Source: Candidatus Kerfeldbacteria bacterium
GTDB taxonomy: Bacteria > Patescibacteriota > Patescibacteriia > UBA10025 > JAHIVO01
Assembly: GCA_016214565.1 (NCBI GenBank)
Contig: JACROE010000002.1
Coordinates: 212,584-276,583 of the forward strand
Reading direction: 5' to 3'
Length of the DNA stretch: 64,000 bases
Position numbers and translations under genes: made by a program. Under the pieces are notes generated by a model. The model was not told the origin of the DNA. It did not search any database and saw nothing but the letters and a program-made list of their open reading frames with translations. Shown here one piece after another: positions 1 through 64,000 of this stretch (its first letter is position 1; each line of letters starts with the position of its first letter).

Positions 1-1150
1 CTGCATGCGTTGCTGATGCGAGCGCGCCCAGGGCTGCGCCGATCAGGATTCCTCGCCGGTGTTCATCAGTCTCGCGTCGAATCACTACTATGATGCGCCT
101 GCCTACTAATATGATAAAAGCAACGAGGGCCGCTCCTCCAAAAACGCCCAGCTCAGCAAATGCCTGCATATAATAATTGTGCGCATAACGCGGTTGCTCA
201 TTGACCGTCTCAGCATACCGAGCATACATATCTTGATATGTATTCAAACCGGTCCCAATAATAGGGTGGTCAATTGCCATGTGAATCGCGCTGACCAAAA
301 AATTCCAACGCTGGCTGAAACTTGATATGAAATCGGAATAGGAAATGGTCTCATAAATTTTAATCGCCCGCCCCAGGTCTTTATGCTGAGCATAGCGAAA
401 ACCAATTAGTCCTCCTACGCCAAGGATGGCACAGAGGAGCATGATCACTACCGTTGTACGACTAAATATTTGTCGATGAAAACGACGCAATAATATGTAG
501 AGTGGAATAATACTACTGACCCAGGCGGTGTATGAATATGTCAGAGCCAGCCCCACGATCATGGTTAGTGCAGATAATCCCCATATTGTTTTGTACAGTT
601 TCCGCTCCGCCTGAATCCACTGTATACACGCCAATGGTATGAGGAGAATGAACACGCCAGATATCGCATTTGCATTAAACAAAAAACCGCTCAAGCGAGG
701 GCTCGATTGATTGAGAAACATTACGAATCCAGCGAGTGCCCCAAGCACGCCAACCCCAATGACTCCCCAATTAAACAGTTCAATATGTCGCCAGGTACGA
801 AAAAAATGTATAGCGGAAAAATAAATAAGTATATAGGCAGCCAGCAAAAACCAGTAGCTCAAACTCCCATACCAATGTACGGAAAAAAATACCCCCGCCA
901 GCCCAATGACGAGCCAACCAATCATATATGTATGCGGATGGCTGACGACTGATCTCCAGCGAGTCGATGCGGTATTAAATCGATGACCTCGGAGAATTAA
1001 AAAGGCAAATAAAAAAGAAAAAATTAGAACAATTGCGTGCACCCATTTGCTCCATTCTGCAGAAAAAAATGAGGTCACCGTGAGCAGTGCCATGAACAAA
1101 ACCATAATGATTCGGTCACGCCCTGATACTGCCGGCATAATATGATTCAT
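1..1150 (-). CDS. Partial CDS (C-terminus runs off window start): polytopic membrane protein, O-antigen ligase / Wzy_C-like (PglL/PilO-type O-oligosaccharyltransferase candidate)
   Basis: Start codon at 1148-1150 (MNHIMPAVSGRDRIIMVLFMALL...). Continuous minus-strand frame to position 1. About 10 predicted hydrophobic helices and a large loop, typical of Wzy_C-family ligases. Not in the ORF track because there is no stop inside the window. Confidence 0.45.
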   Translation of the reverse strand, partial: MNHIMPAVSGRDRIIMVLFMALLTVTSFFSAEWSKWVHAIVLIFSFLFAFLILRGHRFNTASTRWRSVVSHPHTYMIGWLVIGLAGVFFSVHWYGSLSYWFLLAAYILIYFSAIHFFRTWRHIELFNWGVIGVGVLGALAGFVMFLNQSSPRLSGFLFNANAISGVFILLIPLACIQWIQAERKLYKTIWGLSALTMIVGLALTYSYTAWVSSIIPLYILLRRFHRQIFSRTTVVIMLLCAILGVGGLIGFRYAQHKDLGRAIKIYETISYSDFISSFSQRWNFLVSAIHMAIDHPIIGTGLNTYQDMYARYAETVNEQPRYAHNYYMQAFAELGVFGGAALVAFIILVGRRIIVVIRRETDEHRRGILIGAALGALASATHA

Positions 1151-1171
1151 AACGGGAAAACGTTTCACCAT

Positions 1172-2146
1172 TCAGATGCTAAACATACGCTGCCAATCCA
1201 GTATATCACGCTTTGTCAGTGTTCTTCGATGCCCAATCACCAAGCGCTGCCGGAATAAACGAGGCAAGGCAATCAGTGCCGCTACTCCAATCCGGATAAA
1301 TAGCCACGCCCGGACAAGTGTTCCACCGGTGCCGGCAGCCAGCGCCGCACGATCGCGTACCGCCGCCGGCCAAAGCGAGATGGGTAAATTTTTTATGGCA
1401 AAAAATATCCGGTTCCGACCAGAATGGAACAGTCGAAACGTTGAGGCGAGCGTATTCACGGTAGCCGACACCTTATGATAAACCACCGCTGACGGCGCAT
1501 ACACGATCTTCCACCCGCGCAAACGAGCGCGTACTGACAAATCGGTATCCTCGATATAGGCAAAAAAATGGCGATCAAAATAATCTCCATCCAGGCAAAT
1601 ATCCTCAAGCATTTCCCTTCGATACAGTGCGGCGCCGCCACGCGCAATGAAGCATTCGTTTTCCTCTGCATATTGACCCCTATCTTTCTCGCCTGCGCCA
1701 CGTGTAACTACCTTGAAGGCATGGGGCAATAAATAATCCCCCGCTGAATCAAAGACGTCTCGCTGAAAAAAATTCATCATCCGGCTGGCCACGGCTCCAA
1801 TACGAACATCGCGCTCAATAGCCGTGTGCAATGCCCTGAGCCACCCGGCATCAACTTCGGTATCATTATTCAGCACCGCGATAAAACGAATGGTAGAATC
1901 CTCCAGTACCGCGCGAATGCCAATGTTATTCCCCTCGGCAAACCCTACATTTTTTTTGTTAGCAACTATTGTTACTTCGGGAAATGAATTCCGCACATAC
2001 TCGACTGAACCATCACGTGAACCATTGTCGACAAGAAATATTTTCGCACGGACGGAGTCCTGCCGGCACACTGAAGCAAGACAGGTCTCAAGATGCTGGC
2101 GACCATTCCAATTCAATACGATGACTGCGGTATCAGCCTGCTGCAT
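1172..2146 (-). CDS. Family 2 glycosyltransferase (GT-A fold)
   Basis: N-terminus AVIVLNWNGRQHLETCLASV...LVDNGSRDGS followed by a DxD-type region (NNDTEVD). This is the classic GT2 signature. 324 aa. Confidence 0.8.
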   Translation of the reverse strand: MQQADTAVIVLNWNGRQHLETCLASVCRQDSVRAKIFLVDNGSRDGSVEYVRNSFPEVTIVANKKNVGFAEGNNIGIRAVLEDSTIRFIAVLNNDTEVDAGWLRALHTAIERDVRIGAVASRMMNFFQRDVFDSAGDYLLPHAFKVVTRGAGEKDRGQYAEENECFIARGGAALYRREMLEDICLDGDYFDRHFFAYIEDTDLSVRARLRGWKIVYAPSAVVYHKVSATVNTLASTFRLFHSGRNRIFFAIKNLPISLWPAAVRDRAALAAGTGGTLVRAWLFIRIGVAALIALPRLFRQRLVIGHRRTLTKRDILDWQRMFSI

Positions 2147-2161
2147 ACAGACGAGAAAAAA

Positions 2162-3352
2162 TTATATGATCAATGTATCAATAAAACTATGCTGATACAA
2201 GAGCGGCCAAAGTCGAGGCAGCAGTGCCAAATACCAGCCGAGGCTCAGAACAACAAATAGCCCCACGCTCAGCTTCCCCGTCATCCCATGCTCCGACCAC
2301 AGGTGCCAGCACCAGTAGGCAAGGGCAAGGGCAATTAGTGGCACTAGGGGCAAAAAAACATTCCACGTGCCAGGGATAATAATCCATGGCACTGCCACAA
2401 CAAACAGGCTGCTAACTATAAACACCAGCCCGGCCTCCCGCTTCCGTATCAAACGCACAGCAGAAGCTATCAAAACGCCCAGGCCTGCCCACAAGATAAT
2501 AATATTGCCCGAGTACACTACCTGATATACTCTCTGCCAGGTCACGGGATTATCATAGGCAGCGCCACTCTGGATGGGGAATGATTGAAACCATTGAATA
2601 ATCCCCCCATTAAACCAATCCGCACCGGACCGAAATGCACTATGAAATTCAGCCATGTCACGATGCAGTGTCAATAAATTTGGCAAACCAGGAATAAGCA
2701 GATACAGCGGCATGAAGAGTAGGCAATAGCAGGCAACCGCCACCACCGTCGAGAAACCCATCATTCGTACCCAATGATTCCGTTTGATGAGAGCTGCTCC
2801 CCAGAGCAGCACCAGCAAACCTCCACCAGTCCACTTAATAGCTGCCGTGCAACCAATCATAGCGGCTGCGCCAACTGCCCAGGCAGCCCGCCCCGCCTCA
2901 ATATACCGCCAGATGCAATACAGACTCACCAATATAGCCGTAGCTAAAAAAGTATCAAGCATCGCCAGCCGACCGCTGGCAAACCAATATGTTTCTAATG
3001 AGAGAAAAGTTGCAGCAAGTACCGGCACGATGTACCCGCCAAACATGCGCTTGGCTAAGAGATACACAAAAATAACACCTGTGACACCAGCCACAACAGA
3101 AAAGATTCTCCAGCCGTCAGGATTATCGCCAAATAGTCGTATGCCCAGAGCGATAATATATTTACCAACCGGCGGGTGTTCACTATTAATCAGTACCCCA
3201 TCAAAAAACCCACGTGCTGCAGATACATAGGCGACCTCATCATAGCGAAACCAGTGGTATCTTCCGAGATGTATCGAATACATGACATAATTAAAAATAC
3301 TTATTCCGCCGAGAAAAAAATAATCCCGAATTTGTAGCTGCCGATTAATCAT
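2162..3352 (-). CDS. GT-C glycosyltransferase, ArnT/PMT (GT39)-like polytopic membrane protein
   Basis: 396 aa with many TM helices. The N-terminal loop carries the DE(V) motif typical of GT39/ArnT (RYDEVAYVSAARGF...PPVGKYIIALGIRLFG). Confidence 0.65.
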   Translation of the reverse strand: MINRQLQIRDYFFLGGISIFNYVMYSIHLGRYHWFRYDEVAYVSAARGFFDGVLINSEHPPVGKYIIALGIRLFGDNPDGWRIFSVVAGVTGVIFVYLLAKRMFGGYIVPVLAATFLSLETYWFASGRLAMLDTFLATAILVSLYCIWRYIEAGRAAWAVGAAAMIGCTAAIKWTGGGLLVLLWGAALIKRNHWVRMMGFSTVVAVACYCLLFMPLYLLIPGLPNLLTLHRDMAEFHSAFRSGADWFNGGIIQWFQSFPIQSGAAYDNPVTWQRVYQVVYSGNIIILWAGLGVLIASAVRLIRKREAGLVFIVSSLFVVAVPWIIIPGTWNVFLPLVPLIALALAYWCWHLWSEHGMTGKLSVGLFVVLSLGWYLALLPRLWPLLYQHSFIDTLII

Positions 3353-3390
3353 ACTATGAACCTACCACCTTCTCACTTCCGCAGCAATGG

Positions 3391-3436
3391 TAAAACAAAA
3401 AGCGCTCTGGAATATCCAGAACGCTTCTTGTTTTTA
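3391..3436. terminator. Bidirectional rho-independent terminator-like hairpin just downstream of the pilin gene
   Basis: Stem 3401-3411/3415-3425 (agcgctctgga/tccagaacgct, one mismatch). Flanked by an A-run on the plus strand (3391-3400) and a T-run (3426-3435). Confidence 0.5.
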
Positions 3437-3449
3437 ATATCCGAAGATA

Positions 3450-3902
3450 CTAGTCAGCAGTGATACCACAGCCAATAGCACCAGTCGTGTAATCATCATC
3501 ATTCGTACCATCACCTTTCAACCAGTAATAATGTCCTGTGGCAGCTGGAGACTCCAACTGTGCATACAGGATATAGAACGGCGCGGTGAGACCACCGTTA
3601 CATGCTTGGTAGCGGTAGTGCCGAGTCGTATCCTGAGGATCATCCGGAACTCGAGTAATGTAGGTCGGCGCTAATGCGCTCAAAGCTACGTTAGCAATAC
3701 CACTCGTTGCCGGGTAGGTGCTGCCGTAATCGTCTGAGTACAGTACTAAACCAGTACGAATCTGACCAAGGTCAGATTTACGTGTGGCGTCACGGGCTTT
3801 TTCCCGGGCGCCATTTAAGGCTACCAAACCGATCGTTGCCAAAATACCGATGATGGCAATAACGACCAATAACTCAATAAGGGTAAAACCTTTTCGTTTC
3901 AT
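3450..3902 (-). CDS. pilA: Type IV major pilin (prepilin with class III signal peptide)
   Basis: MKRKG/FTLIELLVVIAIIGILATI shows the canonical prepilin cleavage/methylation motif with Glu at +5. C-terminal Cys pair (QACNGG...IGCGITAD) fits a disulfide D-region. Strong SD (GGGGGTG) 8 nt upstream. 150 aa. Confidence 0.9.
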   Translation of the reverse strand: MKRKGFTLIELLVVIAIIGILATIGLVALNGAREKARDATRKSDLGQIRTGLVLYSDDYGSTYPATSGIANVALSALAPTYITRVPDDPQDTTRHYRYQACNGGLTAPFYILYAQLESPAATGHYYWLKGDGTNDDDYTTGAIGCGITAD

Positions 3903-4192
3903 GTCTTCACCCCCTTTCTATATAGTGGCAAAGACATGCAATATGCTTCCGCGTTCTGCGAAATATCACAGATCACGGATCCGCCTGACCCGTGCTCTTC
4001 ACAGAGCAACGAAAGCGGATACCACATGTCTAGGAAACCACTTGGGATACTATTAGTTTCTTAGATTGAAACTGATAATTGAATGTGCCGTACGACAAGC
4101 TGATGCAAATCCTGTGTATAGAATAAATCAATAATATCACATTTCGTACGTATTGTCAACTAAAACTACGTAAAAAGCCAGCGTCTATTAGC

Positions 4193-5398
4193 TTAAATAG
4201 TACTGGACAGGTTATACAGTGGCAGAATAATGGCAGAAACCAAGAAACCGACGGCCACACCGATAGCAATCATAATAATTGGCTCGATTGCCGTTGTTAA
4301 ATTCCCCAGAGAATTCTCCAATTCCCGCTGATAAAAGTCAGCGATTTTCTCCAAAATTTTATCCAATTGACCCGACTGCTCACCCACGCTCATCATTTGC
4401 GACAACATCAACGGCACGTCCTTATTCTGGACAAAAACGGTCGTGATTGAAGCGCCGCCTTCAACCTTTTTAATGGTTTCCCGAGTTAAATCATGATACA
4501 GGGTATTCCCCACTACATCAGCTACGATATCCAAAGATTTGGTTAAGGGTACGCCTGAGGTCAGCAGCGTCGACAATGACCGAGCAAATCGCGTCAAATA
4601 CAATCGGCTAAACAGCGCCCCAACCAAAGGTAGCCGAATTTTTACTTTATCAATTACCCGTTTGCCTGCTGGAGTTTTATTATACCAACGGAATAAAATG
4701 ACTGCGCCGATCGCCAATAAAATAATAAGCCACCAAAATCCACGCAAAAAATCACTGATACCAATGAAGATGATAGTGGTCAGCGGCAAATCAACATCCG
4801 CTCCTTCAAAAATTGAAGTGATCTGCGGCAGCACAAAAATCATCATCATCGCTCCGACTAAAATAAGAGCGCTCACAATAAACGAAGGGTAAATCAATGC
4901 GCCGCGCGTTTTTGCTTTCAGGTCATAATCTTTTTCTTGTTGATCGGCCAAATAAACAAGAATTTCATCCAGTCGCCCAGTCGTTTCCGCTGAACGCACC
5001 ATCTGAATAAAGAAGTTTGAAAACACGCGAGGATATTTCCCCAGGGCCTGAGATAATTTAGCGCCACCATCAACTTCGTCAGCGACATCAGACAGCACTG
5101 ATTTTAGCTTGACGCTGTTTGTTTGTGCCACCATAACTTTCAGCGCGCGCACAATTGGCACGTTTGATGAAATCATCACCGACAACTGCCGAGCAAAAAC
5201 TACGATGTCCTTCGAACTGACCCCCGATCCAAATGACAGTCCTGAAAATAATTGCCGGGATTTCCGCTCCTTCAGCGATACGATAAATAAGCGCTTATCG
5301 CGTAACATGCCATACGCAATATTTTCCGACGGCGCCACTACGACGCCATCTACTGTTTGCCCTTCGATTGTACGCGCTTTATACGCAAATTCCGACAT
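4193..5398 (-). CDS. pilC: Type IV pilus inner-membrane platform protein PilC (GspF family)
   Basis: 401 aa. Two GspF-type repeats with TM segments, in typical PilC arrangement next to pilB. Confidence 0.85.
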   Translation of the reverse strand: MSEFAYKARTIEGQTVDGVVVAPSENIAYGMLRDKRLFIVSLKERKSRQLFSGLSFGSGVSSKDIVVFARQLSVMISSNVPIVRALKVMVAQTNSVKLKSVLSDVADEVDGGAKLSQALGKYPRVFSNFFIQMVRSAETTGRLDEILVYLADQQEKDYDLKAKTRGALIYPSFIVSALILVGAMMMIFVLPQITSIFEGADVDLPLTTIIFIGISDFLRGFWWLIILLAIGAVILFRWYNKTPAGKRVIDKVKIRLPLVGALFSRLYLTRFARSLSTLLTSGVPLTKSLDIVADVVGNTLYHDLTRETIKKVEGGASITTVFVQNKDVPLMLSQMMSVGEQSGQLDKILEKIADFYQRELENSLGNLTTAIEPIIMIAIGVAVGFLVSAIILPLYNLSSTI

Positions 5399-5407
5399 GG
5401 GTAAAAA

Positions 5408-5797
5408 TTATTTTTTCGTTTTGCTAATAATTGATTTCACTTTTTCCACCACTTCCGCTGGCATAAAATGCGCTTTGATCAAATAATCCACCGCACCAAT
5501 TGCCAGGCCTTTCTGCACATCCTCTTGCTGTCCGAGATTGGTCAGCATCAAAACCGGAATATTCTTTGTTTTTGGGTCGCTTTTGAGATTTTTTAGCACG
5601 TCAAACCCGCTCATTTTCGGCAAAATGACATCGAGCAAAATAATGTCCGGCTTGATTGATTGCGCTTGTTCAAGTCCCGCCTCCCCGTCACCTGCCAAAA
5701 CCACTTCAAAATCTTCAAGGTTCATCTTGGTAACGTACATGCCGGCTAAAAATGCATCATCCTCAACCAGTAATATTTTTGTTTTGGAGTTGGCCAT
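5408..5797 (-). CDS. Single-domain response regulator (CheY-like REC only)
   Basis: KILLVEDD...DIILLDVILPKMSGFDVLKNLK...PVLMLTN...K. All REC phospho-acceptor landmarks are present. 129 aa with no output domain. Confidence 0.85.
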   Translation of the reverse strand: MANSKTKILLVEDDAFLAGMYVTKMNLEDFEVVLAGDGEAGLEQAQSIKPDIILLDVILPKMSGFDVLKNLKSDPKTKNIPVLMLTNLGQQEDVQKGLAIGAVDYLIKAHFMPAEVVEKVKSIISKTKK

Positions 5798-5801
5798 ATG
5801 A

Positions 5802-7571
5802 CTATTTTTTAGTTGCGCTTAATACTTCACTAAATGACGTTTTGCGTTCCAGAGCCTTCATAATGCCGTCCTGTGCCATCACGACCATATTTTGGCGGAG
5901 AGCGGTCTCGCGGATAGCGTCAATCGTAGGATTACTCACAATAATATTCTTCATCTCATCATTGACCTCAATAATTTCATTAATCAAAATACGTCCTTTG
6001 TAGCCAGTGTTTTCGCAGCGGACGCAGCCCTTGCCTTCATAAAATTTGAATTCCGGCTTCTCCACGCCGAGATGGCGTTTATAGGCTTCTGGCGGGATGC
6101 CCATCATTTGCTTCTCTACCTCTTTCATTAATTCAGCGGGAAGCGCCACTTCTTCTTGGCAGTACTGACATAACCGACGCACCAAGCGCTGAGCCACCAC
6201 TGTTGAAAGTGAAGCCGTGATCAAGAATGGTTCAATTTTCATATCAATCATGCGGGGAATCGCGCCAAATGAATCATTGGTGTGTAGTGTGGATAAAACT
6301 AAATGTCCCGTCAGCGAAGCGTGCACGGCTAATTCAGCAGTTTCACTATCACGAATTTCACCGACCATGATCACATCCGGATCTTGGCGCAAAATAGAGC
6401 GCAATCCAGCGGCAAAGGTCAGTCCAACATCAGGGTTGATTTGCGACTGATTCACCCCTTCGATGTAATACTCAACCGGATCCTCTAGGGTCACGATATT
6501 AATTGCCTCGTCATTCAATATAGTTAACAACGCTGACAAAGTGGTGGATTTACCCGAACCAGTCGGCCCGGTGAGTAAAATCATACCCACGCTTTTTTCT
6601 GTAGCGCGTTTCATCAAGTCTAATGATCGTCCCTCAAACCCCAATTTTTCTAAATCAAGCACCACCGCCGCACGATCCAAAATACGCATCACGACTTTTT
6701 CATTGGCAAAGAGTGGCAGCGTCGAAACGCGATAATCAATAATACGCCCACCCCACTCCGTACGGAACCGGCCGTCCTGTGGCACCCGCGTTTCATCCAG
6801 CTTCAAATTGCACATAACTTTAATCCGAGCCACGATAGAATTATGAACATACCGCGGTAATACCAACGATGTGTGCAGCACGCCATCAACTCGATACCGC
6901 ACGCGCGTCTCATTTTCCACCGGCTCGATGTGAATATCAGATGCATTGCCTTCGACCGCGTGCTTCAAAATAACATTCACCATCTTAGACACAGGCGCGC
7001 TCTTGACCACCTCCTCCATTCCCTTTTCCTTCGTTAGCGCCTGCTCCAACATATCCTCGTCGCCATCCTTCTGCTCGGTACTTGCGAGCGCCTCTTCGAC
7101 TTCAGCGCCGAGCGTTGCATATTGTTTAAACGCTTGGCGGAAACCTGCATCAGAAATCAAAAAATAATTTAATTTGTACCCATTTTCTCGTGCAATAAAT
7201 TCTATGGCTTCAATCGCCTTGAAGTCTCCCGGATTAACCATGGCGACCGAAACCGTGTTCCCCTCTTTTGCGAAGGCAACCACGTGATAATTCTCGGATA
7301 ATTCGCGAGGGATCAAATTCAAAACTGATTGGGAAATTGTTTTCCCAAATAAATCAATATAGGTAACCCCTAATAATTGCGATCGACCACGCGCCACATC
7401 CTCCTCAGAAACAAATCCGCGCTGGAGCAATTCAGCGATAATCGACTCGTCATCCGTGGCGTGCTCGCGGACACTGGCTAATTTGTCAGCAGGTAACTGT
7501 ACTTGCTGAGTGACAACATCAACAATTGATTGAGCTGGGGATTGAAAATTTTGATTCAATTGATCATCCAT
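5802..7571 (-). CDS. pilB: Type IV pilus assembly ATPase PilB (GspE family)
   Basis: N-terminal T2SSE_N domain. Walker A LLTGPTGSGKSTTL, Asp/His boxes and a tetracysteine motif (CQYC...CVRC). 589 aa. Confidence 0.9.
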   Translation of the reverse strand: MDDQLNQNFQSPAQSIVDVVTQQVQLPADKLASVREHATDDESIIAELLQRGFVSEEDVARGRSQLLGVTYIDLFGKTISQSVLNLIPRELSENYHVVAFAKEGNTVSVAMVNPGDFKAIEAIEFIARENGYKLNYFLISDAGFRQAFKQYATLGAEVEEALASTEQKDGDEDMLEQALTKEKGMEEVVKSAPVSKMVNVILKHAVEGNASDIHIEPVENETRVRYRVDGVLHTSLVLPRYVHNSIVARIKVMCNLKLDETRVPQDGRFRTEWGGRIIDYRVSTLPLFANEKVVMRILDRAAVVLDLEKLGFEGRSLDLMKRATEKSVGMILLTGPTGSGKSTTLSALLTILNDEAINIVTLEDPVEYYIEGVNQSQINPDVGLTFAAGLRSILRQDPDVIMVGEIRDSETAELAVHASLTGHLVLSTLHTNDSFGAIPRMIDMKIEPFLITASLSTVVAQRLVRRLCQYCQEEVALPAELMKEVEKQMMGIPPEAYKRHLGVEKPEFKFYEGKGCVRCENTGYKGRILINEIIEVNDEMKNIIVSNPTIDAIRETALRQNMVVMAQDGIMKALERKTSFSEVLSATKK

Positions 7572-7585
7572 ATTCAGCGGCTCGC

Positions 7586-8503
7586 TTAGAAATTGATTGG
7601 CTCAAAAGGATTAGCGTGATACGGCACGCTCACGAGTTCGCGTGTCGATTCATTTCCCTCAGCATCGACTGCAGTAACCGTGTAATAATACGGCGTATTC
7701 GGCTGGATTGACGTATCGCTAAATGAATATTTGTCGCTATCGGCTCCGCTGCCCCCCTGAGGAGCACCCTCCACTAGTACACTGCCGAGCTGACCGCTTA
7801 TTGCAGAACGATAAATTCGCACTAAGGCAACGTCACTTGGATCTAATAATTGCCAGGTGATGGTCAATGAATCGTCGTTTGAGGTTACCGCCACATTGGT
7901 GGGACTCGCGGGTGGAACTTCATCAGTCGCGATAGCTGCTATATTAGACGAGTACGGTGATGTATCACCTTCAGCATTTGCCATGCGCACTACGTAATAA
8001 TATCGAACAAAATTTTCCACCGTTGTATCTCGGTAATTAAGTTCCGCGGATGCATCGGATGTTTCCAGTGTAGCGATTAATTCTCCCCTATCAGACGTAT
8101 TTTGCGATCGATAAATCTGCGCTGACGTAAAATTAACAAACGCCGGATTTTTCCATGAGATAATAAGCGTATTACCAACGCCGGGATTTTCTATGTGCAC
8201 ATTGGTGGGGGGCAAGGGTACACTCAAATCAAGAGCGACACCGCTGTATTGATCGGCATATCCCTCGTGCGGTTTGCGTGATAAGCCATTTAACTGGGAA
8301 TCAGAAAAAATATCCTCCTCAAACTTCGGCACGCTTACCTGAGGCATGGTACTGACCACTCCCGTCGGTGATACCTGCTGCTGGCTGGGCGCCGCTGCGT
8401 AAAATTGGCTGTAGACGAAATATCCACCACCCAGCACAATCACGAGTAGCGCGATAATGAGATTGACAGTTCGTTTATTGAGGCTGTGTTTCTGAATCAA
8501 CAT
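7586..8503 (-). CDS. Membrane-anchored protein with two fibronectin type III-like domains (in the PilP position of the operon)
   Basis: N-terminal TM (LIIALLVIVLGGGYFVY). Two approx. 90-aa units end in YYYVVRMANAEGDTSPYS and YYYTVTAVDAEGNES, which are FN3 G-strand signatures. Confidence 0.55.
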   Translation of the reverse strand: MLIQKHSLNKRTVNLIIALLVIVLGGGYFVYSQFYAAAPSQQQVSPTGVVSTMPQVSVPKFEEDIFSDSQLNGLSRKPHEGYADQYSGVALDLSVPLPPTNVHIENPGVGNTLIISWKNPAFVNFTSAQIYRSQNTSDRGELIATLETSDASAELNYRDTTVENFVRYYYVVRMANAEGDTSPYSSNIAAIATDEVPPASPTNVAVTSNDDSLTITWQLLDPSDVALVRIYRSAISGQLGSVLVEGAPQGGSGADSDKYSFSDTSIQPNTPYYYTVTAVDAEGNESTRELVSVPYHANPFEPINF

Positions 8504-8509
8504 ATAATA

Positions 8510-9091
8510 TTATTGATAGTACAGCGTAAGGTTGAGCGTATAGTTTGTCTGATCTGGATCGTATGCCAATGAGGTTAATTCAAGCAGCGGCAATTGCGTG
8601 CTCACCGCATCCAAAAAACTTTTCATTTTTGAGTAGCTGGTAACATTTTGCACTCCCAGAGATATGTTAAGTGTCTTAATTGCTGCCTTGGCCGCTTTTT
8701 TGGAGCCGTCCGGTATGCTTAATGGGCCGCTATCAATACTAACTAATGATAATTCATTATCTGCGACGAAATCCTTCAGTTCAATCATAATTTGCGGGAT
8801 TTCTGACTCATGGGGTAGGACTGACTGCAGCTGAGCAATCTGTGCGTGAGTGACCGCCCGATAGCGAGTTTCGAGATCCTCGAGCCGCTCAAGGGTAATC
8901 CGGCGCTGATTAAGCGCTTCGAGCTGTGTATTCAAATCAACCACGCCCGCTTCCTGAATATCGGTCACAATACGCTGGACAAAAAAGAGATAACCCAATC
9001 CCAATATCAGCACCACGCAGCCGATGACGACAAAAATAAAGTACCTGCTAAAAATATAAGCTATTCGACGTTTGAGTAATTTCGATTTCAT
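8510..9091 (-). CDS. pilO: PilO-like pilus assembly protein (TM plus coiled-coil plus ferredoxin-like domain)
   Basis: 193 aa. Single N-terminal TM and a coiled-coil-rich segment. Position between pilN and pilB. Overlaps the pilN stop by 4 nt. Confidence 0.55.
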   Translation of the reverse strand: MKSKLLKRRIAYIFSRYFIFVVIGCVVLILGLGYLFFVQRIVTDIQEAGVVDLNTQLEALNQRRITLERLEDLETRYRAVTHAQIAQLQSVLPHESEIPQIMIELKDFVADNELSLVSIDSGPLSIPDGSKKAAKAAIKTLNISLGVQNVTSYSKMKSFLDAVSTQLPLLELTSLAYDPDQTNYTLNLTLYYQ

Positions 9092-10824
9092 AAGGTCGGT
9101 GAGAAATAAAAGATGGCTGGCTGAACCGTCAATTCGACGGTGAAGGTCACTGGCGTGTCCCCGACTCGAGCAGCCGGAGTCGCGCTCCCTATCGCCGAAG
9201 TCGCGGTTGTGTTTGTTGATTCGGCCAGGGTTCCAGTAAAAGCAATCCCGGAAACCGTGACGTCAGAAACAAATGACTGAGCCTTTTCAAATACCATAAG
9301 CTGCTTAATCGCGGCGTCATAATTACGGCCAACCGCTTGCAGTGTTACGGTGCCATTTACATCAGCAGACATTGAGGTGAAATACACGTCAGGACTGGTT
9401 GCCCGCTCCAATTCTGAAAAGAATGATGACCAATACACGTGCTTATCCAGCAGTGTGGAAACATTATCAATCTGTACGCGCAATTCATTAATCTCATTAA
9501 GCATTTTCTCGTATGACCGTATTTGAATATCCGCAATGACGATCTGGTTATTCATTTTATTTATCTCGGTAGTAATCGAATTGTAATACCAGTTTGCCCA
9601 GAGCCACCCGCCAAAAACGACGCCCACGGCCACTACAATAAATGTTGCCAGCATCATCACCCGCGAAATCGAAATTTCTTGTTCAAGCGATTCTTCGGGT
9701 ACTAGGTTGACTTCCCAATTCGTGCCAAGCGGTGCGCCAGCGCCCAAACCAGCCTGAGCCTGTAGCGTGTGAGAGGCCGCTGCTGGCCGATGAAATAATT
9801 CCTTGAACCATTGCAGCAAACGCATCCACCCCGAGAGCTGCTGTTTTTTTGGCTCAGCCTGGGTCATGGGTTGCGCTTCAGTCATGCGCATAGCTTCGTT
9901 TGTTGCGTGTTTTTTCTTCGGCACTGCCTGCACTATCGGAATTGTCGGGGCTGGCGGAACCACGGGCATTGCCGGCACAGCCGGTTTGGCAACTGACGGA
10001 ATTGGTACACTCGAAACTACCGGCTTCGAAAATTTAATCGCCGGAGCTGGAGAAGGTGTCGTGGGCGCAATAACCGTTGGACGTACCGGTTGAATTACTT
10101 TTGGCGTTGGAGCAATGATTGGCGATGAAACTGCCGCAGCTTTGAAACGGACTGACAAGGCGGGCTCAACCGGTGTGGGCATTGCCTCTATTTCTGTTGC
10201 CGCAGGTTTTACCACTGCCGGCTTCTCTGCTCGCGCAAACAACCCACGTAACCAATGCAATAATCGAGTAAAGAATGATCCCTGATGGGTAGACTTGCTC
10301 AAACCAGCAACAGTCGTCACCGTAATCACGTCTCCATGACGATGCTGATCATCCACGGGCTGTGATACTTCCCTTTCTGAACGTACGGGCGAGTATTTAG
10401 GAAACCGTTCGCCCAGTGGCTGGGTTGGTACAGCGGGCGCAACTGGAGCCGACTGACGCCGCATAAAGCGCGCCAAAAATCCACCCGAATCTTTTGGTAA
10501 TGGATGGGGCGTTACAACTGGTTTCGCCGCTGGTTTCACATATGTGATTACCTTCTTTTCAGGTAGAGCGGGTGCCGCTCGATATACAATATGCTCCTCA
10601 ATATTCACTTTGCGCTCGGGTAAACGAACTGCTGTTTCGTCAGCAACTTGTTTTTTTGGTCGAGAAAAAGCACCCTTAAAAAATGTCAAAACACCTGCCC
10701 GCTTCACGCTTGATCGCGATTTTTCGCTATGCGTGGGGCCAGTCATGACAATGGTTTGTTCGCGGGATTGTTTTTCGGTTTTTGCTTTTGCTTTTTCCTC
10801 GCTAGGGAGGAGATTGATCGCCAT
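9088..10824 (-). CDS. pilN: PilN-like pilus assembly protein with approx. 380-aa Pro/Ala-rich insertion
   Basis: Starts MAINLLP (PilN INLLP motif). Single TM near residue 395 (VMMLATFIVVAVGVVFGGWLW). The C-terminal approx. 180 aa looks like a PilN periplasmic domain. A long low-complexity PAxP region separates the INLLP motif from the TM. Confidence 0.6.
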   Translation of the reverse strand: MAINLLPSEEKAKAKTEKQSREQTIVMTGPTHSEKSRSSVKRAGVLTFFKGAFSRPKKQVADETAVRLPERKVNIEEHIVYRAAPALPEKKVITYVKPAAKPVVTPHPLPKDSGGFLARFMRRQSAPVAPAVPTQPLGERFPKYSPVRSEREVSQPVDDQHRHGDVITVTTVAGLSKSTHQGSFFTRLLHWLRGLFARAEKPAVVKPAATEIEAMPTPVEPALSVRFKAAAVSSPIIAPTPKVIQPVRPTVIAPTTPSPAPAIKFSKPVVSSVPIPSVAKPAVPAMPVVPPAPTIPIVQAVPKKKHATNEAMRMTEAQPMTQAEPKKQQLSGWMRLLQWFKELFHRPAAASHTLQAQAGLGAGAPLGTNWEVNLVPEESLEQEISISRVMMLATFIVVAVGVVFGGWLWANWYYNSITTEINKMNNQIVIADIQIRSYEKMLNEINELRVQIDNVSTLLDKHVYWSSFFSELERATSPDVYFTSMSADVNGTVTLQAVGRNYDAAIKQLMVFEKAQSFVSDVTVSGIAFTGTLAESTNTTATSAIGSATPAARVGDTPVTFTVELTVQPAIFYFSPTL

Positions 10825-11030
10825 AGTTTTGCCTCCTTTTGTTTTTTGTTTTGTGGGGTACGTGCTTTGGCGAGATGCACGGATACAACCAAGACCCTCA
10901 TATCAGGGTGCTCGGCTTTTTTATTCAGGCAAATAATAGTTTTTCCCTATATTTACCTTAATATACATATATTTTAGCACATTTAAAAACTAAAGTCAAG
11001 CACCTCTGACCTTAAAATGCATAATTCAAA

Positions 11031-12206
11031 TTATTGCAACTCTCGCATGGCCAAACCGATAGCAACGGACATGCGCGGACCCAATTCACGTAATAATGAA
11101 TCAATTTCAACCGGATGCACCACGCGCGCCCAAGGATCGCCCACAAACGACCGAATGTTGAAGCTTTCTTGAATATACTGGGTTATGTTACCGAGAAAAG
11201 CCGAACCGCCAGTTAACACAACTTTTGAAATCGGCTGTTTATTCTGATTTCGGTAAATATTAGTAATATATCGAATTTCATTCATGATAGCGTTGATCAC
11301 GTATTTCACTTGCTTTGGCAATTGGTCAAGCGGCTGATTAGCCATTGAAATAGTGAGATCACGCTTCATTTGCTCAGCCTGTTCATACGAAACCTGCATC
11401 GAATCCACAATCGCCTGGGTGATACTTTTCCCTCCGAGGTCAATACTCCGATTCAAGATAGGCACGCCGTCAGCATAAATGATAATACTCGTCGCTCCGC
11501 CGCCGATATCAATGACCATGATGGGATTGTGATCATTCCCTACCAGCGAGCGCTCGATAGCGAATGATTCTGTTTCCAAACCAACTAATCGGAGGCCAAC
11601 GTCTTTAAAAAGGGCAACGTAATTATTTACTAAATTTTTGGGAGCGGCGGTTAAGAGAACCTTCAGATTTGGTTTTGAGTCTCCTCCAATAATACTCCGC
11701 TTATCAACGGTATCTTTCGCTGAAGCCCCTTTATCCGTTGGATTTGTGTTCGGGACATTCAATCCTGCAGTATTTATCTCTTTCTCTTTCTTCCTCTTTT
11801 TGTCCTCTTGCTTACCATCGTCGCCAGGCATGCCGCCTAATACCTCCCAATCCAAAATCATTTCCTCTAAGGGAATAGGTACAAATTTCTTCGCTTCCCA
11901 TCGCACCGCTGAAATCAAATCCTTCTTATTCATGGCGGGTAGACTGATGATCGAACTGAATACGCTAAAGCTTGGCAGTGCCGCTACCGCATTTTCTGTG
12001 GATACCTTGGCGCGCTTCAGCAACTCACGCAAATGCTCAGCGATTGCCGCCCGCGCTTCTTTCGTATCATCCTTCACGATATTGTATGTCTCATCAATAA
12101 AACCATACGTCACCAGCTGAGGGCGATTCTGCTCTAACTGCAATTCAACAATCTTAATACTGGATCCTCCTAAATCGATTCCGACGTAACTTTGTTTTTT
12201 TGCCAT
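11031..12206 (-). CDS. pilM: PilM (actin-like ATPase of the type IV pilus inner membrane complex)
   Basis: SYVGIDLGGSSIKIVEL...MVIDIGGGATSIIIY...LTGGSA are actin/FtsA-fold phosphate motifs. 391 aa with a Lys/Glu-rich insert. Confidence 0.85.
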   Translation of the reverse strand: MAKKQSYVGIDLGGSSIKIVELQLEQNRPQLVTYGFIDETYNIVKDDTKEARAAIAEHLRELLKRAKVSTENAVAALPSFSVFSSIISLPAMNKKDLISAVRWEAKKFVPIPLEEMILDWEVLGGMPGDDGKQEDKKRKKEKEINTAGLNVPNTNPTDKGASAKDTVDKRSIIGGDSKPNLKVLLTAAPKNLVNNYVALFKDVGLRLVGLETESFAIERSLVGNDHNPIMVIDIGGGATSIIIYADGVPILNRSIDLGGKSITQAIVDSMQVSYEQAEQMKRDLTISMANQPLDQLPKQVKYVINAIMNEIRYITNIYRNQNKQPISKVVLTGGSAFLGNITQYIQESFNIRSFVGDPWARVVHPVEIDSLLRELGPRMSVAIGLAMRELQ

Positions 12207-12292
12207 AGGTAATTAATGTATAATGTAAAATCTATAATGCATAATCTATGTTCAGAAAATTATACATCATACATTACTCATTATTAAATACT

Positions 12293-15200
12293 TTAGGGAA
12301 CAACGCGCTGATAAAGTGGCAACGCTCGAGTGAAGTCAGCTAAGCCCGGCGGCGTATTGGCCACGACTCTACCATCATACACAATCTGCTCCGCACCTTC
12401 AAGGTTTTTGGTATAGGTACGATCAAAATTATAACCGCTGGCGATGAAGAGCCCTGACACATACAACGGCGTCTGATAGTCAATATGCAGCTGACTCGTG
12501 GCTGGATTAATAGGTCGCGTTTCATTGAGCGCGGCAAATGTTTCATTGCCACCGCGGCGCAGACGAATGCCAATGTGATTTCCTACGGTGTAGCCAGCGC
12601 GGTCAATCCAGGATTGAATGAGCGATGTGCTATCGGTCAGCCAATGGACACTCCCTGTTCCCCAGGCCCCGGCGGCTACATCTTCTGCCACTTCTGATAC
12701 ATCCTGAGTCATCGCGTATTCAAATGGATTTGCTCCAATTACCGGCATATCATCTGCCTCAAGCAATCCTTGGCGGAGCTCAAACGGTGCACTTGAACTA
12801 TTGCAATCATTTCCCTGTACGCGCAGATGAGACTCAACGATTTGGGCATTATCGGGCACCTGGGTAAAGCCCGACTGCGGCGCGAAACGTAAGTAAACTC
12901 GATTGGGATTATTCAGATACCAGCCCACGCTCTGACACGGCGAATTCGAACTCCAGCTACCGCCGGTACCCCAGGCAGCAGCATCATCGTCAAATGGGTC
13001 AGCTGCCACATCAGCCAATGTATAAATGGTCCGCTGAGGGGCATACTCAATAACCAGCACGGGCGCGGCTAAACTCAAATGGTCCTGCGACGCGAATGTC
13101 TTGAATTGGTTGGTAGTGGCCTGTCCTTCGTGCAAAACCAAACCAATATAATTCGTGGGGGCATACGCCTCATCATTCAAGAATCGTTTTACCAATGAGG
13201 TGATATCGGGACTATCGTGGGAATCAACCGTATTCCACGCAGTAGTATCATAGGTAACGCTGTTCGATACAACTGAATCAAACAGTGGCAGATTAGGAGT
13301 ATTGGTAAAATTAACCCCGCCAACATTGTTTGAATCCATGAGATAAATACGGCCGGTGAAATCCCCTCCGCTGGTAAGCCCAGTCGAATCAAATCGCAAG
13401 TAAGCACGGCGAATCTCGGCTCCCGCCGGTACATCGGGCATTTGATAACGAAGGAACGTGCGAATTGCCTGTCCCGATGCATTGACGCCAAATGAAGCCG
13501 TCGTGCTCGTCGGCGTATTAGCGCCGGTCGATAATACCGTCGTGTCATCAGGTGATACGGCAACCGTATACGCCACCGGATTTTTACGCCCCGTACTGAT
13601 GATGCCGGATGCAACGCCATCATCAGGATCGCGATCGATCGCCACATACACGCCAGCTAAAGTGTCAACTAATGAATTTACGGTAATATTGCCCCGCACA
13701 ATAAACGCGGCTGACGGCATTTCACTTAAATCAGTAAGCGCCGTATTGTCATAGGTTATTGCCGCATTGATCTCGAGATCACCGTCAATAACGATTAACC
13801 CATTGCCAGTCGTACCACCCGCACCTTTCGTAATCGTCATTGCCGAATTAATCACCGCGTTACCATTGACATAGTAAACCTCTCCGTTCAGAACCGGCGC
13901 CGTGCCCAGACGCGATCCGTTGGCCAAGTCGCCTGCGGTTAACACATTTAAATCATGGCCAAAACGATTCTTCGCACCACCAACGTCGGTAATCAATGAG
14001 TCGATATCGAGTCGAGACAGCACCTTTTCACCAAACGGCAATCCAGCACCGGTCACCAAGGGATTCAATCCCGGCTCTTGTAATTGGCTGGTTGGTAAGC
14101 CAGTCTGAGATGAAGCATAATTCCCTGGGATCCCCTGGATGTCTCCATTGGCCTGAATCAAATAGGTGGCCGTGTATTGGCTTGACCCAGCTGGCGGTGG
14201 AGCCAGCGTCACATTTTCACCAGAGTACACATCACCAAATGACGTCCGAATATACGGGATGCCCAATAACGCGCTGGCTGGGATGAATTCAATCCAGCCG
14301 ACTCCGCTGAGGATAGCCCCTCCGCTTAATTTTGTATACAAAACATTTGAAGATGCGCAGCGGTAGGTGCCAGGCGCTGTCGAAACCTCGAGACATACGG
14401 GATCCTCGCCACCACAATCCGCATCGCCATTGGCGGGATTGCATGCGGTGGCGCTGTAGTGCAGCTCATTCCAGGCAATATGCGGATTTGCATTTCGATC
14501 CAGTGCTAGACTTGGGCTCGTCGAAGAATCCGCAGTCACCCCGGCTGTTAACTGAGGATCATCATAATTCTGCATGCCACCCTCAATCCCATAATCCCCC
14601 GTAGCAGTAACCCAGGCTCCCTGGCCACCATTTGATTCTTGGTCCCAATACCGATATCGAACATCAGGAACCGCGGGAGGCTCGGTATCATCAGCCCAAG
14701 TAATATGCGGTTGGTCATCAGCATCAATCGCCAAAGTTGGCGCCCCGCCCATCTGAGCATGGCGCTGGGTTTCTCCCGTGACTACACCATTAACCAATAT
14801 ATTAGTCATCGCTGTACTTCCGCTGACCGTTACCCAATTAGTCCCGTTCCACGTCCGATACAGTACGAACTGTGGATCGCGCCAGACGATACCCGGCCGT
14901 CCTGCCGATGTCAGGGCGATGTCCGGATCCTGCCCATTGATAGTGACAATCTCATCTAATGCATCAACGCCTGCGTTCACCTGCAGATTAGTTGTGTTGG
15001 TTTGACCACTGGCGGTTACCCAATTCACACCATTCCAAGTGCGATAATTAATCTGCGCACCATTAACCCAGACAATATGGGGGATAGCTGGGGTTGATTG
15101 GGTAACGGTAAGTTTTGGGAACCATTCGGGAATTGATCCAGCAAGACTATTACTGACTTGAATATCATCAACTCCGCCGTCGGGATCAATCCAGACCCCA

Positions 15201-18200
15201 CCTGATTTCCAACGATAATACACTTCAGCCGTATTACCATTGCCAAAACGATACACCACATGAGGATTCGATCCCGCGTCCAGGGCGAGGTCAGGCATGC
15301 CGCCATTATCTATCTTTTCCGGAGTCGTCCAATTTCCTCCTGCATCATCATAATAGGAGAAAAATACTTCCCCATTTTGATCGTACGTGCCTCCTTGCTG
15401 CCAAACAATATATGGCCTATCTCCACTTAATTGGAGCGATGGCCAAAATGCGTCCACGCCATTGATATTGCTCACATTCAGACGTGATGATTGAGGATCG
15501 GTCGTGCCTGGCACATACGCAGTTCCATTTGCCGTCTCCCATTCACCAGCCTTGAGCCGAGCATAATAAATTTGATACGAGTTATTAGTACTATTATATT
15601 CACTCCAGGCCATATGTGGATCCCCGATGGAATCAACCACCAGTGAAGGCGAGCCGTAATTATCCCCCTGATCGCTCGCCGCCCGACCTGAGGCGGTCAC
15701 GCGGACATGCGGCAACCAAACTGAATTATTGTGCGTCTGCGGGATGAGTGAAGCTTGCCAGCCCCATCCAAACAATGTGTAGAGGGATACGTCCGTTGGA
15801 TTTACATCAGGGTCGCCCAGGAATTGCTGGGAATCTATCTCGGTGCCGGATAATGTGTATCGACCGGAACGAGTCGCCCCATCATCGTACGTACCACCCA
15901 GGCGAATCCAGCCCCAATCATCATAGCCCAGCGCTTCCCCTTCTGACTTCAGGGACATGATACGCGCCCATCCGGTAACTTCTCGAGTGATACCGCTGAA
16001 GCTGGCAGTGGCAATTGCCTTGCACTGCTCATCAGCGCCCGTGGGAGCGTAATCAGGACAGTCACTCTGCGTAGCGCATGTCTCGAAGACGCATGATTCA
16101 CCGGCCAGACAATCGGTATCGGCCACGCACGCACCAATGCCATCGGAACACACGCCATACCGCTGGCCAGACGATCCGGCTTGGTCATAGCAATACCCAT
16201 AGCCGTGCCCGCTCGAAGTAGCTTGCGCGACTTTTACCAGATTGCCACCGCCACTGAGAAGGCCCGAGGTCGTGACCGTCCAAATCGCATTATTTCGATA
16301 CATAATCTGAGAACCCATGACATAATCACGTGAAGAAACTTTATAACTATTAACCAGTGTCATAGTAGAGGCCTCATACTGGAAAATTCGAGCTTGGGAA
16401 TTGCTGCACCCGCCACCGACCGAACTACAAGCCGCCCGCTGACAATAATTTCCCGCTCCACTGCATTGATAATCAAAATCACAGACAGCTCCACCGATAG
16501 CGCAGGTTCCTTCACTTCCCTGGGCGCTACACAGAATCGTCGCATCATTATTACAATTACCTAGTCCCGTATGTGCCGTCATCCAGAGATAACGGCCGTC
16601 ATAGGCAATGCCCTGCGGATACTGGGGATGATCAAATTCTATCGTATCAATTATCGAACCGGCGACTGGGTCAATAATCATTACCGCGCCAATGCCAAAC
16701 TGACCTCGTGGATGACTTGACGACGCAGTCAGCGGTACATACAAACTGGCATTAACCCGCACCACGTCATAATACGCAAAGGCATAACCCGATGGCAACG
16801 GGATGGATTGAATCGTTCCGGTATTCAAGTCGAGACGCGCGATGGATGTTTCATAAACATGGCCTGTCCACAATGAATGAGTGGTCACATCAATATTTGC
16901 ATCTACGGGACGACGACCAGTGCCCCAATGCGTACCAGCAACGGCAATGCATGCCGCCTCAGTGGCATAGGCTGAATTAGAACAGCGACCACAGCGACGC
17001 GGCGCACCACCTGCCGGGAGGCCAGTATCACAATGGACTTCAGTATTGGTCGCGGGATCTATGCGTGATATTGAACCCCACCAATTGCCACCAGCGCCAC
17101 CGCCGCCAGCTTCCTGATTAATAACATAAATATCTCCGGAGGTTGGATCATAATCAATACCTTCGGGATTGCATTGTGGGTCAGTATCGTGCGCGTCAGC
17201 ACAGCTCACCAGATTGATGGTTGCTTCCACCGCCAAGGTCGTCGGATTTATGCGATACACCTGATTAGTCCCGTACGCGGTCACCCACACCGCAGTGCCA
17301 TCAAACGCCGCATCCAGCGGACGCAACCCACCGATGGCCTTCAGGTCGACATACCCAACCGTGGTCATATCACTGACGCGTACTTTCAATACGCCATGAT
17401 CAGCATTAGCCGGTGAATTAGACCAGTCCGTCCCCAGCGTAATCCAGTAATACGGACCTCCGGCGGTCACGCTGTCATAAGCAAATTTATGCAGGAAACC
17501 GGGACGGGGTTGTTTCACGTCATTCCAGGAGGCTGCCCAGTCAGTGGTCTGGGGCGGCGTACCAGCGCTTTCCACACATGTAGCTCCTTTACAATCAAAA
17601 CTATCCGCGCACGCCTGCTGGGTATTATTAGCACAGACATTGGTATTAAATGTAATCCAACCGACACCCGCTTCGCCATATCCCGCATCCCAGAATCGGT
17701 AGTGCACATTCCAGTCGTTTGGCGTGAGACCATCGGACTCGCTCCACAGCAGATACGGATCTCCCTCCCCATCAATGTCAAACGCCAGGCCACGGATATC
17801 AAATCCGGTGCGTCGAGCCGCTTCGAGATTGGCATCATTATTTCCTCCGCCGTATGCGCCACTGGTAGTTATCCAGGCACCGGCGCCGCTATTTGCGGCC
17901 GGATCATAATTACGATACCGAATAATCTGAGGATTGCCAGATTCATACCCCATCACATGCGGATGACGTTGACGATCAACCTTCAGATCAATGGCAGACA
18001 CGTTTCCACCTACGCCGGGATTATACGTCGCGCTAGTATCTGCGGGCACGGTGCCGTCAGCCGCTGCCCAGGCTGAACCATTCCAGGTAATATACCGCGC
18101 GCCACTCGTCGTTGCCCAGGCAATATGCGGCGTAACATTCCGGTCAAGCACAATCTTTGGACTTTTAACTCCGGTCGTAGCGCCATTGACGGCAACCTCA

Positions 18201-21200
18201 GCAGACCAGGCGCTACCATTCCAATATCGATACAGTACTTGATTAGCCGCGTCACCCCACACCACATACGGATAGCCTGTGGTGGGATCAACGGCTAATG
18301 ACGGCTGATGATCAGTAGATGTCGTATTGGCAATATCATCGAAATCCGGACCGCCATTTGGCCGTACCCAATCAGCGCCACCCCACTCGGTATAGTAGAC
18401 ATCATAGGTGCCACCGACTTTCGATTTCTTGAAGGCGATATGCGCCTGATTGAGTGCATCGATGGCAATCGAGGGATACAAATCATCGAGGTTCCCCGTG
18501 ATCACGTTCGTGGATACGTCAATTTTTTCATTCGTGGCATTCGTCGTGCCAGGCCGATACACAGTGCCCGTCGGCGCTACCCAAGCGCCAAATCCATTCT
18601 GCGCTTCCGGATTCCAGCGGAGATACCAAATATGATAATAATCTGAAATACCAGCCACCTTCTCGGCCCAGGCAATATGGGGATTCGCATTTTCATCAAA
18701 CACCAGCGTTGGTTGCATTGAATCAAGGCTGGTCTGAGAAATATTATCCGCTCCCAGCGCACCGGCAGCCGTCACCCACTCGCGACCATTCCATCGCTGG
18801 TAGAAAATATCTTTGGTATTGCCCGCACTCGGCCAAGCCTCTGCCCACACCCGATGCACCCGGCCAAATGCGTCAATAACAATGTTCTTATCCGATGAAT
18901 TCGCACTATTGGTCTGCGCCGGCTTATTCGTATTCACTGTCTCGACGGTGCTCCACTGCTCCTCGGGGATGCTCCGACCGGATGAGGACCAGGCATACCC
19001 GGTCACTGGATTGACGTCGCGCGTTTCCTCGAACATGGTATTGACCCCCCAGTCCTCGGAAGTGCCACAACTAAAGCCAAATCCCGTGAGATTATACAGA
19101 TTGAGGCAGTTCGTGGAAATCCAGCCAAGATTTGATGACCAGGCCCAACCCACGATGTTATTCCGCACTAAGAATAGAGTGGCCTTAGGCCCAAATGATG
19201 TTTCAATGCAGGTATTCCCTGCCACGCATCCGCTGGCAACAATGGTCGGACCGTCGCCGTTGCGGGCTTTCATGGCAAAATCATATTTACTCGAGGGATC
19301 CAGCGCTACATCAATACCATTATTACTGCCCCACTGGCTATAGGTCGCCCAGATGCCTGAGCTGTCGCCTGAGGCACACTGGAAATTACCGCCTGACATA
19401 TCAATACTCCCATCAGTCCGGGCGTATCGCTCATACTCAACATTACCATTACTATCATATTTAGTGACGCACAGAGCGTATTGGGTTTCTGGAATGCCGG
19501 CACCACCCTGAGGATTGCCATCGGTAGTGCGGACGGTTACATTTGCCGAGGTGCCTGACTCTGCCCGAACTAATATCGGCGCAGCTGGAATAGCCGCTAG
19601 CGTATAGCGGCAGGTCACGCCAGCGCCGGGAACAAATGAATTAATATCCCCGGTACCATTGACCAGGCGATCGGCATTCGCGGAACGCGCCTGGTAGCAG
19701 TAATTCCGATTGGCTGACAAACCACTATCCGTGACACTATTGGAAGTAATATATTGAGTCGTATGGTTGCTAAATCCAGCCTCACCACCACCGCCTGGTG
19801 CTGATGGATTATTTTCAAACGAAATTCCTGAGTTCGGCGTAGTCAGATTATTAAATGTGCTACCACTCGAATTCGCCATCACTGAAATCTGGTTAGTCTG
19901 AACATCGGTAAACGAAATCGAACCAACCGTCTCAATCGACGTATAGGCTCCAATGCTCCCCGTTAACGGATTACTTCTACCCAGGCGGCCTCGACTGTCA
20001 CGGGCGCGCACCGAAATAGTGCATCGTTGATTTGCATCACTTGTACCGGCATTGCCATCATTGCTCGAATGGATATAATTTGTCCCCGCGGTATTGAAGG
20101 CAAGCGGCGTACTCCGACAATATTGATTATAGGTACCCGTATAATCAACCACCGGCGCGCCACCGACAGGCGCATTCCACAGCCAGCGCAGACTATTAGT
20201 CGTTTGACTGTCGTGATTCGGCGTTTGGTACGTAATTTCACACGGCGGAAGCGTATCAGATGGTGGAATAAAAAGTAGCAACGGAGTGACCTCACTGCTA
20301 GAATTGCGCACCTCTACCTTATAATACTGATAGGTATGAGAAAGTGAACACGCCACCCAAGAATTGATAATGTTATCATTAAATGTTTTGACGGTACTGC
20401 CGATCCATCTTTTTGTTTCCCAGGGTAGCGCTGTCCAGGTCCCCCCTTCACAATCGTCTGCAAATGGACGGGTACAATACGACACTCGATACGAGGTGGT
20501 GTCGCTTGGATTTTCCGGCGATTGCTCGGTGATAGTGACCGCACAATAATAATCATCGGTATCGTCATCTACGCCATCCACATGATTACATGCCACGGTA
20601 ACATTGGGCTGGGCAGCATAGGTCCGCACCGGTCCGCCCGAACCTGACCACTGACCACACCGCTCCACATTTCCGTTACTGGCATTACCATTATCGCACC
20701 CCCGCACCGTAACCGTATACTGTTGATTTGGGCTGAGATTAGACTGTGTCCATGGATCATTCCCCGCCGGAGTGATATTCGGATATAAAATAGAACTCTG
20801 AAAATCAACCTGATACAGCCCCTCGGTGTCACGCGTATACGGAGCCGTCCAATCCCATTTGATATAGTTATGACCTTTGTTTGGATTGCATACTAAAATT
20901 GAACACAGCACTGGTGCGCTAGGTGCACACGGTGGCAGTGTATCATCCTTGACTGCTGAAGCGGCAGAATTTGTGGTTGAGGCATTATTGCCAGTCATTG
21001 AGGCATACACCCGAAAATAGAGCCGTGTGTTTGTGGCATTGGTGCAGCTTAAATTTTTAAACCGAACCGTCTGTCCATTCTGAAACGTTTGCGACCAATT
21101 CTGAGCATTATAAGTACCCAGTGCGCCACCGGGAATATACCCCTGAACATCAGTCCAGGCCGACGCACCATCATATGACCGCTGCACTTTATAGAAGTAT

Positions 21201-24097
21201 GGCGGCGAAGGATTTACCGTATCGCGGATAGTGACATCACAATAATACCCATCAGTCGTGTTGTAATTGCACACCACGTCCGGTGTGGCAGGAGTATTCA
21301 GCGGTGTGCAATACTGCGCGGTATTGGACCAAACTGATGATGCGCTCTCACCAATCACACCAGTCGAATTTTTCGATTGCGCCCGAAAATCGTAACACGT
21401 CGCCGCGCTTAAACCAGTAAGCGTTATTCCAGTTGCTCCCCCCCAGGTCGTATCAGTCGCCCACTGGGCAGTACCAAATCGCGTACTACCGCCAGCCGAA
21501 GAAAAGTATTGCCAGCTTCCGCCCTGAAATATCTGCATCGCATACTGGGTACTACTCGGATTCAGCCAGGGCGAGGTGGTGGGCGCATTCTGTGGAGTCG
21601 TATTCAATGCTATCTGAAAAGAAGTACTGGTGTTATTGGCGCTCGCGGGATTGCTCGGGGCAGATGGAGTACGCGCTCGAGTATAAATGTCCACGTAATT
21701 GGTAATGTCCGGATCATTAACCGTATTATTTCTTGTGTTCTGTGAAAAAGTTCCTGCCGCGTAGTATGCATTCGGCTTCAAATACGCAAACGCAGAATAC
21801 TCCCCTGAGGCGTAAAATGGCGTTAGTAACGGGATATTTATCCACTGATTGAACGTGAGGCAGCGAGCCTGACCGCCCGAGGATCCATTAGCTACCCAAT
21901 CGCGAGTGCCGATCACGCCATCAGGAAAATTCGTATAAACGGTACTATTAGCCGAGGGTGGATCATCAACGTACCGGATATCGGCAGTTGGCGAATAATT
22001 CCAGCTGGGAGAAAAAGCAAATGTGATTAAGCCAATACAATACCTGGTCGGCTCCGGATCAGAGGCAAAATACGATCGCTGATTGGTATATTCATCACCG
22101 ACCCCCGCCGCCGGCCAAATTTTAATCGATGACCACGTTTCAGAGGTTACCGAGGGTGGATGGATAGCCTTCGCCGCATATGTATAGTCATCTTGTACAT
22201 TACTATAATTTGAAATATAACTGCCGGGTGCCTCCAAACGCTGTACCCGGGCGCGATACCAGACGTGCTTATCTGAGTACTGTGTCAGACTCGTGCTGGT
22301 CTGCAGATTGTCAGTGATGGTACAAATACCCGTCGTGCCGGCTTTTGAAGTGGTAGTACAATTATAGGTAACACCCGTGGTACAAGTGCCCGACCCCCCC
22401 GTCGTCAACGTAGTACAGATTTCGGTCCACGGTCCAGTCGATGAGGTCAGCGACCGCTCCAGACGAAAATTCGTCTCATCATCAAAATCATCATCAATGT
22501 CTATCTCCAGAGTTGAAATACTACTGTCGGATTGGGGATCAACCCGGCTGATTACCGGACGCGGGAAATAAACGATCTCCAGCCAGGCGTACGGCTGGGT
22601 AAGCGGCGTTGTCTGCACCTCAGTACCGGTCCGCACACCCCAATTTGGTCCATAAAATATCTCACTGGGAATATCCAGCTGAAATTGAGTAAGCGCTAAA
22701 GCACCCACCAAACCCAGCGAACTTAATTCGACATCAATAATACGCGTGCAGTTTGCTGGGGCGGCAACACAGTTCTGAGTGGCGCTCGTTGGCAGTCCGG
22801 TGGTGTTAATCAACCCCTCATTGGTCATACTGGAGGTCAGCGCCCAGAGTGCGGAAGGATTGCTTACTGATGTCCATTTGTCCGCACCAGAATAGACCGT
22901 GACGTTATTCCCCTCGGTAAATGTTTGCTCGCCAGCCACGCCGCCAGTGCGGTACATATTGAGATACAATCGTGCTCCCTGGACCTGCGCATCATCAAAG
23001 CCTGACCCACCCGGCTGGTTCGCATCGCCCGTGTAGAAACTTAGGATTTGACGATACTCCCAGCGGGTATCCGGGCATGAGCTACAGCTCTGGGGCGGGC
23101 CCTGCGCTCGAGTCCCCGTCAGCCAATATGCACCAGTGGGCGTGCCATTAAAAGTATAAGTATGGACAACCGGAGACGATGGGTACGCATATGAATCCTG
23201 AAGCTGGCCGTACAATCCAAATGCCTGTGTGCCAAAATACGAATTATCAATAACCAGTGGATACCGGGCATGCGCCAGCCAATCCTCGCCACTCGGGCTG
23301 ATCACTTTCGATATTTCATATACTCGCTCATCAATCTGCGTGATGCGATAAGCAATGTCATAACTGGCCCCCGGATCGGTTTCTGCTAATTCATACATGA
23401 CGGGGGCAGGAGAAATAAAGACCACGTGCTTGGTTGTCGTATCATGAAAAGTAATCGAACCATCCGGTTCTAATTTTGGATACAAGCCGGTTAATACCAA
23501 CTGCTGGGTCAAGGACGGCAGTGTCGCAGCAGTCGTGGCTGAGTCCACAATCAGCTCCTCAATGAGCTTCCCTTTCCCCACTGAATACCGCGCATCAATG
23601 CCAGGATATATATCAGCATAGGTGACCTGGTCCCCGATCGCAGTCCAGACGCTATCCTGAGCACCTCGATAGGTAGTCTCGATCCGCCGTTTGCCATCCG
23701 GACTCTGGTACACAATAAAATTACTACTGCTAACATCATTTTTAAAATACGCTTTCTGAATATTGGTAGTATTTTCAAATGCATACTCGGGTTGCGCCGC
23801 GGGCACCAGCGCGGTATCAATCGGTGCATACTCTCCGGGGTTAGGCGTCAGGTATTGCACTGGCTCCGGAGAAAACATAACCGATGCAGTGCCGTCTTCA
23901 TGAAGTACGGGGTCACTTTTATAACTCACATATTCGAAACCAGACTGATCAAATATCGATTCAGGATTGACGGCGCTATGCTGCTGATCCTTAACCAGTA
24001 TGTGATACCAGCCTAATAAACCGGCCAAGCCAATACTACCGACCAGTGCGGCAATAAATAATATTCGTATAGTGATGTAATGAGAACGGGACATCAT
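12293..24097 (-). CDS. Giant (3934 aa) exported surface protein: N-terminal signal-anchor, FN3-like domains, two 7-bladed Trp-rich beta-propeller arrays, YWTD/NHL-like blades, Cys-rich linkers, beta-helix-like C-terminal region
   Basis: Single uninterrupted ORF. N-terminal TM (IRILFIAALVGSIGLAGLLGWY). FN3-type endings (CYDFRAQSKNSTGVIGESAS). Repeat arrays described separately. Start overlaps the upstream gene (ATGA). Confidence 0.9.
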   Translation of the reverse strand: MMSRSHYITIRILFIAALVGSIGLAGLLGWYHILVKDQQHSAVNPESIFDQSGFEYVSYKSDPVLHEDGTASVMFSPEPVQYLTPNPGEYAPIDTALVPAAQPEYAFENTTNIQKAYFKNDVSSSNFIVYQSPDGKRRIETTYRGAQDSVWTAIGDQVTYADIYPGIDARYSVGKGKLIEELIVDSATTAATLPSLTQQLVLTGLYPKLEPDGSITFHDTTTKHVVFISPAPVMYELAETDPGASYDIAYRITQIDERVYEISKVISPSGEDWLAHARYPLVIDNSYFGTQAFGLYGQLQDSYAYPSSPVVHTYTFNGTPTGAYWLTGTRAQGPPQSCSSCPDTRWEYRQILSFYTGDANQPGGSGFDDAQVQGARLYLNMYRTGGVAGEQTFTEGNNVTVYSGADKWTSVSNPSALWALTSSMTNEGLINTTGLPTSATQNCVAAPANCTRIIDVELSSLGLVGALALTQFQLDIPSEIFYGPNWGVRTGTEVQTTPLTQPYAWLEIVYFPRPVISRVDPQSDSSISTLEIDIDDDFDDETNFRLERSLTSSTGPWTEICTTLTTGGSGTCTTGVTYNCTTTSKAGTTGICTITDNLQTSTSLTQYSDKHVWYRARVQRLEAPGSYISNYSNVQDDYTYAAKAIHPPSVTSETWSSIKIWPAAGVGDEYTNQRSYFASDPEPTRYCIGLITFAFSPSWNYSPTADIRYVDDPPSANSTVYTNFPDGVIGTRDWVANGSSGGQARCLTFNQWINIPLLTPFYASGEYSAFAYLKPNAYYAAGTFSQNTRNNTVNDPDITNYVDIYTRARTPSAPSNPASANNTSTSFQIALNTTPQNAPTTSPWLNPSSTQYAMQIFQGGSWQYFSSAGGSTRFGTAQWATDTTWGGATGITLTGLSAATCYDFRAQSKNSTGVIGESASSVWSNTAQYCTPLNTPATPDVVCNYNTTDGYYCDVTIRDTVNPSPPYFYKVQRSYDGASAWTDVQGYIPGGALGTYNAQNWSQTFQNGQTVRFKNLSCTNATNTRLYFRVYASMTGNNASTTNSAASAVKDDTLPPCAPSAPVLCSILVCNPNKGHNYIKWDWTAPYTRDTEGLYQVDFQSSILYPNITPAGNDPWTQSNLSPNQQYTVTVRGCDNGNASNGNVERCGQWSGSGGPVRTYAAQPNVTVACNHVDGVDDDTDDYYCAVTITEQSPENPSDTTSYRVSYCTRPFADDCEGGTWTALPWETKRWIGSTVKTFNDNIINSWVACSLSHTYQYYKVEVRNSSSEVTPLLLFIPPSDTLPPCEITYQTPNHDSQTTNSLRWLWNAPVGGAPVVDYTGTYNQYCRSTPLAFNTAGTNYIHSSNDGNAGTSDANQRCTISVRARDSRGRLGRSNPLTGSIGAYTSIETVGSISFTDVQTNQISVMANSSGSTFNNLTTPNSGISFENNPSAPGGGGEAGFSNHTTQYITSNSVTDSGLSANRNYCYQARSANADRLVNGTGDINSFVPGAGVTCRYTLAAIPAAPILVRAESGTSANVTVRTTDGNPQGGAGIPETQYALCVTKYDSNGNVEYERYARTDGSIDMSGGNFQCASGDSSGIWATYSQWGSNNGIDVALDPSSKYDFAMKARNGDGPTIVASGCVAGNTCIETSFGPKATLFLVRNNIVGWAWSSNLGWISTNCLNLYNLTGFGFSCGTSEDWGVNTMFEETRDVNPVTGYAWSSSGRSIPEEQWSTVETVNTNKPAQTNSANSSDKNIVIDAFGRVHRVWAEAWPSAGNTKDIFYQRWNGREWVTAAGALGADNISQTSLDSMQPTLVFDENANPHIAWAEKVAGISDYYHIWYLRWNPEAQNGFGAWVAPTGTVYRPGTTNATNEKIDVSTNVITGNLDDLYPSIAIDALNQAHIAFKKSKVGGTYDVYYTEWGGADWVRPNGGPDFDDIANTTSTDHQPSLAVDPTTGYPYVVWGDAANQVLYRYWNGSAWSAEVAVNGATTGVKSPKIVLDRNVTPHIAWATTSGARYITWNGSAWAAADGTVPADTSATYNPGVGGNVSAIDLKVDRQRHPHVMGYESGNPQIIRYRNYDPAANSGAGAWITTSGAYGGGNNDANLEAARRTGFDIRGLAFDIDGEGDPYLLWSESDGLTPNDWNVHYRFWDAGYGEAGVGWITFNTNVCANNTQQACADSFDCKGATCVESAGTPPQTTDWAASWNDVKQPRPGFLHKFAYDSVTAGGPYYWITLGTDWSNSPANADHGVLKVRVSDMTTVGYVDLKAIGGLRPLDAAFDGTAVWVTAYGTNQVYRINPTTLAVEATINLVSCADAHDTDPQCNPEGIDYDPTSGDIYVINQEAGGGGAGGNWWGSISRIDPATNTEVHCDTGLPAGGAPRRCGRCSNSAYATEAACIAVAGTHWGTGRRPVDANIDVTTHSLWTGHVYETSIARLDLNTGTIQSIPLPSGYAFAYYDVVRVNASLYVPLTASSSHPRGQFGIGAVMIIDPVAGSIIDTIEFDHPQYPQGIAYDGRYLWMTAHTGLGNCNNDATILCSAQGSEGTCAIGGAVCDFDYQCSGAGNYCQRAACSSVGGGCSNSQARIFQYEASTMTLVNSYKVSSRDYVMGSQIMYRNNAIWTVTTSGLLSGGGNLVKVAQATSSGHGYGYCYDQAGSSGQRYGVCSDGIGACVADTDCLAGESCVFETCATQSDCPDYAPTGADEQCKAIATASFSGITREVTGWARIMSLKSEGEALGYDDWGWIRLGGTYDDGATRSGRYTLSGTEIDSQQFLGDPDVNPTDVSLYTLFGWGWQASLIPQTHNNSVWLPHVRVTASGRAASDQGDNYGSPSLVVDSIGDPHMAWSEYNSTNNSYQIYYARLKAGEWETANGTAYVPGTTDPQSSRLNVSNINGVDAFWPSLQLSGDRPYIVWQQGGTYDQNGEVFFSYYDDAGGNWTTPEKIDNGGMPDLALDAGSNPHVVYRFGNGNTAEVYYRWKSGGVWIDPDGGVDDIQVSNSLAGSIPEWFPKLTVTQSTPAIPHIVWVNGAQINYRTWNGVNWVTASGQTNTTNLQVNAGVDALDEIVTINGQDPDIALTSAGRPGIVWRDPQFVLYRTWNGTNWVTVSGSTAMTNILVNGVVTGETQRHAQMGGAPTLAIDADDQPHITWADDTEPPAVPDVRYRYWDQESNGGQGAWVTATGDYGIEGGMQNYDDPQLTAGVTADSSTSPSLALDRNANPHIAWNELHYSATACNPANGDADCGGEDPVCLEVSTAPGTYRCASSNVLYTKLSGGAILSGVGWIEFIPASALLGIPYIRTSFGDVYSGENVTLAPPPAGSSQYTATYLIQANGDIQGIPGNYASSQTGLPTSQLQEPGLNPLVTGAGLPFGEKVLSRLDIDSLITDVGGAKNRFGHDLNVLTAGDLANGSRLGTAPVLNGEVYYVNGNAVINSAMTITKGAGGTTGNGLIVIDGDLEINAAITYDNTALTDLSEMPSAAFIVRGNITVNSLVDTLAGVYVAIDRDPDDGVASGIISTGRKNPVAYTVAVSPDDTTVLSTGANTPTSTTASFGVNASGQAIRTFLRYQMPDVPAGAEIRRAYLRFDSTGLTSGGDFTGRIYLMDSNNVGGVNFTNTPNLPLFDSVVSNSVTYDTTAWNTVDSHDSPDITSLVKRFLNDEAYAPTNYIGLVLHEGQATTNQFKTFASQDHLSLAAPVLVIEYAPQRTIYTLADVAADPFDDDAAAWGTGGSWSSNSPCQSVGWYLNNPNRVYLRFAPQSGFTQVPDNAQIVESHLRVQGNDCNSSSAPFELRQGLLEADDMPVIGANPFEYAMTQDVSEVAEDVAAGAWGTGSVHWLTDSTSLIQSWIDRAGYTVGNHIGIRLRRGGNETFAALNETRPINPATSQLHIDYQTPLYVSGLFIASGYNFDRTYTKNLEGAEQIVYDGRVVANTPPGLADFTRALPLYQRVVP
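14432..15655 (-). repeat. Protein-level tandem repeat array 2: second set of seven blades with the same Trp-rich consensus
   Basis: Residues approx. 2815-3222. Examples are DPHMAWSEYNSTNNSYQIYYARLKAGEW, PHIVWVNGAQINYRTWNGVNW, PGIVWRDPQFVLYRTWNGTNW and PHITWADD...VRYRYWDQ. Confidence 0.7.
17642..18886 (-). repeat. Protein-level tandem repeat array 1: seven approx. 55-aa Trp-rich blades (consensus PS-hA-hD-x3-PHIAW-x8-12-hYY-x-W-NG-x-W)
   Basis: Residues approx. 1738-2152 of the giant protein. Examples are PHIAWAEKVAGISDYYHIWYLRWNPEAQNGFGAW, AHIAFKKSKVGGTYDVYYTEWGGADW and YPYVVWGDAANQVLYRYWNGSAW. Confidence 0.7.
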
Positions 24098-25566
24098 TGG
24101 GGTAGCGGATAACTAATCTCCAGATGGGGTTCAACGGTCGGAACATTCCCAATCACGTATGCTCCGGAAAATTTTCCATCAGTCACTGGAACAGCCGTGG
24201 TTGTCAATGCAATACTCAGCAGTAGGTGAACCCGAGCGCCAGCAATCACTGATTCGGAAAGCGGCACTGATGTTATACACGCCGCACTATCGGTCCGACA
24301 GATTGTGGTTGTTTTCGGATTGTCTGTCGGGAATGCCGCCAAGCTAATCCGGTCAAGCAATGTACCTCCAGTCGAAGCAAGTCGAGTAACTATACTAGGC
24401 AAGACTTGATCATATACACTCGCAATCGGTTGAATTGTCGCATCTGATAGAGGCGCCTCTTCACTGCTGACCTGACCGGATTGATGCAGCCCCAGTACCA
24501 GTCGGACAAGGGGTGCTCCCTCACCAGCAAACGTGTTGAGCGCATCACCAACATTAACGAATGAGAGTAAACTGACAAATGAAAGTGATGGTGCAGCACG
24601 CAGTAACCCATTGTCATCGGGTAACCGATAAGCACCAATTTTATATTTTTGTGCACGTGTATCTAATTGCGGCGCAGACGAATTAATGCGCCAAACTTGG
24701 CCAGTCACTGGCGTCGAGTACGGCGAACGATATTGATGTTCCAAAACAACTGGGCGGCTAACGAGCGATATCCATTCGGCTCCCGCCTCGCCCAGCGAAT
24801 ATTGAAGCGCGTCCTGCGCATAGGTAAGCCGCACATCGGTAGTCAATTCCCCTGACTGGAGATCAAGCTCCTCATCGGTCATAGGAATAAATAGCGTTGG
24901 TGAGATCGTAGAAAAAACAAGCTCGTGAGTATCGGCATCCTGCAACATGCCCTGTGCATCTCCCAGTCTACCCCAGGATAATCCATTCAGGGCTAATCGT
25001 GGCTGCCAGGACCATGTCTCAACGGTAGGATTATGAAATATTGTCTGTTCAATCAAAACATCATGGTCAAGGCGAAACTCAACATCAGTTTCTGGAGCGA
25101 CCCCCTGATAGCGCACGACTGCGTCACTCAGCTCCCAAGCGCCAGCTTGAGCCTGAGGATATTGGATAGTGAAAGATCGCCCTTCGGTAACCTCAACCGT
25201 CACTGATGGCACTCCTTGATCGATCCAAAAACGCGTAGAAAAAATATTAGCAGTATTCACAAAACCACCCTCTGATTCAATCCAGGACGAGTCAATAGGC
25301 ACTAGCGACCCTTCAGTTGTACGGTATTGCATAGCAAATGGATACACGGATCGTATAAATGTGCCTGAGGAACTCTCTTGATCAATATAATTCTTCCCGG
25401 CCTCCAGCATCGTGTGATCCAAAATAATAGCCTGGGATGACTGAGCATTATTCAATGCTCCATCATATAGCAAATAATACCAACCGATGAAGCCGAGTAA
25501 AAGCACAGCCAGAACTATCAGAAAAACGTAGTGTATTTTAGAAAATGAAATCATAATCCGCGACAC
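24094..25566 (-). CDS. Exported hypothetical protein (490 aa) with N-terminal signal-anchor, sharing an N-terminal domain pattern with the giant protein
   Basis: TM IHYVFLIVLAVLLLGFIGWYYLL. The stop overlaps the giant-gene start (ATGA). The start overlaps the 791-aa gene by 16 nt. Confidence 0.7.
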   Translation of the reverse strand: MSRIMISFSKIHYVFLIVLAVLLLGFIGWYYLLYDGALNNAQSSQAIILDHTMLEAGKNYIDQESSSGTFIRSVYPFAMQYRTTEGSLVPIDSSWIESEGGFVNTANIFSTRFWIDQGVPSVTVEVTEGRSFTIQYPQAQAGAWELSDAVVRYQGVAPETDVEFRLDHDVLIEQTIFHNPTVETWSWQPRLALNGLSWGRLGDAQGMLQDADTHELVFSTISPTLFIPMTDEELDLQSGELTTDVRLTYAQDALQYSLGEAGAEWISLVSRPVVLEHQYRSPYSTPVTGQVWRINSSAPQLDTRAQKYKIGAYRLPDDNGLLRAAPSLSFVSLLSFVNVGDALNTFAGEGAPLVRLVLGLHQSGQVSSEEAPLSDATIQPIASVYDQVLPSIVTRLASTGGTLLDRISLAAFPTDNPKTTTICRTDSAACITSVPLSESVIAGARVHLLLSIALTTTAVPVTDGKFSGAYVIGNVPTVEPHLEISYPLPQ

Positions 25567-27926
25567 GTTATCTGGCTAATTTTGCTATTACTATCCAGGG
25601 TAACACTGGCGACAAACTGACCATCAGGACAATCGGCAATACCGCCAGTTACGGGCACCGACGCGGTTAGACTTGACCAGGTATTACCGACCGTTTCAAT
25701 GTCTGCCCCTATCCGTAGGTCACCTGATGCGCAGGCACCACCCGCCAAATCACTACAGGCACCATTATTGGTACACGGTCGATTATAGTATACCGCTCCC
25801 CCCGCTTTACAATAACCATTTTTCAGGGTCAATGATCCGGAGATGCGCATATGTCCTGCCTGCGTCTGATTGATGACGCTGCATGTTTCTGCTGTCGGAC
25901 AATGCCAATCATACAGACACTGCCGGGTTGTCGTGATTGAACACGTGCCTGTGGTATGAGCAAATTGGACGACAGTACTGAGATCCGGATGGTCAGTCGT
26001 ACCGGTTATAAAAACTTTCGTCAGCTTTAGAGGGCGAGTGCCACCCGCATTACAATTTGCATCGCAGGCTGAGAGCGACCAGAGATTGGCTCCATCAAAA
26101 ACTAATGATGAATCCCAATAATTGGTCGAGAGTACCTCCCCAAATTCTTTCATCTCATCAGTTGCCACAGAAATCCGCAGCAGGCTCGCTTTGTTAATCC
26201 CACCCTGGGTACCCGCTAACCAGAGATACTGCCCATCGAATTCCATGGCCACTCGATAGGATGCTAATTCCTTTGGATACCCTGCCATAATCATACCATC
26301 GGACACGCGAACTTTTGAAATTGATTTCGGACCAGCGACGCTACTATTTGATATGACCCACATATAGATCCCATCAAAATACATTTTCCACGGATTAGCT
26401 ACGCCTGTTGCGTAGCGTGCCGTCACCGCGCCTGTGGCTGGATCTATTTTAATTAAATTATTCGGATTCAATCGGCATGATCCTGATACGCACGAAGCAT
26501 CAACCCGACACGAATCAAAAGTTGTCGGCGCGGTCGAGCCGCACAGCGCCGGAGTGATTACCCATATAGCATTATCGCCAAAAGTGATATCAGCCGGCTT
26601 CATAAAGAAGCCATCACTATTGAGGCGATTCAGGTTCGTGCCGGTGCCATGCGTCCCAATCGGATACGTTCCAATCACTTGGCAATTACGATCAACCTTA
26701 CTCACATCTCCACCCAGCCAATTAGCCGTCCAAATATATGGCTCGCCTGCTTCGGTAGCGATGGTCATCCGGGCTGGGTTGTCACCCCAGGTAGCGCCAT
26801 TCGGCCGACTTGAGTCAGAGGTGACACAGCGAGCGATCGTTTGCCCACTATGCGGATCAAACTTGAGTACAGAATTATCGCCCGTGCCGGTGCTTGTTAT
26901 CCAGAGATACTGCCCGTCATACTCCATAGCGCTGGGTGTGGCAGCGGCGCCCTGAACACGATAGCTGGCAATCCGCGCACCATCAGAGACACGAATCTTG
27001 AATACATTATTACCCGCGGCATCAGGCATAATATTACTGGCCCACACATACGCCCCATCAAATGCGAGACTGGGTTGATAGGCACCCTGGATAGCTCCAT
27101 CTGAAACAGAATAATAACCAATCCGCTTCGCCTGCACAAAAGGTATGCGCGAGGATTGGATATACGTCGCCACAAATCGATCGGCAATCAATTCGGCTCT
27201 GGCGCCCAAACGACCATTAAAATACCCTGCCCACCCGTCAGCGGTATTAGTTCCCGCTACCGCTGGTGCCGTAAGCGATTGAGTCGTCGCATATATACCA
27301 GTACCGCTGACGCTTTCACCGCGCACACCGACATTTGCCGAGCTTTCACCGCGGATCGCCCAACCCGTGGGCATATCAATAATGCCATAGATGCCGGCTT
27401 GACCAGTGGCTCCCGCGTCACCATAAATACCAACACTATCAACGCTATAGGCACGAACTGCCGATCCTGATGTCGGCGTATTTACATCTCCAATTTGCAC
27501 CGTCCCCTCATCAACCACTACCCGATACCCAGCGGCCGGAGTCAGAGTACCAATGCCCAGCCAATTTACTAATGCATCAACAAATAGCGTATCGGTATCA
27601 ACAGTCAGTTTATCAGCAAAGACCGACGGTGTGGCTAGGTGTATTCCAGTACCGCGCACATCAAGAGCGCGTAATGGATCAAAATTAAGCGACGTCTGTT
27701 CGTTCGGATTATAGCTCGGGTCAAGCAGCAGATCGCCAGCCTTCGCCTGATTTTCAGCACCCGTCGTCAGTGGTGCCGGGAATTCTTGTTGTGGCGGGGG
27801 AATCGACGGCTCGCGCCACTCAGCACCGACAGGCGTGCTCCACAACAAACCAAAGCTCAGCATTAAAATAACCACGCCCAAAAGGCTATACAACTGAGTT
27901 TGATTCTTTTTAAATAAATTACCCAT
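25551..27926 (-). CDS. Large exported protein, paralog A (791 aa): conserved N-module, GxYG/GxRG Gly-rich repeats, YWTD/NHL-like beta-propeller blades, C-terminal Cys-loop
   Basis: N-terminal TM, then PPPQQ...QAKAGDLLLDP...LTVDTDTLFVD. Blades include FDGAYVWASN...VFKIRVSDG, YDGQYLWITS...VLKFDPHSG, FDGIYMWVIS, FDGQYLWLAG and FDGANLW. Ends CPDGQFVASVTLDSNSKISQITCRGL. Confidence 0.85.
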   Translation of the reverse strand: MGNLFKKNQTQLYSLLGVVILMLSFGLLWSTPVGAEWREPSIPPPQQEFPAPLTTGAENQAKAGDLLLDPSYNPNEQTSLNFDPLRALDVRGTGIHLATPSVFADKLTVDTDTLFVDALVNWLGIGTLTPAAGYRVVVDEGTVQIGDVNTPTSGSAVRAYSVDSVGIYGDAGATGQAGIYGIIDMPTGWAIRGESSANVGVRGESVSGTGIYATTQSLTAPAVAGTNTADGWAGYFNGRLGARAELIADRFVATYIQSSRIPFVQAKRIGYYSVSDGAIQGAYQPSLAFDGAYVWASNIMPDAAGNNVFKIRVSDGARIASYRVQGAAATPSAMEYDGQYLWITSTGTGDNSVLKFDPHSGQTIARCVTSDSSRPNGATWGDNPARMTIATEAGEPYIWTANWLGGDVSKVDRNCQVIGTYPIGTHGTGTNLNRLNSDGFFMKPADITFGDNAIWVITPALCGSTAPTTFDSCRVDASCVSGSCRLNPNNLIKIDPATGAVTARYATGVANPWKMYFDGIYMWVISNSSVAGPKSISKVRVSDGMIMAGYPKELASYRVAMEFDGQYLWLAGTQGGINKASLLRISVATDEMKEFGEVLSTNYWDSSLVFDGANLWSLSACDANCNAGGTRPLKLTKVFITGTTDHPDLSTVVQFAHTTGTCSITTTRQCLYDWHCPTAETCSVINQTQAGHMRISGSLTLKNGYCKAGGAVYYNRPCTNNGACSDLAGGACASGDLRIGADIETVGNTWSSLTASVPVTGGIADCPDGQFVASVTLDSNSKISQITCRGL

Positions 27927-27934
27927 GATAATGA

Positions 27935-30900
27935 TTATAATGGACGACAGTGTAGCGAATTAGTCGTAATATCAAATCCTTTTGCAAATTGTCCGTCCTG
28001 ACACGAAGTGGAAAACCCGCGTACGTCATCGCTGCTACCGCCCCACACATTTGCGATCACTTGAAAATCATTCGTCACAATCAATTCTCTTCCGATTGAC
28101 GCCTGGCCTGACGAAAAAATACTCCCCGCTTGATTACGACCCGGGATGGTCGTCTGAAGATTAGCTAAACCCTCAAGGTCGGGATGAGAAAACCCCGTGC
28201 CTGAAAAAAACTGATGCAAATTATATCCATCACAATTATTTGTCGTTTGGTTCACCCAGATGCTGCTTCCGTCAAAGGTAAGACTATTCGGATTGCAGTA
28301 GTACCCATATTGAGTGCCATCAAGGTACTGGCTGGTACCGGCATTGATCCGATTCAGGTAGGCGGCATTCTCACGAACTGACTCATCAATATCAGAAGCG
28401 CTGGAACACTCCGGATCAGGACGCCCGCTGCAACCCGGCGATCCAGGGGCACCATCATAGTCACACAATCCATTCCCATCATTATCCACCCGATCAGCGC
28501 ACTCAATATCAGTGGTGGTGCCATAGTAATCACTACTATCGGTCTCATGGGCATCATCGACTGAGGCACATTTCGTATCTGCCGGGAGAGCGCCGCAACC
28601 CCGATCACATTGCCCGTTGCCATCATTATCGATACCATCCTCGCACTCACGTGTGTAGTTCGCCCGCTCCTGGACTGCCCAGATGTGCGTCCCGTCAAAA
28701 GTGAGGGCACTCACATTATTAGCCGTGGCACTACATGTCCCTCCGCCCGTACATTGGCTTGTCGCCGTGCAAAAAAGATTCGCCCGAGTCCCACCTGAAC
28801 AGCGACCTGGTATATTCATCGTCGGAATACGCGCCGCTACTGATCCATCACTGATGCGTACTTTATATACGCTGTTACCATCCGTATCTCGATTCCGCGC
28901 ACCAAACCAAAGGTAGGTACCATCAAATAATATTGAATATAAATTATCGTCCACGTTATACGCGGTAGAAATCGCATAGGTACTCAATATAGCGCCTGTC
29001 GTGCGGTCAATCTTTGAGTAACTATTGCGTCCTGCGCTAGTGGCAGTTTTCCGTGTCACCCAGATATATTCGCCATCGAAGGCAAGATATTTTGGCCCAT
29101 TAGCCACGGCAAAGGAACTCGCCGTGCAATTCGATCCACTACAGCTAATGGGGTCAATTCGTTTCAGGGTATTGGTACTATCATCACTGATCCAGAGGTA
29201 TTGCCCATCAAAGATCATATCATTACCATCTTCATTTGAGCTGGTAGTGTAATCATAATCACCGATCAGTACGCCATCGCTCGCGCGGATTTGCGCCAGC
29301 TCAGTATTTGATCCGCCGGCGCTGCCATGCGTTACCCAGATTGACTGTCCATCAAACGCTAAGTATGACGGATAGTAGCCGCTGAAGTAATCGCCGACCT
29401 TCTGTCCGTCGCTGGCACGGTACTTACTAATAGTATTCCCGGCGTTATTTGATGACCAAAGATAAGTGCCGTCATACAGGGTATCCTGAGAAAATGAACC
29501 CTTGGGGATGTAGGTGATCGTCGTATACGGCGCATCAATCATATTGCGACTGATTGAGCTGGCTACCCCGTGGCTGCCCCAAACATAATCAACCGGTCCT
29601 GATTCGCGATCAAAATCAAAGTCTGCCATTCCATCGGGGACTTCGTAGCTATGGACGATCGTTCCGGTGGTATTTATTTTGAAAAAATCATAATAATTAT
29701 GCGCCCATACATACGGACCGCCCGATGATGTATCGTCATATTCTACCTTTTCAAGATTAGTAGTCACTGACGCGTAATTGGTGAATGTCTCAGTGGTCGG
29801 ATTAAAACTCGCCAATCCTTCATTGCCCTGATACTTGCTGTAATGAGATGACTTCCCTATCCATACTTTCCCGTCGCCCCAAGCCAATGCGTGCGGTTCG
29901 CTGGCCGGACCAGGACAATATACTTTTTGTAGCGCGGTATTAGTCGGGTCAGCTGCAGAGAATTTAGCAATTCCTTCACCACGGTAGAGTAACGTGGGTG
30001 TCATCGAATCTAGTCCGTCAAATGCTACCCAAATAGTGGGGCTGGATGGGTCGGTAGTATTTGGCTGAAGCGTGATACCGTGGATAGCATTGACCGACGC
30101 CATAACCAGCCGCTCATCACCAGCCGGATAGGCACCCGTAGGACTGGTGCCGGGTGCCTGGGTTTGATTGATACATTCTGTATCGCCAGGTGTCCACGTG
30201 CCACCATTAGCCTGACAGGTTGCTTGAGTCGTGTAGCTCGCGTTGCTGCAGATCCCGCTATCAATATTCCCATCCCCATCATTATCGAGCCGATCGGAGC
30301 AACGTTTCGGATCATAAGAAAGACACTGATCACCTGTGTTCGGTGCCAGTTTGAAATTGGTATAAGTCTGATCCGCAATGCGAAAACGGGAAATTGAATA
30401 ATCGCGGCTCAAACCCGCATCATTGATAGTCCATATATATGGTCCACCAATGGTGTATGGATCATAAATCAGATCAGTTGGACCGTCATCAGAGGCCGAC
30501 GCATGCGCGCCCACGGCATAATGGGTGGCTGTATGTGTCGGATCATTAGGATCAACGCGAGATATGCCGAGAGCGTCATCCCAATTATTGGCTACCCAGA
30601 TATACCCGCCGCCGAGTATCATCTCACTGGTACCATGAGCTTGTGTGCCGCTGCTGTTCTCTAGTATAAATTCTTCGCTAATAGCGCCGTTCGAAGGATC
30701 AAGCAGAAGAAAATAGGGTGAGTTGTCCCACGATTCACCAATTAATTGCCAAATCCAGGTTCCGTCAAAGAGCATAACAGACGGATCGACAATTTTGCTC
30801 GAAGCGAGATCTCGCAATTCTTGCCCAGCCGTATACGGAAATTGAGAATTCTGTAATCGATTTGGCATAAATCCGCGAGCATAGCTCTCCTGTGAACTAT

Positions 30901-31627
30901 ACACCTGCTGGGCAAAATATCCCGCCCACGCACCGACGCCAGTCGCCTGGCCGTAAACGCCCGCTCGCTTAATCGCAGCTGCTCGATCGAGTGCGGCATT
31001 CGAGCTCCCTACCACAGCCGAGCTGGCTAGGCTGTCCGCCCGGATACCAGTGCCCGAGCTTGTATTCAAACCATACACACCGGGGCCAGCAGTACCGATG
31101 CCGCGTACTGCCGCCTGACCATCCTGCTGAGTCGTGCCCAGCGCACCATAATTCAGAGCGCTGCTCGTGACTAAGGCTGACCCAGTCACACCAGCGGACT
31201 GAGTGCCAATCAATAGACCGCCATCCAATTCAAGTAATGTCGCCGGATCATTAAGGCCAATGCCTACCCGATGTGTATTTCCATCTACATATAATGTATC
31301 GGTGTCTACCTGCAGTGTACCGGCGGGAGCTACTTCAAAATTATTAATAAACACGTCGCGCGTTCCACGCACCTCAAGTGGATACATAAACGAAGGTAGT
31401 TCGCCATAAGGATTGTAATACGGATCAAGCAGCAACCATCCGCGTTTTGCCTGACTATCGCGACTCGTGTTGAGCGGTGCATACACGTTTCCGGCTGGCG
31501 GCTGGGCTGACGGCGGATTCCAAACGGCCTTGACCGAAGCAACCCAGAGCAAATAAATTGCAGCGCTAACTACAATCAAGAGAGCCCCAGCAATGAATGG
31601 ATGTATTGTATTGATTCGACGAGTCAT
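27935..31627 (-). CDS. Large exported protein, paralog B (1230 aa): same N-module and blades, plus Asp-rich Ca-binding-like Cys/Asp stretches
   Basis: PPSAQPP...QAKRGWLLLDP...LQVDTDTLYVD. Blades include FDGTYLWSSNNAGNTISKYRASDG, FDGQSIWVTHG, FDGQYLWISDD, FDGEYIWVTR, FDGTYLWFGAR and FDGTHIWAVQ. DNDGNG motifs. Ends CQDGQFAKGFDITTNSLHCRPL. Confidence 0.85.
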   Translation of the reverse strand: MTRRINTIHPFIAGALLIVVSAAIYLLWVASVKAVWNPPSAQPPAGNVYAPLNTSRDSQAKRGWLLLDPYYNPYGELPSFMYPLEVRGTRDVFINNFEVAPAGTLQVDTDTLYVDGNTHRVGIGLNDPATLLELDGGLLIGTQSAGVTGSALVTSSALNYGALGTTQQDGQAAVRGIGTAGPGVYGLNTSSGTGIRADSLASSAVVGSSNAALDRAAAIKRAGVYGQATGVGAWAGYFAQQVYSSQESYARGFMPNRLQNSQFPYTAGQELRDLASSKIVDPSVMLFDGTWIWQLIGESWDNSPYFLLLDPSNGAISEEFILENSSGTQAHGTSEMILGGGYIWVANNWDDALGISRVDPNDPTHTATHYAVGAHASASDDGPTDLIYDPYTIGGPYIWTINDAGLSRDYSISRFRIADQTYTNFKLAPNTGDQCLSYDPKRCSDRLDNDGDGNIDSGICSNASYTTQATCQANGGTWTPGDTECINQTQAPGTSPTGAYPAGDERLVMASVNAIHGITLQPNTTDPSSPTIWVAFDGLDSMTPTLLYRGEGIAKFSAADPTNTALQKVYCPGPASEPHALAWGDGKVWIGKSSHYSKYQGNEGLASFNPTTETFTNYASVTTNLEKVEYDDTSSGGPYVWAHNYYDFFKINTTGTIVHSYEVPDGMADFDFDRESGPVDYVWGSHGVASSISRNMIDAPYTTITYIPKGSFSQDTLYDGTYLWSSNNAGNTISKYRASDGQKVGDYFSGYYPSYLAFDGQSIWVTHGSAGGSNTELAQIRASDGVLIGDYDYTTSSNEDGNDMIFDGQYLWISDDSTNTLKRIDPISCSGSNCTASSFAVANGPKYLAFDGEYIWVTRKTATSAGRNSYSKIDRTTGAILSTYAISTAYNVDDNLYSILFDGTYLWFGARNRDTDGNSVYKVRISDGSVAARIPTMNIPGRCSGGTRANLFCTATSQCTGGGTCSATANNVSALTFDGTHIWAVQERANYTRECEDGIDNDGNGQCDRGCGALPADTKCASVDDAHETDSSDYYGTTTDIECADRVDNDGNGLCDYDGAPGSPGCSGRPDPECSSASDIDESVRENAAYLNRINAGTSQYLDGTQYGYYCNPNSLTFDGSSIWVNQTTNNCDGYNLHQFFSGTGFSHPDLEGLANLQTTIPGRNQAGSIFSSGQASIGRELIVTNDFQVIANVWGGSSDDVRGFSTSCQDGQFAKGFDITTNSLHCRPL

Positions 31628-31630
31628 ATA

Positions 31631-34600
31631 TTATATTCCACGACAATCAATTCTTACTACCCCGCCGGCGGTATTCACCGTCACATTAGTGATATAGTGA
31701 CCATTCGGGCAGGTCTGGGTGCCTGGTGCCAAAACGCCCAAACCCGATCGATACACTTGCCCATTTGCCGCACCGGCGTAGAGATAGCCATTTGCAGTTT
31801 TGAGCAAGGTGTTGATTTGCGGCGTCCCGGACAAGGTGGTGAGCAGCGACCAGCTCGATCCATTATCAGTCGAGCGGAAAATCTTTCCTCCGGCAGTGCC
31901 GGCATACAGATACCCATTCGTTGTCTGCATTAATGCATTGACCATCGTGGTACCAGTCAGCGCGGTCTTCGTCCAATTAACCCCGTTATTGATTGAACGA
32001 AAAACACCGCCCGTGTCTGTCCCAGCATAGAGATATCCATTCGCTGCTCTTGTCATCGACTTGATTGCCTCAGCCGGTGAGAGCGTAGCTAAAAGCGTCC
32101 AATTCAAGCCGGAATCAACCGATTGTAGAATCTGTCCATTATCCACACCAGCCAGAATCGTCCCATTCGGTAAATCAGTAAATGCATAAATGATTCCGTT
32201 TGTGCTTGAGTACACGTCAGACCAAGACGCCCCGTTATCAGTAGAACGAGATATGCGAAATGCTCCCGTGTGAATATTGGTGCTCCGCGCAACGTAAATG
32301 ATGCCGTTGCTCCCCTGAAAGATAGCGTCAAATTTTGCCTGCCCGGCTGACAGCGCACCCCCCGCTTGCCAGGTCGCCCCATTAGTATCCGAATAATACA
32401 TCGTGGTAATCACGCCCTGCCCAGCAAATAGCCGCGTTCCACTGCGAAGCATGACTTGCACCCGATCACCCGGCGGAGTCGCCGCCGGCTGGGTCCAGGT
32501 CGTCCCCTGATTACTTGATAAATGTATCCAGCGCACACTGCCATTAACGCCAGCGACCAACGTATTAGCGGCTGACTCTACCATTGCATTCACCGAAGTT
32601 GCATTAGCGAGCGCTCCCATAGCCGGCCACGTACTATCGTCAAAATTGGTAAGGACATCGCCCGCGCCAACCTTTTGCCAACTGTTGCCCAGAGCATCCA
32701 CATTGCCATCAATTTGCACATCATTCCCCACCCGAGCATCTCCGGTAATGCTATAGCTCCCCCGTTGCCATGTCGGCACCGTCGTAGACTGCAGCGACAA
32801 TGCTTCAGCAAATGACTGGTCGCCATAGCCCGTCCCGGCAAATAATTTAACAACGCCGGCAGAGCCGGAATTTCCAGTACCCGTGGACCACAAATAGGAA
32901 CCATCAAATTCTAAACTCTGTGGCGCGAAGGCAAGCGGAATATCCAAGCGATTGTTCGGATCCGCGGCCTGCAATCGGCTGAGACTCTGACCCGCATAAT
33001 TTGCGGTCCACACATGCGTCCCATCAAAGGCAATCCCTACTGGTTCATTACCAGTCGCGAAAGTCCCGACGGCCTGTGGCAGCGCGAAGCACCCGCCATT
33101 ACCCGCGCAGTCAGTGTCAGTCGAGCAGGTAATTGTCTGATCCAGCGAGCAACGTTTATTATTGGTGAGGTAATATTGAGTGACGGAATTCGTGCCGCGA
33201 TTGGCTACCCAATAATGAACGTTGTCATACACAATATCAACTGGATTTAACCCAACTAATCCGGTCCAGAGCGCTGCTTGGCGTGTGGCAGGATTCATAT
33301 TTACGACCGCATTCTCTGCCGAAGAAACCGCCCAGAGAAAACTGCCGTTGTAAATAATTTTCCCTAACGAATTTGCGGCATTGGAAACATCGGTGCGGCT
33401 CAATTCAGCGCAGGTGTTGCTCAAATTGATAATCTCACCGGTGCCCTGGGCAGATACCCAATAACTTCGGCCATCAAAAGCGATACTGACCGGCTTGGTG
33501 CCACTGGCAAAAACTTTTGAGCAAACGATTGCGCCAGAATACAAATTCACCTTGTAAACGGTATCGGCATCACGCGCGGTCACCCAAAAATAATTACCAT
33601 CATGAAATCCCTCGGTCATACCAGCACCAAGGGTTGCCTGATATGCCACAAATCCGTCGCTGGCTCGGACTTTCCACAATTCTGAACCACGCGACAGCCA
33701 CACGTACGTATTGTCATGATACAAAATCGAAAAACCAATCTTTGAATAATCAAACGTTTGCGCAACCGACCCAGTACTACTCTCGAGTCCAACCACGGTG
33801 CGACCATACCAGCTCGGCACCCACACGCGATTGACTGATGGATCAAATAGTATATCGCGATACGACCGATTGCTGTTTGCGGGGAAATGCGACAAGGCGC
33901 TGGGATTATTTGCCGGGAACCGATCGACATAACCAGCCGGTGCTCCACTCGTGGTCGCTACCCAAATATTTGTACCATCATAGGTGATCGCCTGCGGTCC
34001 AACGGGCCCCGCATACGTCGCAATCCTCGAGGAGACAGTCCCCGAACCAATATTGATGTAATAAGCGCCATCACTGCCAGTACCACTATCATCGGCCGAG
34101 GCCCACATGTAATGACGGTTACCATCATAAACTAAATCAGTTGGTCCCGGCACGCTGAAACGAGTATAATCTGACGCACTGATGGTCGCATCACCCCCGC
34201 CTGGATTGACTGAGTTTATCCGATATACTGCATCATTATTACTAAAAGCGAGCCATAAGCTATTAGTCGTAGTATCAAAAGTAATGGCGCGAGGTCCCTG
34301 TGAATACGGCGCGGTCATCGATTCAGCATGTTCTATATCATAGCGGGCAATCGGCTGCCAGTTCACGCTATCATCTGTATAATCGGAAATTCGGAATTGC
34401 TCGAGCCGATCGTGATAATCTCGTCCAAAACAATCTCCACCGGCATGCAACGCCCATAAAATATCAGAATCGTTTGGATCCTGAACAATAAAACCATACG
34501 GACATGTGCCATGAGCATCCGCATCAAGCACGCTTCTTGATTCCGCAATCCCCGATGCAATGTTGACGCGAGCGATTTTTCCCGAGTACGTATCAGATGC

Positions 34601-35587
34601 CTGCCAAATATATCCATTCGGCTGATCATACATGAGATCTTGAGCTGGACCGAGTGTGTAGCGAGCAGTTACCTCGCCGGTTCCTTTGTCTACACGCAAC
34701 AAATCGTTATGGCCATTTCCCGCCTGACCGATCCAAAGCCATTTCCCATCAGTGGCCATGCGCGCCGGGTACAATTCAGGAAATAATTGCGCAGCAATTT
34801 GACCTTCGGTATAGGGGATCAGCGATTCAGGCTCTGTAGTTCGAAGAATCTTTGCAGCTGAAACAATCTCATTGGACTCGAGCAACCCAGTAAAGTACCC
34901 AGCCCAGCGGTTGCTCAAGTTCAAACTTGTTCCATAGACACCGATACCCGTCGAGCTAAATCCACCTACCGCACTATACAAAGGGGTAACAGCTGTATGC
35001 GCCCCCTCAAGAGCAGCACTCAAGCTTGCTACTGCCCACATACCATAGCCCGACGTGCTGCTCGACACCCCCTGCACTCCGTACGTCGCTCCATACCCAT
35101 AGAGTGCCTCACTATCAGCACTCACCGCGCGAACACCCGCTTCATCCAAGCCAGTCACGCGCATTCGTCCACTCGGGATTTGCAATATTGCCGAGTCTCC
35201 CGACACGCAGCTATTCACACAGACGCGATTATTGAGAGGGTCAACAAACAATGTTTCAGAAGAATCGTTAACTTTCAAGGTATTGTCGATGATACCCTCA
35301 GTAGTACGAGCGCCACTGCCGAGCACCTCTAACTGATAGGCATATGGTGAAGTTTGATCATCTGTTCCGAAACGTAGTGCACCGCTTTTTACCTGATTTG
35401 ACTCGTCAATTCTCAGTAATTCTGGGGTATTGTCTTCAGGCGGCGGAGCACTAGGGTCAGGTAAGGCATCGGCAAATCCGCCATTAATAAAGAAAATACA
35501 GCCAGCAATTACAAAGGAAATAAAAAATAGGCTAAAATTAGCCAATTTATTATACTGACGCTTAGTTTTCTTATTGAAAATACTCAC
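31631..35587 (-). CDS. Large exported protein, paralog C (1318 aa): same N-module, beta-propeller blades, and C-terminal BNR/Asp-box propeller
   Basis: Signal peptide (...FINGGFA/DA). PDPSAPPP...QVKSGALRFG...SETLFVDP. Blades include TDGKWLWIG, FDGRSYWVS, FDGTHVW and FDGSYLW. Ends CPNGHYITNVTVNTAGGVVRIDCRGI. Confidence 0.85.
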   Translation of the reverse strand: MSIFNKKTKRQYNKLANFSLFFISFVIAGCIFFINGGFADALPDPSAPPPEDNTPELLRIDESNQVKSGALRFGTDDQTSPYAYQLEVLGSGARTTEGIIDNTLKVNDSSETLFVDPLNNRVCVNSCVSGDSAILQIPSGRMRVTGLDEAGVRAVSADSEALYGYGATYGVQGVSSSTSGYGMWAVASLSAALEGAHTAVTPLYSAVGGFSSTGIGVYGTSLNLSNRWAGYFTGLLESNEIVSAAKILRTTEPESLIPYTEGQIAAQLFPELYPARMATDGKWLWIGQAGNGHNDLLRVDKGTGEVTARYTLGPAQDLMYDQPNGYIWQASDTYSGKIARVNIASGIAESRSVLDADAHGTCPYGFIVQDPNDSDILWALHAGGDCFGRDYHDRLEQFRISDYTDDSVNWQPIARYDIEHAESMTAPYSQGPRAITFDTTTNSLWLAFSNNDAVYRINSVNPGGGDATISASDYTRFSVPGPTDLVYDGNRHYMWASADDSGTGSDGAYYINIGSGTVSSRIATYAGPVGPQAITYDGTNIWVATTSGAPAGYVDRFPANNPSALSHFPANSNRSYRDILFDPSVNRVWVPSWYGRTVVGLESSTGSVAQTFDYSKIGFSILYHDNTYVWLSRGSELWKVRASDGFVAYQATLGAGMTEGFHDGNYFWVTARDADTVYKVNLYSGAIVCSKVFASGTKPVSIAFDGRSYWVSAQGTGEIINLSNTCAELSRTDVSNAANSLGKIIYNGSFLWAVSSAENAVVNMNPATRQAALWTGLVGLNPVDIVYDNVHYWVANRGTNSVTQYYLTNNKRCSLDQTITCSTDTDCAGNGGCFALPQAVGTFATGNEPVGIAFDGTHVWTANYAGQSLSRLQAADPNNRLDIPLAFAPQSLEFDGSYLWSTGTGNSGSAGVVKLFAGTGYGDQSFAEALSLQSTTVPTWQRGSYSITGDARVGNDVQIDGNVDALGNSWQKVGAGDVLTNFDDSTWPAMGALANATSVNAMVESAANTLVAGVNGSVRWIHLSSNQGTTWTQPAATPPGDRVQVMLRSGTRLFAGQGVITTMYYSDTNGATWQAGGALSAGQAKFDAIFQGSNGIIYVARSTNIHTGAFRISRSTDNGASWSDVYSSTNGIIYAFTDLPNGTILAGVDNGQILQSVDSGLNWTLLATLSPAEAIKSMTRAANGYLYAGTDTGGVFRSINNGVNWTKTALTGTTMVNALMQTTNGYLYAGTAGGKIFRSTDNGSSWSLLTTLSGTPQINTLLKTANGYLYAGAANGQVYRSGLGVLAPGTQTCPNGHYITNVTVNTAGGVVRIDCRGI
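31748..32527 (-). repeat. BNR/Asp-box repeat array (S-x-D-x-G-x-T/S-W) at the C-terminus of the 1318-aa protein
   Basis: SSNQGTTW, SDTNGATW, STDNGASW, SVDSGLNW, SINNGVNW and STDNGSSW recur at approx. 45-aa spacing, alternating with GY(L/I)YAG motifs. Confidence 0.7.
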
Positions 35588-35661
35588 AAATTTCCTCCCG
35601 TATAGGACTTTTGAAGTTTATTTTCTAGTTTTATTTAAAATGCTGCTCAAAAATCAGCAAA

Positions 35662-35690
35662 TTGACATTTTGACCAGTATTTGCAATAAT
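35662..35690 (+). promoter_or_regulatory. Candidate sigma70-type promoter for the plus-strand LemA/HtpX unit, within a divergent intergenic region
   Basis: TTGACA (35662-35667), 17-nt spacer, AATAAT (35685-35690). AT-rich 150-bp divergent region between the giant-protein operon and the 35737 gene. Confidence 0.35.
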
Positions 35691-35736
35691 CAGAGATATT
35701 GAGTGCAAATTATTTCTATTTAATAGTAACATAATT

Positions 35737-36288
35737 TTGCCATTCAGTCAACTAATGAGGCAAAATAAAAAAATGAAAAACATTACCAATAAAGAAGACC
35801 TCTTTGGCTGGTCCCGTAACGCAGTCTATGGGGCTTTTGTAGCATTTTTGCTCATATTAGGTGTCGCTTCCACCGCATATTTTGTTGGACGCCATAATGT
35901 AAGACAGGCTCAGTCCCCGATCGCAGTTATCGAACTCTCTGATCGGTCACCGCAAGTTATGGGAGCTAAAATTTTTAACCTCAATGGTGTCGTCATCGAA
36001 AACAATTCATCTGACAACGAACTTATTATACAAACGACATACCGCGATAATACCGGAGCGCTTCAACAGAAGCAAATTACGGTCAGCATTGATCCTGATC
36101 TTGAAATTATTCGCTGGGATGTCACTGATACTGCTGGACAAACAGAAAGTGCACAACGCGTTCGTATAACATTGAATGATATTCAAGCGGGAAGCCAGGT
36201 AACCATTCAAACAGAAGACGACATCCAAACTAATACCCAGGTAAATGCTCAGGCCATAACTGAGATGATTACCCCATTTACTAATTAA
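35737..36288 (+). CDS. Hypothetical membrane-anchored protein (183 aa; true start may be the internal Met at 35773)
   Basis: Single N-terminal TM (VYGAFVAFLLILGVASTAYFV) followed by a Thr/Gln-rich soluble domain. GAGG 12 nt upstream of the 35773 ATG. Confidence 0.55.
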   Translation: MPFSQLMRQNKKMKNITNKEDLFGWSRNAVYGAFVAFLLILGVASTAYFVGRHNVRQAQSPIAVIELSDRSPQVMGAKIFNLNGVVIENNSSDNELIIQTTYRDNTGALQQKQITVSIDPDLEIIRWDVTDTAGQTESAQRVRITLNDIQAGSQVTIQTEDDIQTNTQVNAQAITEMITPFTN

Positions 36289-36315
36289 TTTTTTAATAAC
36301 TAACGTATATATCCT

Positions 36316-36873
36316 ATGCCTCTTTTTCTCTGGATCATAGTCGGTATCATCGCCGTAGCCATACTTTGGCTGATTGGCGTGTACAACGGTTTAATTCGAC
36401 TCCGTAACCAAACAGGTGAAGCCTGGTCAGACATCGATGTACAGCTCAAGCGACGTTATGACCTCATTCCGAATTTAGTTGAGACCGTCAAAGGATACGC
36501 CAAGCATGAACGTGAACTTTTTGAAAAAGTGACTCAGGCGCGTTCGCAAGCAATGAGCGCTACCGGCATTGCTCAAAAAGGCCAAGCGGAAAACATGTTA
36601 TCGGAAACTTTGAAGAGTTTATTTGCCGTTTCTGAAAATTATCCTGATCTGAAGGCAAATCAAAACTTTTTGAAATTACAAGATGAATTGTCCGACACGG
36701 AAAATAAGATTCAAGCATCTCGCCGATTTTACAACGGCAATGTACGTGACTTCAACACGAAGCTGCAAGTTTTCCCCAATAACATGGTAGCCAGCACGAT
36801 GGGATTTAAGCCGTATGAATTTTTTGAGGTAGAGGAAGCGGCGGAGCGAGAACCAGTCAAAGTTCAATTTTAA
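36316..36873 (+). CDS. lemA: LemA family protein
   Basis: N-terminal TM plus LIRLRNQTGEAWSDIDVQLKRRYDLIPNLVETVKGYAKHERE...NYPDLKANQNF...ENKIQASRRFYN. This is a textbook LemA signature. 185 aa. Confidence 0.9.
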   Translation: MPLFLWIIVGIIAVAILWLIGVYNGLIRLRNQTGEAWSDIDVQLKRRYDLIPNLVETVKGYAKHERELFEKVTQARSQAMSATGIAQKGQAENMLSETLKSLFAVSENYPDLKANQNFLKLQDELSDTENKIQASRRFYNGNVRDFNTKLQVFPNNMVASTMGFKPYEFFEVEEAAEREPVKVQF

Positions 36874-36928
36874 GCAGTCAACTCAGTAATAATCGCGCGG
36901 CTTACCAGTAAGACGCGCGATTTCAACT

Positions 36929-37822
36929 ATGCCTACTATCTACACTCATATTGCAGCCAATAAACGTCGATCGTGGATATTGATGGGACTGTGCATCATG
37001 ATTTTATTTGGCATTGGCTACCTGATCGACCAGGTGTACGGAAATGGTTCATGGGGCTGGTCGTTTGTAGCCGTCATCTACGCGACCATCAGCGCTTTGA
37101 TCGGCTATTACCGAGGTGATAAAATTGCCCTCTGGACTTCGGGGGCCATCCCAATCACTAAAGAACAAAACCCCTACGTCATTCGCATGATTGAAAATCT
37201 CGCGATTACCGCGGGCTTGCCAATGCCTAAAGTTTTTATCATTCCTGATGATGATATTAATGCCTTTGCCACTGGACGAGACCCACGGCACGCCTCAATC
37301 GCAGTCACCAAGGGAGCGATTGAAAAATTAGAAAATGAAGAGCTGGAAGGTGTGCTGGCACATGAGCTTTCCCATATCGGAAACTACGACATTCGCTATA
37401 TGACACTGGTTATTGTTGTGGTTGGAACTATCATTGTACTCTCTGACATGTTCTGGCGAACCCGTTTTATAGGCCGCTCAAATAACCGCAACAACGGCGG
37501 CGGCCTTATCCTATTGATCGGTCTCGTCATGCTGATACTCGCGCCGCTGTTTGCCGAGCTGATAAAACTTGCCGTCTCGCGCAAACGTGAATACCTAGCT
37601 GACGCATCAGGCGCGCTACTGACTCGCTACCCCGAGGGCTTAGCCCGCGCTCTTGAAAAAATTAATGCACAGGGTGCACGAATTGAACGCGCCACTAAGT
37701 CGACTGCTCATCTCTATATTGCTAACCCCTTGGGTGGCGGCTTCTCAAAATTATTCTCCACGCATCCGCCCATTGAGGATCGCGTTCAGCGCCTCCGTCA
37801 AATGGGATCCATAACCCAATAA
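36929..37822 (+). CDS. htpX: HtpX-type M48 zinc metalloprotease
   Basis: HExxH motif (HELSHIGNYD). Four TM segments. Downstream Glu (REYLADASG). Canonical LemA-HtpX gene pair. Confidence 0.85.
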   Translation: MPTIYTHIAANKRRSWILMGLCIMILFGIGYLIDQVYGNGSWGWSFVAVIYATISALIGYYRGDKIALWTSGAIPITKEQNPYVIRMIENLAITAGLPMPKVFIIPDDDINAFATGRDPRHASIAVTKGAIEKLENEELEGVLAHELSHIGNYDIRYMTLVIVVVGTIIVLSDMFWRTRFIGRSNNRNNGGGLILLIGLVMLILAPLFAELIKLAVSRKREYLADASGALLTRYPEGLARALEKINAQGARIERATKSTAHLYIANPLGGGFSKLFSTHPPIEDRVQRLRQMGSITQ

Positions 37823-37826
37823 TCCT

Positions 37827-37961
37827 ATGCCACGAAAAGAAATAGACACTACGGTCGCTACAAAAACTAGTCTGGCAACAAAAATATCACTGGGCATCCT
37901 CATTACCAGCGGGGTTGTCGCGATTATCGCAATTGTGACCGGTCTCGTGATGAGTAATTAG
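37827..37961 (+). CDS. Possible small (44 aa) single-TM membrane peptide
   Basis: ATG 4 nt after the htpX stop. Hydrophobic C-terminus ISLGILITSGVVAIIAIVTGLVM. No convincing SD. Confidence 0.25.
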   Translation: MPRKEIDTTVATKTSLATKISLGILITSGVVAIIAIVTGLVMSN

Positions 37962-37990
37962 TTCACAGACGCACACAATCAGCAAATCAC

Positions 37991-38022
37991 TTGCGTATAT
38001 ACTAGTGGATCCGTATACTAGA
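37991..38022 (+). promoter_or_regulatory. Candidate clpC promoter overlapping a direct-repeat/palindrome cluster. The transcript is predicted to be near-leaderless.
   Basis: TTGCGT (37991-96), 17-nt spacer, TATACT (38014-19). Direct repeat TATACTAG at 37998-38005 and 38014-38021. Palindromic hexamers GTATAC, ACTAGT and GGATCC. ClpC ATG at 38031. Confidence 0.3.
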
Positions 38023-38030
38023 CAAGCGCT

Positions 38031-40535
38031 ATGGATAATAAAATTACCGATAAATTTACCACCCACCTCAAAAACGCCCTGAAAAAGGCGCGAGAATTAA
38101 GCGCATCCATGGGCACGACTTTTATTAATCCCGAACATATCACCTACGGGCTGATCATGCAAAAAGGCAGTATCGCCGCCGAAATTCTCACAAAATCAGG
38201 ACTTACCCCGGAACGTATCCGTACGATCGTTCTAAAAAATAATAAGGGCGTACTTGATGATTCGCTCACAGCCAAGCCGGCGGCCACAGGCTCTTTTTCG
38301 GTGCATACGAAAAAAACCATCGAAAAAGCTGCTTTGATCGCCCATCATAACAACCATAAATATATCGGAACCGAGCACCTGCTGATGAGTCTAACGCAGA
38401 TCAATACTCCCGCTATGCTCGAGCTCTGGGAGCAAAATAAAGTTAACCTCAATAGTATTGAAGAGCAACTCGAAACTGTCATGCGCAGCACCTCGCGCTT
38501 CCCTGATTTAACCCAAATTTTTGAGCAAGCAAAAGAGGCTGAACAAGAAGAGAAAACGAAAGATGAATCAAAAACACCCGCACTTGATTTCTTCTCCACT
38601 GATCTGACCGACCCGAAACAACAGAAAAGTATTGATCCGGTCATCGGTCGCACAGACGAAATTAACCGTCTCATCCACATTCTTTCTCGCCGTACAAAAA
38701 ATAATCCCGTGTTAATCGGCGAGCCGGGCGTAGGTAAAACAGCCATTGTTGAAGGTTTAGCAAAAAAAATATTGCAGGGTGACGTACCCGATATGCTGCT
38801 CAATAAAAAAATCCTTCGACTTGATCTCAGCTTGGTAGTTGCAGGGACGATTTATCGTGGTGAATTTGAAGGACGTTTCAAACAAATTATTGACGAGATT
38901 AAGCGTGATCCAAATATCATCGTCTTTATTGACGAGCTCCATACCATTATCGGTACTGGTTCAGCCGCGGGCTCTATGGATGCAGCAAATATATTAAAAC
39001 CAGCCCTAGCAAAAGGAGAACTGAGAACCATTGGTGCCACCACGCTGGATGAATACCGCAAACACATCGAATCTGATCCAGCCCTTGAACGACGCTTTCA
39101 ACCTATTATTATTGAGGAGGCAAGCGCCGAAGAAACAATGGAGGTTTTGCGTGGCATCAAAGAAAACTACGAACGGTATCACCTGGTGCACATTTCCGAT
39201 GACGCTATCCGGGCAGCTGTAGAAATGAGCGCGCGCTACATTCAGGACAAATTCTTACCTGACAAAGCAATCGACTTGATCGACGAGGCTGCCTCAAAAA
39301 TCAAGATTTCCCAGAAGCGCGACGGTTTACTCAAAGAAATCCATCAAACAGAAAAAGAAATCAACCGAGTCCGTGAAGAAAAAAACACCCTAGTTAATAA
39401 GGAGAATTTTGAACGTGCCTTACAATATAAAGCGCAGGAAAATAAGTTGCTTGAGCGATTAGCCATCCTTCGCCAAAAACAATCCCAGTCCAACCTGCAA
39501 TTCGTGGGGAAAATAACGCGAACGGACATTGCCGAGGTCATTTCCCGGATGACAAAAATACCCCTCCAAGAACTGGTGGTAGAGGAAAAGGAAAGACTCC
39601 TAAACCTTGAAGAGGAACTGTCACAATCAATCATTGGCCAGGACGAAGCGATCAAAGCTATCGCCAATGCCATTCGCCGATCCCGCGTCGGCCTGGCTGA
39701 TCCAAATCGTCCGATTGCTTCATTTATGTTTCTCGGACCATCCGGCGTAGGGAAAACTGAGACGGCAAAAGTGCTAGCTCGCACGGTCTTCGAAGATGAG
39801 CACGCACTGATCCGCATCGACATGTCTGAATTTGCCGAAGGATTTAATATGTCCAAACTATTAGGCGCTCCGGCTGGATACGTTGGTTATAAAGAGGGTA
39901 ATAAACTTACCGAGCCCGTTCGCCGCAAACCATATTCAGTCGTACTCTTCGATGAGATTGAAAAAGCGCATCCGGAAGTTTTCAATGTATTGCTACAAAT
40001 CATGGAAGACGGCCATTTAACTGACGCCACGGGCCGACAAGTCAATTTCAAAAACACTATTGTCATCATGACGTCAAATATTGGATTGCAAAACCTGACG
40101 AAGGGCGCTGAGATTGGTTTTGCTGCTGACAGCCCCGCTGATAAAGCCGAAGCAGAGAAACAATATCAACATATTAAAGAGCGTGTCCTACAAGACTTAG
40201 AAAAAACGTTCCGTCCTGAATTATTGAACCGTATCGACAGTACTATTGTCTATCGCCCACTCACCAAAAAAACGATTGAAAAGATTGTCTCGCTTCACAT
40301 CGCTGCGCTCCAGGAAAAGCTGCGCGCCCAACAACTCACGGTCAATGTTACGAAGCGAGCGATTAAATTTATTGCGGAAAAAAGCTTCCAACCAAATCAA
40401 GGCGCCCGCGCCGTGCGTCGCCATATTCAGGAGCATATTGAAAATGTCATTGCCGAAAAGCTATTGTCCGGCACCCTCCACGCCGGCGAGCGTGTCAAAG
40501 TTACAGTTACGAATGGTGCCTTGACAGTGGGGTAG
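38031..40535 (+). CDS. clpC: ATP-dependent Clp protease ATP-binding subunit ClpC (class I AAA+, two NBDs, Clp_N repeats)
   Basis: Two Clp_N repeats at the N-terminus. NBD1 Walker A GEPGVGKTAIVEGLA. Short UVR-like middle domain. NBD2 Walker A GPSGVGKTETAKVLA and sensor motifs. 834 aa. Confidence 0.9.
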   Translation: MDNKITDKFTTHLKNALKKARELSASMGTTFINPEHITYGLIMQKGSIAAEILTKSGLTPERIRTIVLKNNKGVLDDSLTAKPAATGSFSVHTKKTIEKAALIAHHNNHKYIGTEHLLMSLTQINTPAMLELWEQNKVNLNSIEEQLETVMRSTSRFPDLTQIFEQAKEAEQEEKTKDESKTPALDFFSTDLTDPKQQKSIDPVIGRTDEINRLIHILSRRTKNNPVLIGEPGVGKTAIVEGLAKKILQGDVPDMLLNKKILRLDLSLVVAGTIYRGEFEGRFKQIIDEIKRDPNIIVFIDELHTIIGTGSAAGSMDAANILKPALAKGELRTIGATTLDEYRKHIESDPALERRFQPIIIEEASAEETMEVLRGIKENYERYHLVHISDDAIRAAVEMSARYIQDKFLPDKAIDLIDEAASKIKISQKRDGLLKEIHQTEKEINRVREEKNTLVNKENFERALQYKAQENKLLERLAILRQKQSQSNLQFVGKITRTDIAEVISRMTKIPLQELVVEEKERLLNLEEELSQSIIGQDEAIKAIANAIRRSRVGLADPNRPIASFMFLGPSGVGKTETAKVLARTVFEDEHALIRIDMSEFAEGFNMSKLLGAPAGYVGYKEGNKLTEPVRRKPYSVVLFDEIEKAHPEVFNVLLQIMEDGHLTDATGRQVNFKNTIVIMTSNIGLQNLTKGAEIGFAADSPADKAEAEKQYQHIKERVLQDLEKTFRPELLNRIDSTIVYRPLTKKTIEKIVSLHIAALQEKLRAQQLTVNVTKRAIKFIAEKSFQPNQGARAVRRHIQEHIENVIAEKLLSGTLHAGERVKVTVTNGALTVG

Positions 40536-40589
40536 TATTTTTTTATTCTATTTGGCAGATGGCCTTCCCTCCAAAACGGGAAGGTTTTT

Positions 40590-41258
40590 ATGTTTATTCA
40601 ATCATTGCTCAAAGAAATACTATCATTAATTTTTCCTCTCAATTGCCTTGGCTGCGGCCGAGAAGACACCTGGCTCTGTCCTACCTGTGTAGCACGTATT
40701 CCACGATCGGTTCATGCAGTGCCACATCGTCCACCCCTCGACGGTGTCTGGGCCATCACCCACTATGACAATCCAATCGTCAACGCCCTGCTACACTATC
40801 TCAAATATAATGGTGTTGCGACCGTACACATGCATCTAGGCGCTTTACTCGTAGAGTTATGCTCACACATTGACAATTCTTCCGTGCACACTATACTTCA
40901 TACTTCATCGATAATCCCAGTTCCTCTGCACCCCCGGCGATTGCGCGAACGTGGCTACAATCAATCGTTGTTACTTGCCCAGCATGTTGGGGATATGCGG
41001 CAGATACCAGTAGTTCCAGGCGCGCTGATCCGAAGCAAATATACAGTACCCCAAGCATCACTTGATCGCGCTGAGCGACTGCACAATATCGATGGCGCCT
41101 TTAGTATCGGACCGGACTTTAAAAAACTCAACAAAAATGTTATACTCGTAGACGATGTTGCCACTACTACGGCGACGCTCGCGGCCTGTGCCACGATCCT
41201 CAAAACCCACGGGACTCGCGCTGTTTGGGGGTTTGTCATCGCACATGGAAATCGTTGA
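40590..41258 (+). CDS. comFC: ComF family protein (ComFC-like; zinc finger plus phosphoribosyltransferase domain)
   Basis: N-terminal CLGCG...CPTC zinc ribbon. C-terminal PRTase motif VILVDDVATTTATL. 222 aa. Confidence 0.8.
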   Translation: MFIQSLLKEILSLIFPLNCLGCGREDTWLCPTCVARIPRSVHAVPHRPPLDGVWAITHYDNPIVNALLHYLKYNGVATVHMHLGALLVELCSHIDNSSVHTILHTSSIIPVPLHPRRLRERGYNQSLLLAQHVGDMRQIPVVPGALIRSKYTVPQASLDRAERLHNIDGAFSIGPDFKKLNKNVILVDDVATTTATLAACATILKTHGTRAVWGFVIAHGNR

Positions 41259-41292
41259 AATCACACTATTGAGTACCCATGGGGGATTCCGA

Positions 41293-41381
41293 GGAGAGTT
41301 GGCCGAGTGGCTTAAGGCAGCGGTTTGCTAAACCGCGGGGGTCTAAAAAGCCCCGCACAGGTTCGAATCCTGTACTCTCCG
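41293..41381 (+). tRNA. tRNA-Ser (anticodon GCT) with long variable arm
   Basis: Acceptor GGAGAGT/ACTCTCC plus discriminator G. Anticodon loop TTGCTAA. Long extra arm GGGGGTCTAAAAAGCCCC. T-loop GGTTCGAATCC. Confidence 0.85.
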
Positions 41382-41382
41382 A
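41364..41382 (+). repeat. Direct repeat copy 1 (19 bp, CGAATCCTGTACTCTCCGA), the 3' end of tRNA-Ser(GCT)
   Basis: Identical 19-mer recurs at 41535-41553. GAATTCTAT also recurs next to each copy. Confidence 0.8.
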
Positions 41383-41534
41383 AGTGAATTCTATGAACGA
41401 GGATGAGTAGCGAGCACACTGCTGTGCTCGCGACAGGATGAGAAAGCCGCAGCGATGCGCGAGTTTCCCGAAGAGAAGGCGAGCGCCGCGAGGCGGGGTC
41501 GACGAAGAATTCCGTCAGGAATTCTATCGGTGAC

Positions 41535-41553
41535 CGAATCCTGTACTCTCCGA
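41535..41553 (+). repeat. Direct repeat copy 2 (19 bp), duplicated tRNA-Ser 3' end 171 bp downstream of copy 1
   Basis: Perfect match to 41364-41382. The intervening 150 bp contains a perfect 9-bp-stem hairpin GCGAGCACA-CTGC-TGTGCTCGC (41412-41433). Confidence 0.8.
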
Positions 41554-41582
41554 CCTGATCAGTATTTCCAAAACAATGTCAT

Positions 41583-41669
41583 GGAGGCGTGCGAGAGTGG
41601 TTGAATCGGGCAGTCTTGAAAACTGCTAGGCCCGCAAGGGTCTCGGGGGTTCGAATCCCTCCGCCTCCG
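41583..41669 (+). tRNA. tRNA-Ser (anticodon TGA) with long variable arm
   Basis: Acceptor GGAGGCG/CGCCTCC plus G. Anticodon loop CTTGAAA. Extra arm GGCCCGCAAGGGTC. T-loop GGTTCGAATCC. Confidence 0.85.
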
Positions 41670-41703
41670 AATGAACAACAGCCCTAATAAATAAGCTACC
41701 ATT

Positions 41704-42216
41704 ATGAACGAAGAAGAGCTGAGCCCCTCAGTCAACAAGCCGAATCTGGGCGAAACAAGACTCAGGTGGGATTTCCCTGAGTATGTCCAATACCGTCGTG
41801 GTATGTGGTGGTACGTCATGGCTTTGATTATTATTATCGGTCTACTCATATATTCAATTGTTGCGAAAAATTACATATTCATGGTTCTGATTGTGCTGAC
41901 TGGATTTATTATATATTTTCGAGATCGTCGCGAACCCGCTGAATTATCAATCCAGATCAAAGAGCGAGGCATTCAACTAGGTGATCGCAACGCTTACCGC
42001 TGGGCTGACCTCAAGGCTTTTTGGATTATTTATGAACCGCCAGAAGTAAAAAACCTCTATCTTGATTTCAAAGGTTTGCGGCCAACTATGTCTATTTCGC
42101 TTGAAGATCAAAATCCGATAGAGGTACGAAACCTACTGGCAGGGCACCTGATCGAAGATACCGAACGTGAAAATGAATCATTCTCAGATGGTTTTGGCAG
42201 GATATTCAAGATATAA
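41704..42216 (+). CDS. Hypothetical membrane protein (170 aa, two TM helices)
   Basis: WWYVMALIIIIGLLIYSIVAKNYIFMVLIVLTGFIIYF, then a soluble C-terminal domain. No recognisable family. Confidence 0.55.
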   Translation: MNEEELSPSVNKPNLGETRLRWDFPEYVQYRRGMWWYVMALIIIIGLLIYSIVAKNYIFMVLIVLTGFIIYFRDRREPAELSIQIKERGIQLGDRNAYRWADLKAFWIIYEPPEVKNLYLDFKGLRPTMSISLEDQNPIEVRNLLAGHLIEDTERENESFSDGFGRIFKI

Positions 42217-42257
42217 ACCATTGCAGTAAAAAATTTCCCTACACTGTCCTCGTGCGC

Positions 42258-42329
42258 GCCCTCGTCGTTCAACGGATAGGACGCAAGATTGCGGATCTTG
42301 TAATCGTGGTTCGATTCCACGCGAGGGCA
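42258..42329 (+). tRNA. tRNA-Arg (anticodon parsed as GCG), flanked by a 14-bp inverted repeat
   Basis: Acceptor GCCCTCG/CGAGGGC plus A. D-stem GTTC/GGAC. Anticodon loop TTGCGGA. T-arm CGTGG-TTCGATT-CCACG. Flanks are CCTACACTGTCCTC (42240-53) and GAGGACAATGTAGG (42331-44). Confidence 0.7.
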
Positions 42330-42371
42330 TGAGGACAATGTAGGGAAGTACTAATAAATACTTAAACCAAT

Positions 42372-43103
42372 ATGACTGATCCTAAGAATCATTTACCCCA
42401 GAATGAAGATTTTGCTGCACCGCCGCCGCCCTGGGGAGATATTCGGGACACCACCCACCAGACACGCATTGATATTGGGTTCAAGGATCGCCAAACGTGG
42501 AAAAATGCTCCTGCAGTATTTGATGCACATACCCTCAAAATTTTTGGCCACCCGGTCATGGAAGATTGGGAAACACCCTACATGAAAGAGTTGGCAACCA
42601 TAGCAACAAAAAATGGCGGCGTAATCCTTGAACTCGGGTATGGCATGGGCATCTCGGCAAACTTTATTCAACAAGCTGCAATCCTCAAACATATTGTCAT
42701 CGAAGCAAACCACGAGGTAGCTGAAAAAGCACGTGAATTTGCGCATACTGCCCCACATCCCGTAGAGGTATTAGAAGGTCTCTGGGAAGAAGTTATTGAT
42801 CAAGTAGCGGATAATAGCATTGATGGAATTTTATTTGACACCTACCCATTATCTGAGCTTGAAATTCATAAAAATCATTTTGGATTTTTCAGAACAGCAT
42901 TTAAAAAATTAAAGTCGGGCGGAGTATTTACCTACTACTCTGATGAAATTGATGATTACCATCCTGTTCACCTAAAAAAATTGATTGCGGCAGGTTTTAA
43001 AAGAAAAGACATTAATGGTAGAGTAATCCCGATGCACCCACCGGCCGACTGTCAGTATTGGAAAGCGGATACCATGCTCGCGCCAATTGTAACCAAGGAG
43101 TAG
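42372..43103 (+). CDS. Guanidinoacetate N-methyltransferase (GAMT)-family class I SAM-dependent methyltransferase
   Basis: High similarity to animal GAMT as recalled from memory: IFGHPVMEDWETPYMKELA...GGVILELGYGMGISAN (motif I)...GLWEEV...DGILFDTYPLSE...LKSGGVFTYY...PPADCQYW...APIVTKE. Confidence 0.75.
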   Translation: MTDPKNHLPQNEDFAAPPPPWGDIRDTTHQTRIDIGFKDRQTWKNAPAVFDAHTLKIFGHPVMEDWETPYMKELATIATKNGGVILELGYGMGISANFIQQAAILKHIVIEANHEVAEKAREFAHTAPHPVEVLEGLWEEVIDQVADNSIDGILFDTYPLSELEIHKNHFGFFRTAFKKLKSGGVFTYYSDEIDDYHPVHLKKLIAAGFKRKDINGRVIPMHPPADCQYWKADTMLAPIVTKE

Positions 43104-43158
43104 AAACAAAAAGCACAAATAAAGTCTCGAGGGCACTGCTTTGTGCTACAATATACCC

Positions 43159-45225
43159 ATGCGCATTAGCATCAATACTCCCATTGGAGAATTACCTCGC
43201 GTTGGTCCCGCCCTCACCAAACGCCTCAATAAGCTCGGTATCACAACTGTAGCCGATTTATTATGGTACTATCCATTTCGCTACGAGGACTACAGCACCA
43301 TCACACCCATCGTAGATATTCATACCGACACAAAAGTAACGATTAAGGGGCAGGTGACGTTGATTGCCAATAAGCGAGTATTCCGTCGGCGCATGTTCAT
43401 CACCGAATGCATCATCACCGACGACACCGGCAGTATCAAAGCAGTTTGGTTTAACCAACCATTTATCACCAAGCTGCTGGCCCAAGGTGACCTCGCCTAT
43501 TTTTCTGGAACCGTTGAAATGACTAAATTTGGATTGCAACTAGTCGGTCCACAGTACGAAAAGATTAAAAAGGAACAAACCCATACCGCCCGGATTGTAC
43601 CGATGTACTCATTAACCGAACGCCTGACCGAGAAACAAATCAGGTTTTTGATTAAACTCGTCCTGCCATTGGCCGAACAGATCCCGGACTGGATGCCGGA
43701 ATCTTTGCGCCGTACCCATAAACTCATCCCCCTGCACCAGGCGCTGCGCGAAATTCATTTCCCAACTAATAAAAATACGCTGGTGCAAGCGCGGACGCGA
43801 CTCAAGATAAATGAGCTCCTCCTACTCCAGCTCCAATCGCGGCTGATCCGCGCCGCTCTCCAGAGCAAAACCGCGCCCGTGATACCATTTGACGAGACCC
43901 TAACTAAAACGTTTGTTGGCCGACTCCCCTTTACCCTCACCGACGACCAGCGCCGTGCCGCTTGGACTATTCTCCAGGATTTACAGAAAACCACGCCAAT
44001 GAATCGACTGCTCCAAGGCGATGTCGGTTCGGGAAAAACGGTGGTCGCGGCCATCGCTATGCTCAATGCCAGCCGAGCTCACTTCCAATCAGCCCTGATG
44101 GCACCCACGGAAATCCTCGCGCTCCAACATTACGCGACCATCACCACGATTATTGCACCAGAAGAAGCGCGGATTGCCCTGCTGACCCGCTCAAAAAAAA
44201 TGCTGCGAGGAAAACTTGCCACCAGCGCCACATTCAATCGCGCCATAGAGCAGCATGAAGTAGACATCTTGGTCGGAACGCATGCCCTGATCCAGGATAA
44301 GGTGAAATTCGCCCAACTGGGCTTCATAATTATTGATGAACAGCATCGGTTTGGTGTGGACCAGCGTAAACAGCTCAAACAAAAATCAGACTCAGGAACC
44401 ATACCGCACCTACTGTCCATGACCGCGACGCCAATTCCTCGATCACTAGCTCTGACGGTCTATGGCGATCTGGATGTCAGCACTATTACCCAGATGCCAC
44501 CCGGTCGCAAACCAATTATGACAAAAGTTGTGCCACCTGAAAAAAGAGAAGCGGCCAATGAATTTATTCGAAAAGAAATCAGCGCTGGACGACAAGCATT
44601 TGTCATTTGCCCGCTCATCGAAGAATCGGATAAGCTCGGGGTGAAAGCGGCAACGGACGAACACAAACGACTGCAACAAGACATCTTTCCTGAATTGCAG
44701 ATTGGCCTGCTCCATGGAAAAATGAACATTGAGGAAAAAGAACATGCTATGAACGACTTCAGTGCTGGCAAAACCAATATTCTGGTAGCAACTGCGGTAG
44801 TGGAGGTGGGTATCGACGTGCCCAATGCTTCGGTCATGGTGATTGAGGGCGCTGATCGATTTGGCCTCGCCCAGTTGCACCAGTTCCGCGGACGAGTAGG
44901 ACGGGCCGCTCATCAATCCTACTGTCTCGTCTTTACCGACGCCACTAACGATAAAGCGATCGAGCGGCTGACTGCACTGACCACGACCCAAAATGGATTT
45001 ATTCTTGCGGAAAAAGACCTCGAAATGCGAGGACCCGGTGAAGTATACGGTTTACGGCAGTCGGGTTTCCCTGAACTTAAAATTGCCACCCTGACCGACC
45101 TACCACTCATCATGCTCGCAAAATCAATGGCCGAGGAAATCCTGACTGATGACCCAGATTTGTCAAAAAATGAGCTGCTCGCGAAGCAGCTCAGACAATC
45201 CAGCCGATCAGTCCATCTCGAATAA
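43159..45225 (+). CDS. recG: ATP-dependent DNA helicase RecG
   Basis: N-terminal wedge/OB domain. Helicase motif I GDVGSGKTVVA. DEQHRFGV (motif II). Motifs III-VI present. The C-terminal region is typical of RecG. ORF track begins at 43141 (MCYNIPM...); Met at 43159 (MRISIN) is the likelier start. Confidence 0.85.
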   Translation: MRISINTPIGELPRVGPALTKRLNKLGITTVADLLWYYPFRYEDYSTITPIVDIHTDTKVTIKGQVTLIANKRVFRRRMFITECIITDDTGSIKAVWFNQPFITKLLAQGDLAYFSGTVEMTKFGLQLVGPQYEKIKKEQTHTARIVPMYSLTERLTEKQIRFLIKLVLPLAEQIPDWMPESLRRTHKLIPLHQALREIHFPTNKNTLVQARTRLKINELLLLQLQSRLIRAALQSKTAPVIPFDETLTKTFVGRLPFTLTDDQRRAAWTILQDLQKTTPMNRLLQGDVGSGKTVVAAIAMLNASRAHFQSALMAPTEILALQHYATITTIIAPEEARIALLTRSKKMLRGKLATSATFNRAIEQHEVDILVGTHALIQDKVKFAQLGFIIIDEQHRFGVDQRKQLKQKSDSGTIPHLLSMTATPIPRSLALTVYGDLDVSTITQMPPGRKPIMTKVVPPEKREAANEFIRKEISAGRQAFVICPLIEESDKLGVKAATDEHKRLQQDIFPELQIGLLHGKMNIEEKEHAMNDFSAGKTNILVATAVVEVGIDVPNASVMVIEGADRFGLAQLHQFRGRVGRAAHQSYCLVFTDATNDKAIERLTALTTTQNGFILAEKDLEMRGPGEVYGLRQSGFPELKIATLTDLPLIMLAKSMAEEILTDDPDLSKNELLAKQLRQSSRSVHLE

Positions 45226-46524
45226 CTACAGCACAATATTCCGAATCGCATCGCTGACCGATGACTCAGGGATGACTTGTAATCCCGCCGTAGCGCTCGC
45301 ATCACGCGTGGCGGGCATGACCACGTCGCGGAACCCCAGCTTGGCTGCCTCGGCTAAGCGCTTGTCCAACGTAGCGACTGATCGTATTTCTCCACCCAAG
45401 CCAACCTCTCCCAAGACAATCGTCTCTGGAGCAATGGCTTTATTTTTTAATGCTGAAGCTATGGCAATGCACACGGCCAGATCAACCGCTGGTTCATTGA
45501 CCCGGAAACCGCCGGCCACGCTGACATGGACATCTTGATTTCCCAGAAAGAGGCCTGCTTTCTTCATTAAAACTGCTATCAATACCTGCAAACGATTCAG
45601 ACTAAAACCAACTGCGCGACGCTGAGGGTAGCCAAAATTGGTGCGTGTAACCAACGCCTGTATTTCAACCAAAAACGCACGCGAGCCCTCAACAACGGCG
45701 GTCACGACTGACCCCGGTTGGCTCTTTGATCGTTCGGCGAGGAATAATGCAGAGGGATTCGTCACTTCATGTAACCCATCAGGATGCATGTCAAAAACTC
45801 CAATCTCATTGGTTGAACCAAAGCGGTTTTTCACTGCGCGCAATACCCGAAAGGCATGGTGGCGATCACCCTCAAGGTACAGCACGACATCAACCAAATG
45901 CTCCAGAGAACGAGGGCCAGCTACCGAACCTTCTTTCGTCACATGGCCAATCACAATGATAGGGATATTCAATTCTTTAGCCAGGGCAACCAACCGTCCA
46001 GTCGCGGCGCGCAATTGGCTAACACTTCCCGGCTCACTGGAAACGTCCGGCGTGGCCACGGTCTGAATAGAATCCAGAATGACCAGCCCCGGCGTATGCT
46101 GACGCACCGTACTTTCAATAATATCTAAATCTGTTTCGCCTAAAAATTTTAAGCCTGCCGCGCGCAGGCCCAAGCGCTCAAATCTCCCCTTGACCTGACT
46201 GCCGGATTCTTCGCCGGAAATATACAGTACTGTTTTATTCTGGTCGGCGATACGACCGCCGATCTGGAGTATCAAGGTCGATTTGCCAATCCCGGGATCG
46301 CCACCGAGTAAAATAACGCCGCCTAAAACAATGCCACCGCCTAAAACCCGATCAAATTCTGGCAATGCCGTTGAGAGCCGAACCGCATGCACATCGCTGA
46401 TTTCGGTCAGCGATTGGACAGTGCCTGCCGGAGCGCTCGATCCAGGCCGGGCAATCGATCGACGCACAGTCTGCACTTGCTGTTGTACTGTTCCCCATTG
46501 GCCGCACTCAGTACAACGCCCCAC
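45226..46524 (-). CDS. radA: DNA repair protein RadA/Sms
   Basis: N-terminal C4 zinc finger CTECGQWGTV. RecA-like Walker A GDPGIGKSTLILQ. KNRFG motif (AVKNRFGSTNEIG). C-terminal Lon-protease-like domain. 432 aa. Confidence 0.9.
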   Translation of the reverse strand: MGRCTECGQWGTVQQQVQTVRRSIARPGSSAPAGTVQSLTEISDVHAVRLSTALPEFDRVLGGGIVLGGVILLGGDPGIGKSTLILQIGGRIADQNKTVLYISGEESGSQVKGRFERLGLRAAGLKFLGETDLDIIESTVRQHTPGLVILDSIQTVATPDVSSEPGSVSQLRAATGRLVALAKELNIPIIVIGHVTKEGSVAGPRSLEHLVDVVLYLEGDRHHAFRVLRAVKNRFGSTNEIGVFDMHPDGLHEVTNPSALFLAERSKSQPGSVVTAVVEGSRAFLVEIQALVTRTNFGYPQRRAVGFSLNRLQVLIAVLMKKAGLFLGNQDVHVSVAGGFRVNEPAVDLAVCIAIASALKNKAIAPETIVLGEVGLGGEIRSVATLDKRLAEAAKLGFRDVVMPATRDASATAGLQVIPESSVSDAIRNIVL

Positions 46525-46637
46525 CCACTTGGGGAATTGCGCATCGCAATTTGAGCAGGAATAAATTGTTTTTATTTTAGGAATATGAAAAAAATACTGG
46601 ATTAGCTAGTACCATCATAACACAAGGTGGCGATGCC

Positions 46638-48050
46638 TCAAAAAGTCATAGTACGCAGCACGGCGCAGGTTGGCGTAGTCGCATCTTGCCAGACATAATC
46701 AGGAAATTGGCCAGGATTATTCTTTGACTGAATAATCTTTTCGTAGGCAGCCTGGACTTTGCCCACGTAATTCCTGGTTTCCGCGTAGCCAGGATTCTCC
46801 ACGCACTCCCACCAGGTTTGACCCGGACACGTCACACTCGAACAATTTGCGCCAACTCCGCCATTATAGGCCGCGTTCGCGTATTTATGATCACCATTTT
46901 TACACTGTGTTTGCTCTGGAAAGCACGAAGCTTTTTTCCCACTTTTATAGGTGGCTGACTTGGGGCACGTGCCATTCAACAAATCCCGATACAACTGTGC
47001 GGCAATGTTTATATTAGTCGCTGGATTGAGTAGCTGCTCACAGGTTATCCCGCCTGAATATTTCGCTGCGGTAGATGGCATCAATTGAATGAGTCCACAG
47101 GCGCCAACGGACGATTTTGCCTTTGGGTTACCCGATGACTCGACCAGCATCAGCGCCTTGAGCCAATCACGATCAATGCCGATATTTGCCGCTTCGGCAG
47201 TCAAACAATTATCAAAGGTACTGGTATTTGCGGTTACGGCAAACCCACTTGAAGTTTTTTCCGGCGTTTCTTTGATTTCAAATTCTCGAATCGGAAATTG
47301 TCGTTCAATTTTAATCCCATCAAACTTGACTAAATTTGGATTGATCGTCAAAAGTATGGTATACGAGGCAACCGCAATCAGCAGCCCAATCAGCGCACTG
47401 GAAATAGTCTCTTTGGCGCTCTGAATCTGCGATTGATTGCCAAAAGAGATAATATAGCGGAACCCGCCGTACATCACAAAAACGGTGGAAAGAATACCAG
47501 CCACGCTCACCAGAAATACATAGAGTGCAATAATATATTCCCCGAGTGTCGCACCCGTGATAACGACAGTCCTCCCCTCGTTAAAAATGCTGGAAAATGG
47601 AATAGAGACTTGCGGAATAAACGAAACGAGTCGACGAGGATTATCCTCAGGTGTCGTTTGAGTTTCGCCTCTCCACTGAATACATTGGTCAATTTCAGTG
47701 CAGACCTCTCCGCTTGCGTTGCACACCGTGGCAGCGCAACCCTGCGGCTCATCTGGTTTGACGACAAAACATTGCCCTTCGATTCCCTCATGCGGTGGAC
47801 AGACACAGCAGCGCACGGTCGCGGTCGGCCTTTGCCGACAAGTACTAATCTGATCACAGGGCTGAGATTGCATGACATAACCAAATGCCTCACATTGAGC
47901 AGTCTCTGGATTGGTATGTGAATAGCATTCACCTGGACCTTTGACACAGCATCGTTCAGTTTCAGGCAACCCTTGAGCGCTGACTACACTCGGAGCCACA
48001 ACAAATAACCCCGCTCCGATGATTATCAGCGTGAAAAGATATCGTCGCAT
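46638..48050 (-). CDS. Secreted Cys-rich protein with VirB2/TrbC-pilin-like hydrophobic hairpin module and C-terminal lytic transglycosylase (SLT) domain
   Basis: Signal peptide. Cys-rich 130 aa. Hydrophobic hairpin AGILSTVFVMYGGFRYIISFGNQSQIQSAKETISSALIGLL. SLT motif LMLVESSGNPKAKSSVGACGLIQLMPSTA. Confidence 0.65.
   Translation of the reverse strand: MRRYLFTLIIIGAGLFVVAPSVVSAQGLPETERCCVKGPGECYSHTNPETAQCEAFGYVMQSQPCDQISTCRQRPTATVRCCVCPPHEGIEGQCFVVKPDEPQGCAATVCNASGEVCTEIDQCIQWRGETQTTPEDNPRRLVSFIPQVSIPFSSIFNEGRTVVITGATLGEYIIALYVFLVSVAGILSTVFVMYGGFRYIISFGNQSQIQSAKETISSALIGLLIAVASYTILLTINPNLVKFDGIKIERQFPIREFEIKETPEKTSSGFAVTANTSTFDNCLTAEAANIGIDRDWLKALMLVESSGNPKAKSSVGACGLIQLMPSTAAKYSGGITCEQLLNPATNINIAAQLYRDLLNGTCPKSATYKSGKKASCFPEQTQCKNGDHKYANAAYNGGVGANCSSVTCPGQTWWECVENPGYAETRNYVGKVQAAYEKIIQSKNNPGQFPDYVWQDATTPTCAVLRTMTF
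47316..47558 (-). repeat. Paralogous module copy 1 (approx. 240 bp, approx. 80% nt identity to 49970-50212)
   Basis: Encodes the shared FVMYGGFRY(I/V)ISFGNQSQIQSAKETISSALIGLL segment. DNA similarity is visible directly (ggaaatagtctctttggcgctctgaatctgcgattgattgccaaa vs ggaaatcgtttctttggcactctgaatctgtgactgattgccaaa). Confidence 0.75.
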
Positions 48051-48052
48051 AA

Positions 48053-49318
48053 CTATGGCAATTGGATAGTGTACACGTTTCCGGTATTGGCGTCGGTAAA
48101 GTATAACCGATTGTCATCATTGGAAACCACTAAATTCACAACGGTATACTCCTTGTTGCCAGTCGAGAGCGTGGGCAAAGCAACCAGGGTGCGCAAGCCT
48201 GAGTTAGTATCTATTTTATAAATTAAGTCATTGGTATTAGTAGCAGCTGATGGGACTATCCCAGTACCTTCAGGCAAAAATTTTGGTACCGCACAATAAA
48301 CAAATGACTCGCTATGCGTGAATGAACATTTTGACGACCATGTTTGTAATCCTAATTCAATGGTATTGCCTCCCGTAGTATCCCCACTCGCATCAACCAG
48401 AAATAACTCAGGGTTATAGCGAGAGCTGGCATTATAGGTACTGTACAGTAATTGTTTGCCGTCGGGTGACCAAGTGCCTTCGAAGCCACGCCCGGTGGTG
48501 GTGATTGATTTGAAATTTTCTCCCTGGGTGCCAATCAAAAATATTTCCTGACTAGTTCCATTTTGCGCCTCACGGAAAGTAGCTACCACTTGGCTCGAGG
48601 GAGACCAATTAATATCAACGTTTTGGCTCTGGTCGCCGAGCGGTTCAATCGCCTCGACCTGAGAACCGTCGGAATTGGAAATCGCTAGCCAGCGCTCATC
48701 CTCGATGTCTGACTCATTTTTAAAGCCTAATTTCTGGCCATTGGGAGAAAATTCAACGTCATTCCAGGTGCGCGGAATCGTCAGCTGATTATGCAAATCA
48801 AAATCGTAGATGATTTTCGTGTCATCGGGAAACGTAATCAACGCTTTATTTTCAACTGGTGACCACTCAATCGTATCGGCCTGGGGGAATATTTGATCGG
48901 AGAGTGCAACTTGCTTACCTAGTGCATCAAGCATAAAAAACTGCCCGGTATCTTTATCGTAAAAACGAATCCCGTTGCCGTCCGGGGTCGTATTCACGCC
49001 AAGGGCATTGGCTCGCGCCACAATATCAGCAATAGTTTCACCTCCCTGAGCTACCGGGCTTGGCCCGGTATTCGTATTGGCCGCTGGTGCGGTATTCGTG
49101 AAGCGATTTGTATTTGTGACGTTGGTAGGAGGAATATTTACTGCGCCATTAGAGTTTGGCAATACGCCACCATTCGTTACTTGATTCGTATTCTGGTTTG
49201 CATTATCATTTCCATTTCCCGAGGTAAAAATGTCGCGCAAAAAAACAAAATATATCAGCGCGCCAAACACGATGACAATCAAGATAAAGAGCGTAATGAA
49301 TAATAGTCGTCGATTCAT
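48053..49318 (-). CDS. TolB-like beta-propeller protein (PD40/WD40-like repeats), membrane-anchored
   Basis: N-terminal TM. PD40-type blades (WSPDGKQLLYST, FSPNGQKLGF, INWSPSSQVVATF). 421 aa. Confidence 0.6.
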   Translation of the reverse strand: MNRRLLFITLFILIVIVFGALIYFVFLRDIFTSGNGNDNANQNTNQVTNGGVLPNSNGAVNIPPTNVTNTNRFTNTAPAANTNTGPSPVAQGGETIADIVARANALGVNTTPDGNGIRFYDKDTGQFFMLDALGKQVALSDQIFPQADTIEWSPVENKALITFPDDTKIIYDFDLHNQLTIPRTWNDVEFSPNGQKLGFKNESDIEDERWLAISNSDGSQVEAIEPLGDQSQNVDINWSPSSQVVATFREAQNGTSQEIFLIGTQGENFKSITTTGRGFEGTWSPDGKQLLYSTYNASSRYNPELFLVDASGDTTGGNTIELGLQTWSSKCSFTHSESFVYCAVPKFLPEGTGIVPSAATNTNDLIYKIDTNSGLRTLVALPTLSTGNKEYTVVNLVVSNDDNRLYFTDANTGNVYTIQLP

Positions 49319-49324
49319 AGTTTC

Positions 49325-50404
49325 TTATTGACAAAAATACTGCACGAATCCGCCCACGATACTCTGGTCAGGCGGACGAATATCACCGGGGCCAAAAAAA
49401 TTAAACCTGGCTTGGGGCATAATGACACATGATTTCCCCTCTTCACATACTTTGCCAATCAGCAAATTATGAGGAACTGTTTTTTCCTTAATCATCCCAC
49501 AGTCAAGATCGTTTAAAATATGCGCATTATAAATAAGATTATCAGTAGGATTTAATATCGGCCATTGATCAATGCATTCAAATGTAGACTTGCCATCTTC
49601 CTCCACGGCAGCACACACCTTATTTTCCCCACACGTAATACCAATACACTCATCCGTTTGTCCTTCATGCCAAATGAACCCGCAGGTTTGAAACAATTTC
49701 TCCTTGCAAACTTTACGATCCCCATAACTCAAAACGCAACCATATGTTTTTTCTCGGCCGTCATCAGCAATGACCTGACAGGTTTCCCCGTCAGTGCAAT
49801 TTGAGCCCTTATACACACACTGTTTACTGTCTGCGCTCTCAATCACCCCCGTACGTTCGACGGTTCCGACGTCACCACAGTTCACCGAGCCCTCAACTTT
49901 CGGCGTTGCGGTTCCCTCTCGATCCTCGCACCAACCCGCTCCAAATTCTGCGATCGGAGTAAAATCAATCACATCAAAACGAGTCAAATTCGGATTGATA
50001 AAATACAGTATGGTGTATGAACTGACCACCAATAATAACCCAATCAATGCGCTGGAAATCGTTTCTTTGGCACTCTGAATCTGTGACTGATTGCCAAATG
50101 ATATGACATACCGAAATCCTCCATACATAACGAAAACCGTGGTCAAGATACCAGCCACCCCCGCAAAATACCGATAAATGCCGACAATGTAGCAGCCAAG
50201 ATTTTTTATGTAGTGCCCACCGTCATGATTAACGGTCACTCCGGGTATTTCAATACTGAGCTTAATTGCCTTGGTAAAATCAGTTATGGCGCATGGATCA
50301 GTCTGATTGGCTCCTTGGGCAAATGTAGTCAATGGCACAATGACCATCGCGGTTACGATAGCTATCCTGAAAACAATGCGATGTGATTTGAGCCAACGAA
50401 CCAT
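49325..50404 (-). CDS. Secreted Cys-rich protein carrying the same VirB2/TrbC-pilin-like hydrophobic hairpin module (paralog of the 46638-48050 N-region)
   Basis: Signal peptide (TTFA/QGA). AGVAGILTTVFVMYGGFRYVISFGNQSQIQSAKETISSALIGLL. Cys-rich C-terminal domain. 359 aa. Confidence 0.65.
   Translation of the reverse strand: MVRWLKSHRIVFRIAIVTAMVIVPLTTFAQGANQTDPCAITDFTKAIKLSIEIPGVTVNHDGGHYIKNLGCYIVGIYRYFAGVAGILTTVFVMYGGFRYVISFGNQSQIQSAKETISSALIGLLLVVSSYTILYFINPNLTRFDVIDFTPIAEFGAGWCEDREGTATPKVEGSVNCGDVGTVERTGVIESADSKQCVYKGSNCTDGETCQVIADDGREKTYGCVLSYGDRKVCKEKLFQTCGFIWHEGQTDECIGITCGENKVCAAVEEDGKSTFECIDQWPILNPTDNLIYNAHILNDLDCGMIKEKTVPHNLLIGKVCEEGKSCVIMPQARFNFFGPGDIRPPDQSIVGGFVQYFCQ
49970..50212 (-). 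repeat. Paralogous module copy 2 (see 47316-47558)
   Basis: Near-identical 45-aa core and approx. 80% nucleotide identity to copy 1. Confidence 0.75.
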
Positions 50405-50419
50405 AACTTAAAAGGGAGA

Positions 50420-51073
50420 CTACAATTGATTAATCAAGTCCTCGGGTGATACAACACTATTCGTGGGGGATGATTCCGGTGCTGCAATACCCTTCTCCTG
50501 CCATGAAGCAGTATCCACGAGCCACCCCTCCCCTTCATAGGCTAATCTCAGAATAATATCCTGATAGTATATATCCTGACTTTCCGTCGTATCACCAGTT
50601 TCGATCCGCTGAGTGGATAATCGAATAGTCGCATTGCCACTGTCCTGAGCGGTAATTGACGTGCTCAGCACTTTAGTCACCACCTCGGTGAATGCCCCGC
50701 TGGTGGCCTGGCTCGACTGCCGTCGCACAAAATCATCTGCCGATTGCTGCATCCGAGCGGTCATATACGGCTTCAGATTAGTAATATTCACAAATTCTGA
50801 TTCTGAGGTATAGCTCCCATACCGCTCAGTAAAAAATTGGGCCAAGCGTGTCGCATCCACGGTCACCGGATCCACCGCCGTCCCCGGATTGGTATTTACA
50901 TTCGTGGTCACGTCGACCACTGCCACATTCGCCGCTTGATTTGTCGTATTCGTCGGCGTCACGGCATCATCGGCCGACTGAAAATAAAACCAAGCCAATA
51001 CCCCCAGTAACACCACGATGGCACCGCCTGCTATCAAGAGATACTGGCGCTGAGTTAAGTTGATTCGTGCCAT
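50420..51073 (-). CDS. Membrane-anchored protein, possibly VirB8-like (NTF2-like periplasmic domain)
   Basis: N-terminal TM (LLIAGGAIVVLLGVLAWFYF). Thr/Asn-rich linker. approx. 120-aa C-terminal globular domain. Position between the VirB4-like and pilin-like genes. Confidence 0.3.
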   Translation of the reverse strand: MARINLTQRQYLLIAGGAIVVLLGVLAWFYFQSADDAVTPTNTTNQAANVAVVDVTTNVNTNPGTAVDPVTVDATRLAQFFTERYGSYTSESEFVNITNLKPYMTARMQQSADDFVRRQSSQATSGAFTEVVTKVLSTSITAQDSGNATIRLSTQRIETGDTTESQDIYYQDIILRLAYEGEGWLVDTASWQEKGIAAPESSPTNSVVSPEDLINQL

Positions 51074-51104
51074 AAAATATATAGATTAACCTTTAATAAT
51101 TGAC

Positions 51105-53003
51105 TTAGGCCGATGCCTCGGCTCCTTCGCGCTGCGAAGCGACAAACTCGCGTTTGGCCTGCTCTATTTCCAGCAACTGGCGCGGATCAGAGGTAATGAT
51201 CTGATCCTCCGTGTATGAAGCAACCACTTTTATAGCGGCGTGCTTCGAGCCGGCAAAGAAAATGCCTTCACCCACCCCGCACTCAAGCAGGAGATATTTC
51301 TCTCCTTCGGTCAGCAGGAATGTCTTGGCAATCAGATCAATCGCCGCTGGTGACTGTTTCATCAGCAACTGAATCGCGGAGTTATTCACGATTGCCTGTC
51401 CATACGGCGATCGCAAAAAGTCATTCACGTCCTGGGTAATAGTCGTGACACCCAGGTAATATTTACGACATCGCTTCACCAGAGCAAAAATAAATTTCGC
51501 GGAATCTTCCTGCTGCATCAACCACCACGCTTCATCAATGACCATCAGGCGTTTCTTCAATTGGGAACGTACCGTATTCCAGATATAGGAAACGATCAAC
51601 TGGATACCGACGGGCTTCAATTCATCCTCAAGATCACGCACTGAGAACACCACTAACTGGTTATTCATTTCCACGTTGGTCGGGTTATTGAGTAAACCAG
51701 CAAACGTTCCTTCCGTATATTTCTTGAGGCGGGTCACCAATTGGTCAGCACCGACCATGCCCTCGAGCACTTCTTGGAAATCCTGGAAGAGCGGCGGTTC
51801 GACGCGAGTCAAATCTGTTTCTGCCGTAATATCTTTCTTGGCATAGGTCTCAATCAAAGCTCGATCAATGATGGAGTCTTCCTCGTGGGAAAATTGACCC
51901 AGCATCAGCCGAAGCAGACCCTTCAGAGTGATGACCGCCGACCGAATAATATCCGACGTTTTTTCATCCTTGCGCGTCGGCCGCGGCAAATCAAACGGAT
52001 TAATCTTACTCTCTGAACTCAATGAAATGTTAATATAGGTACCGCCCACGGCATCGGATAAGTATTTGTACTCCATTTCTGGATCAATCACGATGACGTC
52101 AGTGCCCAGCATCATGCTGCGCAATATTTCCAGCTTAACGGCGTAGCTTTTACCAGCACCGGAGGTGGCGAAAACCACCGAGTTCGCATTTTGCAGAGAA
52201 AATCGGTCAAATAATATAAGGCTATTGTTATGACGATTAATTCCGTACAGGATACCGTTGTCGCTGGTCAACTCGGACGAAATAAAAGGGAACGATGAGG
52301 CAACCGGCGAACTGGCCATATTGAAGGTGATATTCAATTCATCGGTCGCAAGCGGCAAGGTGGACATGAAGCCCTGCTCCGCTTGATAGAGCACCCGCTT
52401 GGTATACACCAGTCGCGAGCCAAACAGCGATTCAACTTTTTCCGTTATCTTATCCAGCTCATCTTTTTGTTGTGCGTACATGGTAATATACAGCGCGTAC
52501 TGGAAAAACCGTTCAATGCCCTGCGTCAGGTCATCGCGTAGCTTTTCAATATCACGAAGCGCCGTTTCACGGATCGGATCGCGGGGGGCACCTTTTTCCG
52601 CATCGGCTAATATTTGAGCTTCCAGGGCGCCCACTTTATTGCGCAATTGCTTCAAAATAATTTCCGAATTAACCGGATAGAAAAACATGGCAATGTCCAG
52701 TGGAACGTTCAGATTGATCACCGGCGCAAACCATCCGACACGGATATAGCGTGGATATGCCACAACAAATATGGTCCGGACAAACTGGGAGCCCAATTCC
52801 AGATAACGCGATTCAATCCTCATTGATGCCGGCGCAATCAAATCGCGCACCGTCACCACGCCGCGCCGATACGCTTTTTCTGATTCGAGGAGTGTCTTTT
52901 TTTCCTCAAGTTGTTCGCGCGCCAGCTGCTCCTTTTCCTGAGGAGTTAATTCGGGTGGTCGTTCAGTTGGGATGGATTGCGTAGCACGATAGAGTTCAAC
53001 CAT
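51105..53003 (-). CDS. virB4: VirB4/TrbE/CagE-family type IV secretion ATPase (C-terminal ATPase portion, 632 aa)
   Basis: Walker A VVFATSGAGKSYAVK. Walker B RLMVIDEAWWLM. DUF87/VirB4-type arrangement with conserved Arg/Gln residues in the C-terminal region. Confidence 0.8.
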   Translation of the reverse strand: MVELYRATQSIPTERPPELTPQEKEQLAREQLEEKKTLLESEKAYRRGVVTVRDLIAPASMRIESRYLELGSQFVRTIFVVAYPRYIRVGWFAPVINLNVPLDIAMFFYPVNSEIILKQLRNKVGALEAQILADAEKGAPRDPIRETALRDIEKLRDDLTQGIERFFQYALYITMYAQQKDELDKITEKVESLFGSRLVYTKRVLYQAEQGFMSTLPLATDELNITFNMASSPVASSFPFISSELTSDNGILYGINRHNNSLILFDRFSLQNANSVVFATSGAGKSYAVKLEILRSMMLGTDVIVIDPEMEYKYLSDAVGGTYINISLSSESKINPFDLPRPTRKDEKTSDIIRSAVITLKGLLRLMLGQFSHEEDSIIDRALIETYAKKDITAETDLTRVEPPLFQDFQEVLEGMVGADQLVTRLKKYTEGTFAGLLNNPTNVEMNNQLVVFSVRDLEDELKPVGIQLIVSYIWNTVRSQLKKRLMVIDEAWWLMQQEDSAKFIFALVKRCRKYYLGVTTITQDVNDFLRSPYGQAIVNNSAIQLLMKQSPAAIDLIAKTFLLTEGEKYLLLECGVGEGIFFAGSKHAAIKVVASYTEDQIITSDPRQLLEIEQAKREFVASQREGAEASA

Positions 53004-53004
53004 A

Positions 53005-53682
53005 CTATTCGATATTGAGTTTGCTCACGTCGACTAATTGTTGCTGGTCGTATGTGTCAGGGTTGTACGTATTATAATACAATTCGATCAAGCTCTGCGT
53101 GTCTAGCTGGACCGCTTTCAAACCAATCGAACTTAAACCGTCAATAATGTACTCAATGCGCTTCTGCATCTCAATCCGATTTTTCTCGAATTTCTTTTGT
53201 TTAATGGTGATAACGTTTGTTGGCGACAGCACCTCTTTCACTCGGCTAAAAAACCCCTTGGCTTTTATATTGCCGGCGGCGTACGGCACAACGATATAAA
53301 ATCGCTTGCTCATGATGTCTGCCAGTGAAACCAATTCCTGAATATACTGGCGATACTCCCGGGTTTGCACTTTGAGCAGCTCATTGGTCTGCTCTTTCTC
53401 AACCGTTTTCAGCCGCTCCAGGTAATCGTCAATATTTAGTTTCCGAGATTGAATCAATATTTGAAGGGGAAATTCTATCGTATTCAAAAATTGAACATAC
53501 CCTTGAATAACCGCATTTTGTTCGTCTTCAGATTTCAAAGCAAAATTGATCGACGAAACGAGTACAACTGCACGCAGCGTCCCATCTTTCAGGATAACCG
53601 TGTTATCCTTGATTTCAAGAATGCTCATGTATTGCTGAGTAGCGGCCGCGAGATTATTTTTACTGATTTTTTCTTCAGCCAT
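53005..53682 (-). CDS. Soluble 225-aa protein translationally coupled to virB4; candidate split-off VirB4 N-terminal domain
   Basis: 1-nt gap to the virB4 start. 225 + 632 = 857 aa, matching full-length Gram-positive VirB4 (e.g. approx. 800 aa). No TM. Confidence 0.35.
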   Translation of the reverse strand: MAEEKISKNNLAAATQQYMSILEIKDNTVILKDGTLRAVVLVSSINFALKSEDEQNAVIQGYVQFLNTIEFPLQILIQSRKLNIDDYLERLKTVEKEQTNELLKVQTREYRQYIQELVSLADIMSKRFYIVVPYAAGNIKAKGFFSRVKEVLSPTNVITIKQKKFEKNRIEMQKRIEYIIDGLSSIGLKAVQLDTQSLIELYYNTYNPDTYDQQQLVDVSKLNIE

Positions 53683-53687
53683 GATGA

Positions 53688-54119
53688 TTAATTATTTGGC
53701 TCAAGTCCTTCCTGATACGCCCCGCCTGTATCGACCACGAGCGATAACTCGGTCAATCGCGATTCAGTTAAGCGTTGCTTCTTGGAGGGAGGGGGCGGTG
53801 CGGGCTTTTCCTTCTCCTCTTTAACACTGCTATTATCATACTGCTTATGCCAGATGGTCAGGGTCGGCCGACGCAATGTTTGCATCATGTTTAATAAAAA
53901 ATGGTGAAACGGTCGCCCATTAATTTTCGCAAAAGCAAATACACCAGTCAGAGCAAAAATGAGTACGCCTTCAATGGCGGCCGCCCAAAAGTTGGCGAGT
54001 TTAAAAACAATAAAAATCATGCCGGCACCGATTAAAAAAGTGATGAACTGGCGCACCGTTAAGGGGCCAATAATTTTATTCTCAACATCGAGGAATTGAG
54101 GAACAATAAATTGCTGCAT
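53688..54119 (-). CDS. PrgI/VirB3-like small two-TM protein
   Basis: IIGPLTVRQFITFLIGAGMIFIVF, then a second TM (VLIFALTGVFAFA), as in PrgI-family proteins preceding VirB4. 143 aa. Confidence 0.55.
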   Translation of the reverse strand: MQQFIVPQFLDVENKIIGPLTVRQFITFLIGAGMIFIVFKLANFWAAAIEGVLIFALTGVFAFAKINGRPFHHFLLNMMQTLRRPTLTIWHKQYDNSSVKEEKEKPAPPPPSKKQRLTESRLTELSLVVDTGGAYQEGLEPNN

Positions 54120-54121
54120 AC

Positions 54122-55453
54122 CTAAGTGACGAGTCGCGCATTGAGCGCATTAATGGCAAAAAATTCTTCCGTCAAGAGAAATGGCTGCTGACTTTCGCGA
54201 CGTTTTCTCACAATCTCACCAATAGGCACATTCTGCTCCATGCTTTCTCGGCCAATCGCCAAGTACAGTGCAAAAAGAGGCGAAGTACGCCAGGCCTGAA
54301 CTGCTTGCATCCGCATTTCCCACGACTCCTCCTCCAGTAATTCAATTTTTTCATACACTTTATCCGCTGATTCTGAGGGATTGGTACCCAAGCGGCGGAA
54401 TTCCTGCAAATCAACTTGATGAATTTCTTCAACAGGTCCAACCACGCCCGCAGGCTGGCGGATGTCAATCATTTGTGGTTTGTCCGGACGCATCGTCTGA
54501 CGAATGCGCGGCATCGCCTGATCAGACTGACCATACAATTCATGAGCAGGCGCAACCGGCCGTGGTGTCTCGGAAATAGGTACAGCCGGACGAACTGGTG
54601 GTCGAGGAACTGGCGATACGATTGGCGCGGGCGGTATCGCCGCGGCGGGTGGCTTCATAGCTGCCAATGCAGCCGCCATATCAGCTGGCATGGTGGGTGT
54701 AACCGGCGAGACAGGTGCGGCACCGCCTGGGCGGGGTACAAAAGCAGGTGGAGCAGCCGCATACATACCCCGCTCTGGAGCAGGCTGCGACGCTGGTTTT
54801 TTAATCACTGGAGTTTGAGCGGCAGGCTTACCGTGGCGCATTGTGTCTGACTCAACCATGACCGATTCAATAACCGCAGTAGCCACTGGAGCAGCGAAAC
54901 CCAGCCCACCAATCTTCGTCTGCCGTTGCAGCACGTCTTCTACTTCGATGGCGCTGCGCAAACCACGGATGAAAGACTCAAGCACCTTCGCAAATCGTTT
55001 TTGCATCAGATCGCTATCAAATGTCAGATTGTGCTTGCGAATGACTCGTTCAACGACTGCGTCAACGGTTTGCGCAGGATCTGAGGCGGGCTGCGTCACC
55101 ATTTTCTGCAATTCAGCGGCATGCCGTTTAATCTCCTCTTCATCACTTTTATCAATAAATGCCGCGGGTGCCGGGCCTAAATCTTTAAGCGGCGGACTCG
55201 GGCGAAATGGCGTGGGTGAGGGAGTCGGCACTACCGACTTTGCTGCTGGCTGGGCAGCAACCGGTGTAGCAACGATTTTTGGCGTTGGCGAAACTGACGC
55301 GGGCTTTGGAGCTACTGCCGGAGGCGGTGGGGTGGGCAGCGAACCTGAATCTACATCAATTGATTCATTATGATGCACACGAGAAAAGGTGCCTCCTGGG
55401 TCTTTAACCAGGAAGCCGTCTTGCCACTCATTCATTAATTGATCATCAGCCAT
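54122..55453 (-). CDS. Pro/Ala-rich hypothetical protein (443 aa), no TM
   Basis: Long PxP tracts (PTPPPPAVAPKPASVSPTPK...; PPAAAIPPAPIVSPVPRPPVRPAVP) with a conserved-looking approx. 90-aa C-terminal domain. Confidence 0.6.
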   Translation of the reverse strand: MADDQLMNEWQDGFLVKDPGGTFSRVHHNESIDVDSGSLPTPPPPAVAPKPASVSPTPKIVATPVAAQPAAKSVVPTPSPTPFRPSPPLKDLGPAPAAFIDKSDEEEIKRHAAELQKMVTQPASDPAQTVDAVVERVIRKHNLTFDSDLMQKRFAKVLESFIRGLRSAIEVEDVLQRQTKIGGLGFAAPVATAVIESVMVESDTMRHGKPAAQTPVIKKPASQPAPERGMYAAAPPAFVPRPGGAAPVSPVTPTMPADMAAALAAMKPPAAAIPPAPIVSPVPRPPVRPAVPISETPRPVAPAHELYGQSDQAMPRIRQTMRPDKPQMIDIRQPAGVVGPVEEIHQVDLQEFRRLGTNPSESADKVYEKIELLEEESWEMRMQAVQAWRTSPLFALYLAIGRESMEQNVPIGEIVRKRRESQQPFLLTEEFFAINALNARLVT

Positions 55454-55464
55454 TGTTTGTTTTT

Positions 55465-56418
55465 TTATAACGTCGTGATTGGACGAGTTTGCGTAATATA
55501 GAATTTATTGTGTGACCACGCCCATTCGATATCCTGTGGCGTACCATAGTGCTTCTCGATTGTTGCACACAATCGTGCTATTTTCATAATCTGAGCACTC
55601 TTCAATTTCTGTTTCTCGCGTTTTGCTAGCGGAACCATTACTTCACGGGTTCCCTGCGTTCCCTTGCGCTGTATCATCCGTTCTTGCCGTGAGACAGCAA
55701 TATCGAGAATAGCATCCGATTTCCGATCGACGACGTAGGTATCGGGCGTAATGCGTCCGGAAACAACCGCCTCTCCCTGCCCCCAGCCAGCCTCGATAAC
55801 CATATGCTGGCGATTCTTTGTCACGGGATGCGCCGTAAAGGTTATACCCGCCACTTCAGAATCAATCATTTCCTGCACCACCACGGCGACTGATACGGGA
55901 ATGGTATGTAATTTCTTCTCAAAACGATAAAAAATTGCTCGTGGCGTAAAAAGAGAGGACCAGCAGGTTTGTATCGTTTTCAGTAATTGTGGTTTTCGTA
56001 TGAATAAATACGACTCTAATTCCCCTGCCCATGATGCCGTCGAAGAATCCTCGGCTGTCGCAGATGAGCGGACGGCGACCGTAGTATTATGTAATTTTGT
56101 AAATGCGGCGAACACCTCTCGCGCTAACTCAGGGGGGAATGATGCGTTTTGAATTTTCCTTCGTAGTTCACGGGAGGCTCGGTTGATACTGGCTAAAACT
56201 TTCGGATCGACCGTGCGTAACATGCGGCTGGCGAGACTATCAATCCCCGTATCACGCATAAATTGATCAAATGCGGTACGCAATACCACAAAACCCTGAG
56301 GTACCGGGATGTGATGTGCGGTCATCTCGCCAAGATTTGCCCCTTTGCCGCCCGCGAGATTGACGCTCTTCTTATCGAGCTTGCTGAAGGGGGATACAAA
56401 GGCTTTCGATGACTTCAT
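55465..56418 (-). CDS. Stand-alone PPDK_N domain protein (ATP-grasp nucleotide-binding domain of PEP synthase / pyruvate phosphate dikinase / rifampin phosphotransferase)
   Basis: LAGGKGANLGEM...VAVRSSATAEDSSTASWAGELESY...DIEWAWSHNKFYITQTRPIT covers the complete PPDK_N signature. 317 aa. No His-swivel or PEP-binding domain attached. Confidence 0.8.
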   Translation of the reverse strand: MKSSKAFVSPFSKLDKKSVNLAGGKGANLGEMTAHHIPVPQGFVVLRTAFDQFMRDTGIDSLASRMLRTVDPKVLASINRASRELRRKIQNASFPPELAREVFAAFTKLHNTTVAVRSSATAEDSSTASWAGELESYLFIRKPQLLKTIQTCWSSLFTPRAIFYRFEKKLHTIPVSVAVVVQEMIDSEVAGITFTAHPVTKNRQHMVIEAGWGQGEAVVSGRITPDTYVVDRKSDAILDIAVSRQERMIQRKGTQGTREVMVPLAKREKQKLKSAQIMKIARLCATIEKHYGTPQDIEWAWSHNKFYITQTRPITTL

Positions 56419-56575
56419 GATGATCGATTATGCTTAAAAAAATCATATAATGAGCATTCAAAATCATGGCTACATTATAGCATAATTTGCCGATAAAATC
56501 AAACCACGAAAATCATCGGCAAATATCTAAGTGATTGTTGAAGAAAACGCAAAAAAATGGTAAAATAACGTTACT

Positions 56576-57403
56576 ATGGCTGATATGGAGGTCAAGAAAA
56601 TCAAAGTAGCCCAGCAAAGAGAAACCGTGGCCTCACCTTTTAGTTCAACAATATCTCCTGCCACAACGGAGCCCCCCAAGCCCATGGGGAGTCCATTGCG
56701 CATGCCCAGCAATAATATCTCAATACCGGTAGCAATGCCTTCGGGACAAACCGAAAGAGAAAGCCAGTGGAGTCAAACGTTATCACAGGAACGGGTTAAC
56801 CAATTCAAACAGTCAAAAAAAATGACTGGCACTATCGGTCGCATGCTGGGTAATTTAGAAAACCCTGACTTAGATATGGAAGATAATCAAAATCTCCAAT
56901 ATCTAAAAAAAATGCAGCATTCTCTGACCAAGGGATCAAAAGTAAATGCCATTAAAACTGGTGCACAAATCGGTATAGACCTCCGCCACCGCATCGCCGC
57001 CGGAGGAATGCAAGGATTTTTATTTGCTTTGTCATTGGCGATCATTAAAGACTTCTGGGACTTCGGCACTATTTGGTTTACGATCGGGTTCGCTGGCACA
57101 CTCTTCAATATCATGATTACTACCGCACTTCTATTTGTGGTCATGTTTCAAGGAATCTGGTTTCGTCGCTGGTTACTAAAAAAAATGTGGAGTAGGTTTC
57201 TAGGCGCTATCATCCTGGAATTTATTCCTATACTTAATTTTTTTCCCTGGTGGATTATCAGCGTACTCTTAGTTAAACAAGCAGCTGATAAACGACTCAA
57301 GAAAATGGAAGCGGCTGGAGATCAGCATGACCAAAATATGGAGGAACTCAAAGCGGCTGAAGAGGATTCAGGGGAACAGGCCCAATACAATCAAGCCGCC
57401 TAA
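56576..57403 (+). CDS. Hypothetical membrane protein (3-4 TM helices in C-terminal half); the only plus-strand gene in this block
   Basis: GMQGFLFALSLAIIKDFWDFGTIWFTIGFAGTLFNIMITTALLFVVMF...FLGAIILEFIPILNFFPWWIISVLLV. Start uncertain. Confidence 0.5.
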   Translation: MADMEVKKIKVAQQRETVASPFSSTISPATTEPPKPMGSPLRMPSNNISIPVAMPSGQTERESQWSQTLSQERVNQFKQSKKMTGTIGRMLGNLENPDLDMEDNQNLQYLKKMQHSLTKGSKVNAIKTGAQIGIDLRHRIAAGGMQGFLFALSLAIIKDFWDFGTIWFTIGFAGTLFNIMITTALLFVVMFQGIWFRRWLLKKMWSRFLGAIILEFIPILNFFPWWIISVLLVKQAADKRLKKMEAAGDQHDQNMEELKAAEEDSGEQAQYNQAA

Positions 57404-57443
57404 TATTTTAGGTGACCCATATCCGTATAGCACATTATGAGTG

Positions 57444-58970
57444 CTATATTTTTTTTACAATTCCTTTAGTTGCATCCACTTCGACCCGGTCGCCGGTCTT
57501 CAGTACACGAGTGGCAATCATGGTACCGATCACGCAGGGAATTCCTAATTCACGTGAGACAATAGCGGCATGGGTCGTAATCCCACCCTGGTCGGTAATA
57601 ATCGCCGCCGCCTTTTTCATCAGTGGGACAAACTCAGGTGTGGTATTATTAGTTACCAAAATATCTCCCTTATTAAAGGGGCCAGGCTGATGAGCATTCC
57701 GTACGAGCCGAACGACCCCTCGCGCTATTCCTGGGCTGGCAGCAACGCCGGCAATTAAGTCCGCAGCACTGTTTCGTGGTTCGAAATCTTTCTCGTGTAC
57801 AAACCGCGACACAGTTCGACCATGATATAATACATACCCACGTCGAGTACCGTAAACAAACGTTCGGAGGCGGCGGCTCCGCAATTCCTGAGGATCAAAA
57901 TTACGATCTAAAAAAACCTTCGCTACTTCTGGCTCCACAACGCTATACATCTCATTCAAATCCAAGCCAACCCGCTTGCCCATCTCAGAAAAAATTAATC
58001 GGAGAAAGTGACTGAAGCGAATGAGGCACATCTTGCGATAATCTTGCATGTGCGTCATTTGTTCGGAAAAATACACCACATGTGACAGCCAAGGATTATG
58101 GAGTCTGTGTAATAATTTGTTTTTCTCTATTCGATTTTTTTTCAACACCGTAGCCAGATCCCCCATGAATGGCTGCCGAACGAGTCGAAAAAGTTTCGAT
58201 GCAAAATAGCGTTCAGTGAGCACCTTAGCGTAATAATTATTCTCAACCCAATAATACAGTCGGGCATGTCGCTTAAGTGCCTTCCAAAACCTTGGAGTAC
58301 GCTGAAGAAATCTAAAAAAATCAGGAAACGTTCGCCACTGTCCCCGAATTTTGCGAGCGAGGCGTTGTAATGCGATCTCCTCCTCATTGGTATATGAAGG
58401 GATAGTGGGCGCTGTCAGAATTGTAATAGCCTTTTGGCGCCTGGCCGCATCAGCAATATGGCGACTAATAAATTGGCTCAACCAATCTTCAGTTCCTGCA
58501 GTCAAACAGCAATCAGCCATATATCCTTCAGCGGCCTGGTCCATATTTGCCCAATATAGCTTATGATACAATGCATAAAGCTGCTGATCAGTAAGTATAC
58601 GCACGTCAATTGCTTCTGCCGCAGCATAGGCAGCGAGATTTGCGTCAGCATGCCGCTCCCACCGTCGATAAAATTTACGGAAAATCGCTAAGCTCCGTTT
58701 GCAACCACGCACGAAATAATCCCGCACCAAAGCTAAATCTCGCAAATCCCAATAGTGAAATAATTCCGTTTGCTCAGATGGCATAGTGCGGATAAATAAA
58801 TAGCTTTGTCGAATTGCAGGTGAATACCGCTGATTTTGCAACCATACCCCGGCATGGGTACCTTGCATAAAAATGGTATGTAAGAATCCTGGGTAATTTT
58901 TTTCCAGCCATAAATGACGAGGATTTCTCGTTCGAATAGTATATGGAGATAACCGCCTGTACTGTTTCAT
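57444..58970 (-). CDS. Paralog 1 (508 aa): helical N-terminal domain plus C-terminal PEP-utilizing enzyme mobile (phosphohistidine swivel) domain
   Basis: C-terminus GDILVTNNTTPEFVPLMKKAAAIITDQGGITTHAAIVSRELGIPCVIGT...GDRVEVDATKGIVKKI. Confidence 0.8.
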   Translation of the reverse strand: MKQYRRLSPYTIRTRNPRHLWLEKNYPGFLHTIFMQGTHAGVWLQNQRYSPAIRQSYLFIRTMPSEQTELFHYWDLRDLALVRDYFVRGCKRSLAIFRKFYRRWERHADANLAAYAAAEAIDVRILTDQQLYALYHKLYWANMDQAAEGYMADCCLTAGTEDWLSQFISRHIADAARRQKAITILTAPTIPSYTNEEEIALQRLARKIRGQWRTFPDFFRFLQRTPRFWKALKRHARLYYWVENNYYAKVLTERYFASKLFRLVRQPFMGDLATVLKKNRIEKNKLLHRLHNPWLSHVVYFSEQMTHMQDYRKMCLIRFSHFLRLIFSEMGKRVGLDLNEMYSVVEPEVAKVFLDRNFDPQELRSRRLRTFVYGTRRGYVLYHGRTVSRFVHEKDFEPRNSAADLIAGVAASPGIARGVVRLVRNAHQPGPFNKGDILVTNNTTPEFVPLMKKAAAIITDQGGITTHAAIVSRELGIPCVIGTMIATRVLKTGDRVEVDATKGIVKKI

Positions 58971-60052
58971 ATTTTTCTAACAACTCCGCTTGTTGCGTCC
59001 ACTTCCACCCGGTCGCCGTCTTTGAAAACTTTGGTGGCAATTCTTGTACCGGCAATACTGGGGATTCTTAACTCACGACTGACAATCGCCGCATGGCTCA
59101 GAACGCCGCCACCCTCATCAACCACAATGGCCGAAACTTCTTTCAGTAAAGGCACATCATTAGGATGAGTATTAACACTAACGTAAATAGGATGTCTCGG
59201 CCACCGCACGGGACGTAACGTACGGATAACGGTGCCATTACGTTTGCCCCGAAATACTGACGTTCCTCGAACTACCCTCGCACTATCTATTACCCTAGGC
59301 CATACGCAACTTTTCTTCACTCGGCTAACTTCTTGGGTACGACCGTCTACTGTTTCCCTTCGCACGCCATAAAAATACACATACCCCTTGCGACGAGACT
59401 CAAGCGTGCGAGGTGAGACAACTAACCGCCGCTTCCTCAGAGTAGCAGATAATTCTGGCCGAGTCATCATAAGTAATAATCGCGGTGTAGTTCCTAATGC
59501 CCGAGCTACTAATCGAGCTATCTGCTGAAGCAGCACTTCAATGCGCGGATATACCGCGGCGATACGGTTGCGCTCCCGGGCAAGGCGCCGAAGTTCGCTG
59601 TGTGGCATAGACGGCATCAATCGATCTGCAAACTCTAAATACCGCCAAAAATAATTATACACACCAATAGCAGCAAAATAATCGGGGTAGCGACGAATCA
59701 AAAATTGTAAAAAATGAAACGGATTATCTGTGGCGAATGGTGCCTGGTGATCATACGCACGTACAAAGTCCTCATACCGAGCATATGCTTTCCTCCGACT
59801 TTGATTGAGCCAAGCAGGATGGCGCCGTAACTGCTGCGCTATCCGTCGTATGACAGATTGGATATTGAGTAGTGACGTCCACCGATTACCCGTGCCAATA
59901 CCACCCAACGAGCCATACGTCATACCCGCTAAACGACTAATCCGCCGGCCATACCCATTACTGACGCAACTCAAAGTAAACAAAGATAATTTCCTCTGCA
60001 CCCCGCCCTCGGCAGAAAGGTGATAATGAATAATTGACTGAGCAGGGTTCAT
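58967..60052 (-). CDS. Paralog 2 (361 aa): shorter N-terminal domain plus C-terminal phosphohistidine swivel domain
   Basis: VVDEGGGVLSHAAIVSRELRIPSIAGTRIATKVFKDGDRVEVDATSGVVRKI. ATGA overlap with paralog 1. Confidence 0.75.
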   Translation of the reverse strand: MNPAQSIIHYHLSAEGGVQRKLSLFTLSCVSNGYGRRISRLAGMTYGSLGGIGTGNRWTSLLNIQSVIRRIAQQLRRHPAWLNQSRRKAYARYEDFVRAYDHQAPFATDNPFHFLQFLIRRYPDYFAAIGVYNYFWRYLEFADRLMPSMPHSELRRLARERNRIAAVYPRIEVLLQQIARLVARALGTTPRLLLMMTRPELSATLRKRRLVVSPRTLESRRKGYVYFYGVRRETVDGRTQEVSRVKKSCVWPRVIDSARVVRGTSVFRGKRNGTVIRTLRPVRWPRHPIYVSVNTHPNDVPLLKEVSAIVVDEGGGVLSHAAIVSRELRIPSIAGTRIATKVFKDGDRVEVDATSGVVRKI

Positions 60053-60054
60053 AA

Positions 60055-61479
60055 TTATATTTTCCTCACAATCCCATGATTTGCCCGTACCTCAATCATA
60101 TCACCATCCTTGAATACTTTTGTCGCATACTGCGTTCCGACAATACACGGAATCCCCAACTCGCGGGAAACAATAGCGGCATGGCAGGTAATACCGCCCT
60201 CATCGGTAACGATACCAACCGCCTTTCGCAAGGCTGGCATATATTCAGGTCGCGTCATTGAAGCAATAATAATATCACCCCGACGGACGTTCTTTAATGA
60301 GGCGAGATTACGACAAATGACTGCCCGCCCAATTGCAGTGCCCATTGTCGCTGATGAACCATGAAGGTCATTGCTCGTTGTGGTAGTTGCCGCATGTTGA
60401 TAGCGCTGATTTAATTGACGGTACTGCGGACCGCTCGCAATATACTCCTGTAAACCCTCAGTAACGACAAAACATCCAGACCGATATCGCTCAATGAGTA
60501 CCCCGCGAATTCGCTTCAATTCACGGATAGCGCGTAGCTCTAAAACCTCTCTGACACCTAACTGATACAAGTAACGCTCATCAATAGATACCCGACGGTG
60601 TATCTCATGAATCACCAGACCCACATATCCAATCGTTCTTAAAATATGCTGTTTTCGGTTATCCTGCCAGATGGCGGCCTGATCAATCACGCTGACCATT
60701 GTTTGAATCTCAGGTCCGAGATAATACCGCCGCATAAGCTGATTTTTTGTATGCCTAATCTCTGCTAATGATCGATATCTTTCCGGCGCTATTCGCCACC
60801 GCTTCATAAACCACTGAACAGCAGGGAGGACTGGCCCCGAATAGCTGTTTTGTATCCATGAATAACGCTTCGCATGGCGGGCAATTGCCTGACGCCAACC
60901 GCTATCTTTTTTAATTCTAAAAAGCGCTCGCTCCTCCTGGGTAACGAAAGAAAGTTGAGTGGGCGTAGCGAGCTCCATAAAAACTTTATTTACGTCATTC
61001 GGTGGTACCACCCGCGTAATCGCCTGTTTAAACTCTCGCTCAATTCCGATCGAAATTGATTCAAGAATGTGAGCAATGCCCACGGCATCCGTGAGGCTGC
61101 CAGCCACACGCTTTAGCTGTGCCAATAATTGAGTATCAGTAATTGTACGGAGATATTTCAGTGATATACGCCGATTAAAAATCTCGTGCTTTTGCATGAT
61201 ACGGTTTGATCGGCGTTCTAATTGTTTTAAATATAACGGATTCTTTTTGAGTCGCTTCTTAGTCTCACGCCAAATACGCTCCAGGTCCGTCTGTAAATAA
61301 TGCATCTCCCCATATCCATCGTGATATCGATATAAGAATGAAGAATATCCAAATCCAATGTGTCCCTTCATTTTCATGCCGCTGTAACCGGCCATGCCGA
61401 GAAAAATCGGGACGCCAGTAAACCCCTGCGTGTACCAGCGCTTTTTAAAAGCTATTTGAAATCGTTGGGTGATAGTCAT
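60055..61479 (-). CDS. Paralog 3 (474 aa): N-terminal domain plus C-terminal phosphohistidine swivel domain
   Basis: GDIIIASMTRPEYMPALRKAVGIVTDEGGITCHAAIVSRELGIPCIVGT...GDMIEVRANHGIVRKI. N-domain motif SFVTQEERALFRI is shared with paralog 4 (SFVNETEVALFRI). Confidence 0.8.
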   Translation of the reverse strand: MTITQRFQIAFKKRWYTQGFTGVPIFLGMAGYSGMKMKGHIGFGYSSFLYRYHDGYGEMHYLQTDLERIWRETKKRLKKNPLYLKQLERRSNRIMQKHEIFNRRISLKYLRTITDTQLLAQLKRVAGSLTDAVGIAHILESISIGIEREFKQAITRVVPPNDVNKVFMELATPTQLSFVTQEERALFRIKKDSGWRQAIARHAKRYSWIQNSYSGPVLPAVQWFMKRWRIAPERYRSLAEIRHTKNQLMRRYYLGPEIQTMVSVIDQAAIWQDNRKQHILRTIGYVGLVIHEIHRRVSIDERYLYQLGVREVLELRAIRELKRIRGVLIERYRSGCFVVTEGLQEYIASGPQYRQLNQRYQHAATTTTSNDLHGSSATMGTAIGRAVICRNLASLKNVRRGDIIIASMTRPEYMPALRKAVGIVTDEGGITCHAAIVSRELGIPCIVGTQYATKVFKDGDMIEVRANHGIVRKI

Positions 61480-61484
61480 GCGAG

Positions 61485-62108
61485 CTACTTTCTTAGGTGT
61501 TTTTCAGCTTCCTTAACGCCATATAGATCACGCACTGGCGTAATAGCATGCGGCGTCGACGCAGCGGCTGTAGTTAAGTGGTATGCCCGACCGGGGACCG
61601 CTACTCCCTGCTGGCGCGCTTGTTGAACCGCTTTCAAAAAAAACTGGCAATTTTGCTTTCTATCATCAGTATACACCACTTCAGAAAATTTTTTTGCTAC
61701 GATCCGCCGCAATACATCTACCAGCATGGTGCTGGTCTTAACGTTTGTATTTCCGTAATCAAAAGTGCTAAATCGATAAGTAAAATAGTCGCGTATATCC
61801 AAATGATAGTGCTTTTGAATGTATTCTGCCCGCCAATCCAACTGCTCATGATTCCCTGTAGTGAAGTAGCCATTGTGCCGTGTCCAGCGAAGCACCTCGA
61901 CAAATCCAGGTGCTAATGAAAGTCGAAAGAGGCCTTCTCGATATGGCCGCTCATACGCATGTTCATAATCAAACGCTGAAATAGTCCGTAGATCATAGCC
62001 CAATGACTCTAGGTACGCATCATAATCCGGGAAGCCGCTGCTACGAGTATCCCACTCTTCAGGAAACAAAGTGTTGGCAAGATCCCATAAATAAAATACG
62101 CTGCCCAT
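61485..62108 (-). CDS. HAD-superfamily-like protein with degenerate motif I (D-L-A instead of D-x-D)
   Basis: VFYLWDLANTLF (motif I-like). APGFVEVLRWTRHNGYFTTGNH (motif II-like). K...EVVYTDDRKQN (motifs III/IV-like). 207 aa. Embedded in the paralog array. Confidence 0.45.
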   Translation of the reverse strand: MGSVFYLWDLANTLFPEEWDTRSSGFPDYDAYLESLGYDLRTISAFDYEHAYERPYREGLFRLSLAPGFVEVLRWTRHNGYFTTGNHEQLDWRAEYIQKHYHLDIRDYFTYRFSTFDYGNTNVKTSTMLVDVLRRIVAKKFSEVVYTDDRKQNCQFFLKAVQQARQQGVAVPGRAYHLTTAAASTPHAITPVRDLYGVKEAEKHLRK

Positions 62109-63680
62109 TTACGTCCGTTTAATAACCGTGACCACTCCATGATTACCGTTTACCTCTACGATATCGCCGTCTTTCAGCACCTGAGTGGCAATTTTTGTGC
62201 CAATCACGCACGGGATATCAAGCTCCCGTGAAACAATCGCCGCATGGCAGGTGACACCGCCTTCGTTAGTTACGATCGCAGCTGCTTGTTTCATGCCGGC
62301 GATATAATCAGGCCGGGTCATAATGGCCACTAAAATATCGCCTGCTTTAACCTTTTTGATTTCAGTGGCTGACTTCACAATGCATACTCGTCCCCGAGCC
62401 ACGCCTCGACAAGCAGACAAACCACGAAAATCATTAACCAGTTTCTGTTCACTGACGCCGAGAATCTCTCGATATAATCGCCTCGCCGGAGCGCCGGTCA
62501 CGATTTCATACTGATTACTATCATGCTGGTACCATAAACAAAATTTCATTCGCCGACGAATCTCGGGCACCGGAATTGCAAGCCCGTTAAATAATGCTTC
62601 AATTTCCGGTTGAGCATGATACTTCATTTCGTGAAGTGTACGACCAAAACGACTACCGATTTCCTTAAGTAAAATACTACCATAGTGCGTGGACCAGTAG
62701 GTGAGTAGTTTGCGGCTGTCTTGCCAATGGGTAAAATCTTCGGATATTTCCAAGAGTACCCGTATCTTTTTCGGAAGTTGTAACCGTGACATGAGCCTCT
62801 TCTTTTCCCGAAGATTGCGTCTGGGTGTGGTCGTAATTTGCCGAATACGCTCGACAATGTCAAAGCCGGATTTAAAAATAGCTTTCAGTTCATTAATCCA
62901 TTCCGGTAATCCTAAATAATTATCATGTACATAATTATTCTTACTCCAAAAATACTGCCGCTCCTGCTGGAGCAACAACGAATGAATTACCGCATTTTTT
63001 TTCACGAGCGTAATTAATTGCCGAACGGGCAATCGGCGGAAAGCGGCGACCAACGTACGGTTTCGTTGTATCATGAATGCAATTCGAAATAAGGCAACTT
63101 CAGTTTCATTTACAAACGAATGGTGTACCGGCGCGGTAAGGATTGAAAAATAACGCGACAACTCTCGTTCCATCCCCTTGCCCCGCAAAAATTTCTGTAG
63201 CTCTTTCTGAATAATGGTGTCAGTACCTAATGCAAATCCATCAATAATGAAACTAGAACTGACTGCCCGTACATTTAATTGTACATAGGTGTGATACAAC
63301 GTACGAAGTTGTTTCAGCTTTAGGCGTTGGAAGTCTTGGTCATGCAATTTTTGGCAAAATGTAAAAAAACATCGTTCATCCTCTGCCCATCGCTTCATGA
63401 GCAGTTTTGAAAAATGTGGTTTGCGCATCCCTGCCCCTGTAATCCCCGATGAAACGCGGTCAATGTCTGCCTGATCAATATACCAATCCGCACGGTCATT
63501 TTCAAAAATGCCAAAATGACTTGTAGCATGCCAACCATTTTTTCGCTGTTCTCGAAGTATCTCGCCGATAGAAATGAAATAAATAAAATGCGGACATCCA
63601 TCAAACCGCTGATGATACCATTCCTTGCTGTGTAATCGTTCAACATCGCGCTTGATAAGTCCAGGAGTAAATGTTTTCAT
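62109..63680 (-). CDS. Paralog 4 (523 aa): N-terminal domain plus C-terminal phosphohistidine swivel domain
   Basis: GDILVAIMTRPDYIAGMKQAAAIVTNEGGVTCHAAIVSRELDIPCVIGT...GDIVEVNGNHGVV. Confidence 0.8.
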   Translation of the reverse strand: MKTFTPGLIKRDVERLHSKEWYHQRFDGCPHFIYFISIGEILREQRKNGWHATSHFGIFENDRADWYIDQADIDRVSSGITGAGMRKPHFSKLLMKRWAEDERCFFTFCQKLHDQDFQRLKLKQLRTLYHTYVQLNVRAVSSSFIIDGFALGTDTIIQKELQKFLRGKGMERELSRYFSILTAPVHHSFVNETEVALFRIAFMIQRNRTLVAAFRRLPVRQLITLVKKNAVIHSLLLQQERQYFWSKNNYVHDNYLGLPEWINELKAIFKSGFDIVERIRQITTTPRRNLREKKRLMSRLQLPKKIRVLLEISEDFTHWQDSRKLLTYWSTHYGSILLKEIGSRFGRTLHEMKYHAQPEIEALFNGLAIPVPEIRRRMKFCLWYQHDSNQYEIVTGAPARRLYREILGVSEQKLVNDFRGLSACRGVARGRVCIVKSATEIKKVKAGDILVAIMTRPDYIAGMKQAAAIVTNEGGVTCHAAIVSRELDIPCVIGTKIATQVLKDGDIVEVNGNHGVVTVIKRT

Positions 63681-63689
63681 ACTATCGTA

Positions 63690-64000
63690 TCACGAGGTAA
63701 CTTTTTTAATCGTCCCGGTCGCGCCGTTTACTTCCACAAAGTCACCATCCTTAAAAATACGCATCGCAAACCGCGTACCAACAACGCAAGGAATCTTCAT
63801 TTCCCTGGAAATAATGGCAGCATGCGAGGTGAGACCACCTTCATCAGTGACAATCGCCCCCGCACGGTGCATTAAGGGAACAAAGTCGGGACGAGTCATA
63901 TACGTCATCAGTATATCACCCGGCCGAAGTTTATGCCCATCAGCGGACGGAGACTCAATCTTTCGCACTTTCCCACGATAGATACCTACGGCTGCGCCAA
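63690..64000 (-). CDS. Paralog 5, partial (N-terminus beyond window end): C-terminal phosphohistidine swivel domain
   Basis: GDILMTYMTRPDFVPLMHRAGAIVTDEGGLTSHAAIISREMKIPCVVGT...GDFVEVNGATGTIKKV. The frame stays open to position 64000. The track's Met is a GTG inside the conserved region. Confidence 0.7.
   Translation of the reverse strand, partial: GAAVGIYRGKVRKIESPSADGHKLRPGDILMTYMTRPDFVPLMHRAGAIVTDEGGLTSHAAIISREMKIPCVVGTRFAMRIFKDGDFVEVNGATGTIKKVTS

Follow-up and report, generated by a model that had tools for sequence, protein, structure and literature searches.

A six-module swivel array beside one stand-alone ATP-grasp gene in Candidatus Kerfeldbacteria: a probable one-to-many split dikinase

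Genes of the array

In Candidatus Kerfeldbacteria, a CPR bacterium with a tiny genome, six diverged genes stand in tandem, each encoding a substrate-binding domain followed by a phosphohistidine swivel, with one stand-alone ATP-binding gene nearby, as seen within 71 kb of the 1.1-Mb genome; a further ATP-grasp gene or a complete PEP synthase may lie outside this span. Our window, the whole stretch of DNA that was analysed, spans 64,000 nucleotides, and on its minus strand, 57444–64000 contains four complete swivel genes and a fifth that is cut; each product has a PF00391 swivel with the catalytic His at its C-terminus. The array beyond position 64000 was read from L082, a contig of the same organism that is identical in the overlap and contains the full 516-aa SW516, a 352-aa protein, the canonical HAD protein HAD203, and SW493. 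Domain searches established that the swivel-ended gene array, the HAD-fold gene and the separate PPDK_N gene described in the initial annotation are real; the array of five paralogs, however, became one of six with the L082 extension.

Within the window, SW508 (57444–58970; PF00391 at residues 432–503, His467) combines the swivel with a predicted substrate-binding N-domain of the rifampin phosphotransferase (RPH) type. It is followed by SW361 (58967–60052; PF00391 at residues 288–356, His320), a short module with a divergent N-domain of ~255 aa, and SW474 (60055–61479; PF00391 at residues 399–469, His433). Beyond the HAD-fold gene lie SW523 (62109–63680; His479), a member of a conserved "523-type" orthogroup, and the 3′ end of SW516 (63690–64000), whose 102-aa fragment at the window end contains PF00391. 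NCBI carries a shorter, 439-aa version of SW523. All six swivel ORFs are intact, tightly packed and as long as their 42–61% identical orthologs in other genomes; the ortholog of SW474 in the related locus L001, for example, shares 42% identity over 478 aa.

The HAD-fold gene (61485–62108, minus strand) encodes a 207-aa protein with a HAD Rossmann-like fold in which motifs II (S/T), III (K) and IV (DD) are present. Its motif I, D-L-A-N-T, departs from DxDxT in having no Asp+2, the general acid/base, as had been noted from the sequence; this holds across the family, where motif I reads D-[LMIF]-[AG]-x-T in 34 of 34 aligned members. Asp+2 is absent from haloacid dehalogenases and phosphonatase too. 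The phospho-intermediate-trapping role that the initial annotation suggested for this protein is conjectural. The 352-aa protein (u342 family) had no Pfam, NCBIfam or PDB sequence match, and its "TRHANR" motif is reminiscent of histidine phosphatases, a candidate resemblance.

On the plus strand, a gene at 56576–57403 separates the array from the ATP-grasp gene and encodes a predicted membrane protein of 275 aa. Its membership of the system is uncertain: it had no Pfam or NCBIfam match, and in L001 a gene adjoining the array encodes a homologous protein (38% identity over 84 aa). Promoter and terminator scans of the locus gave counts at or below shuffled expectation; one promoter-like site lies at 56502–56474, upstream of the PPDK_N gene.

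The ATP-grasp protein, the swivels and PEP synthase

The ATP-binding gene (55465–56418, minus strand) encodes a 317-aa protein that is spanned over its whole length by PF01326 (318 bits), and a Pfam search found neither a swivel nor a TIM-barrel domain in it, bearing out its earlier description as a stand-alone PPDK_N protein. [quoted passage not shown] The catalytic Lys and Arg of a dikinase ATP-grasp domain are both in place, as Lys22 and Arg117 of RPH are kept as K25 and R117; Thr136 of RPH is replaced by Ser136.

PF00391 was detected at the C-terminus of all six modules, and the catalytic His with its swivel motif, GGITTHAAI in SW508, is conserved in 100% of 270 paralogs. In sequence, the ATP-grasp protein and the swivels both lie closest to PEP synthase, which also shares the swivel motif GGxT[S/C]HAAI; PEP synthase outscored RPH with 107 versus 50 bits for the swivel and with 219 versus 197 bits for the ATP-grasp domain. 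The best partial NCBIfam matches were likewise PEP synthase models, at scores far below their cut-offs. Unlike PEP synthase (pyruvate, water dikinase), the array has no TIM barrel, follows another domain order and is split over separate proteins. Pfam detected no PEP/pyruvate TIM barrel (PEP-utilizers_C) in any gene of the locus, which, together with a motif check, confirmed the earlier reading that all paralogs keep the His and lack the barrel.

Fold and conserved residues of the N-domains

Across the paralogs the swivels are conserved and the N-domains highly diversified; the SW508 N-domain is 24–32% identical to those of other paralogs over 400+ aa. When an HMM of the N-domains alone, built from three window paralogs, was searched against PDB sequences, nothing meaningful was retrieved (best E = 1.3), and similarity to PpsA-like NCBIfam models (PRK08296) was undetectable in the N-domains. 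Matches to the PRK08296 models covered only the last ~70–115 residues, the swivel, at 40–104 bits against cut-offs of 578–730. Homology to the RPH substrate domain became visible only by structure comparison and hhalign. An AlphaFold model of SW523 (pLDDT 93.5) matched rifampin phosphotransferase alone over its whole length, and hhalign profile comparison with RPH gave a probability of 99.5% over 401 columns. Judging from this model and the profile comparison, the N-domains are therefore RPH-type substrate-binding domains: the comparison with the rifampin-binding domain of RPH that the initial annotation had called for yielded both a fold match and profile homology, with a helical domain resembling that of RPH directly before the swivel. 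The likeness to RPH implies no rifampin role for the array.

Near-universal residues among the paralogs are, in SW523 numbering, W245, D321-x-R323-K324, E340, R344, E359 and R377. D321-x-R323-K324 is present in 81–88% of the 270 paralogs and the set D-x-R-K/E/R in 78–88%; SW508 keeps D-x-R-K. In a high-confidence hhalign block, D321/S322/R323/K324 stand opposite R666/E667/Y668/P669 of RPH, so that the conserved D-x-R-K lies on the same helix as RPH R666/E667/K670, offset by 2–3 positions. Owing to this offset from the R666/E667 pair, the aligned sequences suggest a phosphotransfer site that is analogous to that of RPH and does not keep R666 and E667 residue for residue. At its N-terminal end, the CPR N-domain has a small β-sheet subdomain of ~85 residues with invariant R25, D27, R46, K47 and D65, for which hhalign found no sequence alignment to RPH. 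SW361 belongs to a recurrent length class of 340–380 aa (21 proteins in 80 loci) that is mostly devoid of D-x-[RK]-[RK], and itself lacks the conserved D-x-R-K; to judge by sequence, it and its length class may be non-catalytic. In a word-indexed search of 5.8 billion proteins, the SW361 N-domain found no relative but itself.

These residues bear on whether some or all modules might instead be ligand sensors or regulators that use the His swivel as a phosphorylation-dependent switch, in the manner of PspR, an RPH-like repressor of Haloferax (PMC10948481). Besides that precedent, a Xre-type HTH fused to a 523-type module (P0197) and the divergence of SW361 from D-x-R-K speak for such a role. 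However, none of the six modules here contains a DNA-binding domain, and the His and swivel are invariant among the 270 paralogs, with the D-x-R-K/E/R set kept in most; phosphotransfer chemistry is therefore probably maintained in most members, and we consider a regulatory function quite improbable. P0197 and PspR illustrate that the fold can serve regulation too.

Arrays across CPR and DPANN and the proposed dikinase

The same array layout recurs throughout CPR bacteria and DPANN archaea, and the family comprises 2510 clusters at 50% identity. Within 21 kb, an array can contain as many as 10 paralogs. No array has more than one stand-alone ATP-grasp gene, and in half of them none lies within 10 kb. 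One natural polyprotein joins PPDK_N to six swivel modules, PPDK_N-(module)x6. The recurrent neighbours in 80 related loci are metabolic or regulatory: HAD phosphatases, PTA_PTB, LbH acetyltransferase, SerK/SbnI-like proteins, flavokinase and TrmB.

T4SS genes are not among these recurrent families. PrgI, TraC-like and VirB4-like genes do adjoin the array in this window, and from this adjacency, and from the partial NCBIfam matches to PEP synthase, one could argue that the modules are kinases of the protein substrates of a T4SS-like apparatus, or the pseudogenised remains of a PEP synthase or PPDK. Taken together, these readings are barely credible. The tie to a T4SS-like operon proposed earlier proved peculiar to this genome, and phosphorylation of T4SS substrates was rejected, the adjacency not being conserved. 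Pseudogenised PEP-synthase fragments were excluded by the full-length, 47–61% identical orthologs in other genomes, and decay also sits poorly with the intact ORFs, with the size of the family and with an N-domain that is confidently folded as RPH-type and holds no PEP-synthase remnant.

We consider it probable that the locus is a one-to-many two-component small-molecule dikinase of the RPH/HpeHI type. The idea that an RPH-like enzyme has been dismantled, so that a single ATP-grasp subunit serves several modules, had been put forward from the sequence, and it now finds backing in the fold match and profile homology, in gene co-occurrence and in the natural PPDK_N-(module)x6 fusion. In such a system, the ATP-grasp protein would bind ATP and pass phosphate to the swivel His of each of the six modules; if it works as RPH and PEP synthase do, this would go via pyrophospho-His with release of AMP and Pi. 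The charged swivel would redock on its own RPH-type helical domain and phosphorylate the small molecule bound there, at a common phosphotransfer site made up of the near-universal residues; substrate specificity would come from the diverged remainder of the N-domain. The phosphorylated products are probably processed by other proteins encoded in the array, namely the HAD phosphatase, the HAD-like protein without Asp+2 and the 352-aa protein.

The initial annotation had seen no nameable counterpart to this system, but PpsAB, CreHI and HpeHI are already characterised two-component small-molecule dikinases (PMC12167813). Like the array, they have a separate ATP-grasp subunit (HpeI/PpsB-like) and a second subunit in which an RPH-type substrate domain precedes a C-terminal His swivel. 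They are, however, 1:1 gene pairs that act on phenolics in aromatic-degrading Proteobacteria and Actinobacteria, whereas the array belongs to CPR and DPANN, its ratio of ATP-grasp genes to modules is 1:6 here and reaches 1:10 (ten modules or more) elsewhere, and it has no carboxylase partner genes. What is new relative to known split dikinases is this one-to-many layout. RPH (PDB 5FBS/5FBU/5HV1) shares the same three functional parts, with the substrate domain before the swivel, but is a single polypeptide. FakA offers an analogy, being a single ATP-using kinase component that works with several exchangeable FakB paralogs as substrate-binding proteins; folds and chemistry are unrelated, and FakB has no phosphocarrier domain.

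As to substrates, the 523-type orthogroup shows strong conservation between two domains of life, with many invariant polar or charged residues. Since these residues are polar and the recurrent neighbours metabolic, we favour hydrophilic metabolites that auxotrophic symbionts scavenge and then phosphorylate or activate. The alternative of a detoxification battery, in which each module, like RPH, would phosphorylate and inactivate a different antibiotic or toxic metabolite of hosts or neighbours, draws on RPH as the closest structure, on the membership of RPH in a wide small-molecule dikinase family with some members acting on antibiotics (Stogios et al.), on the extreme, arms-race-like diversification of the N-domains, and on the counting of rph-like genes in CPR resistomes (PMC8651080). 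We regard it as unlikely: efflux and resistance genes are absent from the recurrent neighbours, the 523-type orthogroup is strongly conserved and its polar residues contrast with the hydrophobic rifampin cleft of RPH, and no component matched a PADLOC defence model. A search of 2.9 million viral contigs gave one swivel-only match.

The direction of the reaction might also be reversed. PPDK and PEP synthase run glycolytically in some anaerobes, and phosphometabolites (PEP-like compounds or acyl phosphates) could charge the swivel His so that ATP is made from AMP and Pi or PPi. This reading fits the greater sequence proximity of swivel and ATP-grasp domain to PEP synthase than to RPH, the PTA_PTB genes (acyl-phosphate makers) inside 12 of 80 arrays, with PTA_PTB fused between modules in P0194, and the acylphosphatase adjoining the array in L002 and L007. 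Yet this organism's array has no PTA gene, six to ten different donors seem needless, the HAD phosphatases of the arrays better suit phosphorylated products, and ATP formation from AMP and Pi requires a PEP-level donor; we accord reverse operation little probability.

A bolder form of the dikinase proposal, possible though doubtful, is that a single ATP-grasp subunit charges a set of interchangeable phosphocarrier modules, up to ten or more in number, that each module traps or activates a different host-derived metabolite, and that some archaeal modules make acyl phosphates, which an embedded phosphotransacylase would convert to acyl-CoA for an adjacent acyltransferase. If true, carboxylates would be activated by a route not recognised before, and the array would replace many dedicated kinases in ~1-Mb genomes.

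CPR and DPANN account for much of microbial diversity and have genomes of ~1 Mb from which most biosynthesis is missing. Many of them spend 7–15 kb, ~1% of the genome, on these arrays. Our literature search found no paper joining "PEP-utilizing enzyme" with CPR or DPANN, and the family goes unmentioned in papers on DPANN protein families. In public annotation the modules appear as "PEP-utilizing enzyme" or under the misleading names PEP synthase, phenylphosphate synthase or rph. Viewing the arrays as one-to-many split dikinases supplies a testable biochemical model and puts right metabolic reconstructions in which these genes are taken as signs of gluconeogenesis, phenol degradation or rifampin resistance. 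The mega-fusion, and the constant swivel joined to a variable substrate domain, are attractive for studying how one phosphodonor works with many partners. The same view points to phosphorylated metabolites that may play a central part in how these symbionts use host-derived compounds.

Gene content of the array within and beyond the window

A tightly packed minus-strand row comprises the genes for SW508 (57444–58970), SW361 (58967–60052, overlapping its neighbour by 4 nt), SW474 (60055–61479), the HAD-fold protein HAD-like207 (207 aa; 61485–62108), SW523 (62109–63680, 0-nt gap) and a fifth swivel module, from 63690, truncated by the window end; swivel modules (SW), each an N-domain followed by a C-terminal swivel with the catalytic His, are named by length in aa. 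Pfam matched the five large products solely to the PEP-utilising-enzyme mobile (swivel) domain PF00391, at their C-termini, and the 207-aa protein to no family. On the same strand, 55465–56418 encodes the stand-alone ATP-grasp protein PPDK_N317, whose sole Pfam domain is PPDK_N (318 bits over the complete profile). Between it and the array lies a plus-strand gene for a 275-aa predicted membrane protein (56576–57403) without a family match, a homolog of which adjoins the array in locus L001 of another genome. NCBIfam returned only partial, sub-cut-off matches (PEP synthase, rifampin phosphotransferase (RPH), PigC/RedH and PRK08296 models), limited to the ATP-grasp or swivel.

The closest database proteins carry locus tags HZC01_01355–01370 (Candidatus Kerfeldbacteria MAG). 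L082, a contig of the same organism from a public sequencing run, encodes the exact SW474 product, matches window positions 50055–64000 with 0 mismatches over 13,946 bp and runs 7.5 kb further. Beyond the window end, it adds SW493, a HAD phosphatase with an intact DxD motif (HAD203; PF00702, 203 aa) and a 352-aa protein for which no family could be detected (L082:3053–6200). The full order is thus a 423-aa uncharacterised protein, SW493, HAD203, the 352-aa protein, SW516 (the gene cut by the window end), SW523, HAD-like207, SW474, SW361, SW508, the membrane protein on the opposite strand and PPDK_N317. The tandem swivel-module array reported in the initial annotation was therefore confirmed, with its module count corrected from five to six. 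All six retain GGxx[STC]HA[AS]I, with the His 41–44 residues from the C-terminus; their mean pairwise identity is 50% across the swivels and 23% across the N-domains. The 352-aa protein begins with a TRHANR motif reminiscent of histidine phosphatases, a candidate likeness.

Elsewhere in the window, a giant 3934-aa ORF without a Pfam domain (12293–24097, minus strand) precedes others of 490, 791, 1230 and 1318 aa (24094–35587), of which only the last has BNR/sortilin-like repeats; they may belong to the large surface proteins that CPR genomes often encode. Flanked by ClpB-like and RecG-like genes, a set of three tRNA genes (Ser-GCU, Ser-UGA and Arg-GCG; 41293–42329) appears to be normal housekeeping context.

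The N-domains and rifampin phosphotransferase

From 50 homologs, AlphaFold2 gave a confident SW523 model (pLDDT 93.5, pTM 0.90). Foldseek matched it to RPH-Lm with rifampin-phosphate (5fbu; E 1.4e-13, query TM 0.59), with the next non-RPH matches at TM ≤0.20. Profile alignment agreed: hhalign of a 270-paralog profile against RPH, using Listeria and Streptomyces rph genes taken from plasmid records, gave a probability of 99.5% (E 3.6e-23, 401 columns), aligning SW523 86–521 to RPH 432–867.

The swivel motif hardly varies among the 270 paralogs, and the only N-domain positions conserved in >78% are P184, W245, D321, R323, K324, E340, R344, E359 and R377 (SW523 numbering). A high-confidence hhalign block sets W319-Q-D-S-R-K324 opposite RPH G664-Y-R666-E667-Y-P669, thereby placing the conserved acid/base cluster on the same helix as the RPH catalytic Arg666/Glu667/Lys670, offset by 2–3 residues. 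We read this cluster as a putative analogous phosphotransfer site rather than as residue-level conservation. In the SW523 orthogroup (523-type), many further polar or charged positions are invariant (R25, D27, R46, K47, D65, D147, D154, N248, N249 and K293), which argues that the ligand is hydrophilic. The D-x-R-K motif is missing from SW361, whose N-domain showed no detectable relatives beyond weak similarity to one other member of the short class; this module may lack catalytic activity or be evolving rapidly.

Distribution and natural fusions in CPR and DPANN

Relatives of the 523-type protein number >2000, and those that are named belong either to Patescibacteria or to DPANN archaea (Woese-, Nano- and others). 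Scanning species-representative genomes yielded at least 593 confirmed loci; 77 were kept, of which by our count ~29 carry CPR and ~30 DPANN labels, the remainder being generic or probably mis-binned. In a census of 80 loci (flanks up to 10 kb) with HMMs built from locus proteins, modules numbered a median of 4 and a maximum of 10 per locus, nearly always on one strand. Within these flanks, a stand-alone PPDK_N gene (~310 aa) occurred in 24 of the 48 loci with ≥3 modules, never more than once per locus. Module lengths are bimodal, with a main peak at 460–520 aa and a minor class at 340–380 aa that includes SW361. A search of 1.84 billion representative proteins (E ≤ 1e-3) placed the N-domain family in 2510 clusters at 50% identity; nearly all matches begin at the protein N-terminus, so that nearly all members carry no fused ATP-grasp. 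N-domains are diverse (315 proteins in 162 clusters at 200 bits), the 523-type being the sole large orthogroup (40 loci). Orthologs are nonetheless shared across genomes (61% and 47% identity for SW523, 42% for SW474), indicating that the duplications are old and the copies maintained.

The representative proteins also included natural fusions. In the single ORF of P0225 (2648 aa), PPDK_N is followed by six modules with swivels. At positions that are invariably Gly elsewhere it carries Trp (e.g. DEGWITCH), which shows that UGA is read as Gly in the source organism (code-25 lineage), that the gene caller used a UGA=Trp table and that the ORF is genuinely uninterrupted. This fusion, like gene linkage, supports joint action of the modules and the ATP-grasp protein. 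P0194 (1836 aa) is a single module-PTA_PTB-module-module ORF, and P0197 (589 aa) joins an Xre-type HTH domain to a 523-type module, hinting that some members may be regulators. PspR, an RPH-like protein turned DNA-binding repressor (PMC10948481), likewise cautions against taking every member as an enzyme.

Neighbourhood, precedent and role

Several families recur inside the arrays: canonical HAD phosphatases (14 loci), often beside a 342–352-aa uncharacterised protein in a pair found in at least 7 other arrays; archaeal TrmB regulators (13); a 367-aa LbH acetyltransferase (12), usually followed by two uncharacterised proteins; and PTA_PTB phosphotransacylase (12). A CPR subset carries an SbnI/SerK-like serine-kinase homolog, MtxX-like proteins and a creatininase-family amidohydrolase, and flavokinase and acylphosphatase occur occasionally. 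Defence-system models gave no match, and presence on viral contigs was virtually nil. The picture is one of small-molecule phospho and acyl metabolism, and we favour phosphorylation of scavenged polar metabolites as the role.

The initial annotation had tentatively linked the array to secretion through the T4SS-like or conjugation-like operon (45226–55453, minus strand) that starts 11 nt past the PPDK_N317 stop and encodes a 443-aa Pro/Ala-rich protein, then PrgI-like, TraC-like and VirB4-like (DUF87/AAA_10/TraG P-loop ATPase) proteins, with a weak T4SS_pilin match. This link was not borne out: no T4SS genes were among the recurrent neighbour families of related loci, so the adjacency looks incidental.

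Five DPANN loci (L042, L047, L019, L017 and L062) contain a conserved block of HAD, the 367-aa LbH acetyltransferase (best partial match, heptaprenylglyceryl-phosphate O-acetyltransferase), ~360-aa and ~268-aa uncharacterised proteins and a phosphotransacetylase-like PTA_PTB, which looks like an acyl-transfer pathway tied to dikinase modules. A CPR-specific accessory module adjoins other arrays (L001:16177–20051, L002:12820–16139, L023, L024 and L032), comprising the SbnI/SerK-like (ParB/Srx-fold) homolog, one or two MtxX/Mmp4-like proteins and the amidohydrolase; in L001 these are joined by an M29/NicX-like protein and an EamA-flavokinase fusion. In one CPR lineage, the gene immediately downstream of the 523-type one (L002:11583–12185, also L003 and L004) encodes a 200-aa multi-pass membrane protein without a family match, which could transport that module's substrate.

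The initial annotation could name no corresponding system; the two-component dikinases phenylphosphate synthase PpsAB, 4-methylbenzyl-phosphate synthase CreHI and hydroxyphenylethanone kinase HpeHI are one. Each pairs a stand-alone ATP-grasp protein with a RIF-binding-like domain plus swivel protein; neither component nor the conserved His is dispensable, and HpeH by itself can move phosphate between substrates (PMC12167813). PPDK_N317 matches the HpeI crystal structure 9GOJ (E 6e-47) and retains RPH Lys22 and Arg117, with Thr136 replaced by Ser (residue roles from PMC4844700); by sequence, the nearest relative of ATP-grasp protein and swivels alike is PEP synthase. Fold, profile homology, linkage and natural fusion thus support the earlier view of an RPH-like enzyme taken apart, and we consider it reasonably probable that the system works as a one-to-many two-component dikinase battery of the RPH/HpeHI type. 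Unlike PpsAB, CreHI and HpeHI, the architecture here is one-to-many and widespread in CPR and DPANN. The chemistry would extend that of an enzyme class already characterised.

We found no description of these arrays in the literature, where the label 'phenylphosphate synthase' has been given to related genes of DPANN MAGs from which the carboxylase is absent (PMC8091004), and CPR resistome surveys have tallied such genes as rph (PMC8651080). The battery is widespread, unannotated and large relative to the minimal genomes that carry it.
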